A DNA stretch of 64,000 nucleotides from Macrostomum lignano (lineage: Eukaryota): contig NIVC01000031.1 of NCBI GenBank assembly GCA_002269645.1, positions 930,001-994,000 on the forward strand, written 5' to 3'. The translations under genes were made by a program, and so were the position numbers. Under the pieces are notes generated by a model. That model was not told where the DNA came from. It saw nothing but the letters and a program-made list of their open reading frames with translations, and searched no databases. How positions within the stretch are numbered: the stretch's first letter is position 1; every line of letters starts with the position of its first letter. This document shows, piece by piece, positions 1 through 64,000 of this stretch.

Positions 1-803
1 GCCTGCCAGGTTGTCTGGTTGCAACAGACTTCTAAATGAGACTCGAAAGCATATGGGATCAAGCTCGGAAAAAATATTTTAGGATTTTGCTGAACGAACT
101 TAAGAAGCTGTTTTGGGTTTAATATTTCTCCTCACATCTATTTCTTCTACTCAAAATCATATGGTTGCTTATAGAACTTTTGGATGTCAACCCACACTTG
201 AAACATGTTTTAAACATTATAACTCTACACTAACTCAGAACAAAACGTGAATTTGTCAGGAATAAACTGAAAACTAAAAAGGATACGTTTTAGTAAAAGT
301 GATTTAATTACCATCAACATGCACAACACAGCCAGCTCAACTCACATGCGATAAAAGCAGAATTTAAAGTAGGATGGCCAATAGCACTAGATGTAACCAT
401 TACCTGTAACCATGTTGTTAAAAGCACCTGCAAAATTCGTTGCGTCGCCGCTTTTGGTAACTCAATAGACGCTAGCAGTCGACGCCACGAATTTATGTTT
501 ATTTCTGTGTATGGCTCGGGTACTCGACGCTTTTCGGTCAGGACGGCAGAAGCCATTTTTTCGCTCGTCGCCGGATTAGGGTAGCGAACAGGGAATTGCG
601 CCCAGGTAGATGTCTCGGACACAGCACATAGCAACCCGAGTATTAAGCCTTCATGGCAATATATTAACCTACTAGTTAAAGCTACCGTTTACAGGCCCAG
701 CGGCCTACTTACAAAGTTTAAAAGCTTGAAACTCCATTGTGGTCCAAAAGTGAGTCCTAGCAAGCAGTATGGAAGGGCGCAGATGCCAGATTAGCACCGC
801 AGA

Positions 804-1962
804 TGCCTGCGGTGCTAAAATGAGTGCCTGTGGCGCTAAAATGAGTGCCTACGGCGCTAAAATGAGTGCCTGTGGCGCTAAAATGAGTGCCTACGGCGCT
901 AAAATGAGTGCCTACGGCGCTAAAATGAGTGCCTGTGGCGCTAAAATGAGTGCCTACGGCGCTAAAATGAGTGCCTGTGGCGCTAAAATGAGTGCCTGTG
1001 GCGCTAAAATGAGTGCCTACGGCGCTAAAATGAGTGCCTGTGGCGCTAAAATGAGTGCCTACGGCGCTAAAATGAGTGCCTGTGGCGCTAAAATGAGTGC
1101 CTGTGGCGCTAAAATGAGTGCCTACGGCGCTAAAATGAGTGCCTGTGGCGCTAAAATGAGTGCCTACGGCGCTAAAATGAGTGCCTGCGGCGCTAAAATG
1201 AGTGCCTGCGGTGCTAAAATGAGTGCCTGCGGCGCTAAAATGAGTGCCTGCGGTGCTAAAATGAGTGCCTGCGGCGCTAAAATGAGTTCCTGCGGCGCTA
1301 AACTGAGTGCCTGCGGCGCTAAAATGAGTGCCTGCGGCGCTAAAATGAGTGCCTGCGGCGCTAAAATGAGTGCCTGCGGTGCTAAAATGAGTGCCTGCGG
1401 CGCTAAACTGAGTGCCTGCGGCGCTAAAATGAGTGTCTCCGGGGCTAAAATGAGTGCCTGCGGTGCTAAAATGAGTGCCTGCGGCGCTAAAATGAGTGCC
1501 TGCGGCGCTAAACTGAGTGCCTGCGGCGCTAAAATGAGTGCCTGCGGTGCTAAAATGAGTGCCTGCGGCGCTAAAATGAGTGCCTGCGGTGCTAAAATGA
1601 GTGCCTGCGGCGCTAAACTGAGTGCCTGCGGCGCTAAAATGAGTGTCTCCGGGGCTAAAATGAGTGCCTGCGGCGCTAAAATGAGTGCCTGCGGCGCTAA
1701 AATGAGTGCCTGCGGCGCTAAACTGAGTGCCTGCGGCGCTAAAATGAGTGCCTGCGGCGCTAAAATGAGTGCCTGCGGCGCTAAAATGAGTGCCTGCGGT
1801 GCTAAAATGAGTGCCTGCGGCGCCAAAATGAGTGCCTGTGGCGCTAAAATGAGTGCCTGTGGCGCTAAAATGAGTGCCTACGGCGCTAAAATGAGTGCCT
1901 GTGGCGCTAAAATGAGTGCCTGCGGTGCTAAAATGAGTGCCTGCGGCGCCAAAATGAGTGCC
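804..1962. repeat. 21-bp tandem minisatellite (GCCTGCGGCGCTAAAATGAGT)n, about 55 units
   Basis: Unit read directly. It accounts for the ORFs 757..1980, 769..2013 and 1164..1826. Confidence 0.97.
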
Positions 1963-3233
1963 AAAATTAGTCATGTACATGTTGAATTCTTGGCTTTGTC
2001 CCCCCTACCATAAAATCCATGGCGACGCCCCTGAAGGCAACTGCAGCGAGCTGCAGCCGAGGGGCCTTGGCGTGGGCCGAAAAGCATAGATACTGAAAGC
2101 AAGTCTTTTCCGCTCGCCGAGAAAAAACCTCCAGAAAATTTCTGGAGGAAAAAAACGAGCGGCTAGAGACAGACGAGTGCATTCAGTATATTATTAATTA
2201 GACGGAATTGAGAACTGTTTGAGTTGTCTTAGTGCAAAGTCGGTAGCAGTGAGAGATTCAAGAATCAGGTGAATATAGCAGTTCAGTGCATCGTGATTTC
2301 AGGACAGAAACAGCAAAACTTGTAGAAAACTACCTCTTGTTTATGAAAACTAAGCTACGCTCGTAATAGAAGAAAATAACAAATCTTGAGTAAAACTGAC
2401 GCAATGATTTTAAATCGCTTGGGTTTCAAGTTATGAACTTTAAAACGCACACACACTACTAGTGATGAGAAGCTAGTAGCTAGATAGATTTAGAGTTACA
2501 TAATTCCGATGTCTTGCACTACCAGAAATGTTCCCATTTCTAAATGTATTAGGTATTTAAATTGACAAATGGTGCATGGAATGCATTGGTTAAACCAGAA
2601 AAGAACTGCAGATAGTGATTACATTGATTAGTGCCCACTGCCCACCCCAGAAGACGAACGCAGCAAGCTCAAGAGCAGCAAATGGCGCAGGAACAGCGAG
2701 GAGGTCAGGGAAGGCTGCCATGCACTCCCCCCCCGTATATTTCAGACCGATTACGAGAAAATATTCAAGCATTATTGACAACAGTTAGAACGGATCAAAG
2801 CAGGATTAAAAGAGTGACAGGATACGAAAAAAAATTTTTTTTTCAATTGCAATGCGACAGCGAGGCCAAAGAGCCAACCGCGGGGTATAAAACCCCCGCC
2901 ACGCAACCCCCCCCCCCAACACCGGGGGTGGGGGAAGCCGCGGGGAGGGGCAGGGGTGGGCAGCGTACACAAACGCCAGTTAGCGCAGCCCGCGCAAACT
3001 AGCCATTAGTGCCCACTGCCCACCCCAGAAGACGAACGCAGCAAGCTCAAGAGCAGCAAATGGCGCAGGAACAGCGAGGAGGTCAGGGAAGGCTGCCATG
3101 CACTCCCCCCAAACACCAAAAGCAGCAAGAAAACAGACTAGAGCAAAAGCAGACCAAGCAGAGGCAAGCAAAAGCGGACAAGCAAACAAAAAAGGAGCCC
3201 AAAACCTTTCTTCAAAAAAAACCGCGAAACACG

Positions 3234-4210
3234 TCAGGTTTGGTCAAGCGCCGCAACAGCAAGCTTGCGCGCCGCACGCAGAGCCGTGTCATCGCGGGAC
3301 AGGTAGACGCTCACTGCGTCGCTGCGCCAGTCACCCACGCACTGGATCTCCCGCACTGACAGGCCGCACCGGGCCGCCCAGGTGGCGGCGCCTCGCAGCA
3401 GGCTATGCACAGAAAACCCGGCCGCCGGCACTCCCGCCTTGCCGAGCCACGACCTGAACTGTACATCGAGCCTCCGAGACGTCAGAGATGCGTGACCGGA
3501 CGATCCACTGCTGAATGAAAACAGGCCCTGCTGCCGCCGCTTCAGCCGGTTGCAGCGCAGGTGGCCTCGCAGTGCCGCCACTGGACAGAGCGGGTGGCCC
3601 GAAGTCAACTCTGGCAGCAGCACGCGATGCGTCCGGCCGTACTGGTTGGTCTTCCCGAAGCTGGACGTCAGAAGCAGGCCTTCGGGGCATCTTGCCAGCG
3701 ATCTCAGTCGCAGCACTGGCGGATCGGCGCGCCCTCGCGGCAGCAGGCTGGACTTCCTGAACATCCCCCACCAAGCGCACATGACCGCAGCCCAGCAGGC
3801 CGCCTGCACAGGATTCGAGCTGTCGACTTGCAGCCGCAGTCTCGACAAAAGGTCTGGCGACACCGGCAGCTTGCGACTCGGCTCCGACCCCAGCCCGCGC
3901 TTGGCTCCCCGCAGAACCAGGTGCAGCAGCGGGTGCCTGGTCAGGTCCGGCACTCCCGCCAGTCGGAAACTGGCGGACAGAGCGCTGATATGCACGCGGA
4001 CGCTGCCGAAGGAGCTGAGCCGGCCGTCCACGAGCTGGCCGACGTAGTTTGCGAGATCCTCCGCCCGACAGCCGAGTGGGTCGAGCCGCCGCTCTCGGCA
4101 GAAGCGTTGCCAGGAGCGGACAGCAGATGACAGCGACCTCTTGGACGATGATGCGTAGGCCTGCTGGAGCAGTTTGGCGGCGGCAGCGTCGAGAGACCCA
4201 GGGAGGCGAC
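3234..4210 (-). CDS. Ngaro ORF3 tyrosine recombinase; open frame extends upstream of the tracked GTG start to 4210
   Basis: WGMFRKSSL (R), FGKTNQ (K), HSLLRGAAT, GDWRS and SVYL (Y) motifs. The frame is open from 4210 with no ATG ahead of the domain. Confidence 0.92.
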
Positions 4211-5913
4211 CTATAAAAAAAGAAAGGCGGCGGAGGCAGGGCTAAGCGCATGTCCCGCAAATTCATGCGGGCAAACAGAGGCGGTTGCATAGGCTCGCAA
4301 CAGAAAATTCAGCAACTCCTGCCGGCAATGCAGGCGGGAGGCGGCGTCGGCAAACAGCTGAAACCGGCCGGGCACATGGTGGGCGGTGACCACAATGTTC
4401 TGCTTTAGGCACAGCAGAGCAACAGTCTGCAGCAGCCGCAACAGCCGGGGCTCCCTGGATGACCCCTTGTTGATAATCGCGCAGGCTGCAGCATTGTCGC
4501 AGTAGACAGCGATCCGGCAGTTGTGCAGTTGACGGCGCCAGTGCAGCAACGCCAGCAGCACCGCGGCAGCCTCCTTGTAGTTGATGCAGCAATCGCTGAA
4601 CTCGCTCCCAGCGTCGACTTCCCACTGCAGATAGCACCAGTCAGAACCAGCCGGATCTCTCAGAACAGCCGCTGCCCCACCAGACAGGCGTCCGTCTCCA
4701 TGGCAACCGGCCTCCTGGCAGCAGGCCAGAGCTCGCGACCTGGCTGCTGCCGCAGAGCAACTTTCCACCAGCTCAGGACGCTCTTGAACTGGCCATCCAC
4801 CAACAGCCGATCCTTCGGGCTCGACAAGTCGTTGACGCGGTCGATCAGGTCTCGCAGAAACGGCCGGCCGTTGCAGACCACCTGACAGGCCCAGTTGAGC
4901 CTGCCCACCAGCTTCTGCAACTCGTGCTTGGAGATCCGCCGCTTTGTGCAGCAGAGGTCAAGGCAGGCCTGCAGCTCCTCGACCTTCGTCTCTGGCAGAC
5001 TCATCAGCCCCGACTGCGTGTTGAACTGAATGCCCAGAAAGCACATCTCCTGCGTCGGCTGCACGCACTTCTTCCAGTTGACAGTCAGGCCCAGGCTCTG
5101 CAGCAGCTGCGTCAGCTTGTTGTAAAAGCGCCAGCACTCAGTCAGCGAACCCGCGAAGCCGAAGTCGTCCATGTAGACCTCGAAGTTGAAGAACCTGCGC
5201 TTGAGCATCATAAACCGAATGGCGTTGCTGATCTGGAAAAAGCTGCTCACGGATGCTGCCGCTCCGAACGGCAGCCGGGTGTCCACCATGTAGGTCGGCT
5301 CCGCCTCGCCCTCGAACGTGAACTTCAGACCGGTGAGGCAGTGGTCGTCCGGGTGAATGCCGCAAGACCGGTAGGCCTGGCTCAGGTCAACTTTACACAT
5401 GTACATGTCCTGGCGCAGCTTCCTGGCAAAGGCAGCCGCCGAAGAAAACCGAAGCTTCTGCTGGCAAGCAAACAAATCATTGACGGCCCGACCCTGGGGC
5501 TGGCTGCAGTCATGGATGAGCCGGATGCCGCCCCCGGACTTCGGAATGGCGCCCAGCGCGCTCACAATAGTCGGCTTGGCGCTAACGCGATATCTTCCAG
5601 CTTGCAGTTCCCGGCGGACTTGGGCCTGAACCTCGACTCGATGCTGACCGATGGAGCCGTAGTTCTCCTGCTCGACAGAGTCCACCGGACTGCTGACGTT
5701 CCTGATGCGGAAACCGTCCTTCACACCGCTCAAAACGAACTGCGCGAGCTTCGTTGGCATCTCCGTGTCGGCCAGCTCGAGGCGCCAGGCTTCAAGGCGC
5801 AAGTCGGTGGAGAGGGTCCCGCTTGAGTCGCCCTCCTTTTGGGGTTCGACAGAAGCAGCGGCAGGGGCGGGCGACTCGATGTTAAGAGACCCCTGCCGCT
5901 GAACCCCGTCCAT
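4211..5913 (-). CDS. Ngaro ORF2 reverse transcriptase + RNase H, broken by a 1-nt frameshift at about 4676
   Basis: RLIHDCS, KVDLSQAY, RLPFG, YMDD, FLGI in ORF 4660..5913. ETDAC, YKEAAAVL, YCDN and ADAASR (RNase H) continue in ORF 4211..4768. Confidence 0.92.
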
Positions 5914-6944
5914 CAGTTTTTTGCCGCCTGGCCGCCCTCCGCTCTGTGGAAGGAGGCCTCCGAGTGCGCCTGGCCGCAGCGCCTACAACTGTGTGCGAAA
6001 CGACACGGGTTGCGCTGGCAGCCGGACACCTTGTTGAAGTCGAAGCAGACCGTTCGCTTTGCTGATGACCTGCCCGCTGAGCCGGCCTGCAGTTGAAGAT
6101 TCGGAGCCATCAGGTGTGCCGCCACCAGACCCAGGTCGGTCACCGAGCTGTCCCAGGCGCCGGCCTCAGCCTGCTGCGCTCTGTACTCATCATCATAGCG
6201 CAAAACGCGGCCGCGGTCGAATCCGAGATCGAGGAGGTCGCCAATTTTTGCCGTGTGCTTCAGGTACTCCAGCAGCTCCGACATGTCGATAGCGCCATCA
6301 CGGAGGACGAGGAGTCTGCCGTCCTTCAGCATCTGCATCAGCGCGTTGGCGTTTCCGGTGATCCAGTCGCCAACCGAGAGGCTGTCCAGGGCGGCCTGCT
6401 TGCTGGCTTGACTTGACTTGTTCAGCGCCAGCCGCTTGCGAGCGCTGATGAACTCCGGCACCCGGTACGCATTCGGGTGCTGCTGCCCCGCCTGCTGCAC
6501 CTCATCCGGCACTCTGACAGTAGGTCCCAGCACTAAATCCTCAAGGCTTGAGTACTCACCGGGCACTGAGGCATTTGCAGGTCGCCGCTGCGGCTCATCG
6601 GCACGGCGGTCCAGCTGACGGATCTCGGCTTCCAGGCGCGCTTGGTCCCGACGAATTGTCAGCAAGCGCAGCTGCTTCTCTGCCTCCCGCAGGTCCCGGT
6701 CCAGGTCGCCAGTCCCGTGGGTCCCTCCTGCCGCCTCGCCGCCGCCGACCGCCGCCGTCCCGTCGTCGGGCCCTCGCTTTCTCGATGGATTGCTGGTGTC
6801 CGATTCATCGATGGGTCCCGTGTCCACTGAGCCTTGAGACTGCAGAAGTCTCTCCAATAGGGTGCGCTTGTTGCCTACGGTTTGCAAGCCTTTAGCACGC
6901 AAGGCCATGCGCAGTTCTCTTACCGTCAGAGAATCGTGTGACAT
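5913..6944 (-). CDS. Ngaro ORF1 (Gag-like), 343 aa, with N-terminal SAP domain and C-terminal Cys/His zinc finger
   Basis: SLTVRELRMALRAKGLQTVGNKRTLLERL fits the SAP pattern; CFDFNKVSGCQRNPCRFAHSCRRCGQAH at the C-terminus. Confidence 0.88.
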   Translation of the reverse strand: MSHDSLTVRELRMALRAKGLQTVGNKRTLLERLLQSQGSVDTGPIDESDTSNPSRKRGPDDGTAAVGGGEAAGGTHGTGDLDRDLREAEKQLRLLTIRRDQARLEAEIRQLDRRADEPQRRPANASVPGEYSSLEDLVLGPTVRVPDEVQQAGQQHPNAYRVPEFISARKRLALNKSSQASKQAALDSLSVGDWITGNANALMQMLKDGRLLVLRDGAIDMSELLEYLKHTAKIGDLLDLGFDRGRVLRYDDEYRAQQAEAGAWDSSVTDLGLVAAHLMAPNLQLQAGSAGRSSAKRTVCFDFNKVSGCQRNPCRFAHSCRRCGQAHSEASFHRAEGGQAAKN

Positions 6945-7333
6945 GACTCAGCAGCAAAAAAAAAATAGCGCAATGCGACAGCGAGGCCTGCGACAGCGAT
7001 TTTTTTCAATCGCAATGCGACAGCGAGGCCAAAGAGCCAATCGCGGGGTATAAAACCCCCCGCCACGCAACCCCCCCCCCAACACCGGGGGTGGGGGGAA
7101 GCCGCGGGGGAGGGGCAGGGGTGGGCAGCGTACACAAACGCCAGTTAGCGCAGCCCGCGCAAACTAGCCAGAAAAGCCAACTAATCAAATTCATTGTCCT
7201 TAATTTTATAACCCAACCCCGACTATATTGCTTAGTAACTTAGTGGTAAGAAGAATAAGCGGTATTGATCAGTAACCATCCAAGTTAAAACACGACTGGC
7301 CAAGATTCACTTCATCAAGCGGTTGCAGTGCCA

Positions 7334-8720
7334 TCAGGTGCCCGAGTCGCAGGCGGCTGAGGCCGAGTCCAGCAGGACGGACACGAAGCCCTGGTCACCA
7401 GGCCAGGTGCCGCCGAACGCGCAACCGCCACTGCAGAAGGAGCCGCCGCCTCCGCCGCTGTGGCCGAAGTTTAGTCCAGCTCCGCCTCCGCTGAAGCCGC
7501 CGCCGGCTCCAGGGGCACCTTTCAGTGAGCCGGTCCTGCTGCCGCCTCCGCCGCCTCCGCCGAAGCCTCCATGGCAGACGCTGCCGTCTCCGGCGCTGCC
7601 GCCGACCCAGCCGTCGGCCAGACTGCCGCCTCTCTCTCCGTCCGAGGAGTTCCGTCTGGGGTTGACGGCCCTGCCGAGCCAGCCGGCGCCGCAGCCGCCG
7701 TGGGTTCCATCAGGGTGGGTGTTAGCGGGGTTGTTGGAGCCCGGCTGACCGTTCGTGCCGCCGAATCCCGCCAAGGACATATAGCCACCCAGACTGTTGG
7801 AACCGTTGATCCCGATCTCTCCCGGTTGTCCTACGGTGAAATCAATCAAACTGCTGATCTGATTGTTTTTTATTCTTAACTTTTACAATGTAAGCAACGG
7901 CAGCTACTGAGCTCACCATTTCTACTCCAGGAAGCTCCGCCACCTCCGCCGGCAGCCAGCAGCAGCAGCTGGTCGCCTGTCCGGTACACGAAGCTCCCGC
8001 CGCCTCCGCCGCCTCCCTCAAACTCCAAGGAGGTCGAGCCGCCCATCTGGCCCACAACGATGCTCAGCTGGGTGCCGGCTGTCAGGTTGACTCTGGCGCT
8101 CACCTGGGCTCCCTGGCCTCCGGATGTGTTCGTCATTAAGTTGTCGCCACCTCTGGCGCCGGCAGCTTTGTTCAGGTAGCAGCCGGTCGTGTTGATGAGG
8201 ACGCTTTGGATTGAGCCGTTTCTGCCTGTGCTGCTGTCTGCAATGGAAAAGCGTCAGCGAGTTACAAAACTGGAGTGAGTGCAATTTCTGTCTGTAAAAA
8301 TCATGTCAACCACCCACGACTATGCATTGATGACTCACTCCGAAGCTGCACTGCAGGCGAAGGCCAGTCGCTGTCGTCCGCCTTCCACACCTTTGCACCG
8401 GCCTGAGATCCGATGATTTGCTGCACCTGATCTGCTGAGATTGACAGCTTGGCGGTTGTTATGGTGATCATCTCGCACGTAGCATTGCTCTCCACTGAGA
8501 CGCAGCGCTGCAGCTCACCCTCTGGCACATTATTAGACAGTCGGTTGCATCAGTGGCCTCGGTTGTTGTCGTGACGTTGTTGTAGGCGTTCAGAACGGCT
8601 TCCAGCATCTGAAGCTGCTGCTCTGAGCACACAGAATAGATCCGCAAACTTGTGGTGCCTTGTACTCGAAGCACGAGCGAGCAGCAAACTGCGTTGGTGC
8701 AATGGGTGGTCAGCAATGAA
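7334..8720 (-). pseudogene. PAN/apple-like + ALK/LTK-type glycine-rich protein, paralog 1. Exons about 8720-8339 (frameshift near 8500), 8237-7917 and 7830-7334
   Basis: GARGGDN...LTAGTQLSIVVGQ...GGGGGGGSFV...LLAAGGGGG and GGFGGGGGG...GGGFSGG...GGGGGSF. GT-AG phase-1 junctions match paralog 2. The start codon is unclear. Confidence 0.75.
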
Positions 8721-9534
8721 CAGCATGCATTGAATAACTGTAGGCAGCAGATTTTCAGTCAGAGTGGCAGTCACTTACCAAATAGGAAAAGTAATTGTAA
8801 AGACACAACTTTATCAACCATGCTAGCTCCAGTGATAACTCGTTTTTTGGCCTTCAATTTCACTTGCAATTTTTCTTAAAAAGATTGTTAGATAGCTTTT
8901 TTACCTGTCTTGTGACTGCTGAAAACACCAATCAATTCCTTGGTTGTGTAGTGAGTTCTGTATAAATACTCGCAGGCAGGAAACAGAGTGCGTTCGCTGC
9001 TACTTGTCTGGGAGCTGCTTTTGAGCAGACGCTAGCTAGAGATTAAATCAAGTAGACGTGAAAGGTAGTCTGAACAAAGGCGGGTTTGCAGCCGATTCCA
9101 GACATGAGCTGTCCTCGTGGCGCAGGAGCTTTGTCTATCGACGATTCTTATCGATGAAATCGATGCTTTCTGCAGGAGTTTTCTAAATAATAAAAACTAT
9201 ACTCGTAAAACGGTTGTCGTCGTCTCAGATGCTTTGGGGGGGGGGGCTTTATGCCGCGCGAGGCTGCTCTGCCTTGCTCAATTTTATTCAATTTATCCAA
9301 CTTTAATTTTTCCCCTTTCATCCACCGTTGTTTCTAATCACTATCGTATTGAGCGCATCAAAATGCATTTCGATCTACCGAAAGGTCCTGCTGTCGGCAG
9401 ATTTTGCAATGGGACTGATAACCAGCAGCTTTTATGCATTTACTGGAAACGAGATTTGACTTTCAAATTACACACGAGACAGTCGCTTAAAAAATCAGAT
9501 AGATGAGATACCTGCTTCCGCGGACTTAAAGATG

Positions 9535-9886
9535 ACATCATGCACAATCAGATAGATGAGATCATGCACAATCAGATAGATGAGATCATGCACAACCAGA
9601 TAGATGAGATCATGCACAATCAGATAGATGAGATCATGCACAATCAGATTGATGAGATCATGTACAATAAGATTGATGAGAGCATGCACAATCAGATAGA
9701 TGAGATCATGTACAATCAAATAGATGAGATCATGCACAATCAGATAGATGAGATCATGCAAAATCAGATAGATGAGATCATGCACAATCAGATAGATGAG
9801 ATCATGCACAATCAAATAGATGGGATCATGTACAATCAGATAGATGAGATCATTCACAGTCAGATAGATGGGATCATGTACAATCA
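9535..9886. repeat. 24-bp minisatellite (ATGCACAATCAGATAGATGAGATC)n, left part
   Basis: Unit read directly; interrupted by the gypsy element. Confidence 0.95.
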
Positions 9887-10116
9887 AGTAAGACCGTGGG
9901 TTGAATTGCAGAGAATCAAAACGTGAGGAGACCTCACTGGCTCACGCCAATATATTTATTGCCAAAGTTGGGGTGGGTGTAACCACCCTAAGCACGCACA
10001 CGCCGCAGCGCTAAACCCCAACCCCCAAACCAGCCAGACGTGCACATCTAAGTGCACGCGCACCAACAAGCCAGACTACACTACTTTCCCCCTAGAAGCA
10101 AAAGACAGTTCCAGAG

Positions 10117-13100
10117 TCAAGCAAAGCCCGCCATGTACAAGTCAGGTGGCCGCCGCTCTCTCGCCGACCGCCGCGGAACCGTGACCGGCTCGGCCGGCGC
10201 CGCCGGCTGCTCCTCGGGTGCCTCGTCTGCCTGCAGCTCGGGCCAGAAGGTCACCGCGTCGCCGCCAGGATCGGCCGCCTGCCCGGGCGGCTCAGCGACG
10301 GTGCCGTCGTTGTCGAAGTCGGCGGCCGGCGGCTGGTGGTCTGCTGCGGCCGGAAGCTCCAGTGACGCCCGCCGCTGCACGAAGCACTTGAGGCGGTCGT
10401 GGTGCACCACCAGCCGGCGCCTGCGGCCGGTCTCGTCCTGGATGCGGTAATTGACCTCGCCCAGGCGCCTCAGGACTCGGTACGGCCCCTTCCACTTGGC
10501 GCTCAAACACCGCGTCTGGCCGCGCTTGACGACGGAGTTGCGCAGCATCACGAGCTGGCCCTCTTCGAACGGCACAAACCGAGAGTCCTGGTTGGCCAGC
10601 CGGTTGCGCTCGGCCTGGGCGCTCCGCAGTCGGCCGTGCACCGTGTCGAAGGCGCTCTGCAGGTTCTCCTGAGTCCGCCGCAGGAAGCCGTGATGTCCAC
10701 CGTCGGCTGCCGGCCGGTCGCCGCTTATCAGCCAGCTGTCGAGATCCAGCCTCGGTGGCCAGCCGTGGAGGACCTGGTACGGACTGAGGCCGATGGTGCT
10801 GTGCACGGAGGTGTTGTAGGCCCAGGTCACATATGGCAGCTTGCTGTCCCAATCCTGCTGGTTCTCGGCCACCGTCGTCGCCAGCATATCGCCGAGCGTC
10901 CGGTTGCCTCGCTCGACGATTCCGTTGCCGCTCGGATGAAACGGCGACGTGCGCGTCTTTTCGACGCCCAGCTTCTCGCAGAGCCGGCCGAACACCTCGC
11001 TCTCGAATTGCCGTCCCTGGTCACTGTGCAGCACCTGAGGAGCGCCGTGACGCAGAACCACCGACTTGAGCAGCGCATCCGCCACCGTAACCGCGTCGAT
11101 CGCCGCCAGGGCTGCCGTCTCCATCCACTTGGAGAAGGCGTCGCACATGCTCAGGATGTACGCCTTGCCATCAGTCGTACGCGGAAGCGGCCCTTTGATG
11201 TCGATCTGCACCAGCTGCCACGGAGCCGTCGGCTGGCACGTCGACTGTAGCGGCGCCTTCTGCGGCTTGGTTGGACTCTTCTTGGCCAGGCAGACCGCAC
11301 AGCTGGCCACCCAGTTCTCGACGTCCCGTCGCAGACCAGGCCACCAGCAGCGCTCAGACAATCTCGCTCCGGTCTTGTCGACGCCGAGGTGTCCGCTCTG
11401 GTCACACGAGTGCGCCTGCTGCAGGAAATGTGGCCGCAGGTGACCGGGAATGACTGGCCGGCCACCGACCAGCAGGACTCCCGCCGAGCTCACCGAGGCC
11501 TCGTCCAGCAGCTCGCGAACCTGCGCCGCCCATGAATCGGACAGGCTGTCAATCCCTTCGGTCAGCGCCTGGAACGCCTTGCTCAGCAGCGGATCTTGCA
11601 GTTGCTCCTCGTGCAGGCGGCTGTCGTCCCACCGAGGCTGCAGGCGCGTGCCGGCCACCCGGCTCAGCGCATCCGGCACGACGTTGTCCATGCCAGGCCG
11701 GTACAGCAGCTCGAACGAAAACTGCTGCAGCGTAGAAAGCCATCGCGCCAGCCGACCTTCGGGGTCCTTCGTTGCCAGCAGACCTTGCAGTGGCCGGTGG
11801 TCCGAGTAGACTCTGAAGCTCGGAACACTCAGCAGGTACGTCCTGAAGTGCTTCAAACTCCAGACAAGCGCCAGCAGCTCGCGGTCGGTCGCCGAGTAGT
11901 TGCGCTCGGCCTTGTTGAGGGTGCGAGAGGCGAACGCCACAGGCAGCTCGGCGTCACCGTGCAGCTGGCTGAGCACCGCGCCGACGGCGAACTGACTGCT
12001 GTCGCAGCTGAGCACAAACTGCTTGGTGAAATCTGGCAGCCTCAGCACCGGAGCTGTCGTCAGCCGGTCCTTCAACTCGCGGAACGCTCGCTCGCAGTCG
12101 CTGCTCCACGCGAAGTCCCTCGATTTCACGCTGACGTCGTGCAGGACCCTCGCCGTCTGGCTGAAGCCTGGGATGAACCGGCGGTAGAAACCCAGCATTC
12201 CAAGAAACCGCTTCACCTCCTCGTTCGTCGTTGGGCTGGGCATGCTGCGAATGGCCTCGACCTTGCCGGGATCCGGTGCGATGCCCTGCTCGCTGATCAG
12301 GTGTCCCAGGTACAGCACCCGGCGATGGCCGAACGCGCTCTTGGCCTTGTGCAGCTTGAGTCCCGCGTCTCGCAGCCGCTTAAAAACTTCCGCCAGCCTC
12401 TCTAAGTGCTCGTCGAACGTCCTGCTGAAGACAATGATGTCGTCGATATAAGTCAGCACGGACTCCCAGGACAGGCCGGACATCACCAGCTCCATGAGCC
12501 GCTGGAACGTCGCCGGGGCATTGCACATCCCGAAGCCCATCTTGCAGAATTGCATCAGGCCGCGCGTCGAATAGAAAGCCGTCTTGTACCGGTCCTCCTC
12601 CGCCACCTCCACCTGGTGGTAGCCCTGCCGGCAGTCGATGGTGGAGAACCAGGAGCATCCGACAAGCGCATCCATGGCCTGCTGCAGGTGCGGCAGCGGG
12701 TATGCATCCTTGACCGTGCAGGCGTTGAGCTGCCGCCAGTCCGTGCACAGTCTGATGTCGCCGTTCTTCTTGCGGACCACCAGCAGGTTGCTGGCCCATG
12801 GCGATGTCGACGGTTCGATGATGCCGCTTTCCAGCATCTGACCGATCTTCTTGTCCACCTGGTCTCGCACAGACAGCGGCAGCCGGCGCTGGACCTGCCG
12901 GTGTGGCCGCGCTCCCGGCTCCAGCTCGATTTGGTGCTGCAGCAACGCCGTCGTGCCCAGGTCGTACTCGTGCCTGGCGAACAGGTCCTCGTTGCTCTCC
13001 AACAGCTGTCGCAGCCTCGCAGCATCCGGTTCGGGCAGCTCCGCGTTGATGTTCCAACCGACGGGGTTCTCCTGGGCCGCCTCCTGGCGACCGTCCCCGT

Positions 13101-13833
13101 CTGTCATCGCGCCTTCGAACGTGCCGACCGCCTTGTTGGCGTACAGCAGCACGGGCTCCTCTGCAAGGTTGCACATTTTCACCGGGATGCGGCAGTCGTC
13201 CGAGACCGCCAGCACGCGGCCCGGCAGGACGGCAGTGGACTTCACGAAGTCCTCAGACGGCTCAAAGACTCCCTGCTCGCCGCTGGAATCCACCTTGAGC
13301 CACACCAGCTTCTCGCTGCGGGCGGGCAGCTCCGTAGTTGCCGCCACACGCGCCACCAGGACACTCGGCACCAGGCGACAATCTGCTCGAGCCGGCTCGC
13401 TGCTGAAAGGCACAGCTGTGCCGTCGAACCTGACGACGCCTTCTTTAATGTCAATGGTCATCGCCTGCGACACCTCGCCAATGAAGTCCATGCCGATGAT
13501 CAGGCTGGGCTGGATGCCGTCCACGACTGTGAAGCGATGGCGCACGCGGATGGTCTGGCCGATCGAAACATCCGCTGCTGACAGGCCAAGGCAGCGCAGC
13601 CGGGATCCGTCGACAGCCGTCGGCAGCGCACCGATGTCGGTGGAGTCGATCTTGCACTGCAGTCTGTCGAACAGCGACTTGTCCATCAACGAAACTTGCG
13701 CGCCGGTGTCGAGCAGAGCAGGCGCTGACACGCTGCCAAAGTGCACCTTCACGAAGACTGAAGGCGCTGATCTGAGGGCCCCTTTTGAGCGGGTCGGTGC
13801 TGGCCCCAGGCTGCCGACCCTCAGAAGTTTCCC
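10117..13833 (-). CDS. Gypsy Pol (protease, RT, RNase H, integrase with GPY/F), probably made by -1 frameshift
   Basis: LLDTGAQVS, YIDD, CDSSQFAVGAVL, H-H-C-C zinc motif, QIDIKG / SDQG / VERGNRTL, KWKGPY. Confidence 0.96.
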   Translation of the reverse strand, partial: GKLLRVGSLGPAPTRSKGALRSAPSVFVKVHFGSVSAPALLDTGAQVSLMDKSLFDRLQCKIDSTDIGALPTAVDGSRLRCLGLSAADVSIGQTIRVRHRFTVVDGIQPSLIIGMDFIGEVSQAMTIDIKEGVVRFDGTAVPFSSEPARADCRLVPSVLVARVAATTELPARSEKLVWLKVDSSGEQGVFEPSEDFVKSTAVLPGRVLAVSDDCRIPVKMCNLAEEPVLLYANKAVGTFEGAMTDGDGRQEAAQENPVGWNINAELPEPDAARLRQLLESNEDLFARHEYDLGTTALLQHQIELEPGARPHRQVQRRLPLSVRDQVDKKIGQMLESGIIEPSTSPWASNLLVVRKKNGDIRLCTDWRQLNACTVKDAYPLPHLQQAMDALVGCSWFSTIDCRQGYHQVEVAEEDRYKTAFYSTRGLMQFCKMGFGMCNAPATFQRLMELVMSGLSWESVLTYIDDIIVFSRTFDEHLERLAEVFKRLRDAGLKLHKAKSAFGHRRVLYLGHLISEQGIAPDPGKVEAIRSMPSPTTNEEVKRFLGMLGFYRRFIPGFSQTARVLHDVSVKSRDFAWSSDCERAFRELKDRLTTAPVLRLPDFTKQFVLSCDSSQFAVGAVLSQLHGDAELPVAFASRTLNKAERNYSATDRELLALVWSLKHFRTYLLSVPSFRVYSDHRPLQGLLATKDPEGRLARWLSTLQQFSFELLYRPGMDNVVPDALSRVAGTRLQPRWDDSRLHEEQLQDPLLSKAFQALTEGIDSLSDSWAAQVRELLDEASVSSAGVLLVGGRPVIPGHLRPHFLQQAHSCDQSGHLGVDKTGARLSERCWWPGLRRDVENWVASCAVCLAKKSPTKPQKAPLQSTCQPTAPWQLVQIDIKGPLPRTTDGKAYILSMCDAFSKWMETAALAAIDAVTVADALLKSVVLRHGAPQVLHSDQGRQFESEVFGRLCEKLGVEKTRTSPFHPSGNGIVERGNRTLGDMLATTVAENQQDWDSKLPYVTWAYNTSVHSTIGLSPYQVLHGWPPRLDLDSWLISGDRPAADGGHHGFLRRTQENLQSAFDTVHGRLRSAQAERNRLANQDSRFVPFEEGQLVMLRNSVVKRGQTRCLSAKWKGPYRVLRRLGEVNYRIQDETGRRRRLVVHHDRLKCFVQRRASLELPAAADHQPPAADFDNDGTVAEPPGQAADPGGDAVTFWPELQADEAPEEQPAAPAEPVTVPRRSARERRPPDLYMAGFA

Positions 13834-14615
13834 TGCGGCTGACCAGTTGGTGTCGGGCACACCGCGGCGGAGTGACCCTTGCCTGAGCACCGGCTGCAGC
13901 GGCTGCCGATCGCCTTTGGGCACCGCCTAGCAATGTGACCCGGCTCGCCGCAGCTGAAGCACTTAATGGGTCCCTTCTGACGCCTGTCTCTTCCGGGTGG
14001 TCCCGTTCGCACGCTGGCTGTCAGCTGCTGCATCTGCTGCTCCAGCTGGCTCAGCCGTCTGTCTTCTACCGACACCGCGGCTGATGAGGCTGTAGTTGCG
14101 TGGCTCACCAGCTCAAGCTGCGCAGCTCTGTCGACGATGGCGGCCAGCGAACACGAGTCCGCGTCCTGGTCCTTCAACAGCGCATCTCTCACGGCAGATG
14201 GCAGGAGGCGCATCAGACGAAACTTCACGTCCTTTTCCCGAGCCGCCACGGAGTCGTCCGGGCGGGCCCGAAGGTGGAGAAGCTTCAGGCTGTAGGCGAG
14301 CTCCCTCAGCGACTCGTTGGGCTGTCGCTTTCGCTCTTCAAACTCCTCCATTGCTCTGTAGCAGCTCAGACTGTTGCCGAAGCACTCGATCAGCTTCTCC
14401 TTCAGCCTTTCATAGCTGGCTGACACGTCTGCCGGCTGCTCCCAGACGAAGATTTGCGCTTCTCCTGTCACCAGCAGTCTCAGCTTCTTTGCCTTCTTCT
14501 TGTCGTCCCATTCGCAGTCGTCGGCGAAGTCCTCAAACGTGCTTAGCCACATTCTCACGTTGGAGTCGCCGCTGAACTTTGGAGGCAATAAACTGGCTTG
14601 CTCTGATTTGGCCAT
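13821..14615 (-). CDS. Gypsy Gag, 264 aa, with two CCHC zinc knuckles
   Basis: CFSCGEPGHIARRC and CSRCSGKGHSAAVC. Confidence 0.94.
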   Translation of the reverse strand: MAKSEQASLLPPKFSGDSNVRMWLSTFEDFADDCEWDDKKKAKKLRLLVTGEAQIFVWEQPADVSASYERLKEKLIECFGNSLSCYRAMEEFEERKRQPNESLRELAYSLKLLHLRARPDDSVAAREKDVKFRLMRLLPSAVRDALLKDQDADSCSLAAIVDRAAQLELVSHATTASSAAVSVEDRRLSQLEQQMQQLTASVRTGPPGRDRRQKGPIKCFSCGEPGHIARRCPKAIGSRCSRCSGKGHSAAVCPTPTGQPQGNF

Positions 14616-14829
14616 ACTGAGACCGCTGCCACCAGTGTAAGACCGTGGGTTGAATTGCAGAGAATCAAAACGTGAGGAGACCTCACTGGCTCACGCCAAT
14701 ATATTTATTGCCAAAGTTGGGGTGGGTGTAACCACCCTAAGCACGCACACGCCGCAGCGCTAAACCCCAACCCCCAAACCAGCCAGACGTGCACATCTAA
14801 GTGCACGCGCACCAACAAGCCAGACTACA

Positions 14830-15330
14830 AGATTGATGAGAGCATGCACAATCAAATAGATGAGATCATGTACAATCAGATAGATGAGATCATTCACAGT
14901 CAGATAGATGGGATCATGTACAATCAGATAGATGAGATCATGCACAATCAAATAGATGGGATCATGTACAATCAGATAGATAAGATCATGCACAATCAAA
15001 TAGATGAGATCATGCACAATCAGATAGATGAGATCATGTACAATCAGATAGATGAGAGCATGCACAATCAAATAGATGGGATCATGTACAATCAGATAGA
15101 TAAGATCATGCACAATCAAATAGATGAGATCATGCACAATCGGATTGATGAGATCATGTACAATCAAATAGATGAGATCATGCACAATCAGATAGATGAG
15201 ATCATGCACAATCAGATAGATGAGATCATGCACAATCAGATAGATGAGATCATGCACAATCAAATAGATGAGATCATTCACAGTCAGATAGATGGGATCA
15301 TGCACAATCAGATAGATGAGATCATGTATC
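14830..15330. repeat. 24-bp minisatellite, right part
   Basis: Same unit as 9535-9886. Confidence 0.95.
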
Positions 15331-15719
15331 AAATAGAACTTGATTGTACTTGATATTACTGAACTTGAATCTAGATCTTCTGCGCACTCTAGCCGAGCGT
15401 CTTGCTAAATGATTTTTCCTTTTTTTCGCTCTGCAGAGCTACTTCGGAAAACAAAAAGTATCGTGGTGGCTGTCTCTGGTGGCTGGCTATCTGTTCTGCG
15501 TTCTGTTCAATACTTATTCGTTGCAATAAAAGTTGCCAGACGTGCTTTAAAATTCAGAAACAAATATACTCTTTCTTGTAAATTTCTACAAAAAGATAGA
15601 TGCAAAAGAGTTATTGTTAAATGGAGCAAGTTGAGAGCAAAGAGCATGCAAGGCGAGACGAAAGTGCCAAGTGCACTGACAAACAACGATACGATTTATT
15701 ATCAGCGAGATTGTCAGCA

Positions 15720-16300
15720 GTAGTTTCTGCAGGAATTGTGGTCGAACGGCACTATCTTCGTCCACGCTTTGAGTCCATCCTTAATGATCCTCACCAGCCT
15801 TTCTGCCTGACCGTTCGATGCTAAGTGGCACGACGGTGTGTGAAACTCCTGGCACCCGATGCCACTGAGGCACTTTCTCCGACTTGAACTCCAACGCATT
15901 TTCCGACACCAGCGTCCGAAGCACTCCGTTCCAGCTGTGTCGATTCCACGAACATCGCGATCGAGACCACGCCACCAGAACTCCTTGGAGATGTGCGCCT
16001 TGGTGTTGTCGGCGCTCGAACACAGCTCATTGTGCGCCACCTCCAGAATGCGCCTGCGGAGAACAGGTGGCAGCACAATTCTGGTTCCGTGGATCACCGG
16101 ACCGTCTTCCACTGACAGCGCCTCCCCGCACGCTTTGTACTTCCTCAACTTGTACTTCCTGCAAGCTTCATCAACGCGCACATCCTGGTTCCCTCACGAA
16201 GATCCTGCAGAGTCACCAGAGCTCCTTCCGACACGACCTCTCCGACGCTCCAGCTGGTGCACGGTGTCACTCGGAGGGTCTTGGGCAGCAAAACTAACGA
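15720..16300 (-). pseudogene. Degenerate gypsy-type integrase fragment
   Basis: LSVEDGPVIHGTRIVLPPVLRRRILEVAH...FWWRGLDRDV and TPSCHLASNGQAERLVRIIK; the core between them is deleted or frameshifted. Confidence 0.75.
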
Positions 16301-16337
16301 GACAGCCAGCGTGGCTGCTGCAGCAGGAATGATCAAA

Positions 16338-16660
16338 TCAGGACACAGCGGGTCACGGCAAGTCAGGACACAGCGGGTCACGGCAAGTCAGGACACAGCG
16401 GGTCACGGCAAGTCAGGACACAGCGGGTCACGGCAAGTCAGGACACAGCGGGTCACGGCAAGTCAGGACACAGCGGGTCACGGCAAGTCAGGACACAGCG
16501 GGTCACGGCAAGTCAGGACACAGCGGGTCACGGCAAGTCAGACACAGCGGGTCACGGCAAGTCAGGACACAGCGGGTCACGGCAAGTCAAGACACAGCGG
16601 GTCACGGCAAGTCAAGACACAGCGGGTCACGGCAAGTCAGGACACAGCGGGTCACGGCAA
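16338..16660. repeat. 25-bp tandem repeat (GGACACAGCGGGTCACGGCAAGTCA)n
   Basis: Unit read directly. Confidence 0.95.
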
Positions 16661-17563
16661 GCCAAACGGTGGCTGTATACTTAACTGAGAACTCTTGAGA
16701 AAGCACTGGACTTCCTGCTCCAACAGTTGCTAATAAAAAGCCAGTCTGAGCAGATTGGGGAAATTGTGATAGGCTTTGTGCCATGGAGTTCAAAATCAGC
16801 ATTGATCAGATTAAAACTGAAATAGCACTCGAGTAAGCACAAAAATGTCTCATTAATTGAAAGTAGCAACTGGTAAAACAAACCCGGCTGTCAAATAATT
16901 AAAATTAAAATTTTAAATCGCAGCCGAATAAACAAAACTGTGATTGCTTAATTAAACCGCGGGCATCGGATAGCAGCAGGCAAATCGATAGAGAAAGCGA
17001 TAATAAATTCACAATCTGAGCAATTCGAACAAACACAGCAGTCGGATAAACAAAACATGACATTGTGTTGTGTCGCGCACTTTTTCAGTAGGAGTGCACC
17101 CGTCCTCCAGACTGTTTTTCGTTGTTTACGTACGTGACCGTGAGTCACCCCCTTCAGTACGCCGTCCTAGGTTAGACATATCGATCGATACTGTATTGCG
17201 TCATCTGTACGCCAGCCGTCATCTGTGCGTTCCGACCACCGCTTCCCGACGTGAGGGAAGGCTGCGTGGTTGCGCCCCGACGCCCTAGACTCTCGGAAAT
17301 TGTAAGCACTTGCGTCCTGACTCCTGACGCAGGCGAGCTAGGACCCGTATACTAGTAGTGTACCCTGTGCCCGCTACAGACCCCGTAGGCTAGGGACTCA
17401 GGGATGCAAAAATTAGATAAACAAAAAGGGCAATCAGATAAAAAGGGCAACTAATTATCAAATGAATTATCAAACTCAATAATATTCGTTCGTTCGATGT
17501 CAGCAGACGAAACCGCCTGCTTCAAGAGTCACTCAGCTCCCTCACAGCCCGTTGCTCTCGCAG

Positions 17564-18566
17564 TCACGATGAGGCTCTCAGGAAGCTGTGCCGCAGCAGC
17601 TCCGCGGTGTCCGCTCGCTTCCTCGGGTCATAGTCTACGCACCTGAGGTAGAAGTCCTTCAGGCCGGCTGAGAACCCGTCCGCAATCCGAGGCATCGCCC
17701 GCTTTCCGTATCTCAGGATGACGATGCGCTGCTGCGGCTCGTTGCCGTCAGGAGGCTGCATGGCCGTCAGCTCATACACGGTGCAGCCGAAGGCCCACAC
17801 GTCGGTCTTGGCTGAGTACGGAATCGAATTGCCCTCGCCCATGAGCATCTCGGGCGCCATGAAGTGCCAGGTGCCTTTTGGCTGGTTGCCTGCGCTCAGG
17901 CTGCAGGTGTTGAAGATCTCCCTGGCCAGACCGAAGTCGATCAGCTTGATGACGCCCTCGTTGGTGAGCATCACATTTTCGCTCTTGATGTCACGGTGCA
18001 AGATGGCGCCCTGCGGCTGGCAATGCAGAAAGTTCAGGCCTAAGCAGATCTGCAAGTGGAGCAGTTTTGAGCAGTCATGAGAATGCATCTATTCATTTTT
18101 TATCCCACTCATACTGACCACACACTGATAACACACTAATGTCATTCCAAAGGCAATATGCCAGAGAACCCCGAGACGCACCTGTCTGGAGAAGTCCCTG
18201 ACCTCGGATTCTTTGAACGGCTTGTTCTGACGCTGCATCAGCTCAAAGAGGCTGTGACCCAAGACCAGCTCGGTGAAGATGTACAGCCCATCTGACTTCT
18301 GCTCGCACTTGAGGAACTGCAGAATGTTGGGATGCGAGAGTCGCTTGAGGATCTCAACTCCCCGCTTCTCCATCTCGACGGCTTTCTGCAGCTTCCCCGA
18401 TTTGTCGGTGCCGCTCAGAGGCAGCATCTTGACAGCCACCGTCTGGTTGCGGTCTGTGAGGGCCTTGTACACCTCGCCGAATCCACCACGGCCGATCAGC
18501 TGCTTCTTGTCCTCCTGCAGGATGAAGTCCCAGTCGGTGAAGCTGGGGTCCAGCTGCTTCTTGGTG
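17564..18566 (-). CDS. STE/MAP3K-like Ser/Thr kinase domain; exons 18566-18182 and 18049-17564
   Basis: GRGGFGEVY, VAVK, HRDIKSEN, DFG, MAPE and DVWAFG; 132-bp GT-AG phase-0 intron. Confidence 0.93.
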
Positions 18567-18823
18567 CTGAAAACACGAAGTGAAGGAATTCGGTAAATTT
18601 TGTGAATTTTGCGAAGACAACTTGTAATAAGTTGAAGAAGCTAAAGGCTTGTAGTTGAATGCGTAGATACTTTTAAAAAACGTGAAGAGCCAGCAGATAC
18701 AACCTGGGCTTTTTATTCGACTCGTTTATTAACCCTAGGACTCAAGAAGGTGGTTTCGGCCTGACTGCCGGGCGCAGTGCACACGCACTGAAACTGAAAC
18801 ACGCACACAAAATAAAATCAATC

Positions 18824-19433
18824 AAATAAAGGTAAATATCAACATGAAGTATTATTTGAGTTGCCGATGCATTTCGTCCATTTGCATTAGGACATCGTCA
18901 GGGTCTTTTTATGGAGAAACAATTTGAACGAATATTCAGTATATATAGATAGTTGAGAGTAACAAGAGTAGTTGAATTGAGTTTTTAATTGATGGTTTAA
19001 AACTTGTACATAGTAATCAATTTTGATACAGTATTGGTTGGGTAAAGTGCATATCAGTTTCAAGCCAGTCCGGTCATTGACAAATCAGCTAAAAAATTCT
19101 GAGTTGACGGCTAGCCCCACCCATCGCAAGTTGGTTATTTAACAACTAGTCAACTCAGAATTTTTTAGCTGATTTGTCAATGACCGGACTGGCTTGAAAC
19201 TGATATGCACTTTACCCAACCAATACTGTATCAAAATTGATTACTATGTACAAGTTTTAAACCATCAATTAAAAACTCAATTCAACTACTCTTGTTACTC
19301 TCAACTATCTATATATACTGAATATTCGTTCAAATTGTTTCTCAATAAAAAGACCCTGACGATGTCCTAATGCAAATGGACGAAATGCATCGGCAACTCA
19401 AATAATACTTCATGTTGATATTTACCTTTATTT
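18824..19433. mobile_element. Foldback/MITE-like element with about 285-bp near-perfect inverted arms and a 40-bp spacer
   Basis: 18824-19108 is the reverse complement of 19149-19433; one mismatch seen. Confidence 0.88.
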
Positions 19434-20408
19434 ATCTACTCTTCATCAAGCGAGCCACTTTACCTAAAATCAATCAACCAGCGAACTCGCGACTCATAGC
19501 AAACAAACAACTGACATTCAATAACACTAGAATACACTATCATTAAAACTAAAACACCACAATGTCACAACACTCACCCTTTAGCGTCACCACATTTCTG
19601 CGTCAACAACCGCCTCCTCATATGTAAGCGCGGACTCACCGAGTGTCTTCATGCGGTCGTCCCTCGGACGCTGAAGTAGGTCCAGGCCTGACGCGGTGCC
19701 GAGCTCGAACCCCGTGAGCGCCCTGCTCAGAAGCGGCCGATGAGGCTGGGTGGGAAGCTGCAGCGCTGTGGGAGCGAATGAGGGAGGCAGCTGCTGACTG
19801 CCACAACATACCAAAGCAAAAGTGAAATAAATATTTCCAATCCGAAACCTCTCTTCCCAAATAAAACACCTGCAGCTATGACAGCTTCAGCTTGCTTGCA
19901 GCTTCAGTTCTCGCGCAACAGAATGACAGGCCAGCTAAACTTCAAAATGCTTCACTGATTTTTGAACTCCGAGTAATTTTTCTGACTGCTTTTTGGAGCT
20001 CAGAACTGAGAGAATGCGAGTCCCAGGTTATTGATTCATAAATGCGCCAACATAATAATTCCTTGTGTTAAAGAAACTCCTGCAGATATAGCTGTGGGTG
20101 GTGGCACCATGTGGAATTCGCGATTACAATGCAGAGATTGGGAGCGCCATGAGGAGCTGCCCTGACAAAATACACCTGTTAAATGTACACCGCAACCCCC
20201 AAAACATACGCAAAACAACCCAGCATCAACTCCCCAGACACCCGCGACACCCGCCACACGCTACCACAGCCTGACAAATTCGTGACGCCCTGGCTTGACT
20301 GCGGCGCTGCTGAGAATTTAAGGGGCCGATCATCAAAGCGCAATGAATTTTCGCCAAAAATATTTTCAGTATTTCAGTGTCAGGCAGCAGTTCTCAGTCA
20401 GGACTCAC

Positions 20409-21340
20409 CCAGCTGAGGCGGCAGTCGGCGTTGAGCTGCCAGCGGGAGGCCGAGAGGCTTTGAGCCGCCACAGCGAGGAGGAAATCCAGGCTCGCTTTGC
20501 TGACTTGTCTGTGACCCACCGCCAACTCTCAACAGCATCAGTCATCGCTTCTCCCTGGTTGTTCTTCAAGCTGAACATTTCGGCTCCGATTCGCTCAAAA
20601 ATGAACTGAAGCGAGTCGACTGGTTGATGCTCAGCGGCCCAATGGACGGCCGTGTCACCGTATTTGTCAGGAACTGTGAGACAGTCGCTGCCGAGCTCCT
20701 TCACCAGCCACTTCAGATTTGAATTGTCAGACTTCCAAGCAGCAATGTGAAATGCTGTTCTATCACTATCTACCTTCAGCCGAAAGCAGTCAGTTCCGAT
20801 CTGTCTCTTGATCCACTCCAGCGACTCGATGCTTTGATACAGAGCGGCCAAATGGACGGCCGTGTCACCGTCTCTGTCAGAAACTGTGAGACAGTCGCTG
20901 CCGAGCTTCTTCACCAGCCACTTTAGACAAGAGTTGCTTTTTCTGTTCATAGCTGCAAAATGCACGACTGTCTGTCTCCAACGATCTACAATTCTCAAGC
21001 AGCGTTTGCCTCCCTTCTCTTTAACAAGCTTCATCCAAGATTCGTCCTGATGCTGGGCTGCCAAGTGCACTGGAGTCTGACCTCGGTCATTTCTATGTGT
21101 CAGACAGCCGGGTCCGAATCTGTCAATCAGCAGCTCCAGGCACGACGAACTCACCGGCTTGCAGGCCACGTGATGAGCAAGCGGCATTTTGCGAAGCTCT
21201 TCAAAGGGATAGTCTTGCGTGTCAAACCCGCCCACCTCCAGCTCGATGTTGCTGTCGATCTCACCGCACAGTCGCTGCAGCTCCTCGCTGTCTCCAGCCT
21301 CCAGCGCCGCTCTCAGCTTCCGCTCCATCTCTGTTGCCAT
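20409..21340 (-). CDS. Ankyrin-repeat exon (about 6 repeats), possibly the 5' part of the kinase gene
   Basis: GQTPVHLAA, QTVVHFAA, GDTAVHLAA, RTAFHIAA and GDTAVHWAA; ends at the donor GG|GTGAGT. Confidence 0.88.
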
Positions 21341-22039
21341 GGTTACACTGCTTCTCCTAGCAGCGCTTCTCTGCCGATCCGCTTTCCGTCGCAGCTGTTC
21401 CACACGGCTTCAAACTGAGTGCTTTGCTCTTCTTCAAGCGAATTTGCCTGCCAGCTCAGCAGCAGCAGCAAAAGTCCCGCTGTCACGGACTGAAATCTCT
21501 GAGCTCTCCCTGTGCAGAGAAATTTGTTTAAATGGACTGAGGCCGATTCTCTTCTCTGACCCAGCGGCTGTGTTTGAGGCCTGATTGGGTGCCAGGGGGT
21601 CCGGCAGCTGCTCTGCTCAGCGGGGTGAGAGATGCAGGAGCAGTGAGATGCTGCGAGCTCTGCTGAGTTAAACAATGAGAGCTGACTGTGGCTGCGTGCT
21701 CGGCATAGCAAGTGCATTGTCAGTGGGCAGGGGTGAAGGGGCGGCAGCTGAGACACGAGGGGAGAGAGATGGAGGGAGGGCAGGGCTGTGAGGCCTGGAA
21801 GCCAAGCAGAGCTCTCTGACGATTTTCAATTTATTTTGCGATTGCATGGCAAATTTTTTGAAGAAAATTGCTTATAAGTAACTGAGAATGCTTTTAAGAA
21901 AAATTCAACGCTTGCAATTATTATTTTAAATATTATATATTAAAAATAATATTGTTTTCGACACATTTTTGTTTTCATGAACCGAATAATTCGAACTGCT
22001 CCCAACATTCTTTTCATTCACTTACACGCAGCTTCATTG

Positions 22040-23140
22040 GCCCCTATGTTTTTCCACATTATTATTCCACATTAAAACTGTGGAATAATGGCCAAAATAT
22101 TTTGTTATTGCGTCTGGGTAAAAGTATAATTACAATGGTTGGTTATTCGTAAGTGAGACTTTAGGATAATAGTCCGGCTCATGAGTGCGCGCAGCGAGTG
22201 CAGCGCGCAGCGAGCGCACGAGTGAGCATAGGACTATTATCCTAAAGTCTCACTTACGAATAACCGCATTGTCGAATTTCAGTGGGGCCATAGACAAAAA
22301 GGGCATCGAAAGGAGAGAGGGGTTACCGAGGAGAGAGAGACATAAAGACTGAGGTGGTTTACTGGAGTTTGGGCCATAGACAACGGAGTTGCAAACAGGC
22401 TGGGGGTTAAGAGGGTGGAAAGGAAGGAGATGTGGAGAGAAAGAGAGAATAAAACGTAAATAGCTACATTCGCTTGGCCATGGAGAACCAGGCGTCATAT
22501 CCGATCAACTGGGGCAATCTGCCTGTCGAAAGTTTAGCCAACGTATCTAGCAGCGAACTCAATTGGATCTCAAGACTTTCCACATCTCAGAAGGACATGA
22601 AGGATAACGAAGACTTTTTGAACTTCTTGCACTTTCTTGAGACCTGGAATCGGCTGGGCATTCGATGAGCGAGATCATGGCTATCACGGGTCAAAAGTCC
22701 GAGAGCACGGTCCGGCGCTACCTGGCAGTTAAACGGGACAAGTCCCTGCAACAATGCAGCGATGCAGTGTCGCGTGCGTTGAACATGGGACAAAGCGCCG
22801 CGACCCACGGTCAAGTAACAATGCCTGCTGACATCAGCATCCAAAGTTCCATCGTGCAAGAAGCAGTGAGCGTGTCTGATGGTCGTCAGATGAACGGTCG
22901 GAATATCTTTATTATGAACAACTGCACTTTCAACAATTGCAATCTGTAATGGTCTTCGGCACTATGACAATTGCGCCATATTGATACTGCACAATTAACT
23001 TTCCATAGCGCTAATCTTTTGTTGTTGGTGTTTGCTGTTTTGTTCTAAAAATAGGTGTCCATTATCCCGAGTTTGAAATCATTATCCTGAAGTTTAAGTG
23101 AAAAAATAAATAAATGTGCTCATGGTTTAACCATAGACGA
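22040..23140 (+). mobile_element. Internally deleted Crypton-like (tyrosine-recombinase DNA transposon) relic; boundaries approximate
   Basis: LESAGHSMSEIMAITGQKSESTVRRY resembles the C-terminal YR motif, the ORF ends CTFNNCNL, and a 35-bp inverted repeat lies at 22141-22265. Confidence 0.6.
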
Positions 23141-23534
23141 CTGCATTATCCTAAAGGCTGATTTTTGACAATGATTCTGTCTAAACTCGCTTTCTCATCG
23201 ACTTCAAATCTTCTATGGTCAATTGACAGAATGAACGATGTCATGCACAGCATGCCACTGGTAATCGTAAGGTCAATCCGCTGTTTATTAAATTTTTTTG
23301 AGCGTGCAGCATCTTGCTGTGGTTTGTTCGAACTTCCTCAACAATATAATTCTGCAAGTAAACTGCGGATTAATTTATAATTTAAATTGATAGCTTCACA
23401 GTGAGTCTAGAAGAATTTCCCACCGAGGTTTTCCCACAGCGAGGTTTTCTCGCGGGAAAAACTCGGTGGGAAATTCTCGTGCTCCCTTCACAATAGCAAT
23501 ACGCCCCTGCTGAAAGCATTTTTCTTTTCTTAGC

Positions 23535-23660
23535 TCTCTCCTCTCCTCTTATCTCCTCTCCTCTCCTCTCCTCTCCTCTCCTCTCCTCTCCTCTCCTCTC
23601 CTCTCCTCTCCTCTCCTCTCCTCTCCTCTCCTCTCCTACCCTCTCCTCTCCTCTCCTCTC
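23535..23660. repeat. (CTCCT)n microsatellite
   Basis: Read directly. Confidence 0.95.
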
Positions 23661-24849
23661 ACGGACTACTTAATTATCGTTTATATAGAACGCCACACGC
23701 ACGATTGGTGTAATTTTTTGGAGGCTGAATTTCCCTTTGCGTATGCTACAGCAAGCATTGAAATAATATCTTATCATTGAATGCAGATCCTTTTTCAGAG
23801 TGTTTTTTGTATCTATTTCACAGTTTTTTAATCAATCGTCGCGTCCTTCTATTTAAGTAGTCAGTGCTCTCCTCTCCTCTTCACTTCTCTCCTCTCCTCT
23901 CATTTGTACCTTCGTCTTTTCTTTCTTCCATCTCTCATCTCGTATCTCTATTCAATCTCCTCTCATCCTTCAGCTGTGCCGCAGTCATGCGCCAGATTCT
24001 CTATTTGGTCCTGGTAGTAAAAAAGGATTGCCGACCCCCATGGTTTAAGCTGTTGCACTCTCTGAAAACAACATTGCAGTTTGTCCTGCGTGCCTCGTTC
24101 GCCAAGTTCGCGTCTGCCTGCCTTCGTGCTCCGATCGTGGAATTAATGGCCATAACAAAGAATTTCATGGATTAAATGTTACGTGTTACAAATTTGTACA
24201 AGGCAGCATATGTAAGTACATATATGTATGGCTTGATCTTGTGGGTCTGTCTAGAAAATACTTAGAAAATAGGGCTGGCATTTTATACGTACTTTTGAAG
24301 ACAACAGTTCTTCAGTCAGTCGGTATCTCTCTCACATTTGAATATCGTTAAATACAGCAGCTAACCTGCGTTCCCCACTTCTGAACCACTCCACCTGCCA
24401 AGGTTCCCCTTCACCATCAATCTATCCGAAGTTGAAACCGAAGACAATTGACTGATTAGTTGTTTGAAATAACTTCAATTGAAATTTCGGGAGCGACTTA
24501 TTGGTAGCTACTTAATACTGTTTAAAAACTTTCTGTAGGAATCCACTTCAATCAATTGATGAACATCTTTCGGCCATTGAAGCTTTATTGTGCAAAGTAA
24601 AGGGAATTTTCCTGACACTCGAGAGCTATATGCTCAGCAACACTGAAAACCGCCATCCCAGACCCATTTCACCGGAGCGAAAGCTGGAAAACCCTGCGTC
24701 ACTTGCAGTGTAGTAATCTAGCTGATGTCAATGTTAGCACGAAAAATGACTGTTATCAATGTGTGCACAGGTATGGAAATTTGTCAGGAAATTAATATTA
24801 GAGAGTTGACTACTTGTTCCAGATATAAACTCGCAGATATAGCTCGCAG

Positions 24850-26395
24850 ATATAAACTACGAGCTATACTATACTAAACTCTAGCTATAATCTACGAGCT
24901 ATACTATACTAAACTCTAGCTATAAACTACGAGCTATACTATACTAAACTCTAGCTATAAACTACGAGCGATACTATACTAAACTCTAGCTATAAACTAC
25001 GAGCTATACTATACTAAACTCTAGCTATAAACTACGAGCTATACTATACTAAACTCTAGCTATAAACTACGAGCTATACTATACTAAACTCTAGCTATAA
25101 ACTACGAGCTATACTATACTAAACTCTAGCTATAAACTACGAGCTATACTATACTAAACTCTAGCTATAAACTACGAGCTATACTATACTAAACTCTAGC
25201 TATAAACTACGAGCTATACTATACTAAACTCTAGCTATAAACTACGAGCTATACTATACTAAACTCTAGCTATAAACTACGAGCTATACTATACTAAACT
25301 CTAGCTATAAACTACGAGCTATACTATACTAAACTCTAGCTATAAAATACGAGCGATACTATACTAAACTCTAGCTATAAACTACGAGAGATACTATACT
25401 AAACTCTAGCTATAAACTACGAGCGATACTATACTAAACTCTAGCTATAAACTACGAGCTATACTATACTAAACTCTAGCTATAAACTACGAGCTATACT
25501 ATACTAAACTCTAGCTATAAACTACGAGCTATACTATACTAAACTCTAGCTATAATCTACGAGCTATACTATACTAAACTCTAGCTATAAACTACGAGCT
25601 ATACTATACTAAACTCTAGCTATAAACTACGAGCTATACTATACTAAACTCTAGCTATAAACTACGAGCTATACTATACTAAACTCTAGCTATAAACTAC
25701 GAGCTATACTATACTAAACTCTAGCTATAATCTACGAGCTATACTATACTAAACTCTAGCTATAAACTACGAGCTATACTATACTAAACTCTAGCTATAA
25801 TCTACGAGCTATACTATACTAAACTCTAGCTATAAACTACGAGCTATACTATACTAAACTCTAGCTATAAACTACGAGCTATACTATACTAAACTCTAGC
25901 TATAATCTACGAGCTATACTATACTAAACTCTAGCTATAAACTACGAGCTATACTATACTAAACTCTAGCTATAAACTACGAGCTATACTATACTAAACT
26001 CTAGCTATAAACTACGAGCTATACTATACTAAACTCTAGCTATAAACTACGAGCTATACTATACTAAACTCTAGCTATAAACTACGAGCGATACTATACT
26101 AAACTCTAGCTATAAACTACGAGCTATACTATACTAAACTCTAGCTATAAACTACGAGCTATACTATACTAAACTCTAGCTATAAACTACGAGCTATACT
26201 ATACTAAACTCTAGCTATAAACTACGAGCTATACTATACTAAACTCTAGCTATAAACTACGAGCTATACTATACTAAACTCTAGCTATAAACTACGAGCT
26301 ATACTATACTAAACTCTAGCTATAAACTACGAGCGATACTATACTAAACTCTAGCTATAAACTACGAGCTATACTATACAAAACTCTAGCTATAA
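24850..26395. repeat. 35-bp satellite (AAACTCTAGCTATAAACTACGAGCTATACTATACT)n, about 44 units
   Basis: Unit read directly; very homogeneous. Confidence 0.97.
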
Positions 26396-27522
26396 CTCGT
26401 AATACGCTCGTAGAAGCTTAGCTCCAAAGAAAATGTTTGCCAAAAAGTTCCTCAGCCAGTGAGAAATAACACCTACTTTAACTTAGCAATCATTGGTAAT
26501 TGGCAATGAGAAGAGAAAGCAGAACTTGACAGCACCTCCGAAATGCTACAAGCTGATTGCTTGGCATTTCTTCAGTATTTTTATACAGGATTTTCAATGA
26601 AAATAGTCGCAAATGTTGCTGCAATTTAATCACAAAAACATTTACAAAAAAGCAAAACATCACAAAAAACAGCCCGGACTTTCTAATCGTCCGGCATGTA
26701 CACTCTGTGCCTTGGGGTTGGGATCTCATTGGTGTAAGTCAAACCTCCCTGTCAATTATTTCTTACCTGTAAAATGAATGTGGGACGTGCACAGAATCTA
26801 ACCAGGGGTCCCCTAGTTCGGTTTTACCAAAAAACAAGTCTCATCGCTAAATGGATGCTTGCAATCTTAACTTGGAATAACTCAGAAAGAATCAATCAGA
26901 AAGATCTTGCATCTGACACTGCATATATTTTCTGTTTATAGCGCGTTAGATGAAGTAGGAGCGTGCTTGCAGCATACTCAAGAATGTCTACTCACGTTGA
27001 TAGGATTTTTGCTCGGACATTTTGAGAAGAGTTTCAAGCCATATTATTTAAGAGTTGGCAATTCATTCTAATATTTGAAGACATCCTCTTTTTGAGGGGC
27101 AATCCGAAATTCAGTTTTTAAGAAAAAGGCATTTGTAAAATCAGACCAAAATGAACTAAATTTTAGTTATTCCTGAAACAGGCAGGTAGCTTTGGTATTT
27201 TGAAGCTTGGTTTATAGTTCATGATCAAGAGTGAGATACACTTATGTTGCCGACATCATCTAGGAAAGTTCTCAACAAGAGGTTGAAAGTTCTAGTTCAC
27301 AATAATCCTGTTAATTATAAGAGTATAAATTTATGCTTCAAGTAGTTTTCTCAGTTGTTGGTCAAACACATTGACTCCTTCAATATTGCTGGAAAATAAA
27401 ATGGAAATGATGAGAATGATCAAGTGGCAAGAAATACAAACAATACGAGTAATTAGTCTGTTAACTTATGGAACACCCCTCGTAATTAGTCTGTTAAAAA
27501 CGCTGAGAACTTCTAAGCACTA

Positions 27523-28868
27523 CGAGGTTTATTCAAAAAGTTCTTTTCGGTCCTTTGGCATTTATTTTTAGAAAGCGTTGTAAACAGAATTTTAGCGATT
27601 TTACCAAGTTATGTCTATGGCCTAAACGTTCCTAGGGTTTTAAGTCTCAGTTTGCAACTATGTTAGAGCAGCGAACATTTCTATCAGCTGCCACTCAATT
27701 TCTTGGCCATGGCTGAATCATTTTCAAAGCAAGACGTTCGAAGCTTGATGAAGTTTCAGTTTCTGCAAGGAAAAAAGCCACCGGATATGTTTAGGGAGCT
27801 TCAGCAAGTGCTAGGCAACTGTGCACCAACTGAGCAGACAGTTCGAAAATGGTACCGGCTGTTCTCTGAGGGAAGAGAGAGCGTTGAGGACAATGGCCGC
27901 TCTGGAAGGCCGATGACTGCAACCAAAGAGACTGTTGTGAAGAAAGTGCAAGAGCTCTTGGATGATGATCGGCGACGGACTTGCGAAGAGTTGGCAGAAG
28001 ACGTTGGTGTGTCAGTAGGAAGCGTCCACACTATTCTGACTGAGCGTCTTCTCCTACAGAAAAAGTTCTGCAAGTGGGTGCCACACCTGCTGACAGGTGA
28101 GCAAAAGATGCAGCGAACTCTGGCTTCAAGCAGCCACCTGCGTCGGTTCCATCAAGAAGGGGAGGATTTTCTATCAAGAATTGTTGCTGGAGACGAGACG
28201 TGGGTTTACAGCTGGGATCCTGAGACAAAGGCCCAGTCTGCCGAATGGCTTCCAGCACATTCTCCAAGACCTCAGAAGGCCATCAGGAAGCAGGGCGCGA
28301 TAAAGATCATGCACGTCATGTTTTTTGATTCCCAAGGAATCCTGCTGAACTGGGCAGTCCCACAAGGAACCACCGTCAATGGGGACTACTACAAGTGGAT
28401 TCTGCAGGAGAAGCTGCGCCCAGCAATACGAAAGAAGCGCCTTGGTCTGCTGGAATCTGGCGTGATCCTGCTGCACGACAATGCGCCAGCACATCGCAAG
28501 CACAACGTCGTGGAACTCCTGAGCAAATGGGGCTGGGAAGTGCTCCAACATCCACCCTATTCGCCTGATTTGTCGCCGTGCGACTTCTTCTTATTTCCAT
28601 CTGTGAAGAAGCACCTTTGGGGCATTCGATTTGACAGCGTCGAGCACATCGAAGCTGCATGCAATCAAGCTGTTCGCCAAACGGACGCGAGTGGTGTGAG
28701 TTCCGGAATCAGAGGCCTGGTAAATCGCTGGCAGAAGTGCAAAGACATTGGCGGTGAATATGTTGAGTGACAGAATCATGTTAAGCAATCTAACAGTGTT
28801 TTCATAGTTCCAGTTGTTTTGTGTTCAGTTTTGTAGGGCACCGAAAAGAACTTTTTGAATACACCTCG
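27523..28868 (+). mobile_element. Intact mariner transposon, 1346 bp, 29-bp TIRs, TA target duplication
   Basis: TA-CGAGGTTTATTCAAAAAGTTCTTTTCGGT ... ACCGAAAAGAACTTTTTGAATACACCTCG-TA (1 mismatch). Confidence 0.97.
27709..28770 (+). CDS. Mariner DD34D transposase
   Basis: WVPHLL, GDETW, HDNAPAH, YSPDLSPCDF; 34 residues counted between the second and third Asp. Confidence 0.96.
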   Translation: MAESFSKQDVRSLMKFQFLQGKKPPDMFRELQQVLGNCAPTEQTVRKWYRLFSEGRESVEDNGRSGRPMTATKETVVKKVQELLDDDRRRTCEELAEDVGVSVGSVHTILTERLLLQKKFCKWVPHLLTGEQKMQRTLASSSHLRRFHQEGEDFLSRIVAGDETWVYSWDPETKAQSAEWLPAHSPRPQKAIRKQGAIKIMHVMFFDSQGILLNWAVPQGTTVNGDYYKWILQEKLRPAIRKKRLGLLESGVILLHDNAPAHRKHNVVELLSKWGWEVLQHPPYSPDLSPCDFFLFPSVKKHLWGIRFDSVEHIEAACNQAVRQTDASGVSSGIRGLVNRWQKCKDIGGEYVE

Positions 28869-31000
28869 TAGTGAGTGCGTCCATCTCTTCACCGTCTCCA
28901 ACAACTGGCTCGGCGTTCACATCATCGCCTCTTCGTCCTTGTCGAAGTCTTCGAGCACTGGAAGCTACACTCAAAGCCAGCAGATACAACAGCTCAAACA
29001 GTTCGCAGACGGTGAGCAGGCTACACCCTATGTAGAGACCCAGAAGTCCGCCAATGTCGGCTAGAAATGCGGTCATCGAATAGGAGTGCGATATTATCAG
29101 CTGCGGCGATAGGGCGCTTTCGGCCTCTATGCGAACCTCGAGCATGGACTCGGCGATGAAGCTGCGGAACATGGCCTCGGTGATTGCCTGTTTATTGAGT
29201 GTTAACGTGTAGAGGAGTGTTAGTGTATAAACTGTATGAGTCACCACTCTAAAAGGAAGGCCGTTTTCCAATATTTGCCTTCCTGTGTTACTACCGTTTA
29301 AAGGACGAGGGACAATGTCACTGAAAACCAAACAACGCATGCGCCGTTTTTCCTAATTGAAACGCGCTGTTTGAACGAGTAACTCACAAATCAATTTCTG
29401 TAACTTTGTAGAAAAAATACCCTTTTCATAGTATCAATACTAGTCACTTTTCATAGTATCAATTAAAGTATCTCACCTAGCTTCAATTCGCGAGCAATCC
29501 TTCTCAGCTGAGCCATAGCAGGTGCGGAGTTCTCATCATTTAGGGCATCGTATTCAGAAAAATATTCGACCAGCGAACTGCCTGATGAGGGCCAGTTGTC
29601 GAACGAGTATCTGGCATAGTAGCTCTGAAACACGCATGGACTCTTTCGGAGACAGGTTTTAGCGATCATTGCCTCTTGTGAGTTGATGTAGTCCCACACG
29701 TCCAGGTAGCTAGCAACAGATCTGTTGTAGAGTGACTCGGTAAGATTCTCCCAGCGCGGCGCGTGTCTTAGTGCCCAGGGCACGGGATAGTCGGAATATA
29801 TGTGATTAGTTCGATTTTGCCAGGCGTTGCTGAGAGCTTCGTACCAGCAAGCTGCATAGCTGTATTTGAACTCTGTCGGATCGTCCGTAAGGTGATCCTT
29901 GAAAACGGCGTTTTCGTTGTGAGGCATACAGTGGCCACCGTGAAGCTCGTCGCTATAGCGGTTCTCTTCCATGCGGATGGAGATCTGGTAAGACTTGCCC
30001 GGGGCTAGTTTCAATCGGGTTTCGTGCGCAATAGACGGGTACACGCCTTTAGGAACTATGAGCAGAGTGAAGCCGGAGTTCTTCAGCAACTGTTGGCCAT
30101 ACTCTGGATGCCAGTAGAGAAATGGAATGCTTTCACCGGTTTCCGGATTCACAATCGGCTTTATTGGCTTCCCTGAGTAGCCCAGCTCCGGAAAGAATGG
30201 ATCAGTGAACAGCTCGATCAGCATTCGGCTATTTCTGGCTGCGAAATTTTCTCTCTCCTGCTCGGCCACGATCAGCTGGATGCACATCAGGAACATGTTG
30301 TTAGGCACGCTGGCCTCCCGCAGCTCAATTTTGCTTGTGTTTCGTCTGACTTCCGAGTACACGAACGGCCTATGGAGCACCGATTGAGAGAGGCGATGTA
30401 AAAGAAACTGATGCATCAAGTGAACTGGCAGGGAGTGTTGAATTACAGCCGCTCGGAATCTCGTGATGTTGTACGGTTCCTCACAGATATTGCTACTGCA
30501 GTACAACTGACTGTATAGATCATTTAGCCTCTCGACTTCCGCATTAATAAGATCAGCTTGGCTTTCGTTCAGCACAAACGGGAAACTGCCTGAATAAGGA
30601 TGATTTGGGCAAAAGTACAAGTCAGGAAAAACAAATGGAGCATTGTCTAACTTGTACGTCTTCACTATCTTCACGTGGGTAAGCTTTTGCACTAAGTTCA
30701 CCGTCGTACTGCAGAAGAACCCCAAGAATACTAGAAACAAAATAGACCACATCAATTTCGTAGGAAGGTCTTTGGACTTTGGTATCCTGCTAATACCGTG
30801 GGCTGAACTTCGGGACAATGCGTCGCTCACAGTGTGACTTAGGTTGGATAAAACTGGACTTAGCTGGATCTGAAGTTGTAACAGGGAAGAAGAGCAAATA
30901 ATCAAAAGTCAAATTTTATTATGGTAAAATCAGAAGTACCGGAGTAAATACTTACAGAGCATGGAGTCGGACACTCGCTGGTGGATCGAGATTCCTGCAT
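28825..31000 (-). CDS. DEG/ENaC-family sodium channel. Proposed exons 31000-30956, 30869-29477, 29397-29388, 29320-29248 and 29187-28825
   Basis: Pre-TM1 SSAHGISRI, TM1, FPDLYFC, and TM2 LADIGGLLGLYIGCSLLTVCE. All proposed junctions are GT-AG and phase-consistent; the small middle exons are less certain. Confidence 0.88.
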
Positions 31001-31971
31001 TCGTTTTGGAGAGGCTGCAAAAAGTTCTGTAGCTATCCAGTTTAGATTACTCTGCCTTTCAGATCAAGATGCGAACATGCCTCTTTTATACCAAAAGCTG
31101 CGAACATGCATAAAATTAGTCTAGACAGATTTATGTTCAAGTAATTTTTGCCTAGCTATGGCCTCTCATTCGGTATGGAAAGCCCGCGATTAATCTTCTT
31201 ATTTATTCACCATTCGAGTCTAGCTATATATGTCCTGGAGACGCCTATCAAAAAGTGTAATCCCATAGGCCATCACGAGCTATAGATTCTCCTGGTATTC
31301 ATGCAGTAAAGTCTTCATCGAGGCCATTAGCAACTAAATTAGCCGCTTTGATCTGCACTAATGCGCCGATCTGCTACTAATGGAAGAGAAGGATAGAAAC
31401 TAATTAAATAGGCATTAGACTAATGGCAATTGATGGCTTCGGTATGACTCAGACTAGCAGTTGCACTCTCCTAGCAGATATTTTTAGTGATAAGTCTTTT
31501 TATTGGATCAGTGCAGCTACCATTGAAGAGTCCTTTTTCCTGTAACTAGCTGCTGATCTCAGTGATACGCTCTGTACTTTGTATGATTGCTCTGTATTTG
31601 AGCCTTGTCGGGCGAAGTACGCTCGTATTATACCTCGTAAAATTCGCAAAATTCGACTGACTGACTCTGACTATCTTAGAAAACTCAACGAAGTAATCAA
31701 CAATCGACTTGTTTAGTCGGCACAATGAGTTCTATAATTCGCAATCCTTAGCAATTATAGAGCTCCTTGAGTCAACCTATGCGCGCTAAAACGCAACAGG
31801 CGCAGTCCGACTGCTGAGAATGTCTATGGCCAAACGCCAGCCGAGACTCTCTGTGGTAGATCTTCACTTTATGTGATATGCTAATTGCTATCCAAGAAAT
31901 GCGGAGGGTGAGACCCAATGCCAACTTTGCAGCTGCAGCTTCATATACAGCTTCACGGGCCTCTACTTTTT

Positions 31972-32160
31972 TAGCCTATAGTTGGTTAGAGTGTGGACTC
32001 ACGACTTGAAGGTCGGGGGTTCGATTCTCGACACACTCGGAAAATGTGTGCCCTTGAGCAAGACACTTGACTCTGCATTGCTTCACATCACCCAGCTGTA
32101 AAATGGGTACCGTAATTGAGGGCGTGTGTGGCGACCACCTCCCTTCCCCAGTCCCCCTGT
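31972..32160 (+). mobile_element. tRNA-derived SINE, 3' truncated
   Basis: A-box-like TGGTTAGAG, B-box GGTTCGATTC and core CTTGAGCAAGACAC...CCCAGCTGTAAAATGGGT shared with three other copies. Confidence 0.85.
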
Positions 32161-33166
32161 CTGTTGGAATACAACCTTTCCAACTTCAGGAGACTGCGAA
32201 ATCATTTGTGGCTGCATTCTGTGATAAAGAAAGTTCGCACTTATACTCGACATTTATCTTTGACTGCAACACTACTATATAGATAGGCTTGCTCGGGCAG
32301 AAACGAGCCATTCCCAGGCGGGCAGGTCAAAAGGTTGGACATTCCCAGATGAAGTGCTCCGCATTCTTAACGTCGGAGAGGCAGAATGGGCATTCCCCAC
32401 GACAGATTTTTTCCTGGAGATAGCCACGCCTGAGAAAGCGGCCTTTGACCCAAGAGGGCCACTCTGGTTACCACCCTGATGAACCTGTGGATGAACACAA
32501 GCAGCTAAGGGCCGGGCCGTGCAGCGGGCGGGGAAGGGACAGGGGATTGCCGACAGTCGAGGGCCCAACTCTCTCTGTGCATTGATGCCACCCGACATAG
32601 AGGTGTGAAAGCAAGACTTAGGTGGAAAAAGTCCACACCTTCTTCCTAGCAGAACCTGTGAGTGACTTCGTTTGAAAAAACTGTCGCATTCTGTAGTATA
32701 GATTGCGTCTAACGGAAGCTTGGAACAATGGAAACACAAAATAAAAAAGACCACTCAGAAAGCCTGAGTAGTCAGGTAGGAAGTCAATTTTTTAATCATG
32801 CCGAACAAAAGAAGACAATGCCGACCAGTTTACCAAGCCTTTCATCACCCACGTTGTTTTTTATTATTTATTCGAATGAAAAAAGAGCAGAATAAAAAAC
32901 TATTCTATAGAAGCCGATAACTGCGCATCCACGTTCGCCGCTTTCAATATCGACTTCCTCAGATCCGGCAACTAGCAAAATCTAAGGCCGTTTCCAAATT
33001 TGGTTTTCATTCGCAACAATCGGAATGTAGAGAAGCCAGTAAAACAATTTTTCCACCGACCAAGGAAAAGAAATATCGGTTGAGATAGTCTCGACGAAAC
33101 GATAGGGTTTGATACACCGATTTGAAGGGCACTTCTGTTTAGAGCGTAAGCCGCGTCCGTTTGAAT

Positions 33167-36152
<2,986 letters not shown>

Positions 36153-37144
36153 TTTCTCTGTAGTAGTCTTGATGCACTAAAATATTTTGTACGAACTGAT
36201 TTAAAAAGATCGGAGTGATATTATTTCTCTCGTTGTAATTCGAATTTCATGTTTCCCTAATATAACTCGGCTGCATACAGAAGGTTCTGTTTAAATTCTA
36301 TTATGCTTGCTCCCCCATTGGTGGATCAGTGATTGGAGGACTGTTCTGCAATCAAGATTTTACTCAAACAAAAAATATTGGTTACTACTAGCTTGTAGCT
36401 CGGATTGAACATTTCTACCTGTTTTTGCCGGTAATTTTCTACGTCTGTTTGATTTGTTTTGATTCATTTTTGGGTTTTTAAGATACATAAATGTACTTTT
36501 GATCCGTGGAGTCATCGAGGAGGAACGGATACACTTGTCGATCCTGATCCGACACTTTTGACTCGTCATCATCAGGTTTGTGCTCAAAAAAGGTGCTCGG
36601 TGCGTACAAGCGTGCCAGAGAGCAGCCGCTTGTCTCCGTCATCATGGCAATGCACTGGGATACAAAATTTGCTGTTTCAACACCGGACGGACTACACGTA
36701 TCGAATTTTTTCGAGACACGTACTTTGGGTGTGCATTCTAGGGAGATATGCACGCGCCGTCCTAAGCTCGTGCTGGAGCTTGACTAGGTGCTGTGCGCAC
36801 AGGCACAAGCGCACAAAAATCACAGTGACTTTACCGCGCAGGCAATTTTTACGGCTGAGACATATGCACGGAGGCAACTTTTTACGACTTATCCGGCGCA
36901 AAGTCAGGAAGCTTTATTTTCTCTAATATTTATTTTTCACGAAGTTAAAATGTTCAAACTTAAAATTTTTTAAATTTTCAGATACAAAATTCTAAATTTT
37001 TGCGATTAAAAATGGTAAAATGTTCCGATTTACGAGCGTAAAATGGTAAAATGTTCAGTAGCTAAGAATAGAACCAAATTTTATGCAAGTCTGAGGCCGG
37101 GTTTTGATGGTCTGTCGCTGGCTGCAGCTGGTAGTACAAACAAT

Positions 37145-37340
37145 TCCGGCTGCAGCTGATGGTCCGGCACTGGCTGCAGCTGATGGTCCGGCACTGGCTG
37201 CAGCTGATGGTCCGGCACTGGCTGCAGCTGATGGTCCGGCACTGGCTGCAGCTGATGGTCCGGCACTGGCTGCAGCTGATGGTCCGGCACTGGCTGCAGC
37301 TGATGGTCCGGCACTGGCTGCAGCTGATGGTCCGGCACTG
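37145..37340. repeat. 24-bp tandem repeat (CCGGCACTGGCTGCAGCTGATGGT), about 8 units
   Basis: Read directly. Confidence 0.95.
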
Positions 37341-37389
37341 GTTGCTCTGAGGCCGGGCGAACGGTGTCCACCACCTTCTCGGTAACGTG

Positions 37390-38490
37390 GGACACGTTAA
37401 TGTTTTAATCGCTTTCATGAGACTGTCCAGGTAGAGCCATAAATTAGGATGTCCGGTCTTAATCAGTCGTGACAGGCCCCTGTGGTAGTACTCAAAATCG
37501 CAGTTTGTGCGCTTGGTGAGTCCGTGTACTGAGAGGCGACTGCTTCCCACGCGCTGCAATCAGAAAGTGCCGATGTAGTTATGAACGCGGGACAGAGCGG
37601 TGTGCACTTCTCCTGACAGGCCGACCGGCAATTAACGATCCCATAATTAATGTCGACAGCACTGGCGATCTCATCCCCGGCCAGAAGCTTCAGCAGCCAC
37701 TGTCTTACTCTGATCCGAAGCACTGCGGCTGATGAACTGCTGAAGATCGCATGTCTTAAACTTGCCGACGACAGCCTGGCAGAAGTGAAATCAGCAGCCT
37801 CGGACTTCAGTATCCGGAAATGTGGCTTCGGCGGCAGCGATTAGAGCCAGTTCGTAGTCCGTGACAAATAGTACACACGGCGGCGGAAGGACAAAGCGCA
37901 GATGCAACGTGCCCTAGTGCCGCTGAATACAAGGTCCTTCGTTTTGCGGTTTATGAGTACATACACTGCCGGCCAGAAAGTGTCAAGCTCGACGAACCCT
38001 TTTGTGAGAAGCTGATAGGACAGCTAGCCGTGGCACCGTCTTGAAGGTACCATCCATGCACTATGTCGCCACACATGCAAGCCGGCGGAGCATGTCAGGG
38101 TCCGGAGCATCGAGAAGGGCCTCAAGTGACGTTGGCGTCCTCAGGTAGCGGCGGAATGATTCTGCGACACTGTCGATACATTGTGCTTCGATTTCCGCAA
38201 AGCCGATCCCAGTCAGGAAGCAGCTGTGCACTTTGCGTCCAATACCTCCAGACTGGCGCTGCTCACCTCAGCCTACCTCTTTAGTCGCGATTTGAGTTGC
38301 AGCATCTCCTTCTGTCGAGGCTCCACTGCACTTAGTGGTTGTGCGCGGAGGTACGAAATTGTTCATCCTGTTGGACAGTAGTGCGGCCCGGGCAGGTTTT
38401 CTGCGTGCATCGGTAGCCTCGCACTCCGTTGCGGTCACTGCATGTCCTTGCGATACAGGAGGCCTTTATACCAATAAAGGCACGAGCGTC
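37390..38490 (-). pseudogene. Degenerate FLYWCH-MULE (Mutator-like) transposase
   Basis: Hand translation across frameshifts: YKGLLY / YRCTQKTCPGR...HNH (FLYWCH), CMDGTFKTVP, TDYELALIAA, FHFCQA, RTNCDFEYYHRGLSRLIKTGHPNLW. Confidence 0.8.
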
Positions 38491-41400
38491 TTCTGTTTCC
38501 CTCGACTGGCTCCATTCTTGAACTATTTAGTGATTTAGATTGGTGCCATCGGATGAGCGTTCGGCTTTTAAGCTACACACACACACAGACACAATTTCCC
38601 TCAGTTATTGCGCATCTTCAATGTGCATGTAGTTCGCATTACACTGATTGGATCAAGGGGACGACTTAAGTATAGAAGAGCTACAGGAAACCTCGTTTCT
38701 TGGAAAAATTTTAAGGCAGGCTTTTCCGAAAAATATACTCATTCATTTTCATTCAGTCTTCATTTTTTTCAGCACAAAAATTGTTATTGCTTGTGAGGGT
38801 AGGAGGCAGATCCAGTGTTCATATTTTGATATTTTGTGCCTTTTTTATTGCTCTATCGATATTTATAAAGCTTTTCGTTCAAAAGATTAGGATTCTATGT
38901 TGTGTAGACCTAAAATCACATATTTACACTTTGTGATTTTGGAACTTTATATTAAGGCCTAGGGCCTGACAAATAGCAAATTATAGATGGTTTTATCCTT
39001 GGTGCCGTTTGCTATCTTAGGTAAAAAACTATTTATAATACCAAATTAAAACTAGGTCCAGGAGTTAAATATAAAAAATTCTTATAGCCTAGGTGCCTAG
39101 ACTCTTATCTTTCATCTTATTCTCTATATATATTGCTTTGACAGTTTGACTTTAGGGTCCTATAGGCCTTTGATTTGACCCAAGTCCCAAATTTTTTTAT
39201 GTAGGCCTATTATATTGCTAATATATTGGAGTTTAAGGCCTATTCTGTTTTTGATCAACTATCAAATAATTTATTTTGTTTTAGGCCCCTAGGTTTTGAT
39301 AAGTTGGCATCAATAGGCCTATATAAAAATAGTATCAATTTGGTATTGGGATCCTAATCTAGCCAAATTAAAGTTAGGATAGGCCTACCATGGCATTTAT
39401 TATTTCAAAAACTTTTATTATAGGTTGGGTTATGGGTTTTTATTATAGCTAGAATTACAAAACAGCTAGAGTATTTTAATTTTGGGCTTATTTGGGACTT
39501 ATTTTAGGTCAATCTATCTATTTACTTTAAAAGTCCTAGATCTGCCATTGAATATTGAAAGATAGCCAACTAAACTTCAGAGCTTAACTTTAAAATTATA
39601 TTATACAATATTTTCAAAAAGGCTAGTTAGTCTACTAAGGCTATTAGTAGCTCTTAACTAGGCCTAGTCTAACCAGAGGGTTTACCAATATTATTATTGC
39701 CAATCATCTTAGATACTAGCCTAATTAGCTAGGCCTATCATTAAATCTTGGCATTCTTGTGGTGGGTGCAACTCTGTTACCCTGAGGAAAGTACCCACCT
39801 GACTTAGCTATAGGGGACTCCAAGTGTTTGGAAAATAGAAAATAGGCATTGCCACCTATCTTGCTAACCTCTAGCAGAGGAAAATACCCAACTCCTCTAT
39901 GAACAACTATCCAAGTTTAGCCAAAATACCCAAATAGTATCTTAAGCAGCAAGCCAACTTGCCTTTGTTTTGAAGAGCAAAATGGATAAAAATTATCTAG
40001 ATCTTATCTAATAGTATATCCAAGTCTAAGGACCAATTATACTAAGACAAACCAGCTAGCCAAGGTAAATTGCAAGAATGCCTACCCAAAAATATAGAGG
40101 TAGACTACTAATTAGATGATAAGGCATTTAGGATTAATAATATAATATTACCATAATTATTTCTGTTGTTTATCCAAAATTGTTAATTTTAACTTTTGGG
40201 TTTCAAATAAGTAATGTTTTTTGTCAAAAGGTAAGTCACATATCTACATGTATGTGCAACCTTGGGAATCACCCAGCCATTTCTATTGGCAACAAATACA
40301 TATAAGTTGCTATTGGCTGAGAGCAGTCACGTGATTAGGCCTATTATTCCATCCAATAGTGACTTACATGTATCTGTTGCCAATAGAAATGGTTGAGTAA
40401 ATCCCAAGGTTGTGCCCAAGGCCCCAAGCATGCATATCCAGTGTAAATCAAGGTGTTGCACATGCATGATCAGAGTGATAATAGGCCTAACCTAGTTTAA
40501 CTTATCACTTCTAAATAGCCTAAATAGGTCTCATTTGTATATACATTATATAAAATTTAATATATGCAAGAAAAATTGCCAAGACTATATTTAACTTAAC
40601 TTTAACCTTTACCACCATATTTATACAAGGTGCATATGATATTGAAAATCTGTTGTTTAATTCCCTGACCTGACCCTAGGGACTAGACCTATGATGCACT
40701 TTGGAAAAAAGGCACTGCAGACCTAAAACTCATTGGGAGGTATCTAGTATGTATCTACAAGTCAATAACTTCATGGTGTTTGACAAGCTCCTTGTGCATA
40801 TTGTGAATGAATTAGCTGAAAGCAATTTGACTGTTTAACAATTAATTCATTAGCTAAATATACCAAGTTGTATTCAAATTGATAAATGTATTAATAAGAT
40901 AAAAAGTTGAAATAATTGTCTGAATTTACTTTGATGACCCTGAATTTGATTTCATGCTATTTACATTGTCATTACTGTTTTTATTATTATTATTATTACT
41001 GATTTCTTGTTATTACTGTCTGGAGTTGCTTGCTATCGAGGGATGCTTGGCATTGCTTGCTATGTGGGAATGCTTGCTATCTGGAAGATGCAAGCTTGCT
41101 TTCTGGGGGGATGCTTGCTATCTGGGTGGATGCTTGCTTTCTGGGGGGATGCTTGCTATCTGGGGGATACTTATAAGTTAGGGATGCTTGCCATCCATCT
41201 GGGGGAGATGCTTGCAATCTGGGGGATGCTTTCAATTTAGTTGGAATGGCTGTCATCAATATCTTTGTGAGGGCTTTATTTTGTTGCATCCTTTTGTTAC
41301 TTTTTGAAGCAAGATATCATAGCAAGCATCTTTTTCGGTGATAATAGGGCGATTTATAAAACTAAAGAAGGAATTGGTTCTTAAGAAAATGTTCTTTTTA

Positions 41401-41571
41401 ATGGATTTGCATGAATAAATTTTGCTCCTTGCTTATTGGGCGCCCCGAAGGGGGCACTAGATTGCATGTATAAAAAAGCCATATTTATTAACTGTTTGTG
41501 AAAAAAACCCTAGGAAGTTTGGATGTTTCACTAGTATTGACCTCAAACTTAAGCCTATTACTAATTTTTGC

Positions 41572-44500
41572 ATGCGTCCACTGCTTCAAGCCTGTCGGGC
41601 AATGTCTTTGAAAGGCGGCCCTAGTGCCACATATTTAGCAACCCTAACTAGGGAAGAGCTAATTAATCGGGTTCAGCAACTCGAAGCTCAGGTGGTTCAG
41701 CTTCGGCCATTGGTGTCACCTGCTGGTGTTGTTGATGTTAGCGAAGCTGGGGAAGAGAAACTGCAGCTGATGCTGCCACAGCCAGGCAAAGGAAGGCGCA
41801 GACAGCGTGAAGGTCGAGTAGATTTTAATCAGTTTAAACAGCGCCGAGTGGCACTTCGGATTGCCTATATGGGCTGGGCCTTCGATGGCTCCGCTTTGCA
41901 GGTAGGGGTTTTTAACACTGTCCGGGTGTAATATAGACACAGGGTTTCTCAGAAGGGCACACCCACGCTGGGTCTCCATGGAAGGTATCATACTGGGTGT
42001 CCATGGAAGGTACAATTAGACTAGGTGTCCATGAAGCTTACAATCAGACGCTGGGTGTCCCTGGAGGGTACAATCAGACACTGGGTGTCGCTGGAGGGCA
42101 CAACACTGGGTGTCCAAGGAGGGCACAATCAGACACTAGGTGTCCAAGGAGGGCACAATCAGACACTAGGTGTCCAAGGAGGGCACAATCAGACACCGGG
42201 TGTCCAAGGAGGGCACAATCAGACACCGGGTGTCCATGGAGGGCACAATCAGACACCGGGTGTCCAAGGAGGGCACAATCAGACACCGGGTGTCCATGGA
42301 GGGCACAATCAGACACTGGGTGTCCCTGGAGGGCACAATCAGACACTAGGTGTCCAAGGAGGGCACAATCAGACACTAGGTGTCCAAGGAGGGCACAATT
42401 AGACACTGGTGTCCTGGAGGGACAATCAGACACTGGGTGTCGCTGGAGGGAACAATCAGACACTGGGTGTCGCTGGAGGGAACAATCAGACACTGGGTGT
42501 CGCTGGAGGGAACAATCAGACACTGGGTGTCGCTGGAGGGTACAATCAGACACTGGGCACAATTAGACACTAGGTTCCAAGGAGGGCACAATCAGACACT
42601 GGGTGTCGCTGGAGGGAACAATCAGACACTGGGTGTCCAAGGAGGGCACAATCAGACACTGGGTGTCGCTGGAGGGAACAATCAGACACTGGGTGTCCAA
42701 GGAGGGCACAATCAGACACTGGGTGTCGCTGGAGGGAACAATCAGACACTAGGTGTCCAAGGAGGGCACAATCAGACACTGGGTGTCGCTGGAGGGAACA
42801 ATCAGACACTGGTGTCGCTGGAGGGAACAATCAGACACTGAGTGTCGCTGGAGGGAACAATCAGACACTGGGTGTCGCTGGAGGGAACAATCAGACACTG
42901 GGTGTCGCTGGAGGGAACAATCAGACACTGGGTGTCGCTGGAGGGAACAATCAGACACTGGGTGTCGCTGGAGGGAACAATCAGACACTGGGCACAATTA
43001 GACACTAGGTGTCCAAGGAGGGCACAATCAGACACTGGGTGTCGCTGGAGGGAACAATCAGACACTGGGTGTCGCTGGAGGGAACAATCAGACACTGGGT
43101 GTCCAAGGAGGGCACAATCAGACACTGGGTGTCGCTGGAGGGAACAATCAGACACTGGGTGTCCAAGGAGGGCACAATCAGACACTGGGTGTCGCTGGAG
43201 GGAACAATCAGACACTAGGTGTCCAAGGAGGGCACAATCAGACACTGGGTGTCGCTGGAGGGAACAATCAGACACTGGGTGTCGCTGGAGGGAACAATCA
43301 GACACTGAGTGTCGCTGGAGGGAACAATCAGACACTGGGTGTCGCTGGAGGGAACAATCAGACACTGGGTGTCGCTGGAGGGAACAATCAGACACTGGGT
43401 GTCGCTGGAGGGAACAATCAGACACTGGGTGTCGCTGGAGGGAACAATCAGACACTGGGCACAATTAGACACTAGGTGTCCAAGGAGGGCACAATCAGAC
43501 ACTGGGTGTCGCTGGAGGGAACAATCAGACACTGGGTGTCGCTGGAGGGAACAATCAGACACTGGGTGTCGCTGGAGGGAACAATCAGACACTGGGTGTC
43601 GCTGGAGGGAACAATCAGACACTGGGCACAATTAGACACTAGGTGTCCAAGGAGGGCACAATCAGACACTGGGTGTCGCTGGAGGGAACAATCAGACACT
43701 AGGTGTCTAAGGAGGGCACAATCAGACACTAGGTGTCCAAGGAGGGCACAATCAGACACTGGGTGTTCAAGGAGGGCACAATCAGACACTAGGTGTCTAA
43801 GGAGGGCACAATCAGACACTAGGTGTCTAAGGAGGGCACAATCAGACACTAGGTGTCCAAGGAGGGCACAATCAGACACTGGGTGTTCAAGGAGGGCACA
43901 ATCAGACACTAGGTGTCTAAGGAGGGCACAATCAGACACTAGGTGTCTAAGGAGGGCACAATCAGACACTGGGTGTCCAAGGAGGGCACAATCAGACACT
44001 AGGTGTCCAAGGAGGGCACAATCAGACACTAAGTGTCGCTGGAGGGCACAACACTAGGTGTCGCTGGAGGGCACAATCAGACACTGGGTGTCCAAGGAGG
44101 GCACAATCAGACACTAAGTGTCGCTGGAGGGCACAACACTAGGTGTCGCTGGAGGGCACAATCAGACACTGGGTGTCCAAGGAGGGCACAATCAGACACT
44201 TGGTGTCCAAGGAGGGCACAATCAGACACTAAGTGTCGCTGGAGGGCACAACAGTAGGTGTCGCTGGAGGGCACAATCAGACACCGGGTGTCCAAGGAGG
44301 GCACAAACAATTTATAAACACAGTTAAGAGTATATTTAGACGATCAAGGTTGAAAATGTTTACGTAGAGTCGTAGACACACAAATAAATGACTAATCACT
44401 ACCCCCCTGACCAGGACAACACAGACAACACGGTACTCGGCCGCTTGTGCGACGGTTTAAAACGCGTACAATTAATCGAATCGATAGACACTTGCAATCT

Positions 44501-46175
44501 AGTGTCTTGCGCTCGAACTGACAAAGGCGTCTCAGCCCTGGCTAATGTTGTATCGTTAAATATTCGCAGCCTACTGTCCGACTGCAACACCGGTTGCATA
44601 CCGGACACTGGACCGGACATTGGCAAGAGGCGAACGCCTCCGTCTAGTGAGGACACGGAGGCTAACGAACTGGATCCTGTTGGTCCGCTTAATAGAGTGC
44701 TGCCGCGCGAGCTGCGAGTGCTGGCTTGGGCACCTGTGACGCCAGATTTCAGTGCCAGATTCGCCTGTAAAGGCCGGGAATACCTGTACCATTTTCCTCG
44801 GTCAACGTTCAATATAGAAGCTATGCGGGACGCCTGTAAACGCTTTGTTGGGGAGCACGATTTCAGGAATTTTTCAAAATTCTCCCCAGATCAGGCTAAT
44901 TATTGTCGAACTGTAATGGAGTGCGATATTGAACCTGTTGATTACTGCAGTCAAGCATCAGATCATAATCAGATGTTCGCGTTCCGAGTTCGAGCTACGG
45001 CCTTTCTTTATCATCAGATTCGGAATATGTTCTCCGTGCTGGCTCTGGTTGGTCAAGGGCTTGAAGAGCCAAGTATTGTTGATAAACTGCTGGATGTGAA
45101 TGCTACTCCTAGGTGAGTTTTATACTGGTCGACGTCTTAATGAAAACGTTACCTCGGCCAAGAAGCGTTCAAAAGTCGTTGCAGGTAACCACAGGTAAAA
45201 TAGGAACAAAGTGACTCTAGACGACTCTAAAACGACAAGATGTCACGGTACAAGTCGCCTAAAAGTCAATTTGAGGTGTTTTTTTTGTCTGCGACTCTGA
45301 AATGACTGGCATCGTACAGTCGTATCTGAGGCGTGATAGAGTCGCTGTAGTATCTGTCACTTTATGAATCAAATCAACTACTTTGTGGGCCTAAGTCCGT
45401 AATGGGCAGATGTGCAACCGACAGCTCAGTCGCAGCTATTGCGCGGCGCATCTGGAGGCTGCGTACGGCTGTTCAGTCCAAGGACTGGGGGGTCACCACA
45501 CACACCCTCAATTACCCCAGCTAATGCTGGCACCCATTTTACAGCTGGGCGAACTGAAGCAATGCAGAGTTACGAGTAAGTGTCTTGCTCAAGGACACAA
45601 ATTGTTCCGAGTGCAGGATCAGGAATCGAACCCCCGACCTTCAAGTCGTGAGTCCGACACTCTAACTACTAGGCTAACTTAAACAACGACTCTTGGACCA
45701 CTTCTTACGATTCTACAACTCACGTGATGCACTTGTGACTCAATTTTTTTACATCAACCTCCACAGGAAGCCAGAATATGTGTTGGCCAATGGTCTCCCA
45801 TTAATCTTATCCAAAGCCGAATTCGATCATCTCGATTGGCGTTGCTCAGCGGACGCCCGCGAGCATCTCAGCGTCACTTTGCAGCGTCACTGGACTGAGC
45901 TGACCGTCCGATCCTGCCTTGCTCGTCTAGCTGTCGATCTTCTGCCTTTTACTCCGCCAACGTTGAATTGGTCTCATCTGAGCACCGGGCTGCTGCCCGA
46001 GCTGCGATGTAGGCAGCACCGACCGCTGCTCAAGCGTCAGCTGCAGGCCAGCTTCGAGGAGATGCGCGAACGAGCGGATAGCAAGCGGCAATTGAAGCAG
46101 CTGGCAGCAACTGGTGACGGCGATGTCGTTCAAGACGAGAAGCGGCCCCGGTTAGAGGAAGCTTGCGTAGAGTGA
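41572..46175 (+). CDS. PUS3: tRNA pseudouridine(38/39) synthase (TruA family), about 478 aa. Exons 41572-41901, 44415-45112 and 45767-46175
   Basis: RRVALRIAYMGW, RTDKGVSA, FSARF, HDFRNF, AFLYHQIR and KPEY...PLIL; junction phases 0 and 2 are consistent. Confidence 0.9.
41960..44310. repeat. About 30-bp minisatellite (GGAGGG[C/A]ACAATCAGACACTGGGTGTC[CAA/GCT])n in PUS3 intron 1
   Basis: Read directly. Confidence 0.96.
45387..45676 (-). mobile_element. tRNA-derived SINE, full length, in PUS3 intron 2
   Basis: Reverse-complement match to 53461-53750. Confidence 0.88.
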
Positions 46176-46244
46176 TTTGTCTGCAGTCTCATCGGAGTCT
46201 TTGTAACCTCGTGTGTGTAACTGGCTACTGGTGTCTAATTACTG

Positions 46245-46247
46245 TCC

Positions 46248-46303
<56 letters not shown>

Positions 46304-46305
46304 CG

Positions 46306-46353
<48 letters not shown>

Positions 46354-46383
46354 TTGTGTCTGTCAGTCTGTCTGTCTGTCTCG

Positions 46384-46417
<34 letters not shown>

Positions 46418-46442
46418 GTGTCTGTCTGTCTGTCTGTCTTTG

Positions 46443-46473
<31 letters not shown>

Positions 46474-46480
46474 GTCAGTC
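46245..46480. repeat. (TCTG)n microsatellite
   Basis: Read directly. Confidence 0.96.
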
Positions 46481-46984
46481 TCTATTTTTCGAAGCTACAT
46501 GCCTCTATGGGACCAATTTAATACGATATCTTTCGTAAATTCGTTCATCTAAGCCAGCCAATACATCAAAATCATTAGCTACAATCGGGAAAAGATTCTA
46601 TAAAAAATACAATTTCGATTCGGTCTTCGTTTATCATCCTGGGGTAGTCTGACTCTGAAAGTCTTCTTATAAAATCGCATGCAAAATTGGCAAACCAATT
46701 TTGAATTGTACTACTGACTTGAGGTTTTCAGTAGAATTTCAAGGATTTTCGCACTATTTTTACGTGTAGTCAAATTGTTTTGCTAATTAAATGATGAAAT
46801 AAAACCTTTATCGTGCAGTTATCTTGAAGCATTTATATGGTGCAACCTTCAGTCTGCAGAAATTGTGTGTTGGAAAAATTAGCTGTCTTATTTGTATCTG
46901 ACAGTTTTCTTGCATTTTTTTTTTCGTTTTTTACTGAAAGTAGGGACTTCTTTTGTATGCTGTCTTTTGGGGTGGTCAAAGGCC

Positions 46985-47365
46985 GTCTCCTGACAAATTG
47001 TTCTGACATTCAAAGATTGCTCCTGACAACAACTTCTGACATTCCAAGATTGCTCCTGACAACAACTTCCGACATCCCAAGATTTCTCCTGACAAAAACT
47101 GACATTCCAAGATTGCTCCTGACAATAACTTCTGACATTCCAAGATTGCTCCTGACAACAACTTCTGACATTCCAAGAATGCTCCTGACAACAACTTCTG
47201 ACATTCCAAGATTGCTCCTGACAACAACTTCTGACATCCCAGGATTGCTCCTGACAACAACTTCTGACATCCCAGGATTGCTCCTGACAACAAGTTCTGA
47301 CATCCCAGGATTGCTCCTGACAACAACTTCTGACATCCCAGGATTGCTTCTGACAACAACTTCAG
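46985..47365. repeat. 33-bp tandem repeat (TTCTGACATTCCAAGATTGCTCCTGACAACAAC)n
   Basis: Read directly. Confidence 0.94.
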
Positions 47366-48094
47366 CAATTCCGAGGTTGCACCTGACGTCTTTCAGCATA
47401 GTTTTTGTTAATAAAAGGCTCGCTTAGTCTTTAGGTGATTGCTGCTCTGTGTTATATAGCTGCTCTACATAGCTACTTGTGTTTCTTACCAAGCAAGCAA
47501 AGGTATGTATTGACGCTGAATAATTTATGCAGATAATTTCCTCCAAACTACACAGCTGCGCACACTATAGGATGGTTAGTTAAAACGGTTTCCTTGCAAT
47601 TCTATACACCTCGCCTAGATGAGTTATAGCTACTTACGTTTCAGCTCAGGCCCAACTAAATTAATTGAAAACTTATATAGCGTACGTACAGACACTAGCT
47701 ATAAACTAAACTATATGGAGAAGTTTATCGATTCTTTTCTATTGGTCGATTGTGTTTTTTGGCAATAATTGCATATTTCAGTAGCAAAGTAAAGATGGAC
47801 AAATGAACTGCCAACAGGGCGGGTCTTCAAAAGTCTTGAATGGAGAGCTGCACAAGTGCCGAAGCTATAGTTTTTAACTGTAGCAGACAGTCCTGCCTAG
47901 CTGACTGCAGGAAAGGAGAGTGCTGTATCGATCTCTGTGTATTGGAGGCGAGCTGTGTGATGTTTGTCCTCCGTGCATTAGCTAATTTTGTACCTATTGG
48001 TTCCAGCCTGTCCTGGACTTATAGCTGTGCCGCATTCCTTTTCGGGAGATGTTCTAATAATGTTTCTATAGCTGAGGGTCTATATTTCAGCTAT

Positions 48095-48805
48095 TCTCGG
48101 CTGATTATAAGAATCTATAGATCTCTCAAGGCTAGGATTCTCGGCTGATTCTAAGAATCTATAGATCTCGCTAGGCTAGGATTCTCGGCAGATTTTTCTG
48201 AGTCTATAGATCTCGCTAGACTAAGATTCTCGACTGATTCTAAGAATCCATAGATCTCGCTAGGCTAGGATTCTCGGCAGATTTTTCTGAATCTATAGAT
48301 CTCGCTAGAGTAAGATTCTCGACTGATTGTAAGAATCTATAGATCTCGCTAGGCTAGGATTCTCGGCAGATTTTTCTGAATCTATAGATCTCGCTAGAGT
48401 AAGATTCTCGACTGATTGTAAGAATCTATAGATCTCGCTAGGCTAGGATTCTCGGCTGATTCTAAGAATCTATAGATCTCGCTAGGCTAGGATTCTGGGC
48501 TGATTCTAAGAATCTATAGATCTCGCAAGGTTAAGATTCTCGGCTGATTCTAAGAATCTATAGATCTTGCTAGGCTAGGATTCTGGGCTGATTCTAAGAA
48601 TCTATAGATCTCGCAAGGTTAAGATTCTCGGCTGATTCTAAGAATCTATAGATCTCGCTAGGCTAGGATTCTCGGCTGATTCTAAGAATCTATAGATCTC
48701 GCTAGACTAAGATTCTCAGCTGATTCTATGAATCTATAGATCTCGCTAGGCTAAGACTCGGCTGATTCTAAGAATCTATAGATCACGCTAGAGTAAGATT
48801 CTCGA
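48095..48805. repeat. 44-bp tandem repeat (GAATCTATAGATCTCGCTAGGCTAGGATTCTCGGCTGATTCTAA)n
   Basis: Period measured 48111 to 48155. Confidence 0.94.
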
Positions 48806-49529
48806 TCTATCTAATAAACGTAAGTTCCGATCTTAATACTTTCCGAAGAGAGATCGAAAATTTAATCATCTAAAACGATTTTTAATATCGATTTTATTGC
48901 ACTAGCTAAACGGCTAATTTTGTTTAAATACAAACTGACTTTTATTATTCTTAAGGAAGAAATTCTGAGCACACTTTAATCCCCATAGGATTTTTTTAGT
49001 GTCACTAGCTATCTCTTAATAGTATAGTCAGTGTATTAGCCAAAGATTTCAACTTGACTTTGAGACCGCCATAGTGCCAAGTAAACTTATCTCCCTAATA
49101 TCTTGGCAAGACATTATCATTTGCTGCACAAGCCGACACAATCCAGCTTTTATAGTTGAATTTTCTATCTCTCTGCCACTTGCTTGTTCGTCCCCACAGT
49201 TTCCATTTCTTTTTTCTCCTGATCTGTCTTGACTGGCTGAGCCTCTTAGTATGCAAATTTTTAGCAGAGCAGTCTGTTCTGCAGTTCCGCAGTGTTGAGT
49301 CCTGGCTGCTCAGATTCTAACTCTCCAACCCCCTCCACCCTGTCACCCTCGGGATCTTTGATTTCTAATTAGTGAGCTGGCTTCTATTTCGGCTGAGAGA
49401 AGTCTCATTGCGGCTGTCGGCTCTTAGGAGTCGATTCGGCTTGCGCGTTTTTCTGGCAGCATGCCAATTGTTGAAATATATAATGCATGTCTTGTGCGGC
49501 ATTTCTTATTCCTCATCTGGCTCTGCGTG

Positions 49530-50520
49530 TCTCCCCTGTACCCTTCTCTCTCCCCCTCTTCACTTCTCCTCCCCTCTCCACTTCTCCCTCTCCACTTCTG
49601 CCTCTCCCGTCTCTTTCTCTCCCCTCTCTTTCTCTCCCCTCTCTTACTCCCTCTGCCCTCTCTTGCTTCCTCTCTTCTCTCCCTTTTTCCCTCTCCCTCT
49701 CTACTTCTCCCTCTCCCTCTCTACTTCCCCCTATCCCCTCTCTTTCTCCCTCTCCCTCTCCCTTTCTCCCTCTCCCTCTCTACTTCTCCCTCACCCCTCT
49801 CTTTCTCCCTCTCTTCTCTCCCTTTCTCCCTCTCCCTCTCTACTTCTCCCTCTCCCTCTCTACTTCCCCCTATCCCCTCTCTTTCTCCCTCTCCCTCTCC
49901 CTTTCTCCCTCTCCCTCTCTACTTCTCCCTCACCCCTCTCTTTCTCCCTCTCCCTCTCCACTTCTCCCTCTCCCTCTCTACTTCCCCCTATCCCCTCTCT
50001 TTCTCCCTCTCCCTCTCCCTTTCTCCCTCTCCCTCTCTACTTCTCCCTCACCCCTCTCTTTCTCCCTCTCCCCTCCCCACTTCTCCCTCTCCCCTCTCCA
50101 CTTCTCCCTCTCCCCTCTCCACTTCTCCCTCTCCCCTCCACTTCTCCCTCTCCACTTCTCCCTACCCCCTCTCTTTCTCCCTCTCCCTCTCTACTTCTCC
50201 CTCACCGCTCTTTTTCTCCCTCTCTTTCTACATCTCCCTCTCCCATCTCTTTCTCCCTCTCTTTTCTCCACTTCTCCCCTTCCCCTCTCTTTCTCCCTCT
50301 CCCCTTTACACTTCTCCCCTCCCCTCTTCACTTCCCCTCTCCCTCTCTCTTCTCCGCTCTCTATCTCCCCGTCTCTCTTACTTTGTCTCCCTTCTAATTT
50401 CTCTCTCTCTCCTTCACCTTCTTTGTCTCCCTCTCTTCCTCTCTCCCTCTCCCCTCTTCCTCCTCTTTAACTATCCATCATTTATCTACCTCCCAGCCCC
50501 CTTACTTCCCACACACTAGC
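49530..50520. repeat. About 1-kb polypyrimidine (CT-rich) low-complexity tract
   Basis: Read directly. Confidence 0.95.
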
Positions 50521-52279
50521 CCTTCATTCTTAACTTTTTCACTATTCTGAAAAAAATTATTGATTAAAGAAGATATTTTTCTGTATTGACTTTCCCTTCA
50601 CACTAAAAAGTCATCAGTAGTAGTGATGAAATCTTGTCCATTTATCAGCATTTTAAAAAATATAGTTAGCGTTGTATATCCTGCTTACAATTATAGTATA
50701 GAAAAATAAAAAAATTGTATATACGAGCTAGTGTGTAAAATGCTGTGTTATTTTTATAATATCGATGCAGTTAAAGTCGCATCCGGAAGCCTTATGTAAT
50801 ACAGTATTAGATAAATATCCATCTATCTAGAAATAACTTTGAAGGCATTCGCTTTGAGGCGGAGGGATAGATGATGGGTCACCCCCCTCTCGAGATGGGC
50901 AGGTAGAGGAAACTGAATCTCCATCTTGATCAGATTTGGGATTCCAAGGATACTACTGTCTGTCCGCCTGTCTGCCTATCCGTCGCCTCCCTCGCTTCTC
51001 CTTTATCTTTGCTTGGCTATCAATATTTTTCCACTAAAGCCACACGCAGTGTGTCTGCAATGCCCCATCTGATGACGGCTGGATGACTAATCTGCAGGTA
51101 GTGCTTTTTCTATCCTATACAGATCTCATTGATTCGATGACGAATATATAATCAATAGATGGTGTTATTTTGTTTTCCATATTTATCGGTACACTGCAAG
51201 ATGCGGCTTGATTATATTCATAAGTTTAATTAGATAGGTGAAAAATGTTTTAAAGTTTAAAAATAAGAGATTCGGGGGGGGGCATTCCGGTCCGCTGGCA
51301 CCTGAGCATCTCAACTTATCGTAGCAACCCACCGAATCTGTTCAGTTGCTCTAGCAGTCTGTCAGAGGTCGCGATGATGCATTATTTACAATAGATTCAT
51401 TTATAGAGAAAGAATAGAACAGATGCGTTCTCACATCCACATGGGTCCTGTCTGTCTGTCTGTCTCTCAGTCCCAGGTTGCTAATGAATGCCCATCACGA
51501 GATCCGCAACGTGCAGCCGCGTCTCGGGAGAGAAGGGAAGTCTTCCTCTTATAGCATGGCGAATCACAGTTAGTTATAGGCTGACCGTTACAGAGCGAGA
51601 GCCTCGCCCACATCCGGGGAAGCGGGCTGGACAGACTGCGTCAGGAATTTTTTTAGAGTGGGCAGGTCTCAATAATAATAATAATAGTAATAGTAATAAT
51701 AGTAAGCCACTGCATGCGACCTCATCATTAGAAGTGGAGTGAGCGCAATATTGGATCGTTGAACGGTGACTCGTCGGTCACATAAGCTGCTCTGCCAACC
51801 ACGCCCAAGCGAGGAGAGGGTCAACGAGAAATGAAGAGAGAGAGAAAAAAAACTTATGGGAGGCTTCAATCAGGGGTCCCGTCTCGCGACCTTACTTCCT
51901 TAACTCCTTGAACATAACGAATCCGCCCCCTCATGCCCTGAATTTGGGATCCTCGGCTGTCTTTTCTCATTCTCCGTCTGCCTCTCTCTTCCCTGCTCAA
52001 ATTCTTCGCGTCCAGTTGCCACTTGAGCGCCGGGCTCTCAGGGTCAGGCCTGAGAATCCACTTCAGCAGTGGAGAGTGTCGCATTTGGGTAGCGATATCG
52101 TCGCTGTGTGTTGATTTCCTGCCAAGCCAGTCCGATCATCAAATGAAACTTGCCGCCATTCCATAAAATCCCTAAAATCCCCAGCAAGCAGAGTGCAAAG
52201 CCGGGCCTTTTTTGTGATTCAGTTTGCACCACTTCTTCTTGCCTTGAGGACAGCGCGTCTATTGAATCTGATTCTGATC

Positions 52280-52790
<511 letters not shown>

Positions 52791-53460
52791 CAGTCTTTAT
52801 CTAGCCATTTAATTTCATTCTTTTCAACTAGATAAATGCTACATATTGGTTGATAAGAAGAGCGATATAAAATCACTTTGACTTCGTTGACAATATTCCA
52901 TATTCAGTCAACTCAATCAGCGAGCATCTTTCGGTTTTCCAACCAAGATTAGGTGTGCTGAAATAGACTGTTATTAATTTAACCAAGCCAAGTCGCAGTG
53001 ATACGCACTGTTGAAAGTGCACATATAATTATAGAGCCAGGCCTGTCAGCCATTAGTATAGCTGACATTGAGAATGGGGGAAGAAATGATAATTAGTTAA
53101 TTCATCACTGGGAGATTGCAATGCTGCATTCAACTGTATCGTTCTGTTTTGTATATGAGCTTGGTTAGCCAGTCTTTCTTACTGGGGTTAACTGAGGAGA
53201 GAGAATTGAGCCGTACATATTTGGCATAATTTATTAGCGATGTGAGAAAGAGTTTGATGATTAGGGAGTCAAAACAGTTGGTTGAGAAAAATTACAGGGA
53301 ATTATATTATATGACAGGTCAAATGAGTTTAGAATCAAGAGAAAATCGATAATTAGGTACAAAGGTCAAAATGTTATCACATGGTTTAATTAGCTGGATT
53401 AGTCGGGAAGTCTATTCGACCAATCCACCGATTAACTCAAGACGCTCATTCAGCAGAGAT

Positions 53461-53750
53461 GTAGCCTAGTGGTTAGAGCGTCGCACTTATGACTGAAGGT
53501 CAGGGGTTCGATTCCCGATCCCACTGGAACAATTTGTGTCCTTGAGCAAGACACATAACTCTGCATTGCTGCAGTTCACCCAGCTGTAAAATGGGTGCCA
53601 GCATTAGCTGGGGTAATTGAGGATGTGTGGCGACCCCCCCCCCCCAGTCCTTGGACTGAACAGCCGTACGCAGCCTTCAGATGCGCTGCGCAATAGCTGC
53701 GGCTGAGCTGTCGGTTGCACATCTGGCCATTAGGGCATGCATAAGCCAAT
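53461..53750 (+). mobile_element. tRNA-derived SINE, full length
   Basis: GTAGCCTAGTGGTTAGAGCG...GGTTCGATTCCC head followed by the conserved core and a 3' tail shared with other copies. Confidence 0.9.
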
Positions 53751-55649
53751 TAATTAATTAAGTAATTCAGTTCACAAACCAGTAGTTTCTATAGAAAAGT
53801 ACCCTGGTAGGTTTGTTGTGACCTTGATATTCTATATAATGCATGTGAACTGTATCAAGGCGACAATGTTCACAGGTAAATGACAGAAAATTATTTAAAC
53901 AAGCAACAGTTACATCATCTGCAGTTGGTAGATGAAAATTAATTTTAATTGCCTAAAAAATAAAATACAATAGAGACGATTGAGACGCGTAAGTTAATGA
54001 AGGGTAAGACTAAATGCATAGCCACTAGTTTGCTCATTCAAGACTCAACAAAGTGCTTCTACTGAAACTGCTTTGCCAAGAATAGCTACTCACTAACTAG
54101 TGAAACATATTTCTAAGAAAGCGCTTGTTAAGAGAGTTTTCTTGTTTTAAAAAGAAAAGAACTGCCTTCTCCTTTTGTTAGAGTCTTCTGCTTGTCAAAA
54201 ATAGTCATGCAACAAGTGGTAGCTAATTGGTAGTTATTCATGTACCACACAGTTCCATTGTCCACCCTAGTAGTCCGGCCTTGAGTTAAAGCACTATAGA
54301 GCACTTTTGCTGAATCGTTACTTGCACTGGCTTGCTAGGGTTAATAAAGTGCAGAAGTGGCTGATGCTGCTGAAGAGGCTGGTTAAACATGAGCAGAGTG
54401 AGAATGGAGTTGAGTTGAAGTGTCAGTCTGGACGATTTTTTTGTCAGCATCAGTCGTCGGAGTCAGACGTGATGTGATGGAACTAGCTAAAATTATCCTG
54501 GCACTTTAGCTTTCTCATAGCTGGCTGAAACATGCTTCCTAACTGCATTACGTGTGGCTTATAATAAGCATGGGCGGAGTCAATGCTGACTATGACTATA
54601 CACTTCTTTCTTTCTCCTTCCTCTTTTGCTAGCAAGTCTAACAGAGAAGCACAAGTCTCTCTTTTGTTGTGCTGCTTAGAGCAGGTAAAGAATTAGTAAA
54701 TGCACGTGTGAAGGGGGCGATGGGGTAGCCTAATGGGGTTGGCCAATGCAGTGTAGCAGTGCGGAAAACTGTATGTTGTCCGGGTGGGGGCTGGGGGAAA
54801 AGTGGGAAGAGACAGGGAAATTGGAGGGGTTGGCTGGCTTACATGTAGAGACGGAGTAAGCATAGAATGAGGGTGGGTAGGGCGAGAGGGCGATTGAGAC
54901 TTGAGGAGAGAATTATGAATCATATGAGCTTTGGTAAATTGGGCTAGGAAAAGTGTGTTTTTTGTTAAAAAAAAGCTTCAACCATGACGCATGCTTACTG
55001 TATATTGAACTCTGACTGGCTGGACATTGCAGTCAGTCACAAGCCAGTTTCAAGCGACCTTGTCGCCCTTTCTGTCCAAAAGACTCTATGTATGCGCTTA
55101 GCTCGTATGTGTCTCTAGCTACTGTAATGTGCGGGTTTTTGTAGAATGTTCAGCTCACTTTCCATTGCACGGGTCGATTTGAGCTGAGCGACACTATACT
55201 GCTGGCAAGCGCGTGTTTGTCTCAAAGCAATTCAACTTCCCAACACTTTTAGGCGAGAGAGTGGATTCCGACTAACTGTGTTATACAGTTGGCATGTACG
55301 CGTACAAATATGAAGAATTAGCCTAATCCAAATCCTGCAGCAGCTGTCACCGCTATGGAAAGTGATTGATTGCTTTTTGCCAATCAGACAGTGCTATAGA
55401 AATGCATTTTTTCTATTCTAATAATCTATAATTAATTTCGGTTTAAGCTTGTCCCTCGTGTCTGATCTAAAGCTGCTCAGCTGACATGTACACATGCGCT
55501 CTATATTCGTAGTTTTGGAACTGCACTGCTGGCTGTTTCACTTTGGCCGACAAAGTTGGTCAGTTGGTGATATAATCATACGAAGGTCCAAACCTTTATT
55601 TTATCATTTTCAGTTTCTTTTATTACAAAATTTGATTACACCTGACCTA

Positions 55650-55840
55650 ATAGGCAGATGTGCAACCGACAGCTCAGCCGCAGCTATTCAGTCCAAGGAC
55701 TGGGGGGGGGGGGTCGTCACACACATCCTCAATTACCCCAGCTAATGCTGGCACCCATTTTACAGCTGAATGAACTAAAGCAACGCAGAGTTAATTGTCT
55801 TGCTCAAGGACACAAATTGTTCCAGTGGGATCGGGAATCG
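55650..55840 (-). mobile_element. tRNA-derived SINE, partial
   Basis: Matches the tail and core of the other copies, with an internal deletion. Confidence 0.85.
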
Positions 55841-57042
55841 AAGCCCGATGTTATTATGGTAATCACACGAAGCTGTCTACAGCTTATCGACTTCGATTCA
55901 GGTTTGTCGACTTTGTTAGCGGAGTGAAATTGTACAAACTCGAAACCAGTGGTCAACTTTAATTCTCAGAGTCAGAACCCAGCCTTAAGTTAAGCAATTT
56001 ACACATGGCTTTCGGTTCTTGTCTCAACTTTGGGTCACGCAATTTGCGCCACAAGACCCTGGCTTAGGCTGGGGAGGAGAGAGTGGAGAGTTATGGCTAG
56101 AGAGTCGTAACGCTTCCATTTGTTGACCCCCTGGAATCGGGGTGTATGCATGCTTTCAGAAGAGTATTTCTCGACTCCAAGGTTGTCAATATCTCTCAAA
56201 ACTCGATTTGATGCACTGCATTCTACTAGTTACTAAGAATCTAAGAATACAGAGTACTTTTGCTTTTTCTGTGTTTCCACCAGGTTTAGTAGATGGCAGC
56301 GCGTTATCCACCAGAATCTTTATCCTAGTTATGATAAAGCCTCGATGATGGCGTGATTAAACCCTGGGAATCGAGATCTGATGATTCACCATCTAATTGT
56401 ATCATATCTTATTCAGCTTCAAATACTAACCGATGACTTGCACCGACCTGCACCCCTGTGTATTCGATCGGCCCAGACCCTAACCCCGAACTTGAATCGC
56501 GGTGGTGGCGTGATTCACGCGGTATTACGGTTCGCAGCAGTGAAGCCAGCTTCTTGCTTTTAGCCTGGCAATTATTAATCATTGTCGAGATTAAGGCAGG
56601 TAAGCCAGGTGCTACAAGCCGGCAAAGTTTTTGTCTTCATTCTCTCTATACGTGTGCGCCCGTTCAATGCCCCCCTCAGCACGGCACACCTTTTTTCTGT
56701 CTTGAAAAGGTGAAAGATAATTGAGGGCAGGGCAAGGATAGAAGAAGCGATACCCCCCGCGAATGCCTCTGAGGAACCGGCGTTTCCCAAAATTGCATTT
56801 CTGTTCCCCCCGACCGCTCCCTCCCTCCTGGCCACCCTCCCCAAGTCTCAACTTTCTCTATCTACACGTACAAGTCTCCCTAGGCGGTCGCTGGTTCCAA
56901 TGCATGCCGGCCTCCAAGACTGACGCGATTGGCTAAGAACGATACGCCCAGCTGTGTATAATATATCTGCCGGCCTCCGCTGCTCTTGTCCACAGTTGGA
57001 CGCAAAACTACAAGGCTACCGAACTAGACAATTATTGCGCGT

Positions 57043-57547
57043 ATGCCACTGCTTTACCGTCTGAGACGCTCTGCATCGTCGGACAGAGCTCAGCTGAGAT
57101 GTCCGACTCTGCCTCACCAGCAGCAACGGCAGCAGTCAGACGCTGCCGCTCAGCCTCAGAAACAGCCGTCGACGCAACCGCCGCCGCCGACAGCGCCGCC
57201 TTACTGGAACCCGACTGACCCGTCGAGTCAAGTTAGAACATTCGCCCACGCTCCCAAGCAGCATCCAGCAACCAATCAGCCAGTTTCCACTAGCGACGCT
57301 TCATCCTCTGCGGGTCTCAGACGCGGCGTGTCGCTCTCGTCGGGTATCAGCGCAATGGCCGCTTCGAATGTTGCCGGTTCGGCAGCAACTTTGCGACATC
57401 AGCATCAGCAACAGCAACAGAAACCGCCGTGTCCTCAGCTGGCAGCCAGTGCCGATCCTATCCGAGATCTGATCTCCGCTGTGCAGAGAAACGATCTCGC
57501 TGTAGTGCACCGATTGCTGAGTAGTTTATCCGGTACTCAGCAGAGAA
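57043..57547 (+). CDS. Probable first coding exon: Q/P-rich N-terminus running into an ankyrin-like helix
   Basis: ATG, coding-like composition, PIRDLISAVQRNDLAVVHRLL, then the donor A|GTGAGT. No downstream exon found in the window. Confidence 0.55.
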
Positions 57548-57684
57548 GTGAGTTATTATTCCATTTATTTTCGGGGGTTCTTTTCATTCTCAGTTTCGGA
57601 GGTTTGTTGTCGACAAGATTTTTCGGCTTTTAACTTGTTGTCCAAGCAGAACTCGATCACCCTCTGTTATTTCAATGCCTGTCA

Positions 57685-58770
57685 TCTCCCTGTCTGTTAG
57701 CTCAGTGTCTGTTATCTCCCTGTCTGTTAACTCAGTGTCTGTTATTTCCCTATCTGTTATCTCCCTGTCTGTTATTTCCCTGTCTGTTGTCTCACTGTCT
57801 GTTATTTCCCTGTCTGTTATCTCCCTGTCTGTTAACTCAGTGTCTGTTATCTCCGTGTCTGTTGTCTCCCTGTCTGTTAACTCAGTGTCTGTTATCTCCG
57901 TGTCTGTTGTCTCCCTGTCTGTTAACTCAGTGTCTGTTATCTCCGTGTCTGTTGTCTCCCTGTCTGTTAACTCAGTGTCTGTTATCTCCGTGTCTTTTAA
58001 CTCAGTGTCTGTTATCTCCGTGTCTTTTAACTCAGTGTCTGTTATTTCCCTGTCTGTTATCTCCCTGTCTGTTATTTCCCTGTCTGTTGTCTCACTGTCT
58101 GTTGTCTCACTGTCTGTTGTCTCCCTGTCTGTTATCTCAGTGTCTGTTGTCTCCCTGTCTGTTATTTCCCTGTCTGTTATCTCCCTGTCTGTTATCTCCC
58201 TGTCTGTTAACTCAGTGTCTGTTATCTCCGTGTCTGTTGTCTCCCTGTCTGTTAACTCAGTGTCTGTTATCTCCGTGTCTTTTAACTCAGTGTCTGTTAT
58301 TTCCCTATCTGTTATCTCCCTGTCTGTTATTTCCCTATCTGTTATCTCCCTGTCTGTTATTTCCCTGTCTGTTGTCTCACTGTCTGTTGTCTCACTGTCT
58401 GTTGTCTCCCTGTCTGTTATCTCAGTGTCTGTTGTCTCCCTGTCTGTTAACTCAGTGTCTGTTATTTCCCTATCTGTTATCTCTCTGTCTGTTATTTCCC
58501 TGTCTGTTATCTCCCTGTCTGTTATTTCCCTGTCTGTTGTCTCTCTGTCTGTTGTCTCACTGTCTGTTGTCTCCCTGTCTGTTATCTCAGTGTCTGTTGT
58601 CTCCCTGTCTGTTAACTCAGTGTCTGTTATCTCCCTGTCTGTTATTTCCCTATCTGTTATCTCCCTGTCTGTTATTTCCCTGTCTGTTGTCTCCCTGTCT
58701 GTTAACTCAGTGTCTGTTGTCTCACTGTCTGTTGTCTCCCTGTCTGTAAACTCCCTGTTATCCCACTGTC
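57685..58770. repeat. 15-bp degenerate minisatellite (CTGTCTGTTATCTCC)n
   Basis: Read directly. Confidence 0.95.
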
Positions 58771-58876
58771 TGTTATCCCACTGGCTGTTAACGCGTACTG
58801 TATTTTACATTTCTGCTGCTTACTGTTCACTATAATTATTCTCGTATATCCCAATCTTGCTGGTTCTCACTCTCCC

Positions 58877-58996
<120 letters not shown>

Positions 58997-59769
58997 CTCA
59001 TTCTCTGTGTCTCTCTGTCATCTCATCTGCCGCAGCTGTGCCAATTTACCATACAGCCAGTTTAGCAGCGCGACCCAGTGCATGGGCCATGGGCACGCAT
59101 GTTAGCTATTAGATATTTTAATTGCTATCAGCAAACACCAATTATAACAGGGTGGCAGCTGCTGATCATTAAAATATTTTATTGTACACCAGCGGGGGGT
59201 CAGCTGCGGCGGATGACTTAAAATATTGTGCAATAAACCCCACACACACAAGCAGAGAACCAAGTCTTGCAAGTCCAACAACAAAAGCAAGTCCAATCAA
59301 ATTTTTTTGACCAAGGACCGCTATGAATATTTACCATGGTTTAAAGACGTAACAGTCGCGTATTGGTATAGAGTTTGTACGCTGAGAAAAAAATTGAAAA
59401 ACTTCATATAATCGCCATAATAGCAGAAGGCAAGAGATCCATTTCGAGCTCGCTATAATGCACTTTTAAGCAACATTTGGTTGTTAAATAAATTTCTCAT
59501 GGGGTTCGACTGTTTACGGCCTTGGTGCGATTGCCATCTTTTAACGGTAGAGATTTTTGTGTTTCTACCGATGAAATATAAAGTTGGTCAGTCTCATCTA
59601 CTTAACTATTCCAGTAAATTTGATTTATTCTCTAATGTTGTCTTAATATAGAATATAGTAATGCATAGCGTTTAGCGTATCATTAGCATTTTGAAATTGT
59701 ACTTTTTATAACTGTGTAGGAAAAAATTATGAATTAGAGTTGAGAAATACAGAGAAGTGGATAATGCGA

Positions 59770-60990
59770 GAGAGAGGTAGAGTGGAGAAGGGGAGAGAAG
59801 TAGAGTGGTGAAGGCTAGATGTAGGTTGGAGAAGGAGAGGTGGAGTGTAGAAAGAGATAAAAGTAGAGTGGCGAAAAGGAAAAGTAGAGTGGTGAGGAGA
59901 GAGAAGTAGAAGTAGTAGAAGTAGAAAAGGAGAAGTAGAGTGACGAAGGAGAGAGAGAAGTAGAGTGGCGAAAAGGAGAAGTAGAGTGGTGATGAAGTAG
60001 ATGAAGTAGAGTGGTGAAGGAGAGAGAAATAGAGTGGCGAAAAGGAGAAGTAGAGTGGTGAAGGAGAGAGAGAAATAGAGTGGCGAAAAGGAGAAGTAGA
60101 GTGGCGAAAGGAAGAAGTAGAGTGGCGAAAGGAAGAAGTAGAGTGGCGAAAGGAAGAAGTAGAGTGGCGAAAGGAAGAAGTAGAGTGGCGAAAGGGAGAA
60201 GTAGAGTGGCGAAAGGAAGAAGTAGAGTGGCGAAAGGAAGAAGTAGAGTGGCGAAAGGAAGAAGTAGAGTGGCGAAAGGAAGAAGTAGAGTGGCGAAAGG
60301 AAGAAGTAGAGTGGCGAAAGGGAGAAGTAGAGTGGCGAAAGGAAGAAGTAGAGTGGCGAAAGGAAGAAGTAGAGTGGCGAAAGGAAGAAGTAGAGTGGCG
60401 AAAGGAAGAAGTAGAGTGGCGAAAGGAAGAAGTAGAGTGGCGAAAGGAAGAAGTAGAGTGGCGAAAGGAAGAAGTAGAGTGGCGAAAGGAAGAAGTAGAG
60501 TGGCGAAAGGAAGAAGTAGAGTGGCGAAAGGAAGAAGTAGAGTGGCGAAAGGGAGAAGTAGAGTGGCGAAAGGAAGAAGTAGAGTGGCGAAAGGAAGAAG
60601 TAGAGTGGCGAAAGGAAGAAGTAGAGTGGCGAAAGGGAGAAGTAGAGTGGCGAAAAGGAGAAGTAGAGTGGCGAAAGGAAGAAGTAGAGTGGCGAAAGGA
60701 AGAAGTAGAGTGGCAAAAGGAAGAAGTAGAGTGTCGAAAGGAAGAAGTAGAGTGGCGAAAGGAAGAAGTAGAGTGGCGAAAGGAAGAAGTAGAGTGGCGA
60801 AAGGAAGAAGTAGAGTGGCGAAAGGAAGAAGTAGAGTGGCGAAAGGAAGAAGTAGAGTGGCGAAAGGAAGAAGTAGAGTGGCGAAAGGAAGAAGTAGAGT
60901 GGCGAAAGGAAGAAGTAGAGTGGCGAAAGGAAGAAATAGAGTGGCGAAAGGAAGAAGTAGAGTGGAGAACGGGAGAGGTAGAGTGGGGAA
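59770..60990. repeat. 21-bp purine-rich minisatellite (AGTAGAGTGGCGAAAGGAAGA)n
   Basis: Read directly; degenerate at the 5' edge. Confidence 0.96.
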
Positions 60991-61734
60991 GTGAAGAATT
61001 AGAGTGAATAATGGTAGAGAATCAGTTATGTTTGAGTAGGAAAAGTAGTATAAAAAGTTGCGATAAACGATACAATTCCAACCAAAGGACGCATCAAAGT
61101 ATGCAGTTATTAATTATTAATAACCAAAAAGTAACCAGGAAAGCAAAAACTGACTGCGAGCCTAGCATGTATAAGCATAGATCATGAAGATAGAATGTGA
61201 AAAAATGTAACAGAGAAACTAAACATACAAACGGAAGACATCAACTGAGTTACGAGGCTCTGTGGTCAATACTGGATTTAGCCATGTTTTCAGACAGTCT
61301 CTGTCCTTGTGTGCTTTGAAAATTTCGGTCAGATATATTATCATGCTGGTAATATAAACTACCCGCAAATATTTGTTATGCAGCTGCAGAGGGCTTTTCA
61401 GAAAGGCGGTCCTGCCCTGAAGCTGTTACCGAAAATCAGACTTTAAATGGTGCATTGGAATGTGAAAAGTGCATTTTTAGTCGCTGCAATGCTTGAAATG
61501 GTTAAAAAAAAGGAAAATCGAGATTAAATGGCAAATTTTAGTGCAATAATAAAATATGTGCTTTAATCTCCTAGCAGATCGTGCTTGGAAACAGAAAATA
61601 TGACTCCATGCTTAACATTTATTTCAGCTTGGTTACTGGGAGGCCGCACCGAATCAACCTCTAGATTCCGATAGATCTGGTAAACGATATTTGGTCACTG
61701 GGGCTTTCAAAAAGTGCAGAGTTTACATTATCTC

Positions 61735-64000
61735 TAACATGGCATGAGAATCTTCTGTCTAACATGAGACTCCAGTGTCTAACATGAGACTCTTCTGTCT
61801 AACATGAGACTCTTCTGTCTAACATGAGACTCCAGTGTCTAACATGAGACTCTTCTGTCTAACATGAGACTCTTCTGTCTAACATGAGACTACAGTGTCT
61901 AACATGAGACTCTTCTGTCTAACATGAGACTACAGTGTCTAACATGAGACTCTTCTGTCTAACATGAGACTACAGTGTCTAACATGAAACTCTTCTGTCT
62001 AACATGAGACTCTTCTGTCTAACATGAGACTCTTCTGTCTAACATGAGACTACAGTGTCTAACATGAGACTCTTCTGTCTAACATGAGACTACAGTGTCT
62101 AACATGAGACTCTTCTGTCTAACATGAGACTCTTCTGTCTAACATGAGACTACAGTGTCTAACATGAGACTCTTCTGTCTAACATGAGACTACAGTGTCT
62201 AACATGAGACTCTTCTGTCTAACATGAGACTACAGTGTCTAACATGAAACTCTTCTGTCTAACATGAGACTCTTCTGTCTAACATGAGACTCTTCTGTCT
62301 AACATGAGACTACAGTGTCTAACATGAGACTCTTCTGTCTAACATGAGACTACAGTGTCTAACATGAGACTCTTCTGTCTAACATGAGACTACAGTGTCT
62401 AACATGAAACTCTTCTGTCTAACATGAGACTCTTCTGTCTAACATGAGACTCTTCTGTCTAACATGAGACTACAGTGTCTAACATGAGACTCTTCTGTCT
62501 AACATGAGACTACAGTGTCTAACATGAGACTCTTCTGTCTAACATGAGACTACAGTGTCTAACATGAAACTCTTCTGTCTAACATGAGACTCTTCTGTCT
62601 AACATGAGACTCTTCTGTCTAACATGAGACTACAGTGTCTAACATGAGACTCTTCTGTCTAACATGAGACTACAGTGTCTAACATGAGACTCTTCTGTCT
62701 AACATGAGACTACAGTGTCTAACATGAAACTCTTCTGTCTAACATGAGACTCTTCTGTCTAACATGAGACTCTTCTGTCTAACATGAGACTACAGTGTCT
62801 AACATGAGACTCTTCTGTCTAACATGAGACTACAGTGTCTAACATGAGACTCTTCTGTCTAACATGAGACTACAGTGTCTAACATGAGACTCTTCTGTCT
62901 AACATGAGACTACAGTGTCTAACATGAGACTCTTCTGTCTAACATGAGACTACAGTGTCTAACATGAGACTCTTCTGTCTAACATGAGACTACAGTGTCT
63001 AACATGAAACTCTTCTGTCTAACATGAGACTACAGTGTCTAACATGAGACTCCAGTGTCTAACATGAGACTCTTCTGTCTAACATGAGACTCTTCTGTCT
63101 AACATGAGACTCTTCTTTCTAACATGAGACTCTTCTGTCTAGCATGAGACTCTTCTGTCTAACATGAGACTCTTCTGTCTAGCATGAGACTCTTCTGTCT
63201 AACATGAGACTCTTCTGTCTAACATGAGACTACAGTGTCTAACATGAGACTCCAGTGTCTAGCATGAGACTACAGTGTCTAACATGAGACTCTTCTGTCT
63301 AACATGAGACTCTTCTGTCTAACATGAGACTCTTCTGTCTAACATGAGACTCCAGTGTCTAACATGAGACTCCAGTGTCTAACATGAGACTCCAGTGTCT
63401 AACATGAGACATCTTTGTCTAACATGAGACTCTTCTGTCTAACATGAGACTCCAGTGTCTAACATGAGACTCTTCTGTCTAACATGAGACTCCAGTGTCT
63501 AACATGAGACTCTTCTGTCTAACATGAGACTCCAGTGTCTAACATGAGACTCCAGTGTCTAACATGAGACTCTTCTGTCTAACATGAGACTCTTCTGTCT
63601 AACATGAGACTCTTCTGTCTAACATGAGACTCTTCTGTCTAACATGAGACTCTTCTGTCTAACATGAGACTCTTCTGTCTAACATGAGACTCTTCTGTCT
63701 AACATGAGACTCTTCTGTCTAACATGAGACTCCAGTGTCTAACATGAGACTCTTCTGTCTAACATGAGACTCTTCTGTCTAACATGAGACTCCAGTGTCT
63801 AACATGAGACTCCAGTGTCTAGCATGAGACTCTTCTGTCTAACATGAGACTCTTCTGTCTAACATGAGACTCTTCTGTCTAACATGAGACTCATCTGTCT
63901 AATATGAGACTACGTGTCTAACATGAGACTCCAGTGTCTAACATGAGACTCCAGTGTCTAACATGAGACTCCGGTGTCTAACATGAGACTACAGTGTCTA
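61735..64000. repeat. 20-bp satellite (TGTCTAACATGAGAC + TCTTC/TACAG/TCCAG)n running off the window end
   Basis: Read directly; more than 110 units. Confidence 0.98.

What the first reader, a model, noticed from the sequence alone, without database searches (positions are those of the whole stretch)
4210..6560. Predicted splicing fuses the Gag SAP domain to the tyrosine recombinase (SAP-YR integrase)
Seen: the YR frame is open from 4210 but has no ATG ahead of the domain. It begins right after a textbook acceptor, CCTTTCTTTTTTTATAG|GT, whose TAG is also the RT/RNase H stop codon (4211-4213). Gag holds a consensus donor, CCCG|GTGAGT, at 6560/6559 (after codon 128, phase 1). The acceptor needs phase 1 to enter the YR frame. 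Removing the 2349-nt intron gives about 453 aa: SAP + coiled-coil fused to YR (...ANASVP-G-RLPGSLDAAAAKLL...). Inference: the element makes its integrase by env-like splicing and gives it a SAP DNA-binding tether. With the frameshift signal, one transcript would yield Gag, Gag-Pol and SAP-YR. I do not know of this being described for Ngaro elements but cannot search the literature.
Basis: partly seen in the sequence, partly recalled or inferred. Interest (0 to 1): 0.85.

Follow-up and report, generated by a model that had tools for sequence, protein, structure and literature searches.

The report
Retrotransposon splices Gag onto its recombinase
This stretch is a jumping gene (an Ngaro-type retrotransposon) that likely makes its DNA-inserting enzyme by splicing the front of its Gag protein onto a recombinase: matching splice signals are kept in every recombinase-bearing sister family examined, and one sister copy lies in the genome with exactly that intron missing, against the published guess of ribosomal frameshifting.

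Summary
Coordinates, phases and the 453-aa arithmetic are right. One detail is copy-specific: the stop codon in the acceptor is absent from 6 of 6 near-identical copies. The element is Ngaro-type (split direct repeats; gag, RT/RH, YR). The splice model is well supported. A phase-1 acceptor sits at the YR start in 16 of 16 families (YR about 31-69% identical), and a phase-1 GTRAG donor sits in the Gag linker in 15 of 15 families with intact Gag. A sister family without YR lacks both signals. A sister-family copy (L130) lacks exactly the predicted GT..AG intron, keeps all four repeats, holds one 452-aa SAP-YR frame and sits in a site empty in two homologous contigs. Against: no junction in three RNA-like contig sets, which show unspliced RNA; the L130 junction has 5-nt microhomology; no such copy was found for the window's own family. 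A review, seen second-hand, guessed -1 frameshifting; a slippery site is present in only 4 of 14 families. SAP as a DNA tether is untested. The scan noted spliced Ngaro-like elements in two other genomes, with a different exon plan.

The parts
7012..7170 (-). split direct repeat A1 (5' end)
   Evidence: 20-mer self-match to 3005-2849; RNA-like contigs begin at about 6983-6902 or cover it thinly
5913..6944 (-). Gag ORF, 343 aa: SAP, linker, coiled coil, core, CCCH-like end
6840..6932 (-). SAP domain (Gag residues 5-35)
   Evidence: Pfam PF02037 E 5.7e-7, above cut-off
6606..6704 (-). coiled-coil-like helix of Gag (approx. residues 81-113)
   Evidence: aligned in 13 families; long helix 73-111 in the low-confidence model of the sister fusion
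6918..6926 (-). alternative donor-like site, phase 0, not conserved
   Evidence: listed in 4 of the 6 copies of this subfamily scored, the window included, and in no other family
6554..6562 (-). splice donor CCG|GTGAGT, phase 1 after Gag codon 128
   Evidence: GT kept in 22 of 22 related copies with a Gag match; phase-1 GTRAG in the linker of 15 of 15 families
4211..6559 (-). predicted 2349-nt intron (Gag core, RT, RH)
   Evidence: the homologous 2365-nt stretch is exactly what the sister copy L130 lacks
5841..5922 (-). A AAA AAC slippery site before the Gag stop and a strong hairpin behind it (predicted -1 shift Gag to RT)
   Evidence: hairpin z -4.3, 0 of 200 shuffles as stable
4214..5928 (-). 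RT and RNase H, broken in this copy by a frameshift near 4660-4680 and a stop at 4211-4213
   Evidence: Pfam RVT_1 5e-14, RT_RNaseH 3e-4
4211..4228 (-). polypyrimidine tract and splice acceptor, phase 1 to the YR frame
   Evidence: rank 1 of 115 YAG sites; YAG|G in 29 of 29 related copies where the site aligned; 16 of 16 families
3234..4210 (-). tyrosine recombinase exon (no ATG ahead of the domain)
   Evidence: R151, H268, R271, Y302 invariant in alignment A1; profile matches Cre at E 1e-21
3005..3110 (-). split direct repeat B1
2849..3005 (-). split direct repeat A2
2627..2732 (-). split direct repeat B2 (3' end)

Best explanation
This is an Ngaro-type tyrosine-recombinase retrotransposon whose single transcript is likely used two ways: unspliced, it would give Gag and, by a predicted -1 frameshift, Gag-RT/RH; spliced from a phase-1 donor just behind the Gag coiled coil to an acceptor at the start of the YR frame, it would give a Gag-N-terminus/recombinase fusion of about 453 aa. 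Shown: sites, phases, their conservation, their absence from a YR-less family, and a natural copy lacking exactly the intron in a sister family. Inferred: that the spliced mRNA is the route to YR protein; that it is a minor or stage-restricted RNA, as unspliced RNA must remain as genome and Gag-Pol template; that the L130 copy arose by reverse transcription of spliced RNA with RT supplied in trans. The Gag piece supplies the missing start codon. I think its likeliest further job is to carry YR into the Gag particle through the shared coiled coil, with SAP adding non-specific nucleic-acid binding; both roles are untested.
For: (1) Acceptor at the YR start in phase 1 in 14 of 14 families defined at 70% YR identity (between-family 31-69%); best tract in the element in 10 of 14, top 5 of 89-126 in all 14; two further families checked afterwards also fit (L136, L171). 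(2) Phase-1 GTRAG donor in the Gag linker in 13 of 13 families with intact Gag, plus those two. The strict G|GTRAG form occurs 12 times in 583 linker codons, all phase 1, against 6 in 3960 codons elsewhere in Gag. Synonymous resampling expects 2.6 of 12; G-E/G-K pairs elsewhere in Gag use the donor-forming codons in 5 of 34. The residues over the donor vary (G-E, G-K, R-K) and its aligned position shifts, while GTRAG and phase stay. (3) Negative control: 11 copies of a family with intact Gag, RT/RH and repeats but no YR have no GTRAG anywhere in Gag, and no tract at the RH end in the 2 copies read. (4) L130 (G000:C3137) equals parent L150 (99.5%) minus CAG|GTAAGC...TTTTGCAG|GTC, 2365 nt, phase 1 after 120 codons: one 452-aa SAP-YR frame, four repeats kept, TAA at both ends, site empty in L159 and L160. 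(5) No ATG in the open YR frame ahead of the acceptor in 12 of 14 families. (6) A database gene model, P0128, joins the same two sites in another family; models from amphioxus, a hemichordate and a limpet fuse a 135-175 aa N-terminal piece to YR. These models are predictions, not independent proof.
Against: No 6560-4210 joint is listed for 3 RNA-like runs in which a neighbouring host intron is spliced (4 weaker joints were not shown). Single contigs cross donor and acceptor unbroken, and depth (12-18 over RT/YR) shows no step at the acceptor; contigs drop minor forms, so this shows only that unspliced RNA dominates there. The L130 junction has 5 nt of microhomology (CAGGT), so a DNA deletion or RT template switch could give the same join. 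Only one such copy was found; none for the window's family or four other families searched. Two of 14 families have an in-frame ATG upstream of the acceptor. No clear branch-point consensus was found. Families share ancestry, so the resampling figure overstates independence.
Confidence: 0.85

Rival explanations
1. YR is made by a second -1 ribosomal frameshift in the RH/YR overlap, giving a Gag-RT-RH-YR polyprotein; the T-rich tract is a slippery site, not a splice tract.
For: YR lies in the -1 frame to RH in 13 of 14 family representatives, and this family's tract holds T TTT TTA in the RH frame. Poulter and Butler 2015, as quoted in PMC13003380, call frameshifting probable for Ngaro.
Against: A canonical slippery heptamer lies in the overlap in only 4 of 14 families, whereas the same scan finds A AAA AAC at the Gag end in 8 of 13 (a ninth shows it by eye). 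No stable hairpin follows the RH/YR site (z +0.4) against z -4.3 at Gag/RT. It does not explain the Gag donor, its absence from the YR-less family or L130.
Confidence: 0.08
2. The apparent splice sites are by-products of protein conservation (G-E in Gag, F-x-x-x-Q at the RH end), and L130 is an ordinary microhomology deletion that happened to fuse Gag to YR in frame.
For: 5-nt microhomology at the L130 junction; 16 distinct deletions of 200 nt or more among 114 loci show such events are common. L130 was found with a fused query, which selects for such joins.
Against: The parent body holds 7438 such microhomology pairs and only 1 of 16 deletions matches the intron: naive chance about 0.2%, several percent if hundreds of deleted copies exist genome-wide (my estimate). 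Ten other conserved-Gly columns of Gag are not GGT-dominated, while the donor column is 9 of 11 GGT. The YR-less family keeps intact Gag and RH without either signal.
Confidence: 0.04
3. The acceptor is used for spliced-leader trans-splicing, with the flatworm leader's terminal AUG as the YR start, or YR has its own promoter and start.
For: About 30% of Macrostomum lignano genes are trans-spliced and reported flatworm leaders end in ATG (PMC12582326 passages); database proteins labelled with that species match these families. Two of 14 families have an upstream in-frame ATG.
Against: The acceptor is phase 1 to YR in every family, so a leader AUG would read the RH frame, not YR. Twelve of 14 families have no upstream ATG; in the window the first in-frame ATG is at 3782, inside the domain.
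Confidence: 0.03

Closest known systems
Ngaro-like tyrosine-recombinase retrotransposons (order DIRS)
   Same: A1-ORFs-B1A2B2 split direct repeats; gag, RT/RH, YR order; YR overlapping the RH end in the -1 frame; no methyltransferase (definitions from passages of PMC9210276, PMC4157794, PMC8547959)
   Different: YR expression was guessed to be by frameshift (quoted in PMC13003380); here conserved splice sites and an intron-less copy point to a spliced Gag-N/YR fusion. SAP in Gag and a YR-less sister family were not met in the papers searched. No SGNH hydrolase ORF as in amphibian Ngaro (YR ends about 120 nt before B1).
Alternatively spliced Ty1/Copia elements of plants (EVD; PMC5580714, abstract)
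   Same: One retrotransposon transcript is alternatively spliced to set protein ratios
   Different: There splicing makes a Gag-only subgenomic RNA; here it would delete the Gag core and RT/RH and fuse the Gag N-terminus to the integrating enzyme.
Spliced env mRNA of retroviruses and Drosophila gypsy; spliced pol mRNA of foamy viruses (recalled, no call)
   Same: A 3' ORF without its own promoter is reached by splicing from a 5' donor while unspliced RNA stays the genome
   Different: The spliced product here is a tyrosine recombinase carrying 100-145 aa of Gag, not an envelope or a free Pol.

Membership tests
Ngaro-like YR retrotransposon | Split direct repeats A1 ... B1 A2 B2, internal repeats downstream of YR | tested here: met
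   7170-7012 = 3005-2849; 3110-3005 = 2732-2627
Ngaro-like YR retrotransposon | RT and RNase H domains after a gag-like ORF | tested here: met
   Pfam RVT_1 and RT_RNaseH
Ngaro-like YR retrotransposon | Tyrosine recombinase as third ORF with catalytic R, H-x-x-R, Y | tested here: met
   invariant R151, H268, R271, Y302; profile matches Cre, XerC-like and XerD chains; single-sequence Pfam hits are weak (E 0.08)
Ngaro-like YR retrotransposon | No methyltransferase domain (separates it from DIRS1-like and PAT-like) | tested here: met
   no methyltransferase Pfam hit at E 0.05 in three intact RT/RH frames; YR starts directly at the RH end
Ngaro-like YR retrotransposon | RT groups with reference Ngaro elements in a tree | not tested
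   the tree holds only this genome's families; no reference sequences were at hand
Ngaro-like YR retrotransposon | Recombinase-type insertion: no target duplication beyond a short sequence shared with the element's junction | tested here: met
   sister copy L130 against empty sites L159 and L160: TAA at both ends; not tested by an empty site for the window copy
DIRS1-like | Inverted terminal repeats with an internal complementary region | tested here: not met
   termini are direct repeats
Spliceosomal GT-AG intron | Donor and acceptor consensus, matching phase, conserved | tested here: met
Spliceosomal GT-AG intron | Junction seen in RNA | tested here: inconclusive
   not listed in contigs of 3 RNA-like runs; indirect support from the intron-less copy L130

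The most novel reading that the evidence does not exclude
Splicing the Gag N-terminus onto the recombinase is the general way animal Ngaro retrotransposons make their integrase (flatworm families here; fused gene models in amphioxus, hemichordate and limpet), replacing the frameshift assumed in reviews. The Gag piece loads YR into the particle, and spliced RNAs are themselves retrotransposed as recombinase-only mini-elements that could complement YR-less families in trans.
Probability: 0.45. Interest if true: 0.82.

Novelty: new variant of a known kind. Interest (0 to 1): 0.72.

Why it matters
How Ngaro/DIRS-order elements translate a recombinase ORF that has no start codon has been guessed, not shown. 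This gives a specific, testable answer with exact junctions in 15 families, a natural intron-less copy and a natural negative control. If right, the true N-terminus of these integrases is a Gag fragment, so annotated YR ORFs are incomplete, and a retrotransposon must balance splicing against export of intron-retaining genomic RNA, as retroviruses do. It also means that such insertions carry strong donor and acceptor sites able to splice to host exons.

Tried and rejected
RNA: the run search listed no holder on record as RNA. Four runs were laid as contigs and no 6560-4210 joint was listed; no further lay was available. Intron-less copies: none among 48, 45, 41, 43 and 40 matches for five families (candidate lists are capped). 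Other long YR frames and four candidates were frameshifts or ordinary deletions. Protein homolog searches by words were thin. The search with the amphioxus N-terminus found no full Gag, only two models joined to a homeobox, so I could not show that those N-termini are Gag. A structure prediction of the natural 452-aa fusion without an alignment was low-confidence (pLDDT 45); no fold search was run. A three-copy complex job on the coiled coil gave no verdict. The branch-point scan gave no consensus. The phase-0 donor at 6923 is not conserved. The stop/acceptor overlap was rejected as design. L125, sister to the YR-less family, also lacks a linker GTRAG, but its 3' end could not be read, so it is left out of the 15 and 16 counts. 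[quoted passage not shown] Searches were script slips, rerun.
Full report
What is there. Window 7170-2627 on the minus strand is a 4.5-kb element with split direct repeats A1 (7170-7012), B1 (3110-3005), A2 (3005-2849) and B2 (2732-2627). It holds a 343-aa Gag with a SAP domain (Pfam E 5.7e-7), RT and RNase H, and a tyrosine recombinase whose family alignment keeps R, H-x-x-R and Y and matches Cre at E 1e-21. No methyltransferase was found. By structure this is an Ngaro-type element; its place in a reference RT tree was not tested. Database proteins labelled Macrostomum lignano match these families (P0128 is 95-98% identical to places in the own genome), so the host is likely that flatworm.

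Checking the observation. The donor CCG|GTGAGT at 6560/6559 is phase 1 after codon 128; the acceptor at 4211/4210 is phase 1 to the YR frame; the intron is 2349 nt and the product 453 aa; the first in-frame ATG of YR is at 3782. The acceptor ranks first of 115 YAG sites in the element. The stop codon inside the acceptor is private to this copy. Six of 6 near-identical copies lack it, as do contigs of all four laid runs, and in the 5 copies scored RH runs 267 nt further. The window copy also has a frameshift between RT and RH, so it is a broken member of a young family (six other copies at about 99%).

Conservation. I fetched copies found with the window's YR and Gag; 54 with an intact YR fell into 14 families at 70% identity, 31-69% between families. 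All 14 have a YAG acceptor at the YR start in phase 1, the best tract of the element in 10 and within the top 5 of 89-126 in all 14. All 13 families with an intact Gag have a phase-1 GTRAG donor in the linker behind the coiled coil. Twelve have G|GTRAG (12 in 583 linker codons, none in phase 0 or 2; 6 in 3960 codons elsewhere) and one has C|GTAAGT paired with a CAG|ATC acceptor. Predicted products are 436-473 aa. Two families fetched later (L136, L171) fit as well.

Protein constraint does not explain the donor. Synonymous resampling expects 2.6 of 12; G-E/G-K pairs elsewhere form the motif in 5 of 34; the residues over the donor vary between G-E, G-K and R-K. Families are related, so these figures are not independent trials.

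Negative control. Eleven copies of a sister family have intact SAP-Gag, RT/RH and repeats but no YR. None has GTRAG anywhere in Gag, and the two read in detail have no pyrimidine tract at the RH end. The signals are absent when there is no YR to splice to.

An intron-less copy. A profile search returned a database gene model, P0128, joining SAP and coiled coil to YR at exactly the donor and acceptor of family L135. Searching the genome with it found one place where SAP and YR lie in one 485-codon frame. This copy, L130 (G000:C3137), is about 2 kb and keeps all four repeats. It is 99.5% identical to full-length L150 and lacks exactly CAG|GTAAGC...TTTTGCAG|GTC, 2365 nt, phase 1 after 120 codons, leaving a 452-aa frame with SAP at E 2.5e-11. 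Two homologous contigs carry the empty site, and the element is bounded by TAA at both ends. The simplest reading is a spliced RNA that was reverse-transcribed and inserted.

Caveats on that copy. The junction has 5 nt of microhomology. The parent holds 7438 such pairs, and 1 of 16 distinct large deletions among 114 loci matches the intron: naive chance about 0.2%, several percent after allowing that a fused query selected it (my estimate). Its YR is 36% identical to the window's, so this is evidence for the group, not for the window's family. No such copy was found for five families searched by DNA.

RNA. Three of four laid runs behave as RNA: a host intron at 8237-8339 is spliced in them and not in the fourth. 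They cover the element from about 6900-6980 downstream, with contigs crossing donor and acceptor unbroken, and list no 6560-4210 joint (four weaker joints not shown, depth 12-18 over RT/YR and lower over Gag). Contigs drop minor forms, so this shows that unspliced RNA dominates in those samples and no more. It is the main gap.

Rivals. A review, quoted in PMC13003380 (passages and section 12), calls -1 frameshifting probable for Ngaro YR. This family's tract does hold T TTT TTA in the RH frame, but only 4 of 14 families have a slippery heptamer in the overlap, whereas 8 of 13 have A AAA AAC at the Gag end by the same scan. A strong hairpin follows the Gag site (z -4.3) and none follows the RH/YR site (z +0.4). 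Flatworm spliced leaders end in ATG (PMC12582326 passages), but a phase-1 acceptor puts that AUG in the RH frame. Two of 14 families have an upstream in-frame ATG, which may be a local alternative.

Role of the Gag piece. It supplies the start codon (follows from the sequence). A DNA tether through SAP is plausible from the domain's annotation but untested. RefSeq models from amphioxus (482 aa), a hemichordate (502 aa) and a limpet (452 aa) place a non-SAP N-terminus, coiled-coil-like in two, ahead of YR. A partial amphioxus model reads an acceptor-like F-T-G at the same point. I could not see their genomes or show that these N-termini are Gag. They suggest that the conserved part is the Gag N-terminus with its coiled coil, which would fit loading YR into Gag particles; that is inference.

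Novelty. Ten literature searches and passages of PMC7192593, PMC9341512, PMC6681497, PMC8547959, PMC9210276, PMC8557442, PMC4157794, PMC3783388 and PMC3266345 showed no report of spliced Gag-YR fusions in DIRS-order elements; no supplements were read. The founding Ngaro paper and the 2015 review are not held. I recall the former mentioning introns in some YR retrotransposons, unverified, so prior mention cannot be excluded. Splicing as an expression device is known for plant Copia elements (PMC5580714, abstract). The scan's own notes describe spliced Ngaro-like elements in two other genomes, with one leader exon and three acceptors; these are unchecked leads, not support. Verdict: a known kind of element with a likely undescribed way of making its integrase; confidence 0.85, interest 0.72.

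Noticed in passing
L122, L123, L124, L128, L179-L185 (G000:C175, C172, C708, C199, C2306, C2041, C2925, C1400, C782, C491): A young Ngaro-type family (11 copies, about 93-99.9% alike) with intact Gag, RT/RH and split repeats but no recombinase at all; it presumably borrows YR in trans. Its RT has a long Pro/Ala/Gly tandem-repeat N-terminus.
   Followed up: partly
L075, L082, L087, L092 Gag ends: One well-supported clade has replaced the A AAA AAC -1 site at the Gag end by an in-frame TGA followed by CT(G/C), with RT in the Gag frame: a likely switch from frameshifting to stop-codon readthrough.
   Followed up: partly
L130 flanks; L150, L151 3' flanks: This family inserts at TAA just ahead of AATAAAG within a short repeat found at many places in the genome, suggesting a target preference.
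   Followed up: partly
L120, L129, L180/L185: Ngaro-type elements lie directly behind or inside each other, across families and as tandem copies sharing repeats.
   Followed up: no
window 7334-8700, minus strand: Spliced host gene with an ALK/LTK glycine-rich domain (Pfam E 4e-8), ending about 160 nt before the element; intron 8237-8339 is seen in RNA contigs.
   Followed up: partly
window 10117-13926, minus strand: Unbroken 1269-aa Gypsy-type pol frame (protease, RT, RNase H, integrase).
   Followed up: no
P0160, P0161 (database models): In amphioxus models the N-terminal piece found ahead of YR in P0073 is joined instead to a homeobox, hinting that such 5' exons can be spliced to host exons.
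   Followed up: no
window 757-2000, 61623-64000, 18824-19433: 20-nt tandem arrays near both window ends and a perfect 285-nt inverted repeat with a 40-nt spacer.
   Followed up: no

What the first reader, a model, noticed from the sequence alone, without database searches (positions are those of the whole stretch)
5825..5922. Programmed -1 frameshift signal with a strong pseudoknot at the Ngaro gag/pol junction
Seen on the mRNA strand: A AAA AAC (5922-5916), in the gag frame directly before its stop. Then comes an 8-nt spacer, GGGGTT, stem 1 CAGCGGCAGGGG/CCCCTGCCGCTG (12 bp, 5901-5890 with 5867-5856), and a loop segment GAGTCGCCC (5877-5869) complementary to downstream GGGCGACTC (5833-5825, 9 bp). 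GGGGTT can also pair with AACCCC. A -1 slip enters the RT frame (K-K-L-M-D). The gag stop and pol ATG also overlap as TGATG, which allows stop-restart. Established: X XXY YYZ plus a pseudoknot 5-9 nt downstream drives -1 PRF; A AAA AAC is the MMTV gag-pro site. Inference: Gag-Pol is made by retrovirus-style recoding in a DIRS-order element.
Basis: partly seen in the sequence, partly recalled or inferred. Interest (0 to 1): 0.8.

Follow-up and report, generated by a model that had tools for sequence, protein, structure and literature searches.

The report
Ngaro retrotransposon gag-pol frameshift signal
A tyrosine-recombinase (Ngaro-type) retrotransposon in an animal genome carries a textbook "slippery site plus RNA knot" signal that very probably lets ribosomes slip back one base to make a Gag-Pol fusion; the mechanism is well known, but I found no description of it for this class of element.

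Summary
On the minus strand, A AAA AAC (5922-5916) forms the last codons of a gag-like ORF. TGA follows at once and pol lies in the -1 frame. Eight nt downstream starts a bulged helix of 6 bp and 12 bp. Its loop is 9-nt complementary to downstream sequence.

The element has the Ngaro layout: A-gag-RT/RNH-YR-B-A-B. This copy's pol carries one frameshift and one stop.

Two independent relatives (L001/L004, L005) keep the heptamer in the gag frame directly before TGA. The preceding codon varies (GCA/CCA/TCA) but keeps its third-base A. All three helices persist, with 7 doubly changed pairs. Cells paired are 88%, against 29-53% in slid controls.

L005 lacks the TGATG overlap, which argues against stop-restart. 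More distant relatives either place pol in frame behind a single stop (often UGA CUA G, with no structure) or in -1 with G GGA AAC. Gag-Pol fusion by recoding is therefore the rule in this clade.

Verdict: a genuine, canonical -1 frameshift signal and a new member of a known kind. I found no description of it for YR retrotransposons in the literature I could search. Evidence is comparative only, from three sequences. The loop-to-tail helix is less certain than the main helix.

The parts
2627..7182 (-). Whole Ngaro-like YR retrotransposon, from the A1 repeat to the B2 repeat. It is the only copy in the window.
   Evidence: Repeat layout; ORF content; self-blast found no second copy.
7000..7182 (-). 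A1 repeat, the 5' member of the split direct repeats.
   Evidence: 7000-7170 matches 2837-3005 at 96.5% over 172 nt.
5913..6944 (-). gag-like ORF1, 343 aa, intact. It has an N-terminal SAP domain and a Cys/His-rich C-terminus, and ends ...AAA AAC TGA.
   Evidence: SAP, E 5.7e-07; 60% identity over 99% of its length to the 339-aa relative P0121.
5916..5922 (-). Slippery heptamer A AAA AAC in the gag frame. The P- and A-site codons AAA AAC are the last two sense codons of gag.
   Evidence: It is invariant in L001, L004 and L005. The preceding codon is GCA, CCA or TCA, so its third base is always A.
5911..5915 (-). TGATG: gag stop TGA (5915-5913) overlapping the first pol-frame ATG (5913-5911).
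   Evidence: Kept in L001/L004 but not in L005, which has TGACG.
5908..5915 (-). 8-nt spacer between the heptamer and the first base pair of the outer helix.
   Evidence: The spacer is 7 nt in L001 and about 10 nt to the first solid pairs in L005.
5902..5907 (-). Outer helix (S0), 5' arm GGGGTT. It becomes 7 bp if C5901 pairs with G5847.
   Evidence: Three of its 6 pairs change on both sides among the three sequences.
5841..5846 (-). Outer helix (S0), 3' arm AACCCC, separated from the stem 1 3' arm by a 9-nt bulge (5855-5847).
   Evidence: L001 has the same layout with a 9-nt bulge.
5890..5901 (-). Stem 1, 5' arm CAGCGGCAGGGG.
   Evidence: 97% of cells are paired across the three sequences, with 2 pairs changed on both sides.
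5856..5867 (-). Stem 1, 3' arm CCCCTGCCGCTG.
5869..5877 (-). Stem 2 (pseudoknot), 5' arm GAGTCGCCC, lying in the 22-nt hairpin loop one nt before the stem 1 3' arm.
   Evidence: 9-nt complement in 0.22% of shuffles; 2 pairs changed on both sides versus L001; duplex -19.1 kcal/mol, reached by 0.4% of shuffles.
5825..5833 (-). Stem 2 (pseudoknot), 3' arm GGGCGACTC, 7 nt after the outer helix. The conserved pol peptide starts just downstream.
3944..5922 (-). pol (RT plus RNase H), entered in the -1 frame at the heptamer. In this copy the gene is broken: one frameshift and one in-frame stop relative to the intact 661-aa relative P0001.
   Evidence: RVT_1 E 4.4e-14; RNase H-like hits; P0001 at 67% identity; count of breaks and outer bounds of homology.
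3234..4031 (-). Tyrosine recombinase ORF, 265 aa, open and full-length against relatives. It overlaps the end of pol. It departs from the family at one near-invariant residue of a catalytic motif.
   Evidence: PF00589 only E 0.058 for this copy. (4444 relatives). (19 of 41 relatives hit PF00589). (family profile versus Cre, E 2e-17). (conservation list).
3005..3110 (-). B1 repeat.
   Evidence: 100% identical over 106 nt to 2627-2732.
2837..3017 (-). A2 repeat.
2627..2732 (-). B2 repeat, the 3' end of the element. It is separated from A2 by about 104 nt.

Best explanation
This is a programmed -1 ribosomal frameshift signal at the ORF1(gag)/pol junction of a Ngaro-type tyrosine-recombinase retrotransposon.

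Proposed mechanism:
1. Most ribosomes translating ORF1 decode ...AAA AAC and terminate at the adjacent UGA, which gives the Gag-like protein.
2. A minority slip. With AAA in the P site and AAC in the A site, the leading edge of the ribosome meets a stable bulged helix that begins 8 nt downstream (6-7 bp, then a 9-nt 3' bulge, then 12 bp).
3. The helix loop probably also pairs with sequence 3' of the helix (9 bp), which would make a pseudoknot.
4. On slipping, both tRNAs re-pair one nt upstream (AAA AAA). Translation then continues in the pol frame through a roughly 35-codon linker that encodes the RNA structure, and on into RT-RNase H. The product is an ORF1-Pol fusion made in a fixed low ratio.

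Shown here:
- the sequence features and the frame relations;
- their conservation and covariation in two independent relatives;
- the absence of a conserved restart codon;
- the use of recoding (readthrough or -1) at all ten related junctions examined.

Inferred:
- that slippage occurs, and how often;
- that the loop-to-tail helix forms together with the outer helix.

The window's own copy has a broken pol (one frameshift, one stop). In this copy the signal is therefore a well-preserved relic of the family's expression strategy.
For: 1. Anatomy. The heptamer is in the 0 frame, pol is in -1 and open through the heptamer, the spacer is 8 nt, and both the 12-bp and 9-bp complements are perfect. 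Shuffles match the 12-bp stem at 0.0004 and the 9-bp complement at 0.0022.

2. Heptamer type. PMC5009743 lists this heptamer type among the most shift-prone for mammalian cytoplasmic ribosomes. It gives 5-9 nt as the usual spacer.

3. Conservation. L001/L004 (67% RT and 60% gag identity) and L005 carry CAAAAAACTGA unchanged, while their gag C-termini and the preceding codon differ (GCA/CCA/TCA). In all of them the heptamer ends directly at the gag stop.

4. Covariation over the 27 pairs.
   - 88.3% of cells are paired, against 29-53% when partners are slid by 1-3 columns.
   - 7 pairs change on both sides (outer helix 3, stem 1 2, stem 2 2), against 0-2 in the slid controls.
   - 0 of 500 shuffles reach the observed covariation score.
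   - Paired columns differ less than unpaired ones: 17% against 46% for window versus L001, and 35% against 57% for window versus L005.

5. Loop-to-tail duplex. It is -19.1, -20.7 and -20.7 kcal/mol in the window, L001 and L005. Shuffles reach these values in 0.4%, 0.2% and 1.5% of trials. The tails fold on themselves at only -10.2, -6.4 and -6.9 kcal/mol.

6. No conserved restart codon. L005 has TGACG, and its first pol-frame ATG is 13 codons downstream.

7. Family context (sequences).
   - Five related junctions have pol in the same frame behind a single stop. Two of them read UGA CUA G, a context reported to favour readthrough (bioRxiv 10.1101/2021.04.18.440353).
   - In four of these (L002, L003, L094, L096), sequence matching the conserved start of pol, or its frame, runs upstream of the first ATG.
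   - None of those four shows a stable 3' structure (z from -0.2 to +1.4).
   - Two more distant junctions have pol in -1 with G GGA AAC in the gag frame.

8. The linker between the heptamer and the conserved pol start is about 35 codons here, against 12-14 in the readthrough relatives L002, L003 and L094. The extra sequence is the RNA structure.
Against: - Only three independent junction sequences exist. The structure was also derived from one of them, which biases pair counts upward (caveat).
- Nested-fold z-scores are unremarkable for the relatives (L001 -0.57, L005 -1.25), because GC-rich shuffles also fold well.
- In L005 the loop arm of stem 2 is not in the same alignment columns. It needs a 4-nt bulge, and the spacer to the first solid pairs is about 10 nt.
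- The outer helix leaves only a 7-8 nt linker to the 3' arm of stem 2. Outer helix and pseudoknot may therefore be alternatives rather than one structure. A non-conserved nested alternative for the tail also exists in the window.
- The stem 1 arms also encode small conserved peptide motifs, so some conservation could act at the protein level.
- This copy's pol is broken, and no expression, protein or probing data exist.
- The original Ngaro descriptions (Goodwin and Poulter 2004; Poulter and Butler 2015) are not in the held library. An earlier mention of frameshifting cannot be excluded.
Confidence: 0.8

Rival explanations
1. Same -1 frameshift, but the stimulator is only the bulged hairpin (outer helix plus stem 1). 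On this view the loop-to-tail complementarity (stem 2) does not form on the ribosome-engaged mRNA, so there is no pseudoknot.
For: - The nested hairpin alone is very stable: -31 to -40 kcal/mol for the first 72 nt.
- It sits 7-10 nt after the heptamer in all three sequences.
- Only 7-8 nt link the outer helix to the 3' arm of stem 2, which may be too short to reach the loop of an 18-19 bp helix.
- Stem 2 of L005 is out of register and bulged.
- Stem 2 has the lowest share of paired cells, 79%.
Against: - Two stem 2 pairs change on both sides between the window and L001.
- Loop-to-tail duplexes of -19 to -21 kcal/mol recur in all three sequences, and shuffles reach them in only 0.2-1.5% of trials.
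- The nested alternative for the tail is not conserved.
Confidence: 0.22
2. Pol is made as a separate protein by termination-reinitiation at the overlapping UGAUG. On this view the heptamer and the helices serve another purpose or none.
For: TGATG is present in the window and in L001/L004.
Against: - L005 has no ATG at the stop. Its next pol-frame ATG lies 13 codons downstream, yet it keeps the heptamer, the frame and the helices.
- Five in-frame relatives place pol behind a single stop, and in four of them pol-like sequence or its frame runs upstream of the first ATG, which points to fusion proteins.
- I did not test for the upstream rRNA-complementary element that known eukaryotic stop-restart systems need.
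Confidence: 0.07
3. The frame change happens in the RNA, not on the ribosome. Polymerase slippage on the run of six A adds a base in a fraction of transcripts, which then encode the fusion directly.
For: A run of six A is present and conserved. Transcriptional slippage and structure-stimulated reverse-transcriptase slippage on such motifs are documented phenomena (PMC5009743; PMC5737552, listed).
Against: - Slippage alone does not explain why the run sits in the exact X XXY YYZ phase.
- It does not explain a downstream structure at ribosomal spacing that is kept by compensatory change.
- The distant relatives use G GGA AAC, which has no long homopolymer.
Confidence: 0.04
4. Nothing is programmed. 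The -1 offset and the complementarities are accidents of a decaying GC-rich copy.
For: This copy's pol is broken (one frameshift, one stop). GC-rich sequence folds well by chance.
Against: - The same offset, heptamer and helices occur in relatives with intact gag and pol (P0001, 661 aa) at only 60-67% protein identity.
- Shuffle odds are 0.0004 and 0.0022.
- Compensatory changes are present.
Confidence: 0.02

Closest known systems
gag-pol -1 programmed ribosomal frameshifting of retroviruses and LTR retrotransposons (heptamer X XXY YYZ plus a 3' structure)
   Same: - The slippery heptamer is in the gag frame near the gag stop.
- pol is in the -1 frame.
- A structured RNA lies 5-9 nt downstream.
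- The output is a Gag-Pol fusion at a fixed ratio.

PMC5009743 reports that 28 of 51 animal LTR retroelements surveyed have pol in -1, many with classical heptamers. The Ty3/gypsy element next door in this window shows the same design (G GGA AAC at 13833-13827).
   Different: - The carrier is a tyrosine-recombinase (Ngaro, DIRS-order) element with split direct repeats. It has no protease and no DDE integrase.
- ORF1 is a SAP plus Cys/His protein, not a recognisable retroviral capsid or nucleocapsid.
- I found no description of frameshifting for this order in the searchable literature.
Long-stem-1 H-type frameshift pseudoknots (the infectious bronchitis virus class described in PMC5009743)
   Same: Stem 1 has at least 11 bp (12 here, 13 in L005). 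A second stem forms between the hairpin loop and downstream sequence. The spacer lies in the usual range.
   Different: - Here stem 1 is extended by a further 6-9 bp helix across a 9-nt 3' bulge.
- Loop 1 is long (12 nt).
- The 3' arm of stem 2 follows the outer helix after only 7-8 nt.

The topology is therefore a three-helix arrangement whose steric feasibility is untested. No Rfam family matches it.
MMTV gag-pro frameshift site
   Same: Both are -1 frameshifts stimulated by a pseudoknot at the end of gag.
   Different: [quoted passage not shown] The structure here has a long, bulged helix of 18-19 bp and a 9-bp second stem. There is no sequence relationship.
Stop-codon readthrough at gag-pol (gammaretrovirus type; the UGA CUAG context; Tca2-like UGA junctions, PMC2194720)
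   Same: The nearest outgroup relatives of this element (L002, L003, L094, L099, L096) have gag and pol in one frame separated by one stop. Two read UGA CUA G. The biological goal, a Gag-Pol fusion at low ratio, is the same.
   Different: In the window pol is not in the gag frame, so reading through the UGA does not reach pol. The heptamer and the structured insert of about 60 nt are present only in the -1 sublineage.

Membership tests
Ngaro-like YR retrotransposon (DIRS order) | Terminal repeats arranged A1 - ORFs - B1 - A2 - B2 (PMC3783388, PMC6681497) | tested here: met
   A1 is 7182-7000 and A2 is 3017-2837 (96.5% over 172 nt). B1 is 3110-3005 and B2 is 2732-2627 (100% over 106 nt). One departure: about 104 nt lie between A2 and B2.
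Ngaro-like YR retrotransposon (DIRS order) | pol with RT and RNase H, but no aspartic protease and no DDE integrase | tested here: met
   RVT_1 scores E 4.4e-14 and RNase H-like hits are present. No protease or rve hits appear in any ORF of the element. The relative P0001 carries PF00078 and PF17917 only.
Ngaro-like YR retrotransposon (DIRS order) | Tyrosine recombinase ORF downstream of pol | tested here: met
   The window ORF alone is below threshold (PF00589 E 0.058). Its family is clear, however: there are 4444 relatives, 19 of 41 hit PF00589, and the family profile matches Cre at E 2e-17.
Ngaro-like YR retrotransposon (DIRS order) | No methyltransferase domain (this separates Ngaro from DIRS1-like elements) | tested here: met
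   No Dam-like hit appears in any ORF, nor in the precomputed domains of relatives. pol and YR overlap, which leaves no room for another domain.
Ngaro-like YR retrotransposon (DIRS order) | RT/RNH groups with reference Ngaro elements in a phylogeny | not tested
Canonical -1 programmed ribosomal frameshift signal | X XXY YYZ heptamer in the upstream (0) frame | tested here: met
   A AAA AAC at 5922-5916 in the gag frame. It is in the same phase in L001, L004 and L005.
Canonical -1 programmed ribosomal frameshift signal | Downstream ORF in the -1 frame and open across the shift site | tested here: met
   The -1 frame is open 60-114 nt upstream of the heptamer. Downstream it runs 1260 nt here, 1992 nt in L001, and to the ends of the L004 and L005 contigs.
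Canonical -1 programmed ribosomal frameshift signal | Stable 3' RNA structure starting about 5-9 nt after the heptamer | tested here: met
   The spacer is 8 nt in the window, 7 nt in L001, and about 10 nt to the first solid pairs in L005. The usual range comes from PMC5009743.
Canonical -1 programmed ribosomal frameshift signal | Signal conserved, with compensatory changes, in related elements | tested here: met
   One search gives 7 doubly changed pairs and 88% of cells paired, against 29-53% in slid controls. One search shows paired columns differ less than unpaired ones. Only three sequences were available.
Canonical -1 programmed ribosomal frameshift signal | A transframe product is made at a measurable rate | not testable with these tools
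H-type pseudoknot stimulator | Hairpin-loop bases pair with sequence 3' of the hairpin | tested here: inconclusive
   Complementarity is real and recurrent. The window has 9 perfect bp. Duplexes of -19 to -21 kcal/mol occur in all three sequences and are reached by 0.2-1.5% of shuffles. Two pairs show compensatory change. Formation together with the outer helix could not be evaluated, and no pseudoknot-capable folding or probing was available.
Termination-reinitiation (stop-start overlap) | Start codon overlapping or next to the upstream stop, conserved in relatives | tested here: not met
   TGATG occurs in the window and L001/L004. L005 has TGACG, with the next pol-frame ATG 13 codons later.
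Termination-reinitiation (stop-start overlap) | Upstream element that tethers the ribosome after termination | not tested
   Testing this would need a motif recalled from memory or the host 18S rRNA. Neither was available.
gag-pol stop-codon readthrough | pol in the same frame as gag behind a single stop | tested here: not met
   The window, L001, L004 and L005 have pol in -1. The feature is met only in the relatives L002, L003, L094, L096 and L099.

The most novel reading that the evidence does not exclude
Two readings go beyond an ordinary new instance.

1. The recoding mode may have been exchanged within one Ngaro-like lineage. Sister elements at about 50% RT identity use readthrough of a single in-frame stop, in two cases in a UGA CUA G context and with no detectable structure in those tested. 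This sublineage moved pol to -1 and acquired a heptamer plus a structured insert of about 60 nt.

2. That insert may be a three-helix stimulator: a bulged 18-19 bp helix whose loop also pairs 3' of the helix. All three helices show compensatory change. Such an arrangement would not fit the described short-stem or long-stem-1 pseudoknot classes.

Together these would be the first documented frameshift signal in tyrosine-recombinase retrotransposons. They would also offer a natural pair for comparing readthrough and frameshifting on homologous backbones.
Probability: 0.3. Interest if true: 0.6.

Novelty: new member of a known kind. Interest (0 to 1): 0.45.

Why it matters
How DIRS-order and Ngaro elements set the ratio of structural ORF1 protein to RT is essentially undescribed. 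The papers I could search mention only that ORFs may overlap or be frameshifted.

This locus and its relatives point to the same two solutions that retroviruses use, -1 frameshifting or stop-codon readthrough. The two appear to have been swapped between close relatives.

Three practical consequences follow:
- Annotators get a rule: do not call the -1 offset a defect, and do not start pol at the first ATG.
- The catalogue of eukaryotic frameshift stimulators gains a covariation-supported RNA structure.
- It gives a compact comparative system for asking how recoding signals arise.

The mechanism itself is canonical, so the gain is breadth rather than a new principle.

Tried and rejected
- Close relatives were scarce. 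A search with the RT ORF gave one relative at 67% identity and then a drop to 54% or less. The gag search gave four hits. A search with the first 130 pol residues gave one short hit whose 596-nt contig does not reach the junction.
- An exact-sequence look-up of the window's gag found nothing.
- Profile-guided scans of the metagenome, viral and prokaryotic genome contig collections with the gag alignment found no relative.
- A DNA pattern of heptamer, spacer and 5' arm of stem 1 gave 88 metagenome matches. All were chance, with no gag or pol homology by tblastn.
- Rfam gave only sub-threshold hits on the opposite strand.
- The original Ngaro papers could not be read.
- Literature searches for Ngaro, DIRS or tyrosine recombinase together with frameshift, readthrough or slippery found no description of a gag-pol recoding signal.
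- Global MFE z-scores were considered as evidence and largely set aside. In this GC-rich context they are weak for L001 and L005. The argument rests on specific helices, covariation and shuffle tests of those helices.
- I first saw only a 6-bp stem 2 in L005, a length that chance gives in about 15% of shuffles. Duplex folding then showed an 11-bp bulged pairing.


Full report
**1. The observation**

On the minus strand the window reads ...GGC GCA AAA AAC TGA in the frame of a 343-codon ORF (6944-5913).
- The heptamer A AAA AAC occupies 5922-5916.
- The stop is 5915-5913 and overlaps ATG 5913-5911 of the next ORF.
- That ORF's codons start one nt upstream of the gag codons, so it is in -1.

Downstream of an 8-nt spacer come three complementarities:
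- GGGGTT (5907-5902) with AACCCC (5846-5841);
- a perfect 12-bp stem, 5901-5890 with 5867-5856;
- a perfect 9-nt complement between the hairpin loop (5877-5869) and 5833-5825.

Every coordinate in the finding is right. In dinucleotide shuffles of the 100 nt after the heptamer, a perfect stem of 12 bp or more appears in 0.04% of trials. A loop-to-tail complement of 9 nt or more appears in 0.22%. ViennaRNA recovers the bulged helix. The nested fold of the 105 nt after the heptamer is -50.2 kcal/mol with z = -2.7.

**2. The element**

- ORF1 has a SAP domain (E 5.7e-07) and a Cys/His-rich C-terminus.
- The next ORF has RVT_1 (E 4.4e-14), followed by RNase H-like sequence.
- The third ORF (4031-3234) scores only E 0.058 against Phage_integrase on its own. 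It has 4444 relatives, however. Of 41 aligned relatives, 19 hit PF00589. The family profile matches Cre recombinase at E 2e-17.
- Repeats lie in the order A1 (7182-7000), ORFs, B1 (3110-3005), A2 (3017-2837), B2 (2732-2627). The A pair is 96.5% identical and the B pair 100%.

This is the layout that PMC3783388 and PMC6681497 give for Ngaro. There is no protease, DDE integrase or methyltransferase hit. The Ngaro label therefore holds on architecture. Phylogenetic placement was not tested.

State of this copy:
- gag is intact;
- the YR ORF is open and full-length but departs from its family at one near-invariant residue of a catalytic motif;
- pol is broken by one frameshift and one in-frame stop relative to the intact 661-aa relative P0001.

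Other ORFs in the window point to an animal genome: an ASC/ENaC channel, ankyrin repeats and a mariner-type transposase.

**3. Relatives with the same design**

The closest relative (P0001, 67% RT identity) lies on Logan contig L001. A second contig, L004, has an identical junction. A third lineage, L005, came through its gag (53% identity). In all three lineages:
- CAAAAAACTGA is unchanged;
- the heptamer is in the gag frame and ends directly at the gag stop;
- pol is in -1 and open across the site.

The gag C-termini differ, and the codon before the heptamer is GCA, CCA or TCA. The amino acid varies while the third-base A that the slippery pattern needs is kept. That pattern indicates selection on the nucleotide sequence rather than on the protein.

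**4. The helices**

All three sequences fold into a long bulged helix that starts 7-10 nt after the heptamer.

- 88.3% of cells are paired, against 29-53% when partners are slid by 1-3 columns.
- 7 pairs change on both sides (outer helix 3, stem 1 2, stem 2 2), against 0-2 in the slid controls.
- No shuffle out of 500 reaches the observed covariation score.

Paired columns are also better conserved than unpaired ones: 17% against 46% differences with L001, and 35% against 57% with L005.

The loop-to-tail interaction recurs in each sequence. Duplexes are -19.1, -20.7 and -20.7 kcal/mol, and shuffles reach these in 0.4%, 0.2% and 1.5% of trials. The tails fold on themselves at only -10.2, -6.4 and -6.9 kcal/mol.

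Limits on this evidence:
- There are only three sequences, and the structure was read from one of them.
- Global z-scores for L001 and L005 are unremarkable.
- Stem 2 of L005 is bulged and out of register.
- The outer helix leaves just 7-8 nt to reach the 3' arm of stem 2, so the two may be alternatives rather than one structure.

**5. Frameshift or restart?**

The TGATG overlap is kept in L001 and L004. L005 reads TGACG, and its first pol-frame ATG lies 13 codons further on. The heptamer and the helices are conserved; the restart codon is not.

The wider family settles what product is wanted.
- Among ten distinct junctions, five have pol in the same frame as gag behind a single stop: L002, L003, L094 and L099 with UGA, and L096 with UAG.
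- L003 and L094 read UGA CUA G, a context reported to favour readthrough.
- In L002, L003, L094 and L096, sequence matching the conserved start of pol, or its frame, runs upstream of the first ATG.
- Those four junctions show no stable 3' structure (z from -0.2 to +1.4).
- The other five have pol in -1 with a canonical gag-frame heptamer 0-12 nt before the stop: A AAA AAC in this sublineage and G GGA AAC in L097 and L098.

Every junction is built for a fusion made by recoding. [quoted passage not shown] The extra sequence is the RNA structure.

**6. Mechanism**

I conclude, with about 0.8 confidence, that the family makes ORF1-Pol by -1 ribosomal frameshifting on A AAA AAC. The stimulator is the bulged helix, probably reinforced by the loop-to-tail helix (about 0.6 for that part).

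PMC5009743 lists this heptamer type among the most shift-prone for mammalian ribosomes. It gives 5-9 nt as the usual spacer and describes a long-stem-1 pseudoknot class with at least 11 bp. The structure here resembles that class.

Polymerase slippage on the A run and pure chance are poor fits. Neither accounts for the phase of the heptamer, the compensatory changes, or the G GGA AAC relatives.

**7. Novelty**

The mechanism is canonical. The neighbouring Ty3/gypsy element in this same window shows it too. What appears new is the carrier. Searches for Ngaro, DIRS or tyrosine recombinase together with frameshift, readthrough or slippery found no description of a gag-pol recoding signal. The 2016 recoding review does not mention these elements in the part that is held. 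The original Ngaro papers could not be read, so priority cannot be excluded. No Rfam family covers the structure.

I rate it a new member of a known kind, of moderate interest. The most interesting aspect is the apparent exchange between readthrough and frameshifting among close relatives.

Noticed in passing
window 10117-14615 (minus strand): A Ty3/gypsy-type LTR retrotransposon lies next door. It has a gag-like ORF with a CCHC knuckle (14615-13821) and a pol ORF with protease, RT, RNase H and integrase (13923-10117) in the -1 frame. A gag-frame heptamer G GGA AAC sits at 13833-13827, 3 nt before the gag stop, and is followed by a GC-rich stem. This is a second, independent canonical -1 frameshift site in the same window.
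   Followed up: partly
L002 1107-1190; L003 1533-1610; L094 951-1058; L099 1254-1280; L096 2263-2365: Relatives at roughly 44-54% RT identity (L096, reached through its gag, is more distant at 28% gag identity) have gag and pol in one frame separated by a single stop. Four use UGA and one UAG. L003 and L094 read CAY UGA CUA G. In four of them (L002, L003, L094, L096), sequence matching the conserved start of pol, or its frame, runs upstream of the first ATG, and these four show no stable downstream structure. They look like readthrough elements.
   Followed up: partly
L097 4040-4061; L098 3968-3983: More distant Ngaro-like elements (40% RT identity) have pol in -1 and G GGA AAC in the gag frame, 12 and 6 nt before the gag stop. 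Their downstream structures were folded but not analysed further.
   Followed up: partly
window 3234-4031 (minus strand): The tyrosine recombinase ORF of this copy is open. It differs from its family at one residue of a catalytic motif that is conserved in at least 90% of 41 relatives, so the enzyme may be inactive. pol in the same copy has one frameshift and one stop.
   Followed up: partly
window 2733-2836: About 104 nt lie between the A2 and B2 repeats, whereas the textbook Ngaro layout draws them adjacent. I did not work out whether this is part of a longer, diverged A repeat or an insertion.
   Followed up: no
window 5813-5819 (minus strand): In longer folds the GGGGUU arm pairs instead with GGGACCC-like sequence downstream of the 3' arm of stem 2, enclosing the tail in a multiloop. 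L001 has no equivalent, so I treated this as a non-conserved alternative.
   Followed up: partly
window 804-1962 and 9530-9886: Two tandem arrays flank the element: 55 copies of a 21-nt unit (open on both strands as long repetitive ORFs) and 15 copies of a 24-nt unit.
   Followed up: no
window 20405-21403, 27703-28770, 29463-30905, 44388-45116: These ORFs carry ankyrin repeats, a mariner/Mos1-type transposase (HTH_48 plus a DDE domain), an ASC/ENaC sodium-channel fragment and a pseudouridine synthase domain. Together they suggest an animal host genome.
   Followed up: no
L095 (ENA ERZ27315224, 596 nt): This is a short contig. By eye its RT fragment is closer to the window's RT than P0001 is. 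The search itself reported only 76% identity over a short aligned stretch. It does not reach the junction, but the sample may hold the host or a near relative.
   Followed up: no
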